Positions 1 to 32,000 of a stretch of DNA of 32,000 nt are shown piece after piece. Every line of letters begins with the position of its first letter. Position 1 is the stretch's first letter. The stretch comes from Synechocystis sp. PCC 6803 substr. PCC-P (lineage in GTDB: Bacteria > Cyanobacteriota > Cyanobacteriia > Cyanobacteriales > Microcystaceae), in contig NC_017039.1 of assembly GCF_000284455.1 (NCBI RefSeq), positions 1,620,001 through 1,652,000 on the forward strand, read 5' to 3'. Under the pieces are notes generated by a model. The model was not told where the DNA came from. It did not search any database and worked only from the letters and a program-made list of their open reading frames with translations. The translations under genes and the position numbers were made by a program.

Positions 1-909
1 GTGAATGATAATCACTCAACACGTTTGTATTTAAACAAAGTCAATATAATGACCCATCGTCAATCGCAACCAGTCATTGTTTATACGCCGGAGAGTCGTT
101 TACGGCATCCTGTTATTCTACTTCGGGAGATGAGACGGGATTTATTGGCGTCTCGCGGTCTGGCTTGGCAGTTGTTGGTGCGGGATATTAAGGCTCAGTA
201 TCGGCAGTCGTTGTTGGGGGTATTTTGGGCTTTTTTGCCACCGATTGTGACGGCGGTGGCGTTGTTGGTGGCGAAGGATGTGGGGGCGATCAATGTGGGG
301 GCAACGTCGATTCCTTATCCGGCCTATGTGATGTTTAGTATGGCGTTATGGCAAACGTTTGTGGAGGCCTTGAATGGCCCTGTGGCGGCGGTGGGGGCGG
401 CGAAACCGATGTTGGCGAAGATCAATTTCCCGAGGGAGGCGTTGATTTTGGCAAAGTTAGGGGAAGTATTTTTCAATTTTGGGATTAAGTTACTGTTGAT
501 TGTGGCTTTGTTTATCTGGTTTCGGATTCCGGTGAGTGAGATGGTGATCTTGGCGCCGGTGGCGTTAGTCCATTTGGTGGGGTTGGGGACGGGAATTGGG
601 TTATGGTTATCGCCGTTGGGGGCGTTGTATCAGGATATTGGCCGGGCAATTCCCTTGTTGATGACGCCTTGGTTGTTGTTAACGCCGGTAATTTATCCAC
701 CACCAACTAAGGGTTGGTTTAGTGTGTTGGTGAACTGGAATCCGGTGACGCCGTTGTTGGTAACGGTGCGGGATTTGGCGACGGTGGGGATGGTATCGGA
801 ACCAGCAGGGTTTTGGTGGGCTAGTGGGTTGATGGTAATTTTGCTGTTGTCAGGGTGGTTGTTTTACCGTTTGGCGATGCCGTTTATTGTTGAGCGCATG
901 AGTAGTTGA
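1..909 (+). CDS. ABC-2 type polysaccharide/O-antigen export permease (Wzm/KpsM-like)
   Basis: The ORF is open from base 1 (GTG), with an alternative ATG at 49 (MTHRQ...). The product is a multi-pass hydrophobic protein containing YRQSLLGVFWAFLPP, typical of ABC-2 permeases. It lies directly upstream of an ABC ATPase gene. Confidence 0.85.
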   Translation: MNDNHSTRLYLNKVNIMTHRQSQPVIVYTPESRLRHPVILLREMRRDLLASRGLAWQLLVRDIKAQYRQSLLGVFWAFLPPIVTAVALLVAKDVGAINVGATSIPYPAYVMFSMALWQTFVEALNGPVAAVGAAKPMLAKINFPREALILAKLGEVFFNFGIKLLLIVALFIWFRIPVSEMVILAPVALVHLVGLGTGIGLWLSPLGALYQDIGRAIPLLMTPWLLLTPVIYPPPTKGWFSVLVNWNPVTPLLVTVRDLATVGMVSEPAGFWWASGLMVILLLSGWLFYRLAMPFIVERMSS

Positions 910-1005
910 TCACTAAAGGCGTTGAAACAAGCCCTTAATGGGTAACGGTTTGTTACGGGTGTTAGGGGTTGGGGCTTGGTTGGGTATGCTGGTGGCTAAT
1001 GCTTT

Positions 1006-2121
1006 ATGGGAGTGGATGGGATGACCCAGGTGTTGCCAAGGCTGGAGCCGATCGCCGGCGGCGGTAGTGATGTGGTGCTGTCGGTGCAGGGGGTATCGAA
1101 GAAGTTTTGTCGTAGTCTGAAACGCTCTCTGTGGTATGGGGTGCAGGATATTGCGGCGGAGATGGTGGGGCGGGGTAGTCGTCGGGATCTGAGACCAGAT
1201 GAGTTTTGGGCGTTGAGGGATATTAGTTTTGAGTTGCGGCGGGGAGAGGCGTTGGGCTTAGTGGGGGCCAATGGCGCAGGGAAAACGACGCTGTTACGCA
1301 TTATTAGTGGTCTGATTAAGCCGGATGAGGGGGAGGTAAAAATTCGCGGACGGATTGCGCCGTTGATTGCGTTGGGGGCGGGGTTTAATCCAACCTTGAC
1401 GGGGAGGGAGAATATTTACACAAATATGTCGATTTTGGGGTTGACGAGGCAGGAAATTGATGATCGATTTGAGGATGTGGTGGCGTTTGCGGAGATTGGG
1501 GAGGCGTTGGATGCGCCGGTGCAGAGTTATAGTTCGGGGATGACGGCGCGGTTGGGGTTTGCTTGTGCAATTCATGTTGAACCAGAAATTTTATTGATTG
1601 ATGAAGTTTTAGCGGTTGGGGATATTAGGTTTCGGAGTAAGTGTTATGAACGTTTAACCGAATTACAAAAACATCAAGTTTCATTCATTCTAGTGACTCA
1701 CGCCGCTGATATGATTACTCGCATTTGTGAAACGGCTCTTTATCTCAAGAAGGGGCAACAAAGTCTATGGGATAAGTCAGAATTAGTGATGAAAACTTAC
1801 GATGATGATTTATTTGGAAATAATCAAGAGTCTAGTGATTTTTTTATAAATCAGGAACGTAAAATTTTGGAAATAACCGATGTTGGTCCCAAGAAAGATG
1901 CTGTTATTCGCTACATTGCTTTCGAGGATGAAAATGGTAATGTTCTTCCAGAGATTCGGTCTGGAGAAGGTATGCAACTTTGTATTGGTTGTCAAGTCAA
2001 TACCAAAATTGAAGATTTTAATGTAGGTTTGGGCATTCAAGGATTTTCTTTTGGGATGTTTGATAAAATTTTAGTCATGAATACATTCAGAATCGTTGAA
2101 TGGCACTTATGTACGACCTAA
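1006..2121 (+). CDS. Polysaccharide ABC exporter ATP-binding protein (Wzt-like), 3' end truncated by IS insertion at about 2088
   Basis: It has Walker A GANGAGKTT, signature YSSGM and Walker B ILLIDEVLAVGD. A partial Wzt-type C-terminal beta domain follows. The last 11 codons (RIVEWHLCTT*) are read from the IS inverted repeat. An alternative start is the ATG at 1021. Confidence 0.85.
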   Translation: MGVDGMTQVLPRLEPIAGGGSDVVLSVQGVSKKFCRSLKRSLWYGVQDIAAEMVGRGSRRDLRPDEFWALRDISFELRRGEALGLVGANGAGKTTLLRIISGLIKPDEGEVKIRGRIAPLIALGAGFNPTLTGRENIYTNMSILGLTRQEIDDRFEDVVAFAEIGEALDAPVQSYSSGMTARLGFACAIHVEPEILLIDEVLAVGDIRFRSKCYERLTELQKHQVSFILVTHAADMITRICETALYLKKGQQSLWDKSELVMKTYDDDLFGNNQESSDFFINQERKILEITDVGPKKDAVIRYIAFEDENGNVLPEIRSGEGMQLCIGCQVNTKIEDFNVGLGIQGFSFGMFDKILVMNTFRIVEWHLCTT

Positions 2122-2157
2122 AAATAGACAGAATAATCCTACAGCAAAGCAAATTCA

Positions 2158-2724
2158 TCACCTTAGTGCTAACTCCCTTAGCCAGTGTACATAGCTTATT
2201 TTTTCACACATGAAAGCCTGTAAATAACGTAGTTTGTCTAACATTGTTGTACCTGCTTCTTTTGGGATTACCAGTAATTTTAGTATTAAATAAGCAATTA
2301 TACAGGTATAGATTTGAATCCCAATTGCATTCTCATTTTTGGCAATCAGTCTATTCAGCTTTAAGTGCATTTTTAAGAATTTCCATAAAAATTCTATTTG
2401 CCATCTTTTTTTATAAATTTCTGCTATTTTTTCATCACTAACTCCTTCTATTTCTTTACTTTCTATAGGTAAATTTGTAACCAATCTAAACTCTGAATTA
2501 TCATGGGTGAATATTACCACTCTACTCTCTATTTTATTCTTTCCAGTTCCAACCATATAGTTATCATTGGCTAATTTTTCTAGCTTTATATTATTCTTTA
2601 TTCTTAATACATGATATTTGTTATTCTCCTTTTGTAATCTCTTGATTCTCTGTAAGTCACAAAATCCTCTATCCATTACTGCTACTCCATTTTCTGGAGT
2701 CTCTTCTATTGTTTCATTCCCATA
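2158..2724 (-). pseudogene. IS4-family DDE transposase, C-terminal fragment
   Basis: It contains VMDRGF (second D) and the YREK motif. After removing ISY100 it is in frame with the N-terminal fragment: ...GQGHDNKY|GNETIEETPENG..., giving a continuous product of about 338 aa. Confidence 0.8.
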
Positions 2725-3671
2725 TAGTAGTTTCAAATAAAGCTGAGACGCTAAACGCCACAGTAAGAACGGATAATTTCATCAAGAGACGTGTCAATAG
2801 GAGCGTACATTCTAGCTCGTTTCAAGGCACTAAAGTCATGCTCAATATCATTTAAATCAGGAGAATATTTCGGCAAAAAAAGAACTTCATGACCTGCTTC
2901 TTTAGCCAATTCTTTAATGGCAGTTTTACGATGAATAGGAGCATTATCCATTATTAATATTGATGGAATGTCGAGGGAGGATAGCAAATATAATTTTAAC
3001 CATCCTTCAAAGCCTTCTGCATTCAAACTCCCGGTAAAAACCATCGGCGCAATCAAATCTTTTTTTCCTTTTCTTCTCCCTGCTACTAGATTTTCTCTGA
3101 CTCCCCTTTTTCCTTGTCTATCTCCATAAACTTTTTTTCCTTTTTTTGACCAGGCATAAATACAAGCCTGGATTGCTTCGAATCCAGATTCATCTATGTA
3201 AACTATAGCTTGACTACCATAGAGCTTAATTAGTTCTCTTAACATTCTATAGTACTTAACTCGTTCCTCCCGGTTTCTTTCTCGATAACGTAGTTCTTTT
3301 TTTTTTCTGTTTATTTTCATTTTCTTTAATGCGTAATATACGGCACTCGGCCTCACTCCAAATTTCTTGGCTCTGTCTATCAATCTTGCATCGGGATTTT
3401 CTTCTACGTCTTTTTTTAGAGCTTCCCAGTCTAATTTCCTATGGCGACGCTCTACTTTTGTTGGGCTTAAATCTACTCTATTTAACCATCTGTATATCGA
3501 GGCTTTTCCTATTTTATATATCTTGGAAGCCTCAGTTATTTTTCCTCCAGCTTCTATATAAGCTACTACTCTTTGCCTCAAATCTAAACTGTAAGCCATT
3601 GTTTAAACCTGTTCATTTTGTACACTCCATAATTTTACATTAAATTCTCTCATCGTTAATTGAAATGACTA
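2725..3671 (-). mobile_element. ISY100-type IS630/Tc1-mariner family insertion sequence, copy 1 (947 bp, intact)
   Basis: It has roughly 23-bp imperfect inverted repeats (tagtcatttcaattaacgatgag and tagtagtttcaaataaagctgag). A TA target duplication flanks it at 2723-2724 and 3672-3673. It is nearly identical to the copy at 5121-6066. Confidence 0.9.
2751..3599 (-). CDS. IS630-family (ISY100) transposase, 282 aa, uninterrupted
   Basis: A single ORF has an N-terminal HTH region (ASKIYKIGKASIYRWL) and a DDE/D catalytic region (YIDESGF...IMDNAPIH...YSPDLNDIEHDF). Confidence 0.9.
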   Translation of the reverse strand: MAYSLDLRQRVVAYIEAGGKITEASKIYKIGKASIYRWLNRVDLSPTKVERRHRKLDWEALKKDVEENPDARLIDRAKKFGVRPSAVYYALKKMKINRKKKELRYRERNREERVKYYRMLRELIKLYGSQAIVYIDESGFEAIQACIYAWSKKGKKVYGDRQGKRGVRENLVAGRRKGKKDLIAPMVFTGSLNAEGFEGWLKLYLLSSLDIPSILIMDNAPIHRKTAIKELAKEAGHEVLFLPKYSPDLNDIEHDFSALKRARMYAPIDTSLDEIIRSYCGV

Positions 3672-4123
3672 TATTTATTATCATGACCTTGTCCAAAGTG
3701 AATTACTATTCCCCCCGGAATCCCTGTTGATAAGTTAATCCCACTGAATACTTTTACCTGATGAAATCCAAGGTTCCACATCAACTTACTAGTTATGCTG
3801 ACAATGGTTGAATCGAGAGGAAATATTTCTAATTCTCCCTGCTTAATTTCCTTCCTTTTCGACAATTCCTTTTTTAAGGAAAATATTATTTCTCTAAAAA
3901 CTCCCACATCCCTTTTTTTGCTTGCCTTTGAGAATGTAGATATATCGACTGTCTCTCCTCGTAAGTTCAGTCTTTTAAACATACTCCTCATGCTTGTCTG
4001 GCTCTGGTCTAACACTAATCCTAACCAGATACTCACAAACTTAAATGTGTCTAATACTGGGTAGTCATCTTTAGGAAAATTAGATAGATAAGTTTTGACA
4101 ATATGTCCAAAATTTGATATCAT
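3672..4123 (-). pseudogene. IS4-family DDE transposase, N-terminal fragment
   Basis: It contains FPLDSTIV (first catalytic D). The frame runs into ISY100 and stops after 4 IS-derived codons (SHFN*). Confidence 0.8.
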
Positions 4124-4147
4124 CGCTTCAATTATTCTAATATTTCT

Positions 4148-4181
4148 GCCCTTTATTCTATCATTTTAAAGGGCTTTTTTT
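4148..4181 (+). terminator. Hairpin plus T-run inside the IS4 element end
   Basis: An 8-bp stem (gcccttta at 4148-4155 and taaagggc at 4167-4174) is followed by T7 at 4175-4181. It lies upstream of the minus-strand transposase start, so its role is unclear; it may block or sequester read-through. Confidence 0.25.
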
Positions 4182-4210
4182 CTCTTTATAACTATCGTTC
4201 AACACTTCTG

Positions 4211-4660
4211 ATAGAAACCTTACAACAATTGGCTGGTAGTGACTTAAAAATTTATTTGGAAAATAATGTTTTGTTGAATTACACGCAAAAACTCTATGCA
4301 CCAGAAAATCCCTTACTGATGACTGACTATCAAGGTTATTTAGAACTACAGCAGTATCTAAATTTTAACTTATTATTAGATGTTGCTCACTTAAAAGTAA
4401 GTTGTAATTCATTAGGTTTAAATTTTGATGAACAACTTGATAAACTTCTTCCCCTTTCTAATTATGTTCATTTGAGTGATAACGATGGAAAACATGACCA
4501 AAATCAAGGATTTACTCAAGACGGTGAACTCCTACATAAACTGAAAAAATATGATTTTACAGGTAAAACAATCACCTTAGAGATTTATCATCAGGTTGAA
4601 ACAATTCAAGAACAATATCAATTAATTAAACAGGAGTTAGGATTGACTCATGATAGTTAA
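4211..4660 (+). pseudogene. Sugar-phosphate isomerase/epimerase (xylose-isomerase-like TIM barrel), 5'-truncated remnant
   Basis: The frame is open right back to the IS4 end at 4210. It keeps only the C-terminal half motifs (YLENN, LLLDVAHL, HLSDNDGKHDQNQGF). The N-terminal 110-130 aa expected for this fold are missing. Confidence 0.6.
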
Positions 4661-5120
4661 CCACGATAAACAAATCAACGCCATGAGTTTGCTCGCTAAC
4701 AGTACCATTCGGCAAACCATGCAAGCCATCGATCAAGGAGGGTTAGGAACAGCCTTACTCATTGATCCTGATACCGAATATTTTGTCGGCTTAGTCACTG
4801 ATGGCGATATTCGGCGGGCTTTGCTTAAGGGATTGGGTTTAGAATCTCCAATCTCTCAGGTAAGTCGCCCTGCTTCCATAACTGCCCGTTTAGGCATGAC
4901 TCCTAGCGAAATTGCTGCCTTGTTCAGTCAGCCTGTGCGGATTGTTCCCTTACTGGATGACCAAGGAAAAGTTGCAGATATAGCCATTTTTGACAAAAGA
5001 ATTCGCTTACCTGTCGCTGAACCCTCTTTAGGCGAAAAAGAACTTGCCTATGTCAATGAATGCATGTTAACGGGCTGGGTATCGTCCGCCGGAAAATTTG
5101 TTACCCGCTTTGAAGATTTA
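4650..5120 (+). pseudogene. CBS-pair domain fused to a DegT/DnrJ/EryC1/StrS aminotransferase, 5' fragment (split by ISY100)
   Basis: It contains CBS-pair sequence (LVTDGDIRRALL...VPLLDDQGKVADI) followed by the start of the aminotransferase (LPVAEPSLGEKELAYVNECMLTGWVSSAGKFVTRFEDL). Confidence 0.85.
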
Positions 5121-6066
5121 TAGTCATTTCAATTAACGATGAGAGAATTTAATGTAAAATTATGGAGTGTACAAAATGAACAGGTTTAAACAATGGCTTA
5201 CAGTTTAGATTTAAGGCAAAGGGTAGTAGCTTATATAGAAGCTGGAGGAAAAATAACTGAGGCTTCCAAGATATATAAAATAGGAAAAGCCTCGATATAC
5301 AGATGGTTAAATAGAGTAGATTTAAGCCCAACAAAAGTAGAGCGTCGCCATAGGAAATTAGACTGGGAAGCTCTAAAAAAAGACGTAGAAGAAAATCCCG
5401 ATGCAAGATTGATAGACAGAGTCAAGAAATTTGGAGTGAGGCCGAGTGCCGTATATTACGCATTAAAGAAAATGAAAATAAACAGAAAAAAAAAGAACTA
5501 CGTTATCGAGAAAGAAACCGGGAGGAACGAGTTAAGTACTATAGAATGTTAAGAGAACTAATTAAGCTCTATGGTAGTCAAGCTATAGTTTACATAGATG
5601 AATCTGGATTCGAAGCAATCCAGGCTTGTATTTATGCCTGGTCAAAAAAAGGAAAAAAAGTTTATGGAGATAGACAAGGAAAAAGGGGAGTCAGAGAAAA
5701 TCTAGTAGCAGGGAGAAGAAAAGGAAAAAAAGATTTGATTGCGCCGATGGTTTTTACCGGGAGTTTGAATGCAGAAGGCTTTGAAGGATGGTTAAAATTA
5801 TATTTGCTACCCTCCCTCGACATTCCATCAATATTAATAATGGATAATGCTCCTATTCATCGTAAAACTGCCATTAAAGAATTGGCTAAAGAAGCAGGTC
5901 ATGAAGTTCTTTTTTTGCCGAAATATTCTCCTGATTTAAATGATATTGAGCATGACTTTAGTGCCTTGAAACGAGCTAGAATGTACGCTCCTATTGACAC
6001 GTCTCTTGATGAAATTATCCGTTCTTACTGTGGCGTTTAGCGTCTCAGCTTTATTTGAAACTACTA
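5121..6066 (+). mobile_element. ISY100-type IS630 family insertion sequence, copy 2 (946 bp, 1-bp shorter)
   Basis: It has the same inverted repeats as copy 1. A TA duplication flanks it at 5119-5120 and 6067-6068. It is in opposite orientation to copy 1. Confidence 0.9.
5193..6040 (+). pseudogene. ISY100 transposase inactivated by a -1 frameshift
   Basis: The gene is split into ORFs 5193-5552 and 5546-6040. The homopolymer is A9 at 5486-5494, against T10 (A10 in sense) at 3297-3306 in copy 1. There are also two amino-acid substitutions relative to copy 1. Confidence 0.9.
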
Positions 6067-7046
6067 TATTTGCTGAATTTTGCGGAACAAAATATGCAGT
6101 AGCAGTTAGCAGTGGTACTGCCGCGTTGCATTTGGCTCTCCTCGCCTTAAATATTGGTGCCGGTGATGAGGTAATTGTTCCAACGTTAAGTTTTATCGCT
6201 ACGGCTAATGCAGTTACTTACACAGGAGCTAAACCCATTTTTGTGGATAGTGAATGGGAAACATGGAATATTAACCCTGATTTAATTGAAGCTGCCATTA
6301 CTCCTCGCACCAAAGCCATCATGCCCGTTCATCTCTATGGACATCCTGCGAAAATGGACAAAATTCTCGATATTGCTCAACGCTATCATTTAGCTGTGAT
6401 TGAAGATGCAGCAGAAGCTCACGGCGCAACTTATCAGGGAAAAACCGTTGGAAGCTTAGGAGATTTGGGGATTTTTAGCTTTTATGGTAATAAAATTGTA
6501 ACCACAGGGGAAGGCGGCATGATAGTTACTGATGACGAAGAATTAGCACAAAAAATTCGTATTCTCAAAGACCATGGAATGTCGAAAAAACAAAGATACT
6601 GGCATCCTATTTTAGGATATAACTACCGCATAACTAATATTCAGGCAGCTTTAGGAGTTGCTCAAATGGAGCGAATTAATAAAATACCTGAGGCTAAACG
6701 ACGCATTGCCCAACTGTATGAACAAGAATTGTTACAAATTCAAGGCTTAACTTTACCTCCGCGTCAACCCTGGGCAGAAAGCGTCTTTTGGTTATACACG
6801 ATTTTAATTAATCAGGACAAACTGGAATTAAATCGAGATCAATTAATGTCGAGGTTGCAAGAAAAAGGAATTGAAACCAGACCTTTGTTTATTCCTATTC
6901 ATCGTCAGCCCATTTATAACACTCATCAGTCATTACCTGTAGCTGAATCATTAAGCAAGAATGGGTTAAGTTTACCTAGTTTTGTTACCTTGTCTAATGA
7001 AAATCTTTATCAAATTATAGACTCGATTAAAAAAGTTATCAGTTAA
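6067..7046 (+). pseudogene. DegT/DnrJ/EryC1/StrS family PLP aminotransferase (perosamine-synthetase-like), 3' fragment
   Basis: It contains FAEFCGTKYAVAVSSGTAALHLAL, DAAEAHG and SFYGNKIVTTGEGG (PLP lysine region). The part of the tracked ORF before 6067 is IS-derived. Confidence 0.85.
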
Positions 7047-7066
7047 CCCTCAAAACAAGAAAGATC

Positions 7067-8635
7067 ATGTTCATGCAGAAAATACAAGCCAAATTTTACT
7101 CTTTAAAAACTAGACTAATTAATAAATTTATTAGGCTATCTCCTTGGTGTTATGATATTTACTATCGCTATTTTACTTCTTGGCAACAAGGCTCAATTAA
7201 GGGAATATATTTACACCCATCATGGAAAAAAAATGCAAATCATGTTCTCATATTTACTCAGCGATATTGGCTAATTCATACAGCAGTGGAAAGTGCTTTT
7301 GCCAAAGAACTTCAAACACAAGGTTGGAATGTAACAGTTGTAGGATGTGATCAAGCCATAAGAACTTGTGATAATATGATGTATGGTCAAACCTTAGAAA
7401 CAAAACCCTTAACACATCAGTGTAGTTACTGCTCTTATCTATTAAAGAAACTTTGTCAAAGAGTGGGAGTGAATTATATTTCTATTCGTGAATATTTAGA
7501 AAGAAATCCTGTTCAATCTGATAGTTTGCCATACCGAGACTATGAAAAAATTGTTTGGTGTTCATGGGTAAGATTGTTAAGAAGTCAACATCCTCAAGAG
7601 CAAGAAGAATTTGCTCTGCGTCATTCTCTAGTAGAAAGTTGTCAAACAATTGATCGATTTTTAACCCATTATTTAGAACATAACAAAGTAGATCAAGTAA
7701 TTATGTTAAATGGCAAGTTTTTTGCTGAACAACTTTTGAGAGAACATTGTCACGAAAAAGATATTCCTTATATTTCCTATGAAAAGGGAACGTTTAAGGA
7801 AACTCTGGTATTTGCCAAAAATAAAGCGGCTATCCCTTATCCAACCTTAGAAAAATGGCAACAACGAAAAGATATTCCTTTAACCCAAGAACAAAAACAA
7901 CGATTGTATGGGTATCTAGAACAAAGAAAAGTGGTTGGTAATGCTGGAATTGTTCCGTTATATTCAACCATGACTGAAGATCAAAAGCAACTTAGTCTTA
8001 AGTATGGAATTGATTTAACTAAAGATATAGTAGTCCTATTTACTAATGTCATTTGGGATTCTTCTGTTGTTTTAGAAGACACGATTTTTTCTAATATTTT
8101 TGAATGGATAACTACAGTAATTAATTTTTATATAAAAAATCAGGATACCCAATTGATTATTAGAATCCATCCTGCTGAAATCAAGATATCTCCACAGCAG
8201 CAAACCCGAGACAAAGTTCAAGATTTTATTCAATCAAAATTCCCTACTTTACCTAGTAATATTATTGTGATATCACCTCAAGATGACGCGAGTCCATATA
8301 CTTTAATGAATTTGGCAAAAATTGGATTGGTTTATACTTCTACTACTGGATTAGAAATGGCTTTAAAAGAAAAACCTGTAATAGTTTGTAGTAATACTCA
8401 TTATGCCAATACAGAGTTCGTTTACACACCTTTAAATACAAAAGAATTTTTAATCTTTTTGAGTCAAAATTTGCAACTACGCAATCAACAGTTAATTTAC
8501 GCCGAAAGATATGCTTATATGCTGTATTTTGAATATATGATTCCTTATTCAAATTGGATTAATCAAAAAAATGCCAATTACAAATTCAAAACCGCTATAT
8601 CTGAAATGAATCTTCTAAGGCAGGCGGAATTATGA
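7067..8635 (+). CDS. Capsule polysaccharide biosynthesis (KpsS/KpsC-like, Capsule_synth) family protein, putative
   Basis: This is a 522-aa ORF. The segment VLFTNVIWDSSVV...LIIRIHPAE resembles the KpsS/KpsC pattern (block of hydrophobics, D, then K/R-x-HP). The assignment rests on motif recall only. Confidence 0.45.
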   Translation: MFMQKIQAKFYSLKTRLINKFIRLSPWCYDIYYRYFTSWQQGSIKGIYLHPSWKKNANHVLIFTQRYWLIHTAVESAFAKELQTQGWNVTVVGCDQAIRTCDNMMYGQTLETKPLTHQCSYCSYLLKKLCQRVGVNYISIREYLERNPVQSDSLPYRDYEKIVWCSWVRLLRSQHPQEQEEFALRHSLVESCQTIDRFLTHYLEHNKVDQVIMLNGKFFAEQLLREHCHEKDIPYISYEKGTFKETLVFAKNKAAIPYPTLEKWQQRKDIPLTQEQKQRLYGYLEQRKVVGNAGIVPLYSTMTEDQKQLSLKYGIDLTKDIVVLFTNVIWDSSVVLEDTIFSNIFEWITTVINFYIKNQDTQLIIRIHPAEIKISPQQQTRDKVQDFIQSKFPTLPSNIIVISPQDDASPYTLMNLAKIGLVYTSTTGLEMALKEKPVIVCSNTHYANTEFVYTPLNTKEFLIFLSQNLQLRNQQLIYAERYAYMLYFEYMIPYSNWINQKNANYKFKTAISEMNLLRQAEL

Positions 8636-9462
8636 ACGAAGAAAAACAACAAGAATTATTGATATCAGTCATAATAACTAACTATAATTATGACCAATTT
8701 ATTGACCAAGCTATTGAGAGTGTGTTAAGTCAAACATATTATAATTTTGAGTTAATTATTGTTGATGATGGCTCAACAGATAACTCAAGAGACGTTATTT
8801 CAAGCTATACAGATTCTCGGATAAAAGCCCTTGTAAAAAACAATGGAGGTCAAGCTTCTGCGTTTAATGCCGGGTTTGAGCAAGCAAACGGCGAAATTAT
8901 TTGCTTTTTAGATAGTGATGATTGGTGGAAACCAGAGAAACTAGAAACTATTATAAGATGGCATTATTTTATTAATAAAGACTATGCCATATTCCAGCAC
9001 GTTTTAGATGTTTGGTATGAAGGAAAAACTCGTCCCTATAAGCACATATTGCCCAGTGGTGATTGTTTTGCTGAAATGAAAAAAGTTAAGAAGCTCGATT
9101 TTTTCGTACCGACATCAGGACTATCATTTCCTAAAAAAATATTAGATAGGATATTTCCAATTCCTATCAAGTTTATAATTGCAGCAGATTCCTACATCAT
9201 GAGAACCGCTTGTGTATTTAACATGGTATATTCTATTCCAAAATCTTTAGGTTTTTATCGTCAACATGATAATACTGTTTTTCTTAATCCCGATTTTGAC
9301 CTGCAGCCATTTCTTAAAGAAATTTTAATTCCTGAGTTGAATCAATTTTATCAAAAATACAGGATAAACTATCAAATTGAAATATCAGACTACAATTTCA
9401 ATGAGCGGAAAAAGAATAAAAAACAAAAAATTTTTGAATATCTAAAAAAAGTCTTTTTTTAA
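8632..9462 (+). CDS. GT2 family glycosyltransferase
   Basis: It contains ISVIITNYNYDQFIDQAIESVLSQTY..ELIIVDDGSTDNS and the DSDD motif. Its start overlaps the upstream stop by 4 nt. Confidence 0.85.
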   Translation: MNEEKQQELLISVIITNYNYDQFIDQAIESVLSQTYYNFELIIVDDGSTDNSRDVISSYTDSRIKALVKNNGGQASAFNAGFEQANGEIICFLDSDDWWKPEKLETIIRWHYFINKDYAIFQHVLDVWYEGKTRPYKHILPSGDCFAEMKKVKKLDFFVPTSGLSFPKKILDRIFPIPIKFIIAADSYIMRTACVFNMVYSIPKSLGFYRQHDNTVFLNPDFDLQPFLKEILIPELNQFYQKYRINYQIEISDYNFNERKKNKKQKIFEYLKKVFF

Positions 9463-9475
9463 AGGAGGCATCAAC

Positions 9476-10268
9476 TTGTTACTTTCTATGCTAATCACAA
9501 AACAATTATTCTTGTCTATAAAAAGCAAAGTTAAATTTTATTTATGGTATCTAAAATATGCCCTTAAACTGGCTTCTTTTAAAAACATTCATCAGGGAGA
9601 GGATTGTTTTATTATTGGGAATGGTCCCTCTCTCAATAAAATGGATTTGGCAAAACTAAATCAATATTATACCTTCGGACTCAATAAGATTTACTTGATT
9701 TTTGAGCGAGTTGATTTAAGTTTAAGTTATTATGTAACAGTTAATCGTTTGGTCATCGAACAATGTCAAAATGAAATTCAGAATTTTCGTTGTCCTTGCT
9801 TTCTTGAATTTACAAAATCAAAAGATATTATACCCTTCAAAGAGAATATTTATCGTTTAGCTACAACGGGAAGACCTTATATGTTTCAAACAGATATTAC
9901 CCAAAAAATATGTGAAGGAAATACTGTAACTTATGTTGCCATGCAGCTTGCCTACTATATGGGGTTCAAAAGAGTCTTTTTGATCGGAGTAGATCACAAC
10001 TTTAAATATTCAGGAAATCCTAATGAATCCTAATGAAAAGCAAATTTTAAATTCCGAAGACCCAAATCATTTTGATTCCCGATATTTTAGTAACCAAGAA
10101 TGGAATTTGCCTGACTTGGAAGCCTCCGAACTAGCCTTTCACCTTGCAAATTTTCATTTCAAGCGAGATAGCAGAAAAATTTATGATGCAACCTTAGAAG
10201 GAAAACTTAATATTTTCGACAAAATTAGCTTTGAACAGGCACTTTCCATGGCGAAACCAAAAAATTAA
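9476..10268 (+). pseudogene. DUF115/Maf-like, GT42 (Cst-II)-like putative CMP-ulosonic-acid transferase, frameshifted
   Basis: It contains IIGNGPSLNKMD, FGLNKIY and VAMQLAYYMGFKRVFLIGVDHNF. It is a paralog of 16504-17298. A 10-bp tandem duplication at 10016-10035 splits it into ORFs 9476-10033 and 10023-10268. Confidence 0.8.
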
Positions 10269-10292
10269 AAATCATCATCAGCGTTATATTTA

Positions 10293-11558
10293 GTGGACAT
10301 GAAATATCCTAGGATTTTAATTATTAATCCAGTTCCTTTTAATCATATTAATGCTAGCGGTATAACAACTAGTAACCTTTTTCGAGGTTGGCCGCTAGAC
10401 AAAATTGCACAGATTTATAGCCATGAGAATGACAAATATATTGATCATAAAATTTGTCAGAACTATTTACATATAGTATCTAAATCTTTAATTCCTGAAA
10501 AGCTTACTTTGGAGGAGCTTAACAAGCCTCTTCAACGAATTTCTGATTTGCTTAGTGGTAATTCTTTAACTTTGGGGGGGTGGCTTGCTAATCCTAGTCC
10601 TATCTTAAAATGGATAAAAAATTTTAATCCGGAAATTATATATGCGCGTCCCTTAGATACACCTTATTTTTATTGGCGTTTACCCTACCAAATTTCAAGA
10701 AACCAAAATATACCTTATGCCATTCATATTATGGATGATTGGCCAGCACGCTATGGGCAAAGAAGCGGAATAATCGACAATTTTATCCGAAAACCAGCAC
10801 TACAGAAACAACTCAAAAGATTAATAGAAAATTCTAGTCTCAATATTGGAATTTCAGAGCAAATGTGCAAAGCATTTGAAGAACGTTATAAAAGGCCATT
10901 CGTTACATTTCATAACTGTATAGAAATAGACAATTTTATAAATCAAGGCAAGACAGATAAACCTTCTGATAACTTACAAGTAGTTTATACTGGTTCGGTA
11001 ACCGAGGATAAAGAACTAGGAAGCTTAATTGATATAAAAGACGTTATCCTATCGCTTAACACAAAAGGTTATCAAATTACATTAACTATTTATGCTCCTT
11101 CCATATATCAAGAAATTATTGATCAAAAACTTGCCATACCAAATGTAATTAAATATGGAGGATTTTTTCCCCCTGAACTTAAGCCCAATATCCTAGCAAA
11201 TGCAGATTTGCTATTATTGCCACTGAATTTTGACGTCAAAAGTATTATCTATACTCAATACTCGTTCCAATCAAAGTTGCCCGAATATATGGCATCTGGT
11301 ACGCCAATTTTACTGTATGGGCCAAATAATAATCCTAATATAGAATATGCTAAAAAGAATGACTTTGGATTCATTGTTACTGAAAATAATCAGAAAGAAC
11401 TAACGAATTTTTTTTTACGTATCATTAAAGATCAGAAACTAAGAGAACATCAAGGTAAAATGGGACAAAGATTAGCTTTTGCCGACTTCAACGCTGAAGT
11501 GATTAGGGAAAGATTTCATAAATCACTTTGTCAAATCGCCCGAAACAAACTAGGTTAA
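10293..11558 (+). CDS. GT4/GT1-type (GT-B) glycosyltransferase
   Basis: This is a 421-aa ORF starting at GTG 10293 or ATG 10299. The C-terminal half has a GT-B nucleotide-sugar binding pattern (VVYTGSV..., SKLPEYMASGTPILLYGP). Confidence 0.65.
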   Translation: MDMKYPRILIINPVPFNHINASGITTSNLFRGWPLDKIAQIYSHENDKYIDHKICQNYLHIVSKSLIPEKLTLEELNKPLQRISDLLSGNSLTLGGWLANPSPILKWIKNFNPEIIYARPLDTPYFYWRLPYQISRNQNIPYAIHIMDDWPARYGQRSGIIDNFIRKPALQKQLKRLIENSSLNIGISEQMCKAFEERYKRPFVTFHNCIEIDNFINQGKTDKPSDNLQVVYTGSVTEDKELGSLIDIKDVILSLNTKGYQITLTIYAPSIYQEIIDQKLAIPNVIKYGGFFPPELKPNILANADLLLLPLNFDVKSIIYTQYSFQSKLPEYMASGTPILLYGPNNNPNIEYAKKNDFGFIVTENNQKELTNFFLRIIKDQKLREHQGKMGQRLAFADFNAEVIRERFHKSLCQIARNKLG

Positions 11559-11565
11559 TCGTTTT

Positions 11566-12402
11566 ATGAGTTTTTCTGAACATCATCTTGTTTCTATCTA
11601 TCCCTTTCCCGCTCTTAGACCCGTCTTAATTGATGTCGGAAGCCATCAGGGGGGAGTGTCCCAGTTATTTGCCCAAAAAAACTGGAAAATCATTGCGTTT
11701 GAGCCTGAAACAAAAAACCGACAAGTCTTTGATAAAAATCTATCAGGCTTTGATAATGTCACCTGTATCCCAAAAGCCGTCTCTAATGTTACCGGTGATA
11801 AAGTCCCCTTTTATACCAGTCAAGAACACTTTGGCATCCATACCCTTAAACCCTTTCATCCAACCCATAAATTTGCCTACGAGGTAGAAACAATCCGTTT
11901 AGACGATGCGTTAAATGCCTTAAAAATAGACCAAGTTACTTTTCTAAAGATTGATATTGAAGGAGCTGATTTTTTTGCTCTGCAAGGCTTTGACTGGAAG
12001 AAATATCATCCAGAAGTCGTTATGGTCGAGTTTATGGACAACCGATCCCAGCCAAACTTTAGCTACACTCACCACGATATGGTCAACTACATGACAGAGC
12101 GTGGTTACATCACCTACATTTCGGAATGGGATGTTATCAAAGAGTATGGACGCTCCGGACAGACTAGCGAGCCTCATCGTTGGCTACAATGTGTCCGTTA
12201 TCCCCTTAACCATGAACCAGCCTGGGGGAATCTGATCTTTATTACCCAGGGGAACGAATCAAAATTCGAGCAAACGTTAGCCCAATATCTAGAAAAATCG
12301 AAACATCAAGACCGTTGGGAAAAACTAAAGCAAATCTTTAAAAAATTGCCTGGAGTTCATGCTCTCTATCAGAAATTAAAATCAGGGTTTAAATCAATCT
12401 AG
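11566..12402 (+). CDS. FkbM family methyltransferase
   Basis: It contains LIDVGSHQGGVSQLF...IIAFEP...FLKIDIEGADFFALQG, typical of the Methyltransf_21/FkbM family. Confidence 0.75.
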   Translation: MSFSEHHLVSIYPFPALRPVLIDVGSHQGGVSQLFAQKNWKIIAFEPETKNRQVFDKNLSGFDNVTCIPKAVSNVTGDKVPFYTSQEHFGIHTLKPFHPTHKFAYEVETIRLDDALNALKIDQVTFLKIDIEGADFFALQGFDWKKYHPEVVMVEFMDNRSQPNFSYTHHDMVNYMTERGYITYISEWDVIKEYGRSGQTSEPHRWLQCVRYPLNHEPAWGNLIFITQGNESKFEQTLAQYLEKSKHQDRWEKLKQIFKKLPGVHALYQKLKSGFKSI

Positions 12403-12449
12403 TCAATTATTGAATTATTCTCTAAATTATTCACTCTTTTCACACCAGA

Positions 12450-13442
12450 ATGCCCCTTGTCTCCCTAATTATTCGTTGTTACAACGAAGAAAAACACATT
12501 GGCCGCTTGCTCAGCGGCGTTATGCAGCAACAGGGCATCGACTACGAAATTATTATCGTGGACTCCGGCTCAACCGACGCCACCGTCAGCATTGCCCAAC
12601 GCTATCCCATTCAACTCATCAGCATCGACCCCCAAAACTTTTCCTTTGGGCGCTCCCTCAATCTCGGATGCCAACAAGCTAGCGGTGAATATCTAGTTTT
12701 TGCCAGTGCCCACGTCTATCCCGTTTACCAAGACTGGCTTAAACAACTGATTGCCCCCCTGCAAACCAATCCCCAGATTGCCCTCAGCTACGGCAAACAA
12801 CGGGGCAACAACCAAACCCAATTTTCCGAACATCAAATCTTTGCCCAGTGGTTCCCCGACCAAGCTCAGATTCCCCAAACCACTCCCTTTTGTAACAACG
12901 CCAATGCCGCCATTCGCCGTGACCTGTGGCAAAAATATCCCTACAACGAAGACCTGACCGGCCTAGAAGACCTGGACTGGGCCAAACGTCTTATGCAAGC
13001 CGGTTATCAAATCGCCTACGTCCCCGACGCCGAAATTATCCATGTCCACCAAGAAACCCCTCAACGGGTCAGAAACCGCTACCGTCGAGAGGCGATCGCC
13101 TTAAAACAAATTTTTCCAGAACAAACCTTCAGCCTAGGGGATTTTGTGCGCCTTACTGTCAGTAATACCCTGAGCGATTACTATTACGCTTGGCAAAGCC
13201 AACAACTAATGACCCAACTATGGGCCATTCCCCAATTCCGGCTCATGCAATTCTGGGGAACCTATCAGGGCTATCACCAAAACAATTCCCTCAATCAGCA
13301 ACTGCGCCAAACCTTCTATTATCCCCGCCCCATCAACACCATCACCCCCAACGTCCCCAGCAAAGACGCACTCAAAATCAACTACGCCCAAAGCGATACC
13401 CAGCTAGTGCCTGACCCCTCTCCTCCTTCCCCCCATCAATGA
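12450..13442 (+). CDS. GT2 family glycosyltransferase
   Basis: It contains VSLIIRCYNEEKHIGRLLSGVMQQQGIDYEIIIVDSGSTDATV and a later EDLDW motif. It is the first gene of a C3-rich, HIP1-containing block. Confidence 0.8.
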   Translation: MPLVSLIIRCYNEEKHIGRLLSGVMQQQGIDYEIIIVDSGSTDATVSIAQRYPIQLISIDPQNFSFGRSLNLGCQQASGEYLVFASAHVYPVYQDWLKQLIAPLQTNPQIALSYGKQRGNNQTQFSEHQIFAQWFPDQAQIPQTTPFCNNANAAIRRDLWQKYPYNEDLTGLEDLDWAKRLMQAGYQIAYVPDAEIIHVHQETPQRVRNRYRREAIALKQIFPEQTFSLGDFVRLTVSNTLSDYYYAWQSQQLMTQLWAIPQFRLMQFWGTYQGYHQNNSLNQQLRQTFYYPRPINTITPNVPSKDALKINYAQSDTQLVPDPSPPSPHQ

Positions 13443-14086
13443 CTGCTTACCACCTAATTGATATTTCCGTCGCCGTTCATCCGCAGCTTCCCCGCTGGCC
13501 AGGCAGTCCCGCCATCGAATTTCAGCCAGAACTAGACCTTGCCAACGGCGATATTGCCACCGACACTACTATTCACATGAGCGTTCACACCGGAACCCAT
13601 GTGGATGCCCCCAGTCATTTTCTCCAGGGCGGTAAAACCGTTGAAACCCTGCCCCTCGAAACCCTCCTTGGCCCCGTCACCGTCATTGACCTCAGCCACG
13701 TCGATGCCATTGAACCCCACCATCTCGCCCAAGCCCCCATTCCAGATAGAACCCAGCGCCTGCTCATCCGCACCCGCAACTCCCTGCACTGGCAGCAGAA
13801 TCAATCCGAATTTGACCCCAACTTTGTCGCCCTCACCGCTCAGGCCGCTCAATGGGTCGTTGAGCAGGGAATAAAATTAATTGGCATCGACTACCTATCC
13901 GTCCAACGCTTCCGCGATGACGCCACCACTCACCAAATCCTACTGGGGGCAGAAGTGATTATTATTGAGGAATTAAACCTCTACGCTGTCCAGCCTGGAG
14001 AGTATGAACTCATTTGTTTACCAATTAAGCTCCAAGGCTTAGAAGGCGCTCCTGCTAGGGTAATTTTAAAGACAGTCTCTAACTAA
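13439..14086 (+). CDS. Putative cyclase / arylformamidase (kynurenine-formamidase-like) family protein
   Basis: It contains the HMSVHTGTHVDAPSHF motif characteristic of the cyclase (PF04199-type) family. It has a 4-nt ATGA overlap with the upstream gene. Confidence 0.7.
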   Translation: MTAYHLIDISVAVHPQLPRWPGSPAIEFQPELDLANGDIATDTTIHMSVHTGTHVDAPSHFLQGGKTVETLPLETLLGPVTVIDLSHVDAIEPHHLAQAPIPDRTQRLLIRTRNSLHWQQNQSEFDPNFVALTAQAAQWVVEQGIKLIGIDYLSVQRFRDDATTHQILLGAEVIIIEELNLYAVQPGEYELICLPIKLQGLEGAPARVILKTVSN

Positions 14087-14087
14087 T

Positions 14088-14777
14088 TTGTCAGACTCAA
14101 TGAACTCTGTAAAAATTGCGGCCCTTGTTCCCATGCGCCATGACAGTGAGCGAGTCATCGGCAAAAACTATCGTTCTTTTGGCGGCAAACCCCTTTACCA
14201 TCACATTGTTCAAGCACTACTCGACTGCCCTGAAATCGAACAGGTCTGTATTGACACTGACAGCCCCTTTATCCTCGACGATGCCCCCCAACAGTTTCCC
14301 AAAGTGCAGTGCTTAGTGCGTCCTGAACCTCTACGCTCAGGCATGACCTCCATGAATGCGGTTTTGGCTAACACCCTTGCACAGATTGACGCCGATTTAT
14401 ATCTACAAACCCACAGCACCAATCCTTTGCTGAAATCCAGCACCATCAGCCAAGCCATTCAGCAATTATTGAATTCTCCCCAATATGACAGTTTATTTGG
14501 CGTTACCCGTCTGCAAACTCGCCTCTACGACGCCAATGGTAATGCCGTTAACCATGACCCCGACATTTTGCTAAGAACCCAAGACTTACCCCCAATTTAC
14601 GAAGAAAATTCCAACCTTTATTTATTTACCAAAGACGTCTTTACCCAACGACAAAACCGCATTGGCAATCATCCCATTCTGTTTGAAATTGACCGGGATG
14701 AAGCCTGGGATATTGATGAAGAAGTGGACTTCCGCATTGCCGAAATGATGTATTTTTACCAACAAGAAAAATCATGA
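14088..14777 (+). CDS. Acylneuraminate/KDO-type cytidylyltransferase (CTP_transf_3) family protein
   Basis: The N-terminus KIAALVPMRHDSERVIGKNYRSFGGKPL matches the CMP-sugar synthetase P-loop-like motif. The start is TTG at 14088 or ATG at 14100. Confidence 0.75.
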   Translation: MSDSMNSVKIAALVPMRHDSERVIGKNYRSFGGKPLYHHIVQALLDCPEIEQVCIDTDSPFILDDAPQQFPKVQCLVRPEPLRSGMTSMNAVLANTLAQIDADLYLQTHSTNPLLKSSTISQAIQQLLNSPQYDSLFGVTRLQTRLYDANGNAVNHDPDILLRTQDLPPIYEENSNLYLFTKDVFTQRQNRIGNHPILFEIDRDEAWDIDEEVDFRIAEMMYFYQQEKS

Positions 14778-15730
14778 AATGGAAAGTTTTAGTAACCTGT
14801 CCCCCCATGCTCCATACCCTAGAGCATTGTCAAACCCGATTCGAGCAAGAACAGTTAGACGTGGTTGCCCCAACCATTACCCAACAGTTATCCGAAGCTG
14901 AACTCTGTGAACAAATTGCCGATTTTGATGGGGTAATCGCCGGGGATGATCCCTTTACCGCAAGAGTGTTAACTATCGGCAAACAAGGCAAACTAAAAGC
15001 ACTGGCCAAATGGGGCATTGGCGTTGATGCTATCGATTTAGCCGCCGCAAAACAGTTGGGAATTTTGACATCCAATACCCCCAATGTCTTTGGTGATGAA
15101 GTGGCCGACGTGGCGATCGGTTACCTAATTCTCTTGGCAAGGGAATTGCACTGCATTGATCAAGCCGTTCGGCAAGGGGAATGGTTGAAGATTCGCGGCC
15201 ACTCCCTCCGGGGTAAAACAGCCGGCATTATCGGGGTAGGCAGTATTGGTCAGGCGATCGCCGTTCGTTTACAAAGTATGGGGCTGAAATTGTTAGGCTA
15301 TGACCCACATCCCATTAGCGCCGACTTCTGTGAGCAAACTGGATTGCATCCTGTACCGCTGCAAGATGTATTACAACAGGCGGATTGTTTGTTTTTAGCC
15401 TGTAATCTTACCCCAGATAACTTTCACCTCCTGAATGCAGATACCTTTGACCAGATGAAACCCGGCGTTTGGCTCATTAACGTTGCCAGGGGAGGATTAG
15501 TGGATCAAGCAGCACTCATAGAAACATTGCAAACTGGAAAAGTCGCTAAGGCAGCCCTAGACGTGTTTGAGCAAGAACCCTTGGCGGCCGACAGTCCCTT
15601 AACCCAACTGCCCCAGGTAATTCTGGGATCTCATAATGGTTCTAATACCCGAGAGGCAGTTCTCAAGGTGAATCAGTTGGCCATTGATAATTTGGTGCGG
15701 GACTTACAACGAGCAACATCGGGAGACTAA
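14774..15730 (+). CDS. D-isomer-specific 2-hydroxyacid dehydrogenase (PGDH-like)
   Basis: It has the NAD motif GIIGVGSIGQAIAVRL and the catalytic region NVARGGLVD...HNGS. It overlaps the upstream gene by 4 nt. Confidence 0.85.
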   Translation: MKWKVLVTCPPMLHTLEHCQTRFEQEQLDVVAPTITQQLSEAELCEQIADFDGVIAGDDPFTARVLTIGKQGKLKALAKWGIGVDAIDLAAAKQLGILTSNTPNVFGDEVADVAIGYLILLARELHCIDQAVRQGEWLKIRGHSLRGKTAGIIGVGSIGQAIAVRLQSMGLKLLGYDPHPISADFCEQTGLHPVPLQDVLQQADCLFLACNLTPDNFHLLNADTFDQMKPGVWLINVARGGLVDQAALIETLQTGKVAKAALDVFEQEPLAADSPLTQLPQVILGSHNGSNTREAVLKVNQLAIDNLVRDLQRATSGD

Positions 15731-15732
15731 CC

Positions 15733-16482
15733 ATGAAACCAGTTGTTCTTATCACCGGTATTGCTGGGGGGATCGGTCAGGCGACAGCCGAACTTTTTGC
15801 CCAACAAGGTTGGCTCGTGACGGGAATTGATCGTCAAGCTGACCCAAAATGCCCTTATATTGACCACTATCAACAAGCTGATTGCGGCGATCCTAAAGCC
15901 CTTGCGGCTGCCTTTGACAATTTGGTCGGGGAAACCCAAAATCTCCATAGTTTGATTAATAATGTCGCCCTGCAAATTTGTCAGCCAATTCTCGAAACCT
16001 CCCTAGACGATTGGGATCAAGTAATGGCGGTTAATCTCCGGGCCGCGTTTCTTTTGGCAAAAATGTCTCACCCATATCTCCAACAAACCCACGGGAGTAT
16101 CGTTAACATTAGTTCAGTTCATGCGCTGGCGACCTCCGCCAATATTGCTTCCTATGCCGCCTCTAAAGGTGGGTTAATTGCCTTGACCCGAGCCATGGCG
16201 ATCGAATGGGCCGCTGATCAGATTCGAGTTAATGCCCTATTACCGGGGGCCGTAAATACCCCCATGCTGAGGGAGGGTTTGAGTCGTGGTCATTTGGTGG
16301 AACAATCCCCCCAGCATCAACTCCAAGAATTAGGGTCTAAAACTGTGATGGGTCGTGTCGGGCAACCGTCTGAAATCGCTCAGGCGATCGCCTTTTTAGC
16401 GGACAATGAGCAATCTAGCTTCATGACTGGGCAAACTATAACTATTGACGGCGGGGCGATCGCACGCCTCAGCACCGAGTAA
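15733..16482 (+). CDS. Short-chain dehydrogenase/reductase (SDR)
   Basis: It has the cofactor motif TGIAGGIGQATA, NISS, and the catalytic YAASKGG (Y-x3-K). Confidence 0.9.
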   Translation: MKPVVLITGIAGGIGQATAELFAQQGWLVTGIDRQADPKCPYIDHYQQADCGDPKALAAAFDNLVGETQNLHSLINNVALQICQPILETSLDDWDQVMAVNLRAAFLLAKMSHPYLQQTHGSIVNISSVHALATSANIASYAASKGGLIALTRAMAIEWAADQIRVNALLPGAVNTPMLREGLSRGHLVEQSPQHQLQELGSKTVMGRVGQPSEIAQAIAFLADNEQSSFMTGQTITIDGGAIARLSTE

Positions 16483-16503
16483 CTTGTTTCCGAGCTCAAT
16501 TCC

Positions 16504-17298
16504 ATGACGAAAAACACAACCGTAGAGCGTTTGCCAGACGCTAATCCTTATCGGTATGGTTTAGCAGAAATTTGGCGCAGACTTAAATGGGATCTGACTC
16601 CTGAATCATGGCGATCACGCCACAGACTTAAGCAGTATGAAAATCAATATGTAGGTCAAAAAGCTGTCATTGTTTGTAATGGCCCCAGCTTGTTACAAAC
16701 AGATTTTTCATTGCTTAAAAATATTTATACTTTTGGTCTAAACAAAATCAACTTACTTTTTGATAAATCTGATTTTCGCCCATCTTGTATTGTTGCGGTA
16801 AACCCCTTGGTAATCGAGCAAAATGCAAGTTTTTATAACAACACCACAATCCCCCTTTTCATCAACAGTAAGCACACATCCCTGATTAAACCTAGAGAAA
16901 ACATTATTTTCCTTCACTCAACAGAACAAATTAAATTTGCTCAAGATTGTTCAATCAGCTTATTTCATGGATCAACTGTAACCTTTGTCGCTATGCAGTT
17001 GGCATTTTATTTTGGATTTTCAAAAGTTGCTCTTATTGGATGCGATCACTCATTTAGAATGACAGGTTTACCTAATGAACAAGTCACTACGGAGCAAGAA
17101 GACCCCAATCATTTTGACCCTAAATATTTTGCAAATGGTGTTCAGTGGCACTTGCCAGACCTCTTAGGAAGTGAAGTAGGATATACTATGGCTAAGTTTC
17201 ATTTTGAACACAATAATCGAGCAATTTACAATGCGACAGAAGGTGGAAAGCTAGAAATTTTTCCTCGATTGTCGCTTACAGATTTCATAGACTTGTAA
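16504..17298 (+). CDS. DUF115/Maf-like, GT42 (Cst-II)-like putative CMP-ulosonic-acid transferase (intact paralog)
   Basis: It contains VIVCNGPSLLQTD, FGLNKIN and FVAMQLAFYFGFSKVALIGCDHSF. Motif order parallels Campylobacter Cst-II (GNGPSL ... CN ... ALGYKEIYLSGID), recalled from memory. Confidence 0.7.
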   Translation: MTKNTTVERLPDANPYRYGLAEIWRRLKWDLTPESWRSRHRLKQYENQYVGQKAVIVCNGPSLLQTDFSLLKNIYTFGLNKINLLFDKSDFRPSCIVAVNPLVIEQNASFYNNTTIPLFINSKHTSLIKPRENIIFLHSTEQIKFAQDCSISLFHGSTVTFVAMQLAFYFGFSKVALIGCDHSFRMTGLPNEQVTTEQEDPNHFDPKYFANGVQWHLPDLLGSEVGYTMAKFHFEHNNRAIYNATEGGKLEIFPRLSLTDFIDL

Positions 17299-17408
17299 TT
17301 CAGAAAAACTAATTGAATTTCCACATTTATCTTAATACAAAGAATTAGTAGATTCCCAAGATACCTAGCGTAAACTTCTCAATTGAAGACAAAGAATATT
17401 ATTAATTC

Positions 17409-18275
17409 ATGTTTTTCATGCAAAATACTAAGTCTATTTATATTATCATTCCAGTTCATAATCGTCGAGAAGTTACATTACAATGCTTGACAACTCTAAA
17501 GCTTAACGAGGATTTAGATCAGTATAGGATTGTTGTTGTTGATGACGACTCAACCGATGGCACAAGAGAAGCTGTTAACGCTCAGTTTCCACAGGTAATT
17601 GTTTTAGAAGGAGATGGTAATTTATGGTGGACAGGAGCAGTCAAGATGGGAATGAAATACGCCTACGAACAGGGTGGTGAATTATTTATCTTGCTCAATG
17701 ATGATTGTTATCCTCAAATGGGAACTATTTCTAAATTACTAAAAAAAATCGACGAAAATCCTAATTCAGTTATTGGCGTTCAATGCCTTGATCCAAAAAG
17801 CAAAGAACCAAGCTATGGCGGAATCCTTACAAATAATAATAAATTACAAGTCGTGAAAATTTTCCATACTTTTAATAGCATGACTGATTGCGACGCTTTA
17901 AATGGTAATTTGCTGGCAATTCCTCGTAATATTGTTGATAAAGTTGGCTTTCCTGATGCAAAACGATTTCCTCATCATTTTGGAGATTTTGTTTACACTA
18001 ATCGAATCAAAAAAGAAGGCTATAAACTTTTTTTATGTAATGATATAGTGGCGTTATGCGAATACCATTATAATGGCTTGTCAAAAAAGTCCAGCCAGTT
18101 TAACCGTTTTCAAGAGCTATTTACTCCTACATCTCAATTTTACTGGAAAACAGAAATGAAGGGTTATATCGAGTTATTTGGTATTAAGGGCATAATTATA
18201 TATCTACATAAGCGTTGTTTATTGTCCTCATTAAAAGTGATTTTTTTACTTCTCGATCAAAAACTAACTTTGTGA
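17409..18275 (+). CDS. GT2 family glycosyltransferase
   Basis: It contains IYIIIPVHNRREVTLQCLTTL...IVVVDDDSTDGT and LLNDD. Confidence 0.8.
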   Translation: MFFMQNTKSIYIIIPVHNRREVTLQCLTTLKLNEDLDQYRIVVVDDDSTDGTREAVNAQFPQVIVLEGDGNLWWTGAVKMGMKYAYEQGGELFILLNDDCYPQMGTISKLLKKIDENPNSVIGVQCLDPKSKEPSYGGILTNNNKLQVVKIFHTFNSMTDCDALNGNLLAIPRNIVDKVGFPDAKRFPHHFGDFVYTNRIKKEGYKLFLCNDIVALCEYHYNGLSKKSSQFNRFQELFTPTSQFYWKTEMKGYIELFGIKGIIIYLHKRCLLSSLKVIFLLLDQKLTL

Positions 18276-18304
18276 TACCCCCTACTACAAATCCCTATTC
18301 TATC

Positions 18305-18400
18305 TCCACCGCATCAAAAGCTTAATCAAAGAAATCGGCAAAACTTGGCTACCCTAGCCCCAATTAACCTTGTCTGGCCCATAATTAAACATAGAACTAC
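18305..18400 (+). repeat. Intergenic repeat copy R1
   Basis: The sequence is tccaccgcatcaaaa...cggcaaaacttggctaccctagccccaattaac...atagaactac. It shares most positions with R2 and R3 and contains the hairpin ggcta-ccc-tagcc. Confidence 0.7.
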
Positions 18401-18696
18401 ATCGATTATGGCTCCTGATGTTAACATCAGAGAGAATAATAGAAACCGCATTCCCTCCTAGTAATCCGTCCGATTATTTTAGCAATCCGGTCTTTGCTGA
18501 CCTAGGCAAATTAGGAGAACTATTATCATGAATGAGCTATTGGAATTTACATCGCTAGTCTGGACTATCCTAACGTCAGTGGTGCTGAACACCTAGAGCT
18601 ATTAAATATTCGGGATCAAATTGGAGAAATTGTTAACATATTTAGCCTACGAGAAAAAAGAAAATTACGAGAAGCAGATAAAAAATGTTAATTAAC

Positions 18697-18840
18697 ATGG
18701 CAACTACTTATCAAAAAATTTCTCGCTTTATTGATTTATCTAACTATCGAAATGAGCATGAGATTTCCCCCCATCAATGGTGGTGGTATTTAGATGTTTT
18801 ATCCTTTCTTCCTGATGACATTAGCTCCAATGTAGCCTGA
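18697..18840 (+). CDS. Small hypothetical protein (47 aa)
   Basis: It runs from ATG to TGA and encodes MATTYQKISRFIDLSNYRNEHEISPHQWWWYLDVLSFLPDDISSNVA. It is below the ORF-track cutoff and I recognise no family. Confidence 0.3.
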   Translation: MATTYQKISRFIDLSNYRNEHEISPHQWWWYLDVLSFLPDDISSNVA

Positions 18841-18874
18841 TCAAAAAAACTTAAAACCTAGACCTTTTAGCATT

Positions 18875-18952
18875 GGCGATCAGCAAACTCAGTAAAACCT
18901 GGCTACCCTAGCTCCAATTAACTCTCCCTGTCCCAAGATTAAGATAGAACTG
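18875..18952 (+). repeat. Intergenic repeat copy R2
   Basis: The sequence is ggcgatcagcaaactcagtaaaacctggctaccctagctccaattaactc...agatagaactgc. It ends 20 nt upstream of the 18972 start codon. Confidence 0.7.
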
Positions 18953-18971
18953 CTCTCTCGTTTCCCGTCTC

Positions 18972-19547
18972 ATGGCCACCACCCCCCAAGAAGTCTGGCA
19001 ACTCCTCGGCGAACTTGCCCAGGCCCAAAAAGAAACCGAACGCCTCCTCAAAGAACAGTCCCAAGAAGCGGATCGTCGTTTCCAAGAAACTGAACGACTC
19101 TTAAAAGAACAAAGCCAACGCCTACTTGGCCAACTTGGTAACCGCTTGGGAGAGTTTGTCGAATACCAAGTGCGACCTGCCGCCGTTAGACTGTTCCGGG
19201 AACGGGGCATTGACGTTCATGAAATTTCCACCGACCTATCCGTTCAAAAAAATGGTCAAGGGCTAGAAATTGATCTGTTAGTAGTTAATGGCAATGAGGC
19301 GATCGCCATCGAAGTGAAAAGTAAACTAGACAAGGAAGATGTAGATGAACACCTAGAACGAATGAGTAAATTTAAACGACTCCTACCCCGCTATCAACCT
19401 CTCAAAATACTAGGAGCCGTCGCCGCCATGGTAGTGCCCAACCAGATTGCCAGTTACGCCTACCGTAAAGGACTCTTTGTTATTGCCCAATCTGGCGACG
19501 ATCTGATGATTTTAAATGATGCTAAATTCCGCCCTAAAGCTTGGTAG
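18972..19547 (+). CDS. PD-(D/E)XK nuclease-fold protein with coiled-coil N-terminus (DUF3782-like)
   Basis: EIDLLVVNGNEAIAIEVKS fits a D...E-x-K restriction-endonuclease-like core. The N-terminus carries a duplicated ETERLLKEQSQ unit. Confidence 0.6.
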   Translation: MATTPQEVWQLLGELAQAQKETERLLKEQSQEADRRFQETERLLKEQSQRLLGQLGNRLGEFVEYQVRPAAVRLFRERGIDVHEISTDLSVQKNGQGLEIDLLVVNGNEAIAIEVKSKLDKEDVDEHLERMSKFKRLLPRYQPLKILGAVAAMVVPNQIASYAYRKGLFVIAQSGDDLMILNDAKFRPKAW

Positions 19548-19670
19548 TCCACCGTCTCAAAATAATGAATTTCCATCTGCCTCAGCTTTTACCCTCGGCG
19601 ATCGACAAACTCGGCAAAACTTGGTTGCCCTAGCCCGTTCCTACCCAGCCCAGAATGGAAATAGACCTAC
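19548..19670 (+). repeat. Intergenic repeat copy R3
   Basis: The sequence is tccaccgtctcaaaa...ggcgatcgacaaactcggcaaaacttggttgccctagccc...aaatagacctac. It starts immediately after the 19547 stop codon. Confidence 0.65.
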
Positions 19671-19813
19671 TGATGGGGGGTTTTCGGTAAAAAAGCTACA
19701 CTAAACTAAGACTAAGGCTAGGCATCACCATATAACAAAACCAACTTAACTGGAATCACCCAAATTCAGCCCAAATGCTGTAACAACAACCAATAACTAA
19801 TTTCCTAAAAACG

Positions 19814-20266
19814 ATGATTTCTAACCCTTCTGTCCCAAGCCTTTATGAAGACGATTATGTCGCTTGGTTAGATACTACCCTTAACCAACTTAAAAACCAT
19901 GACATCGAACAGCTTGACTGGGACAATTTAACTGAGGAAATAGAAGCATTGGGACGGGAACAACGCCACAAAGTCGAAAGTTATTTACTCCGACTACTGA
20001 TTCATTTACTACTTTATCAATATTGGCACTCTGAAAAAGAATGGTCAGGGAAAGGTTGGGAAAAAGAAATTGATAACTTTCGCTTAGAACTAGATCTACT
20101 GCTAGAGTCCAAAGTCCTCTTTAATCATCTCACGACAATTCTGGAGAAGGATTATCAAAAAGCCCGCAAAAGTGCCATTCGCAAATCAAAATTGTCCCCT
20201 GAAATATTTCCATTGGCTTGTCCCTATATCCTAGAACAAATCCTCGATCCCGACTGGCTACCTTAA
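19814..20266 (+). CDS. DUF29 family protein
   Basis: It contains LYEDDYVAWLDTTLNQLKNHDIEQLDWDNLTEEIEALGREQRHKVESYLLRLLIHLL, the classic cyanobacterial DUF29 pattern. Confidence 0.8.
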   Translation: MISNPSVPSLYEDDYVAWLDTTLNQLKNHDIEQLDWDNLTEEIEALGREQRHKVESYLLRLLIHLLLYQYWHSEKEWSGKGWEKEIDNFRLELDLLLESKVLFNHLTTILEKDYQKARKSAIRKSKLSPEIFPLACPYILEQILDPDWLP

Positions 20267-20305
20267 CAATTGAAAAAGTCATTTACTCCCATTGAAAAAT
20301 TGGTA

Positions 20306-21235
20306 CTACGTCAAAGAAAACAACCCTCTCAAAAATCGCCATTTAACTGGACAGGACAACGACTTCAACTCCGGTAAATCAAACAATCCCATCACCTGTT
20401 TAAACTCCCGCCAGCGCCGCCGCCGCAATTGTCGCCACGCCCCCGCCAAAATATATTGATGAAAGAATAATCCTTTGCAAAACTCGATATCCCTTGTCGT
20501 CAAAATATTTAACTTCTCCAATTCCCCAAACAACCTCAGCAAAATATTCACCGTTTCTCCATGAAATGACCCCATGGTGAGTGCTTGGCCATGTACCCGA
20601 TAGGCCACCGTGGCTTCCCGACAGCAATACACTCCATACCGGGCAAACAGCCGCATCCACATTTCCAGATCACAGGGTTCCCGCCAGTCCGGATTGAAAT
20701 AACCCACCTCCGTGAATAAGTCCCGTCTAATTACCATGGCCGGGAAACGGACAAACGAAGAATCTGAAAAAAGCCGTATTAATGCATCGTGGGGGGGCAA
20801 AAGTTTATCTTGTCTAAACCCTTGCCGTTTCACGACCCGTTCTTGGGCATCCACCACCCGGACTCCAAATAATAAAACTGGGGATGAGCTCCCCAACTGC
20901 CGCAACTTATTGACCAGCAGACCTAATCCCTGGGGCAAAAAAAAGTCATCGTCGTGGAGAACCATCACATATTGCCCCGTTGCCCATTGAATAGCCCGGT
21001 TCCAGTTCTGGGCCATGCCCAACGGTTGTTGATGGTGTTCATAGCACCAAGATCCCGACCAATTTTTTAACACCTCACTGGCGATCGCCTGGCCCTGATC
21101 AGTGTCGGAATCATCGGTAATTACTATTTCTATATCACTCCCTTCACCCACGGCGATAGACTCCAAACCCCGCTGGAGCCAGTTAGGGCGGTTATAGGCA
21201 GGAATACAAATACTTAACAAAGGTGCTTCAAGCAT
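20306..21235 (-). CDS. GT2 family glycosyltransferase
   Basis: It contains LSICIPAYNRPNWLQRGLESI...IEIVITDDSDTD and LHDDD. Confidence 0.8.
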   Translation of the reverse strand: MLEAPLLSICIPAYNRPNWLQRGLESIAVGEGSDIEIVITDDSDTDQGQAIASEVLKNWSGSWCYEHHQQPLGMAQNWNRAIQWATGQYVMVLHDDDFFLPQGLGLLVNKLRQLGSSSPVLLFGVRVVDAQERVVKRQGFRQDKLLPPHDALIRLFSDSSFVRFPAMVIRRDLFTEVGYFNPDWREPCDLEMWMRLFARYGVYCCREATVAYRVHGQALTMGSFHGETVNILLRLFGELEKLNILTTRDIEFCKGLFFHQYILAGAWRQLRRRRWREFKQVMGLFDLPELKSLSCPVKWRFLRGLFSLT

Positions 21236-21315
21236 CGCTTTCCTTTTTCCTCGTCCGCCCCATCCATAGCCAAGCTCTCTGAAATTCGGACCAATCTATT
21301 GCCGAGATTATGGCC

Positions 21316-22299
21316 CTAGTCCTGTAGCCAGCGGGCCGCATCCTTAGCATGGTAGGTCAAAATCAAATCTGCCCCGGCCCGTTTAAAGCTGGTGAGGGTT
21401 TCCAGGGTAACTTTTTGTTCGTCAATCCAACCGTTTAGGGCGGCCGCCTTCACCATGGAATACTCCCCAGACACGTTATAGGCCGCCACTGGTAAATTGG
21501 TCATTTCCTTAATGCGCCAAATAATATCCATATAGGACAAAGCCGGTTTGACCATCACCATATCCGCCCCCTCTAGCAAATCCAACTCCACTTCTTTCAA
21601 CGCTTCCCGACTATTGCCTGGATCCATTTGGTAGGTCCGGCGATCGCCGAATTGGGGAGAGGAATCCGCCGCATCCCGGAAGGGGCCGTAATAGGCCGAA
21701 GCATACTTAGCCGCGTAGGACAGAATGGGAATATTTTGGAAATCATGGTCATCCAAGGCTTCCCGAATCGCCTGGACAAAACCATCCATCATCCCCGAGG
21801 GAGCAATGACATCTGCCCCAGCATTAGCTTGGGAAACAGCGGTTTTTTTCAACAATTCCAAGGTGGGGTCGTTCAATACCCGGCCGGTCAAATCCCCCGT
21901 TTCCAGATAGCCACAGTGGCCATGGTTGGTATATTCACACAAACAGGTATCGACAATTACCACCAAATCTGGCACCGCTTTTTTCACCGCTTCCGTCGCC
22001 TTTTGGACAATGCCGCAATCATGCCAAGCTCCCGTGGCATCGGTATCCTTATCTTCGGGAATACCAAACAGAATAATGGCCGGAATGCCTAAATCCCGTA
22101 CTTCTTTAGCTTCGTCAACAATTTTATCCACCGACAGTTGGTACACTCCAGGCATGGAAACTACTTCCTTGGCAATGGCATTACCAGGAACGGCAAACAA
22201 GGGATAGATCAAATCATTGACGGTGAGGGTATTTTCCCTGACCATGCGGCGAAGAACATCAGTTTGGCGCAGGCGACGGGGACGGATGGTGGGAAACAT
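21316..22299 (-). CDS. hemB: Porphobilinogen synthase (delta-aminolevulinic acid dehydratase)
   Basis: It has the cysteine-rich metal site [14 protein letters not shown] and the Schiff-base lysine region [12 protein letters not shown]. The length of 327 aa is typical for ALAD. Confidence 0.95.
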
Positions 22300-22529
22300 A
22301 ATGGTGCCTAAATATTTTGCTTAATGGATTTTTTTAAAGTTTTTAAAGTAAAAGTTCAGCCTTAGGGATTAGTTAGTGCTTGATTAACGTTGCTAATTGA
22401 CTAGTTTTTGCCCCCAAGAACTGGTTAAGGTGCCAAATTCCGGCAATGGTTTGAAGCAGAATTCGGTCAGCCCTGGGGAAAAGCCTGGCAACCCAACCCA
22501 GACCAGTTCTCAGTTAACCTGAAGATGGG

Positions 22530-22628
22530 TTAGATCAGCTTGACAAACCGCAGACCGTAAAGCAGACCAAGGGTGACCCCGGTAAAAACAGCAATATAAC
22601 CAATAAAAATGCCTACACCAGCGGCCAT
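22530..22628 (-). CDS. petL: Cytochrome b6f complex subunit PetL (32 aa)
   Basis: [32 protein letters not shown] is a single TM helix ending in the KLI tail typical of PetL. It is the C-terminal part of tracked ORF 22530-22754. Confidence 0.7.
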
Positions 22629-22709
22629 AATTTTGTTCCTCGCTTTGATAAAAACGTTGTAATTGTTTGCTATTGTACGATCCAGCGCCACCGATTGAAC
22701 CAGCAACTT

Positions 22710-23795
22710 ATGGCCACCACTATCCCCGTTCCCCTGCCCCAGTCCCCCTATCAAGTACAGATTGTGCCGGGAGGATTAGCGGCAATTGCCGACCATTTAG
22801 CTCCCCTTGGTTTGGGCAAAAAAATTATGGTGGTGTCCAATCCGGAAATTTATGACTACTACGGCGAAGTAGTGATCCAAGCCTTACAAAGGGCTGGCTA
22901 TGAAGTTTTTCAGCATTTAATTCCCGCTGGGGAAACCCATAAAACCCTGGCTTCCATTAATGAGCTTTACGATGTCGCTTTCCAGGCCAATTTGGAGCGG
23001 AATTCCACCCTGCTGTCCCTGGGGGGAGGTGTCATCGGTGATATGACGGGGTTTGGGGCGGCCACTTGGCTCCGGGGCATTAATTTTGTTCAGGTACCCA
23101 CTTCCTTGCTAGCCATGGTGGATGCTTCCATTGGCGGCAAAACGGGGGTGAACCATCCCCAGGGCAAAAATTTAATTGGTGCTTTTTACCAGCCGCGCTT
23201 GGTGTATATTGACCCCGTTGTGTTAAAAACCCTACCGGAACGGGAATTTCGGGCAGGGATGGCGGAGGTAATTAAATACGGAGTGATTTGGGATTCAGAA
23301 TTATTCACAGCCCTAGAAGAAGCGGAAGATTTGTCTAGCATCGATCGCCTGCCGGACGAATTATTAACCAAAATCATCCAACGTTCCTGCCAAGCTAAAG
23401 TGGATGTGGTCAGCCAAGACGAAAAGGAAGCGGGATTACGGGCCATCCTCAACTACGGTCATACTGTCGGCCATGGGGTGGAAAGTCTAACGGGCTATGG
23501 AGTGATTAACCACGGGGAAGCAGTGGCCATTGGCATGGAAGCGGCGGCCAAAATTGCCCATTACCTAGGACTTTGTGACCAATCCCTCGGCGATCGCCAA
23601 CGGCAATTATTGCTTAAAACTAAATTACCCACGGAGATGCCCCCAACCCTGGCGGTGGAGAACTTGCTAGCGAGTTTACTACACGACAAAAAAGTCAAAG
23701 CGGGCAAGGTTCGTTTCATTCTCCCCACGGCGATCGGGCAAGTAACTATCAGTGATGCTGTCACCGACGAAGTTATTAAGGCAACCCTAGGCTAA
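22710..23795 (+). CDS. aroB: 3-dehydroquinate synthase
   Basis: It contains [44 protein letters not shown] and [12 protein letters not shown] prefer the ATG at 22710 over the tracked TTG at 22695. Confidence 0.93.
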
Positions 23796-23850
23796 TAAGT
23801 AAAACTGTAATCCTGGGGGACTGAAGATCAGCCCAAGGTGGGGTTAGGCA

Positions 23851-23872
23851 ATTGTTAAAGATATGTAACAAT
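23851..23872. promoter_or_regulatory. Perfect 7-bp inverted repeat upstream of the RND gene (possible operator)
   Basis: ATTGTTA (23851-23857), 8 nt, TAACAAT (23866-23872). It ends 60 nt upstream of the 23933 start codon. Confidence 0.25.
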
Positions 23873-23932
23873 GTGGCAGAGTCGGCTGGAGATTGAGCCA
23901 GTCTGTGCCAACCAATCGCCTTTTTCCCCGCC

Positions 23933-26900
23933 ATGTTCGTTGATTTTTTCATTAAGCGCCCTGTTTTCTCCAGCGTTTGCGCCATCATCATTTTGCTGGT
24001 GGGGACGATTAGCATTTTTAGCTTACCGATCGCCCAATTTCCGGAAGTAGCCCCAACCACCATTCAGGTTAGTTCCAACTACAGCGGGGCCAATGCGGAA
24101 GTGGTGGAAAGGGCCGTCACCGACATTTTGGAGCGGCAGATCAACGGGGTGCAGGGGATGAGGTACATTTCCTCTACCAGCAGTAACGATGGCACCAGTA
24201 GCATCACCGTCACCTTTGACCGGAGCCAGAATAAGGACATTGCCGCCGTCGATGTGCAAAACCGCGTGGCTCTGGCAGAACCGCAACTGCCGGAAGCAGT
24301 GAGAAGAACGGGGATCAGGGTTAATAAAGAATCCAACGCCCTACTGTTGGGCATCGGCATCACTAGCCCCGATGGCGAGTACGACAACGTTTTTTTGAGC
24401 AACTACGCCGATCGCTATCTGGTGGATCCCATCCGTCGGCTGGAAGGAGTGGGGGATGTACGGATTTTTGGGGAAAGGCTCTATGCCATGCGCCTCTGGG
24501 TAGATCCAATGAAATTAGCGGCCCAGCAGTTGACCATGGCGGACCTGAGTCGAGCTTTGCAGGAACAGAATTTACAGGTGGGGGCTGGACAGATTGGAGC
24601 AGAACCAGCACCCCCAGGTCAAGAATATCAATTGGACTTGCTCGCCAGTAGTCAATTAGTAGAAGTAAAAGATTTTGAGGACTTAATTGTTAAATCCGGG
24701 GCCAGCGGCTCTGTGGTTAGATTCAAAGATATCGGTCGGGTGGAATTGGGGGCCCAAAACTACAATAGTTTTTTACGCTTTCGGGGCGACGAAGCGGTGG
24801 GGCTAGGTATTTACCAATTGCTGGATAGTAATGCGTTGGAAGTAGCCCGTTTGGTGAAAGACGAAATGGCCCGTTTGGCTCAAAACTTTCCCGAAGGTAT
24901 TGAATACAGCGTTGCCTTTGATACCACGGAATTTGTGCAGGAGTCCCTCTCGGAGGTGGTGGAAACCCTGCTCATTGCCGTCGTTCTGGTAATCCTGGTA
25001 ATTTTGGTCTTTCTGCAAGACTGGCGATCGGCCTTAATTCCCGCTTTAACCATTCCCCTGGCTTTAATTGGTACTTTTGCCTTTGTCAAAGTCTTTAACT
25101 TTTCCATTAACAGTTTGACCCTGTTCGGTTTAACTCTGGCAACAGGGTTGGTGGTGGACGATGCCATCATTGTGGTGGAGCAAATTAGCCGTTTTATCAA
25201 AGTTAAACACGAAGATCCCCAAGAAGCGGCCCAGGAGGCCATGGGGGAACTGACGGGGGCGGTCATTGCCACTTCTTTGGTATTGATGGCAGTGTTTATT
25301 CCAGTGGCCTTTTTTCCTGGAACGACGGGGGCTTTATATCAACAATTTGCCCTTACCATTGCTTTTTCCATTCTTCTATCTACTTTCCTGGCCTTGACGC
25401 TGACCCCTTCCCTCTGCGCCCTGTTACTGCGGGAAGGCCAAGAACCACCGGCCTTTATTGCCGGATTTTTCAACTGGTTTAACCGGGTACTAGACATTAT
25501 CAAAAACGGTTATGGCAATGTGTTGGGCAAATTAGTCAATCTGCGGGCATGGGTAATTGGCGTATTTGTTCTGTTACTTGGGGCCACCGCTTGGTTGTAC
25601 GTCACTGTGCCCACTGCCTTTTTACCGGAGGAAGACCAGGGTTATTTCATCACCATTATCCAAGCTCCCCAGGGGGTTTCCCTGCAATACACCAGTAGGG
25701 TAATGGCCCAGGTGGAAAAGGAATTGCTAGCGGTGCCAGAAGTGACGGCGACCTTTGCAGTGGGAGGATTTAGTTTTAGTGGTAATAGCCCCAACCAAGG
25801 GATTATTTTTACCCGGCTCAAACCTTGGGGGGAACGGACTGCTCCTAATCAATCGGTGCAGGCCATCATCGGTCAGATGTTTGGTAAATTTTCCCAAATT
25901 CCCGAAGCCAATATCATTCCCATTAACCCACCTCCTATAAGGGGTTTGGGGCAATTTGGTGGGTTTGATTTCCAGTTACAGGATTTACGGGTGAATAGTG
26001 AACTGGACACCATGGTGGGCACGATGGGGGAAATCCTGGGGGCGGCCAACCAAAATCCGGCTTTAACCAGGGTATTTAGTACTTTCCAAGCTAATAATCC
26101 CCAGTTAATTGTCAATGTCAACCGCAACAAGGCTAAAAGCTTGGGGGTGCCGGTGGACCAAATTTTCCAAACCATGGAAACGGCGTTGGGTTCGAGCTAT
26201 GTGAACGACTTTGTTCTGCAGGGCCGCACCTATCGGGTTTACCTCCAGGCCGATGAGCAGTTCCGCAGTAGCCCGGAGGATATTAATAGCCTTTATGTTC
26301 GCAGTGAGTCCGGCACCATGATTCCCATGGCTAATTTGGTCACTGTGACCCAGGGGGTGGGGGCACCAATTATTACCCATTACAATCTCTTCCGCTCGAT
26401 CGCCATTACGGGGTCAGCTAACTTTGGGGTGAGTACGGGGCAAGCCATGAATGCCATGGCGGCGATCGCCCGACAGGTCATGCCACCGGGGTTTGATTTC
26501 CAATGGTCGGGTATTTCTTTGGAGGAAATGGGTTCCCAGGGCCAGGCTCCCCTAATTTTTGGCTTAGGTTTGCTGTTTGTATTTTTGGTACTGGCGGCTC
26601 AGTATGAAAACTACATTGACCCGGTGATTATTCTGCTCAGCGTCCCCCTGGCTATTTTGGGAGCTTTAACGGCCCAAAGTTTACGGGGTTTCCCCAATGA
26701 CGTGTACTGCCAAATTGGTTTGGTGATGTTGATTGGTCTTTCCAGTAAAAACGCCATTTTAATTGTGGAGTTTGCTAACCAGTTACGGGCGGAGGGTTAT
26801 CCCATTGCTAAAGCTGCCCTGGAAGCATCAAAGGATCGTCTCCGCCCCATTTTAATGACCGCCCTTTCCACTCTATTTGGTATTTTTCCCTTGGCGATCG

Positions 26901-27118
26901 CCACTGGTGCGGGGGCCGGTAGTCGGCAAGCATTGGGTACAGCGGTATTTGGCGGGATGTTGGTGGCCACTTTCCTCAGCCTATTTGTAGTGCCAGTTTT
27001 ATACATTGTGGTCAAAACTATCAGTGGAAGGCTTTTGGCACCCAAATCCACCAACCCCGAGCCTAGCCCCGAAATCGAATCCCACACCCCAGCCCCAGCG
27101 TCCCAAAGGAATAGCTAG
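23933..27118 (+). CDS. RND family efflux transporter permease (AcrB/AcrD/AcrF-like)
   Basis: The 1061-aa product starts MFVDFFIKRPVF. It shows the 12-TM, two-large-loop architecture and conserved TM4 region GLVVDDAIIVVE. Confidence 0.93.
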   Translation: MFVDFFIKRPVFSSVCAIIILLVGTISIFSLPIAQFPEVAPTTIQVSSNYSGANAEVVERAVTDILERQINGVQGMRYISSTSSNDGTSSITVTFDRSQNKDIAAVDVQNRVALAEPQLPEAVRRTGIRVNKESNALLLGIGITSPDGEYDNVFLSNYADRYLVDPIRRLEGVGDVRIFGERLYAMRLWVDPMKLAAQQLTMADLSRALQEQNLQVGAGQIGAEPAPPGQEYQLDLLASSQLVEVKDFEDLIVKSGASGSVVRFKDIGRVELGAQNYNSFLRFRGDEAVGLGIYQLLDSNALEVARLVKDEMARLAQNFPEGIEYSVAFDTTEFVQESLSEVVETLLIAVVLVILVILVFLQDWRSALIPALTIPLALIGTFAFVKVFNFSINSLTLFGLTLATGLVVDDAIIVVEQISRFIKVKHEDPQEAAQEAMGELTGAVIATSLVLMAVFIPVAFFPGTTGALYQQFALTIAFSILLSTFLALTLTPSLCALLLREGQEPPAFIAGFFNWFNRVLDIIKNGYGNVLGKLVNLRAWVIGVFVLLLGATAWLYVTVPTAFLPEEDQGYFITIIQAPQGVSLQYTSRVMAQVEKELLAVPEVTATFAVGGFSFSGNSPNQGIIFTRLKPWGERTAPNQSVQAIIGQMFGKFSQIPEANIIPINPPPIRGLGQFGGFDFQLQDLRVNSELDTMVGTMGEILGAANQNPALTRVFSTFQANNPQLIVNVNRNKAKSLGVPVDQIFQTMETALGSSYVNDFVLQGRTYRVYLQADEQFRSSPEDINSLYVRSESGTMIPMANLVTVTQGVGAPIITHYNLFRSIAITGSANFGVSTGQAMNAMAAIARQVMPPGFDFQWSGISLEEMGSQGQAPLIFGLGLLFVFLVLAAQYENYIDPVIILLSVPLAILGALTAQSLRGFPNDVYCQIGLVMLIGLSSKNAILIVEFANQLRAEGYPIAKAALEASKDRLRPILMTALSTLFGIFPLAIATGAGAGSRQALGTAVFGGMLVATFLSLFVVPVLYIVVKTISGRLLAPKSTNPEPSPEIESHTPAPASQRNS

Positions 27119-27191
27119 AATATGTGGGAAGAAAATAAATCTGGTCTTATTGTTACGGCAGGCTTTTTGAGCAGAATTCAGGGTTTAGCCA

Positions 27192-27365
27192 ATGAATCTC
27201 GACACCATTCAGCAAGATATTGCAGAACTTCCGCCTGAAGCCCAAGAAATTGTTTTTGACTTAGTCAAGAGTCTTAAAAAAGATCATGTTGCAAATTTGC
27301 CGGTCTCTTCCACAGACTGGTCAGATTTTATTGGTTGCATGGATGCAGAATCTGAATCTTTCTAG
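27192..27365 (+). pseudogene. VapB-like antitoxin, apparently frameshifted near its 3' end
   Basis: The 57-codon ORF encodes MNLDTIQQDIAELPPEAQEIVFDLVKSLKK...DFIGCMDAESESF*. The +1 frame continues NLNLSRKYKAYLHHELEKKYDHC* to 27420. That tail overlaps the PIN gene start by 14 nt, the usual toxin-antitoxin arrangement. Confidence 0.5.
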
Positions 27366-27406
27366 GAAATATAAAGCTTATTTGCATCACGAATTAGAAA
27401 AAAAAT

Positions 27407-27691
27407 ATGATCATTGTTGATACTGGCTTTTGGCTTGCCCTAGCTAATAAAAATGATGAGTTTCATATTCCGGCAGTGAATCTGTTTTATTCCCTACAAG
27501 ACGAGCAGTTTATAACAACTTGGTGTGTTATGACTGAAACTTGCTATCTACTGCAAAATCGGGTTGGAATTCATGCACCGCAGAGATTTATTAGAAAAAT
27601 TGGCTTAGGAAAACTCAATATCTTTGACATTAAACCTAGCCATTGTTCTCGCATTGAGCAACTTATGACGAAATATCGTGACTTGCTATAG
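27407..27691 (+). pseudogene. vapC: PIN-domain (VapC-like) toxin, C-terminal third missing
   Basis: It has MIIVDTGFWLAL (first acidic residue) and TTWCVMTETCYLL (conserved E/T). The frame stops at ...KYRDLL*, before the expected distal acidic residues. At 94 aa it is short of the roughly 130 aa usual for PIN toxins. Confidence 0.6.
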
Positions 27692-27708
27692 GGCTTCGTG
27701 TTTATAAT

Positions 27709-28467
27709 CTAGTTGCTTACCTCTGTATTTGAGCTTCGGAGTTTTTTTATTTCCTCTTTAGAAAAACCCAAAGAATGGAACTGGGATAAGTGTCTTTCTA
27801 TGAATTTCTGTCCACTGCTTGTTAAAATGTCAATATTTTGATTAAGTAATTTAATATCAGAATTAAGTTCTAGCAAAAAATTATGTGCTGTATTGATTAT
27901 GTTTGCTAGGCGTTGATCAACTGCATTAATTAAGATTTTTTTTGATAATTCATTATCTCCAAATTCTTTTTCAATACGCATTAAATCCTTCATAGCCTCC
28001 TGCATGGCTGCATCCTGTAATTCTTTATATTTTATAGTTCTTTCATATACTAAGTCTTGAGCTTGTTTTCGTAGACCAAGCTGGATGCTCCCAATCATAT
28101 TAATTGCATCAACATTTAACTGAGTTAGCTCCCGTTGTAGTCGCATCATCGCTTCAGATACGGCTTTCATTCTTTCAAATTCAGAATCTTTTCTGCATTC
28201 CTCAATTTCAGCTATTATTCTTACAATTTCAGTTTCTTTCTTTATTTGTAAGTCGATATCTGCTTCTTGCCTTTTTAACTCAAGATTGAGATTATACTCT
28301 TTTTCCTTTTGTTTGTTTTCTGCGTCAATGTTTATTTTGCCAATTTCTCTTTGATATTCCCATCTACGTAGAGGCTCACTGGCCCAATCCGTTGCAAGTT
28401 TAACTGGCGCGTAAATGATATCATCAAGTTTGTCAAACATTCCAAATATTTTTGATGTAATACCCAT
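27709..28467 (-). CDS. Hypothetical all-helical/coiled-coil protein (252 aa), last gene of the AT-rich operon
   Basis: A long ORF in stop-rich DNA of about 30% GC. GAGG lies 6-9 nt upstream of the ATG, and the ATG lies 1 nt after the upstream stop. I recognise no domain. Confidence 0.7.
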   Translation of the reverse strand: MGITSKIFGMFDKLDDIIYAPVKLATDWASEPLRRWEYQREIGKINIDAENKQKEKEYNLNLELKRQEADIDLQIKKETEIVRIIAEIEECRKDSEFERMKAVSEAMMRLQRELTQLNVDAINMIGSIQLGLRKQAQDLVYERTIKYKELQDAAMQEAMKDLMRIEKEFGDNELSKKILINAVDQRLANIINTAHNFLLELNSDIKLLNQNIDILTSSGQKFIERHLSQFHSLGFSKEEIKKLRSSNTEVSN

Positions 28468-28468
28468 T

Positions 28469-28942
28469 TTAACCTCTCAGTTTGTTAATTTCCTTTTCAA
28501 AAAGGATTTTGTCTTTTTCACATTGTAATTGCAATCGATTGTAAGTTTGTTTCGATTTATCTCCAATTTTTAATATTTCATCCAAGGCATTCATCTTTAT
28601 ATCTAATATTTCCAAGACTAATGAAGATTGATTATTGTTGATATTTGGCAAGCTATACGCATCTACAAGTAGCAAGAAAATTTTTACATAGATGGATGGA
28701 TTCAAATAATAATTTTCATCAGAAAAATACCTATTTTCTTTCAGCAAATGCCAATATGAGTTGAGCCAAACGATGAAATACTTTTCAATTGAAAGGGAAA
28801 TTAACTGTTTATCTTCCCTATATCTAAAGCTCGGTAAGTAAATAGTAGGCTCTTCATTCAAAAAATCATCAAGAAGATTTTTCCGCATAGCTCTAAGTGA
28901 GCTTAAAATGATTTGATAATCTTCCTGAATATGATTATTCAT
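28469..28942 (-). CDS. Hypothetical protein (157 aa), AT-rich operon
   Basis: The start overlaps the upstream stop (ATGAATAA). The core is aromatic-rich (YFIVWLNSYWHLLKENRYF). I recognise no domain. Confidence 0.65.
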   Translation of the reverse strand: MNNHIQEDYQIILSSLRAMRKNLLDDFLNEEPTIYLPSFRYREDKQLISLSIEKYFIVWLNSYWHLLKENRYFSDENYYLNPSIYVKIFLLLVDAYSLPNINNNQSSLVLEILDIKMNALDEILKIGDKSKQTYNRLQLQCEKDKILFEKEINKLRG

Positions 28943-29471
28943 CGTTAAGATTATCTGGTGCTTTTGCTTGAGTTGATTTTTTTAGTTCTTTTTTAGCCTC
29001 ACTTTTTAAGATTCCAATTGTATCAATTACTTGATTGGCTGCTAATTCAGAACTAACATCAAGGCTTTTCGTATAGCTTTTAACTAACTCTTGAATCCAA
29101 GCTGATGCAATGTCGGCATCAACTCCAGAATTTTTTAGAGTTTCACAAACTTCTCGTAGTCCATAGGTGAAAAACTGCGAACGCTCACGTCGTAAATCTT
29201 CTTGAATAGAATTAGCAAATTTTATTTCGTCTTTATGTTGCTGTAAAAGTTCAAGATAATGTTTTTCATATTCATACAAAATGGATAGTCTATTATCGTT
29301 TTCAATTTCCGTAATTAAATTATAAATCTCCTTAAGTAATATTTGTTTCTTGTTGCTATCTAGCTCAATCTTCTCAATACAAGCGTTAAGTCTTTCTTCG
29401 ATTTTTTTGATTTCCATATTTTTGCTTGATTTGTGTAAAATTACCTGGTCTGAAGTCAAATTATTGGTCAC
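28935..29471 (-). CDS. Hypothetical helical protein (178 aa from GTG 29471, or 160 aa from ATG 29417), AT-rich operon
   Basis: A long ORF in AT-rich DNA, tightly packed with its neighbours. I recognise no domain. Confidence 0.65.
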   Translation of the reverse strand: MTNNLTSDQVILHKSSKNMEIKKIEERLNACIEKIELDSNKKQILLKEIYNLITEIENDNRLSILYEYEKHYLELLQQHKDEIKFANSIQEDLRRERSQFFTYGLREVCETLKNSGVDADIASAWIQELVKSYTKSLDVSSELAANQVIDTIGILKSEAKKELKKSTQAKAPDNLNDE

Positions 29472-29473
29472 AT

Positions 29474-29593
29474 CTACATCAGCTCGAGTCCTTTTTTGAG
29501 AATAAACTTCGTGATCTTTACTTTTTTAAGACTTTCTTTGATTTCTTGTTGTATTTTAGATAAAAAATTAATCACTGGTTCATAGTCGGACAT
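29474..29593 (-). CDS. Small basic helical ORF (39 aa), possible first gene of the AT-rich operon
   Basis: It runs from ATG at 29593 to TAG at 29474-29476, which lies 2 nt before the GTG of the next ORF. It encodes MSDYEPVINFLSKIQQEIKESLKKVKITKFILKKGLELM. It is below the ORF-track cutoff. Confidence 0.35.
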   Translation of the reverse strand: MSDYEPVINFLSKIQQEIKESLKKVKITKFILKKGLELM

Positions 29594-29916
29594 CAGTGTA
29601 GAATTTTGAGACCTTTTCGTACAGTGATTCTAAGGTAAAAAGTAGAGTTCTAAAAACTTTGTTACTTAGAAAACTGCGTTTACGAGATTTTTTCGTCCCC
29701 CCTATATGAACTAAGTATTATAACTATTCTATGTTTATCGACTTTGGTCTCCAATTTACTGGAAGTAATTTTAACTTATTTTTACTGATCATCTTAAAGA
29801 TAGTAAAAAAACTTTACAAATTAATATCTACTGTCTTCTCGGCTAGAGTCAAACCTTACACTGAGTTGGTTAGAATACATTAAGAAATATTTCACTCATT
29901 CCTGAGAAAAATTACT

Positions 29917-31386
29917 ATGCCTCCTACTCTGCTCCTCTCCCAGGATTTACCCAGCCTCAACTACACCACCCCTGGCGATCGCCTCGATGGTAGATGGCGG
30001 GAATCTCTATCCACATTGCTGGGTTTGGGCAGGGCCGCCGGAGCGGATTTTGTTGAGTTTTTCCTCGAAAAGGTCAATTACGTCAGTTGCCTAGCGGAAG
30101 ACGATGCCATTACCAGCCTCACCCCCCGACTCTCCAGTGGTTGCGGTGTCAGGGTTTATAAAGGCAAAGGCGACTGCTACGTTAGCACCAACGATATTTC
30201 TTTCAATGGTCTCCGCACTGCGCTGGAAAAGGGTTTGTCAATTTTGGGCTTAACCTTACCGGCGGGCCAATCCTTTGTACCTGAACTGAACTTGGAAATG
30301 TTGCGGGACTATGCCGGAGCCAAGGAAAAGGATCAATGGTTACACCGTTGTAGCCCCATGCAGGAAATGAGCGATATTTTGCTGGGAGCTAACCAAAAAT
30401 TAGACCACTATGCTAGCCATGCCCAATCCCGACGGGCCGCCTATTTTCGCGATTGGCAGGAGGTTCTGGTAGCCGCTAGTGACGGCACCTTTGCCCGGGA
30501 CATCCGCCTGACCCAATCCGTAGGATTTTCCCTTTTTTGTGCTGATGGCGAACACCGCACTTCCATCGGTAAGCGTTCTGGGGACACCAGTAATCCCGAC
30601 TATCTACGCACTTGGGACGCAGAAACCTCTGCCCAGGAAGTCGCAGAATCCGCCGGGAAAATGCTCTACGCTGACTACGTGGAATCGGGCAATTATCCCA
30701 TCATTATGGCCAACCAATTCGGAGGGGTTATTTTCCACGAGGCCTGTGGTCATTTGTTGGAAACCACCCAAATTGAACATAAAACTACTCCTTTCCTCGA
30801 TAAAAAAGGGGAAAAAATTGCCCATGAAAACCTCACTGCTTGGGATGAAGGGCTGACAGATAACGCCTTTGGCACCATTGATATGGACGATGAAGGCATG
30901 CCCACCCAGCGCACTTTGCTGATCGAAAATGGCATTTTGAAAAATTTCATCGCCGATCGCACCGGTTCTATTCGCACTGGCCATCCCCGCACCGGCAGTG
31001 GTCGCCGCCAAAGCTATGCCTATGCGGCCGCTTCCCGCATGCGTAACACCTACATTGCCCCCGGTAATTATTCAGTGGATGACATTTTTAATTCCGTCGA
31101 AAAGGGCATTTACTGCAAGCAAATGGGGGGCGGTAGCGTGGGAGCCACAGGGGAATTTAACTTTGCGGTTTCTGAAGCTTACCTGGTGGAAAACGGCAAG
31201 TTGACTAAACCCCTCAAGGGCGCAACGTTAATTGGCACGGCCACGGAGATTATGAATAAAATTTCCATGTCTTCCCAGGATTTGGGACTAGCGGCGGGAT
31301 TCTGTGGTTCCGTCAGCGGCAGTGTCTATGTCACCGTCGGGCAACCCCACATTAAGGTTGATGGTATTACGGTGGGGGGACGTTAG
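29917..31386 (+). CDS. tldD: TldD family metalloprotease
   Basis: The 489-aa product has the HEACGH metal-binding motif and the glycine-rich C-terminal PmbA/TldD region ([13 protein letters not shown]). Confidence 0.9.
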
Positions 31387-31424
31387 TTTTCCTGGGAATT
31401 ACAAAATCTCCCTAATTCAACAAT

Positions 31425-32000
31425 TCAACTCAAGGTACGGGCGGAAACAAACCGCTCAATGCTTGCTAGGTCCCGGTGAATTTGAATATCTTGGTAGGCT
31501 CCACTAGCTCTCAAAAGTTCAGCAACCATGGGGGCCTGGCCGGTCATGATTTCCACCAACCAAAAACCTCCGGGCTTTAAATAAGTTGGCGATCGCCGAA
31601 TGAGTTGCTCCACTGCTTGCAGGCCATCGGGGCCGCCATCTAGGGCTAAAAGGGGTTCGTGCTTAATCACTTCCGGTTGTAACTGGGCCAATTCCCGTTG
31701 GGGAATGTAAGGCGGATTAGACACCATGCCCTGGACCTGGCCCTTCAGATGCTCTAGGGGTTCCCACCAATAACCTTGATGAAATTGAATCCGATCGCCA
31801 AACTGATTCAACTGGGCATTTTCTCTGGCGATCGCCAAAGCAGAGCCGCTGCAATCCACGGCATGGACTAGGGCCTGGGGAAACGTGGCGGCTAAACCTA
31901 GGGCAATGGCTCCACTCCCCGTACCCAAATCCACCCAATGGTCAGCGCAGTTAGACGGAGATAAGGCAGAATGCTCATGTTGCACTATGTCGATTATTAA
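31425..32000 (-). CDS. prmC: Peptide chain release factor N5-glutamine methyltransferase (PrmC/HemK), 5' end beyond the window
   Basis: It has SAM motif DLGTGSGAIALGLA and catalytic VSNPPYIP. The frame stays open to base 32000, so the N-terminal part is outside the window. Confidence 0.85.
   Translation of the reverse strand, partial: LIIDIVQHEHSALSPSNCADHWVDLGTGSGAIALGLAATFPQALVHAVDCSGSALAIARENAQLNQFGDRIQFHQGYWWEPLEHLKGQVQGMVSNPPYIPQRELAQLQPEVIKHEPLLALDGGPDGLQAVEQLIRRSPTYLKPGGFWLVEIMTGQAPMVAELLRASGAYQDIQIHRDLASIERFVSARTLS

Follow-up and report, generated by a model that had tools for sequence, protein, structure and literature searches.

Does the AT-rich tract between an RND transporter gene and tldD of Synechocystis sp. 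PCC 6803 encode a system that had not been described, and what could such a system do? The question was raised by an earlier note on the window, which is the whole stretch of 32,000 nt that was analysed and to which all positions refer. Herein, three genes of this tract, A (sll1239), B (sll1240) and C (sll1241), are identified as previously undescribed families that form a self-contained, horizontally mobile three-protein module. Searches of Pfam, NCBIfam, PADLOC, PHROGs and the PDB detected no relative of any of the three families, the module is intact across at least ten phyla, and its composition is foreign in almost every host.

Locus layout and composition

The features of the locus are collected in Table 1. 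The ORF sizes first reported (39, 178, 157 and 252 codons) and their junctions were reproduced in the ORF analysis. The last 8 nt of A (ATGAATAA) also hold the start of B. B and C meet at TAA-A-ATG, with GAGAGG upstream and the ATG of C 1 nt past the stop of B, and the 39-aa ORF meets the GTG form of A at TAG-AT-GTG. The earlier note had proposed an operon of four coupled genes. The coupling of A, B and C stands, but the fourth gene does not. Homologs of the 39-codon ORF were found in 0 of 53 related loci, and the ORF lies outside the block of homology with the sister strain Synechocystis CS-94, so the operon consists of three genes.

Table 1 Features of the cassette and its borders (positions in the window).
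Feature	Position	Strand	Basis or remark
Gene A (sll1239)	28935..29420	-	Supported CDS, 160 aa, ATG at 29420
Gene B (sll1240)	28469..28942	-	ORF, 157 aa
Gene C (sll1241)	27709..28467	-	ORF, 252 aa
39-codon ORF, unsupported	29474-29593	-	ORF listing, 39 aa
Operon 5' untranslated and promoter region, divergent from tldD	29421..29916	-	Holds the unsupported 39-codon ORF
Low-G+C, HIP1-free island, RND transporter gene to tldD	27119..29916		Composition profile, HIP1 positions
VapB-like ORF, 57 aa	27192-27365	+	Borders the cassette; outside the conserved trio
Truncated PIN/VapC gene, 94 aa	27407-27691	+	PIN PF01850; borders the cassette, outside the conserved trio

The start of A was also revised. 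The older annotation, with the 178 codons given in the earlier note, places a GTG start at 29471 (178 aa, 28935-29471), and RefSeq places an ATG at 29420 (160 aa). The GTG start lacks support. Homology with the CS-94 cassette begins only at 29423, and residues 1-17 of the 178-aa form are modelled with a pLDDT below 50; both of these, together with the RefSeq start, favour the ATG.

The low G+C content first noticed in the cassette was confirmed. G+C is 0.28-0.35 in the island and 0.47-0.55 in the flanks (300-nt windows), and the cassette as a whole has 31.4%. The low-G+C tract begins at about 27120, so the VapB-like/PIN pair is also inside the tract. The absence of HIP1 (GCGATCGC) from 26901 to 29975 was correctly reported. 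Taken alone, however, this gap of 3,081 nt carries little weight, since the HIP1-bearing part of the window has others nearly as long (2,872 and 2,843 nt). The ORFs far exceed chance expectation, as had been argued: among 2,000 simulations of matched composition, none had a third-longest open frame above 120 codons, and the observed one has 170.

At the left border, the PIN gene was indeed found to lack its C-terminal third. It matches Pfam PIN PF01850 with E = 4e-6 over profile positions 1-88 of 120, leaving 17 nt between its end and the stop codon of C. The VapB-like/PIN/cassette arrangement is identical in all 24 of the contigs read that encode an identical TldD. An empty site was not found in any Synechocystis relative, every contig with the identical TldD having the cassette. 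Flanking repeats, target-site duplications and terminators around the cassette did not occur above chance.

Conservation of the three genes

Profile HMMs placed A, B and C together on one strand in 38 of the 40 loci with room for them. Co-occurrence and gene order are therefore kept elsewhere; the three genes co-occur almost obligately and in a fixed order. The trio spans at least ten bacterial phyla, from Cyanobacteria to Firmicutes. Across 27 loci the median gaps are 2 nt (A-B) and 1 nt (B-C), and the spacing is tight in the window too.

Family A comprises 123 homologs with the conserved core 'LYEYEKHYLELIKEYKEEIKF..LQEDLRRERSQFF', and family C comprises 198 homologs with 45-62% identity across phyla. 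In every one of 27 loci, B is the least conserved of the trio; its median identity is 29%. A word-indexed search gave only three matches for B, which suggested an orphan. This status was overturned by profile HMMs and by an exhaustive phmmer search, which gave 117 clusters, all of about 150-165 aa.

Protein architecture and searches for relatives

In A, the N-terminal part varies and is followed by a conserved helical core of ~105 aa at the C-terminus. C consists of a conserved N-terminal motif (~10-40), a charged linker of variable length (~41-75) and a conserved helical hairpin (~76-231), with an invariant proline at position 21 that interrupts the putative N-terminal helix. The structure models are of moderate confidence (pLDDT 76-78, pTM about 0.4). 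In the AF2 models, A forms a long helical hairpin (helices 39-114 and 119-168, pLDDT 76), and C also forms a hairpin (helices 12-168 and 173-231, pLDDT 77.6). The possibility that A and C are paralogues was rejected by an HHalign probability of 0.2%.

The N-terminus of family A is modular and carries IF2_N-like, GIY-YIG-like or Zn-ribbon additions. Small IF2_N-like N-terminal domains, possibly nucleic-acid-binding, are found in some members of families A and B. The GIY-YIG-like extension is present in ~20% of family A members and absent from the Synechocystis protein. Its profile can be aligned with the UvrC GIY-YIG domain over the full length, though at E = 1.5, and Pfam is silent; the nuclease reading was set aside and is only a lead.

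A, B and C gave nothing significant in Pfam, NCBIfam, PADLOC, PHROGs, PDB profile and Foldseek searches, in agreement with the first reading that they belong to no described family or defence system. Individually, A had no match in the PDB or by Foldseek, B had no PDB relative, and C had nothing significant in the PDB, BFVD or Pfam. Catalytic motifs were not found in the three proteins. TM segments were not found in the products either, as first stated, the highest 19-residue Kyte-Doolittle mean being 1.32. The products are predicted to be cytoplasmic and all-helical, without catalytic or transmembrane motifs.

PADLOC-DB v2.0.0, which covers systems described up to 2023, gave no credible match for the Synechocystis version, the E. 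coli plasmid version, a gammaproteobacterial metagenome version (L004) or the Ruminococcus/Bacteroides versions; the best match was to an MTase_I coiled-coil segment (E = 1e-4). Literature searches by protein accession and keywords returned no description of a trio system, and those by locus tag and plasmid name led to nothing beyond expression tables and a mention of '3 ORFs of unknown function'.

Mobility of the cassette

The G+C content of the cassette is 31-40% in hosts of 50-67%, and the cassette is AT-rich in nearly all hosts. In Synechocystis CS-94 it stands at a different chromosomal site, surrounded by housekeeping genes, with homology confined to the ORFs. In E. coli and Salmonella (E. 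coli O111, Salmonella Typhimurium), the trio is the sole cargo of ColE1 plasmids of ~5 kb (range 3.4-9.3 kb) without partition systems. Among 5,426 E. coli genomes, 10 contain the trio, on plasmids every time. In pSe-Kan the cassette stands in place of the mob genes, not beside them (PMC9282650). The proposed horizontal acquisition is borne out by the AT-richness in nearly all hosts, the different site in CS-94 and the ColE1 plasmid copies, and the three genes travel by themselves, as one module, between chromosomes and small plasmids. Its presence across at least ten phyla and as sole cargo on small plasmids indicates a real, undescribed and experimentally tractable system.

Neighbourhoods and a GTPase-linked clade

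Neighbours across the loci include integrases and HigB, HicA, Z1/AIPR, ScoMcrA_N, TIR, AbiEii-like and Schlafen-like genes. The neighbourhoods are heterogeneous, with housekeeping genes among them. The proposed defence-island setting is consequently borne out in part: conflict-type neighbours occur at some loci, but the surroundings as a whole are mixed. A recurrent neighbour in the main clade, including any relaxase, replication or partition gene, was not found.

In a clade of ~30% identity, a diverged trio follows immediately after one or two DO-GTPase-like GTPases (loci L034, L036, L037, L040, L042 and L043, from Ruminococcus, Oscillospiraceae, Clostridia, Bacteroides and Alistipes). These GTPases have intact G1, G3 and G4 motifs (P-loop, DYxGG, TKxD) and score 26-31 bits against DO-GTPase1/2 (PF19975/PF19993), for which the gathering threshold is 27. 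The GTPase is restricted to this distant clade and was found neither in the window nor in the main-clade loci. A conserved protein, Y, sits between the GTPase and A. Five copies of Y had no Pfam match at E <= 0.01 (the presence of GAP1 models in the library was unconfirmed), a sixth copy had only a weak, sub-threshold PRS2_N match, and no relative of Y was found in the PDB. A, B and C of the window and of E. coli had no GASH-domain or FNIII-repeat match in Pfam. DO-GTPases were defined as a family in computationally predicted conflict systems (Kaur, Burroughs, Iyer and Aravind, eLife 2020; PMC7159879).

Expression of the operon

In a lexA mutant, sll1239, sll1240 and sll1241 rise together by 7.6-12.5-fold (PMC4759255), which verifies that the ORFs are expressed and, beyond their translational coupling, co-regulated. 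The same mutant also derepresses heat-shock genes. Strong induction of sll1240 was also seen under N, P and S limitation (PMC12589917). For cyanobacterial biology, the module provides a context for three 'unknown protein' genes whose induction by nutrient limitation ranks among the strongest. Promoter-like sites in the region upstream of the operon were not above chance, and no Rfam match was found there. The LexA-associated motif TTTTGWTNAC is absent upstream of the operon, so the control by LexA may be indirect.

Possible function of the module

Neither a match to a known family, nor a lack of co-occurrence, nor a lack of expression, each of which the earlier note had named as speaking against a new system, was found. 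Enzyme, nucleotide-binding and membrane-spanning domains are all missing from the trio, so it is likely to act by assembly or sequestration, a poorly explored mode of action. Mobility, foreign composition and carriage on small plasmids make up a pattern typical of conflict systems. Judged from the proteins and their genomic settings, it is close to an even proposition that the locus would be one copy of a mobile A-B-C trio that constitutes a new, enzyme-free, self-contained conflict module for defence or abortive infection.

In such a module, the three proteins would form a heteromeric coiled-coil complex with an anti-phage role of the abortive-infection type. The conserved hairpin proteins A and C would be the effector or scaffold, and the fast-evolving B and the swappable N-terminus of A would provide specificity or restraint. 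Upon a trigger, the complex would rearrange or polymerise, might contact the membrane with the N-terminal motif of C, which is conserved and amphipathic, and would thereby arrest the cell or the invader. The trio of Firmicutes and Bacteroidota would be under the control of paired DO-GTPase-like switches. A more specific version is possible though doubtful. It would make the trio a new enzyme-free immune or abortive-infection class of three coiled-coil proteins, joined in a complex that responds to a trigger and acting on membranes via a PspA-alpha0-like helix of C, autonomous in Proteobacteria and Cyanobacteria and GTPase-gated in Firmicutes and Bacteroidota.

The conflict reading agrees with the fast evolution of B, the modular N-terminus of A, the conflict-type neighbours, the near-absence from phages and the GTPase-linked clade. 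It agrees less well with the lack of a PADLOC match, the heterogeneous neighbourhoods with housekeeping genes and without a recurrent partner, the housekeeping surroundings of the CS-94 copy, and the induction by nutrient limitation and in the lexA mutant, which resembles a general stress response. The GTPase link, moreover, is confined to the ~30%-identity clade, with scores at the Pfam threshold. A defence, abortive-infection or membrane-stress role, as first suggested, remains an inference that draws its added strength mainly from this GTPase-linked variant of Firmicutes and Bacteroidota.

The main rival is an addiction (toxin-antitoxin-like) module that stabilises its plasmid or island, for example with a toxic C that is neutralised by the fast-evolving B. 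Post-segregational killing would explain how the trio persists as the sole cargo of 3.4-9.3-kb ColE1 plasmids without partition systems. The tight gene coupling, the TA genes that adjoin the trio in the window and elsewhere, its rare yet wide occurrence, and the presence of one fast-evolving subunit beside conserved ones also agree with addiction. This reading is nevertheless rather unlikely, because the conserved components number three, not two, in 38 of 40 loci, because A, B and C have no recognisable toxin or DNA-binding antitoxin domain (only the adjacent truncated PIN gene qualifies as type II), and because a GTPase-gated variant is hard to fit with a simple TA pair. TA and defence functions can coexist.

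Maintenance of the membrane or envelope under stress, as by PspA/Vipp1, is distinctly unlikely. Here C would use its amphipathic N-terminal motif to bind stressed membranes and its hairpin to polymerise, with A and B as partners or regulators. The earlier note had the impression that the 252-codon product recalls PspA/Vipp1/ESCRT-III proteins, and only a weak N-terminal resemblance of 29 residues is left. HHalign aligned C 9-37 with Vipp1/PspA 2-30, including an 'AEDP' motif of helix alpha0, at 28% identity and a pairwise E of 0.024, but with a probability of 2% and an end after these 29 residues. The C protein of the E. coli plasmid begins with 'MGIFS', as does E. coli PspA; the trio genes are stress-induced; and some psp operons are noted to include DO-GTPases (PMC11237479). 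Vipp1 is among the top Foldseek matches of C, none of them significant (E = 0.45-1.9, TM 0.2-0.3), mixed with generic hairpins of colicin, LSD1 and SMC. All 43 aligned family C members were without a Pfam family at E <= 0.1, including PspA_IM30 and Snf7, and the family C profile found no PspA or Vipp1 chain among PDB sequences. Membership of C in PspA/Vipp1/ESCRT-III was rejected on the Pfam, Foldseek and HHalign results. The invariant Pro21 in the putative helix also argues against membrane-stress maintenance, and the rarity in E. coli (10 of 5,426 genomes), the foreign composition and the spread on plasmids and islands fit it poorly.

Less probable again is a housekeeping role for mobile elements, for instance in maintaining or establishing a plasmid or ICE or in anti-defence, instead of one in host defence. 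Carriage by plasmids and islands would be expected of it, and the possibly nucleic-acid-binding IF2_N-like domains of some A and B members could serve it. The bare trio, however, is also found among housekeeping chromosomal genes with no element genes nearby, a conserved relaxase, replication or partition partner is missing, and in pSe-Kan the mob genes are replaced rather than accompanied.

That the trio consists of phage structural or scaffold genes decaying in a prophage remnant, or that its ORFs arose by chance in AT-rich DNA, is hardly credible. By Foldseek against BFVD, C came closest to a podovirus 'internal virion protein B', short of significance at E = 0.078 and 12% identity, and the best PHROGs match of A, to a head-decoration family, is weak (E = 0.0025); against them stand the absence of the trio from 50,697 phage genomes, a single match in 2.9 million viral contigs, the lack of flanking phage genes, ORF lengths far above random expectation, and three expressed families conserved in many phyla. 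The PHROGs, phage-genome, viral-contig and BFVD searches effectively refute a phage origin.

The conflict module remains the preferred reading. The E. coli plasmid copy, as in pO111-110512_6 (AP019767, nt 3300-5423), is a natural block of ~2 kb, which opens this hypothesis to standard phage-panel, toxicity and plasmid-stability assays.

Comparison with known systems

Foldseek brought the C hairpin closest, without significance, to podovirus internal virion protein B (T7 gp14-like), colicin R-domains and SMC arms. With E >= 0.078 and identities of 9-14%, these are generic coiled-coil resemblances, and the cassette is absent from phage genomes.

Type II toxin-antitoxin systems, such as the adjacent VapBC, share with the trio its small size, tight coupling, mobility, carriage on small plasmids and location beside TA loci. 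The trio differs in having three conserved genes, no recognisable toxin fold or DNA-binding antitoxin domain, and much larger helical proteins.

PspA, Vipp1 (IM30) and ESCRT-III proteins are likewise all-helical and stress-inducible with a long hairpin, and the first ~30 residues of C resemble helix alpha0. The hairpin arms of C, in contrast, have other proportions (157 and 59 residues) and C has the invariant Pro21. The trio is mobile, rare and AT-rich rather than a core gene.

The multi-gene anti-phage systems of PADLOC-DB resemble the trio as compact operons with a patchy distribution on islands and plasmids and one rapidly evolving component, although no model matches A, B or C.

For the DO-GTPase conflict systems, the window cassette and the whole main clade are without a GTPase, protein Y has no match to GAP1, and A, B and C have none to the GASH domain. 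The clade GTPases score at the gathering threshold, and the published systems are themselves predictions. The likeness is that the clade operons pair constant components with all-helical, non-enzymatic partners. The GTPase-linked variant would offer a first handle on what DO-GTPase-like switches control.

Operon structure

Exact-sequence look-up identified the three larger ORFs as sll1239, sll1240 and sll1241, herein A, B and C. The coordinates of the four minus-strand ORFs described in the earlier note were reproduced, together with their junctions: the stop of the 39-codon ORF lies two bases ahead of the GTG of long-form A, A shares 8 nt with B (ATGAATAA), and the ATG of C comes one base after the TAA of B and has GAGAGG upstream. 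Such open frames had been called unlikely by chance, and this was supported by 2,000 simulations preserving dinucleotide content, in which the third-longest open frame was at most 120 codons, versus 170 observed.

The proposed fourth gene was not retained, and the operon has three genes; the 39-codon ORF had no match in 53 related loci. DNA homology between the PCC 6803 and Synechocystis CS-94 cassettes is confined to 29423-27734 (75.7% identity), starting at an ATG inside A and stopping within C. The current RefSeq model of A (160 aa) begins at this ATG, and residues 1-17 of long-form A are disordered in the AF2 model. The homology limits, the RefSeq model, the disordered residues and the matchless ORF indicate that the unit is three genes, that A likely starts at 29420, and that the ~500 nt upstream is host- or copy-specific. 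The three-gene operon is real, expressed and translationally coupled, and its three families are undescribed.

Locations of the features discussed (L, related loci; Y, protein between GTPase and A)
Feature	Location	Remark
A (sll1239)	window 28935..29420 (-)	older form 178 aa, GTG 29471
B (sll1240)	window 28469..28942 (-)	157 aa
C (sll1241)	window 27709..28467 (-)	252 aa
39-codon ORF	window 29474-29593 (-)	
VapB-like ORF and PIN/VapC gene	window 27192-27691	VapB-like ORF 57 aa
Second, larger low-G+C tract	window 2000-12000	30-39% G+C; ~10 ORFs of 155-522 aa
Shorter G+C dip	window 17000-19000	35-37% G+C
GTPase-Y-A-B-C operons	L034:5042-9092; L036:4842-8189; L043:4179-6198; L042:6884-9146 and 10715-12928	
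Large same-strand genes	L006:10793-20229; L007:10793-18789; L018:11160-18075	~950-1,370 aa
C-A-B order	L029:9980-11755	Insolitispirillum
Two tandem A genes	L012:5610-6698	Desulfamplus
A split over two ORFs	L028:8973-9504	Leptolyngbya MAG; probably frameshift
C linker-length variant	L027:9460-10693	
A N-terminal variant	L001:5241-5999	
A labelled 'nickel transporter'	L046:3424-4035	E. coli, WP_251301786.1

Composition and flanking DNA

The tract has a G+C content of 0.28-0.35, against 0.47-0.55 on either side, and no HIP1 site occurs within 26901-29975, both in line with the earlier note. In the part of the window that bears HIP1, two other gaps are only marginally shorter than this one of 3.1 kb; therefore, composition is the stronger signal. 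The left edge of the tract lies at ~27120, so the VapB-like ORF and the PIN gene are also inside it. The PIN gene was correctly seen to be truncated: it stops at Pfam profile position 88 of 120, shortly ahead of where a third acidic residue is expected, and its end is 17 nt from the stop codon of C. Judged from its sequence, it probably encodes an inactive toxin and may have been truncated when the cassette arrived. The same VapB-like/truncated PIN state was found in every examined contig encoding an identical TldD.

Elsewhere in the window, the second low-G+C tract is probably another horizontally acquired island, and no HIP1 site occurs before 13092. The shorter dip lies amid otherwise native-looking sequence.

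Distribution, gene order and mobility

Relatives of C number 198, usually at 50-60% identity, and come from Gemmatimonadota, Desulfobacterota, Nitrosomonas, Pseudomonas, Candidatus Ozemobacteraceae and filamentous cyanobacteria. Those of A number 123 and share a strongly conserved C-terminal core. B appeared to be an orphan in a word-indexed search, an impression overturned by an exhaustive phmmer scan (117 clusters, all 150-165 aa). Species-representative genomes yielded 39 loci in Cyanobacteria, Desulfobacterota, Latescibacterota, Beta-/Gammaproteobacteria, Campylobacterota, Bacteroidota, Firmicutes, Rhodothermota and Chloroflexota. Among 40 non-redundant loci with room upstream of C, profile HMMs placed A, B and C on one strand in 38; the order was A-B-C in 37 of these complete loci and C-A-B in one. 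The median spacing is 2 nt between A and B and 1 nt between B and C. The genes are thereby shown to co-occur almost obligately and to keep a fixed order, both among the checks proposed at the outset. B was the least conserved gene in 27/27 loci, with a median identity of 29%, versus 47% for A and 52% for C. Variants with tandem or split A genes were also seen.

The cassette has 31-40% G+C within hosts of 50-67%. In CS-94 it is flanked by genes for a tRNA methyltransferase and a nucleotidyltransferase, a different site from that in PCC 6803, and no mobility genes were found near it. It is essentially the sole cargo of fifteen ColE1-type plasmids, 3.4-9.3 kb in size, from E. coli and Salmonella (including pO111-110512_6 and pSe-Kan); 10 of 5,426 complete E. 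coli genomes have it, plasmid-borne every time. It was found in no isolate phage genome and in 1 of 2.9 million IMG/VR contigs. The foreign G+C, the other site in CS-94 and the plasmid carriage confirm the suggested horizontal acquisition and show that the trio is transferred frequently, as a bare unit.

Protein sequence and structure

The absence of a recognisable family was upheld. Searches of Pfam, NCBIfam, PADLOC and PHROGs gave no significant hit to the window proteins, to 43 family C and 40 family A members scanned singly, or to the E. coli versions. Family profiles found no relative in PDB, and Foldseek returned nothing significant in PDB (best E-values 0.45 and 3.2) or BFVD (0.078). 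The highest 19-residue hydropathy mean was 1.32; therefore, the trio proteins have no TM segments. The proteins contain few Cys and His residues.

AF2 models of moderate confidence show C (pLDDT 77.6) as a ~157-residue helix folded back on a ~59-residue helix, and A (pLDDT 76) as two paired helices of 76 and 50 residues. C has three parts: a conserved, poorly modelled N-terminal motif (MFDKLDDIIYxPIxLxTDWAREPLK; P21, E31, P32 and R40 invariant), a charged E/K-rich linker and a conserved hairpin. The linker (columns 45-160 of the family C alignment; see also homologs P0010 and P0078) is almost absent in 235-aa proteins and has up to ~160 extra residues elsewhere, the long forms carrying internal repeats. 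It looks like a single-helix spacer of variable length.

The core of A is constant, whereas its N-terminus is exchangeable and may be a short helix, an IF2_N-like module, a Zn-ribbon, or a ~100-aa domain whose motif layout resembles GIY-YIG. The last, present in ~20% of family A (homologs P0159-P0232), has the motif order GVFIFAGK ... YFIGET ... H ... E.LI..Y.P.IN and aligns end to end with the UvrC GIY-YIG domain, at only E = 1.5. It may be an inactive derivative, because the canonical Arg is unconserved and the first Tyr is Phe. The L001 variant, P0154, P0157, P0158, P0164 and relatives hint that some variants bind nucleic acid or a partner. Some family A members, including P0236 (Desulfamplus MAG), are labelled 'nickel transporter' in public records; nothing in their sequence, which has neither TM segments nor metal-binding motifs, supports the label, and it looks like a propagated misannotation.

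Expression

In a lexA-disrupted mutant, sll1239, sll1240 and sll1241 were up 7.7-, 10.3- and 7.6-fold in one RNA-seq replicate and 11.9-, 11.4- and 12.5-fold in the other (PMC4759255). LexA control may be indirect, because heat-shock genes were likewise derepressed and the motif proposed in that study is absent upstream of the operon. sll1236, just past the right end of the window, was also strongly derepressed (15.6- and 4.9-fold; PMC4759255), and the neighbourhood may be under shared regulation. sll1240 is among the genes most induced by N, P and S limitation (PMC12589917).

Genomic context

No recurring neighbour was found in the main clade (loci like that of the window; 24 loci, 137 flanking proteins matching 145 Pfam families). 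By plain listing, conflict and mobility genes are frequent: integrases, HigB, HicA, DUF4258/DUF2283, Z1/DUF4420/AIPR, ScoMcrA_N, DUF4238, CAP12/Pycsar-type TIR, AbiEii-like AAA_21, Schlafen/AlbA_2, SNF2, and a WHH/colicin-DNase toxin accompanied by the SUKH protein for immunity to it. Housekeeping genes occur as well. Three filamentous cyanobacteria have in common the large genes immediately downstream of the trio; SNF2, DEAD and Helicase_C matches in the pooled Pfam scan possibly derive from these genes, which could be a neighbouring defence system.

The distant clade (Ruminococcus, Oscillospiraceae, Clostridia, Bacteroides, Alistipes; C ~30% identical) is the most informative context of the trio. 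Two families recur directly upstream on the same strand. The first is a GTPase, often duplicated, matching DO-GTPase1/2 at threshold with intact GxxGxGKT, DYxGG and TKxD motifs. The second, Y (300-470 aa), has no relative in Pfam or PDB and a conserved start, 'MKVYPLIYSRT...GVR..IFSVGDY.VYGG'. The Firmicutes/Bacteroidota operon form is DO-GTPase-like GTPase(s)-Y-A-B-C, with two GTPase-Y sets in tandem in L042.

Interpretation and comparison with known systems

From the coupling, co-inheritance and coiled-coil architecture, we infer that A, B and C form a complex. A role in biological conflict is suggested since the trio is rare yet pan-phylum, keeps its foreign composition, is carried on plasmids and islands, has one fast-evolving subunit and a modular A N-terminus, and is near-absent from phages, yet associated with GTPases from a family predicted to act in conflict. 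An addiction module, the main rival, would draw on most of this evidence too. A PspA-like stress function is a weaker rival. The PspA idea of the earlier note was not upheld: the N-terminal resemblance of C is real as local similarity, but no family membership test supported it. Under the conflict reading, A and C might speculatively be scaffold or effector, B might provide specificity or restraint, and the C N-terminal motif would possibly engage the membrane. The natural E. coli plasmid copy makes the trio immediately testable, hence of high interest. The earlier observation was largely right, and none of the results it named as counter-evidence (a described family, lack of co-occurrence, lack of expression) was obtained.

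A computational survey of conflict systems that depend on NTPs delineated the DO-GTPases, whose partners there are GAP1 and either GASH or FNIII proteins (PMC7159879). The trio operons differ in that GAP1, GASH and FNIII partners were all undetected, and PADLOC gave no match to the distant-clade operon. The trio, with its putative conflict function, is best called a set of categorically new components outside every family and system tested.
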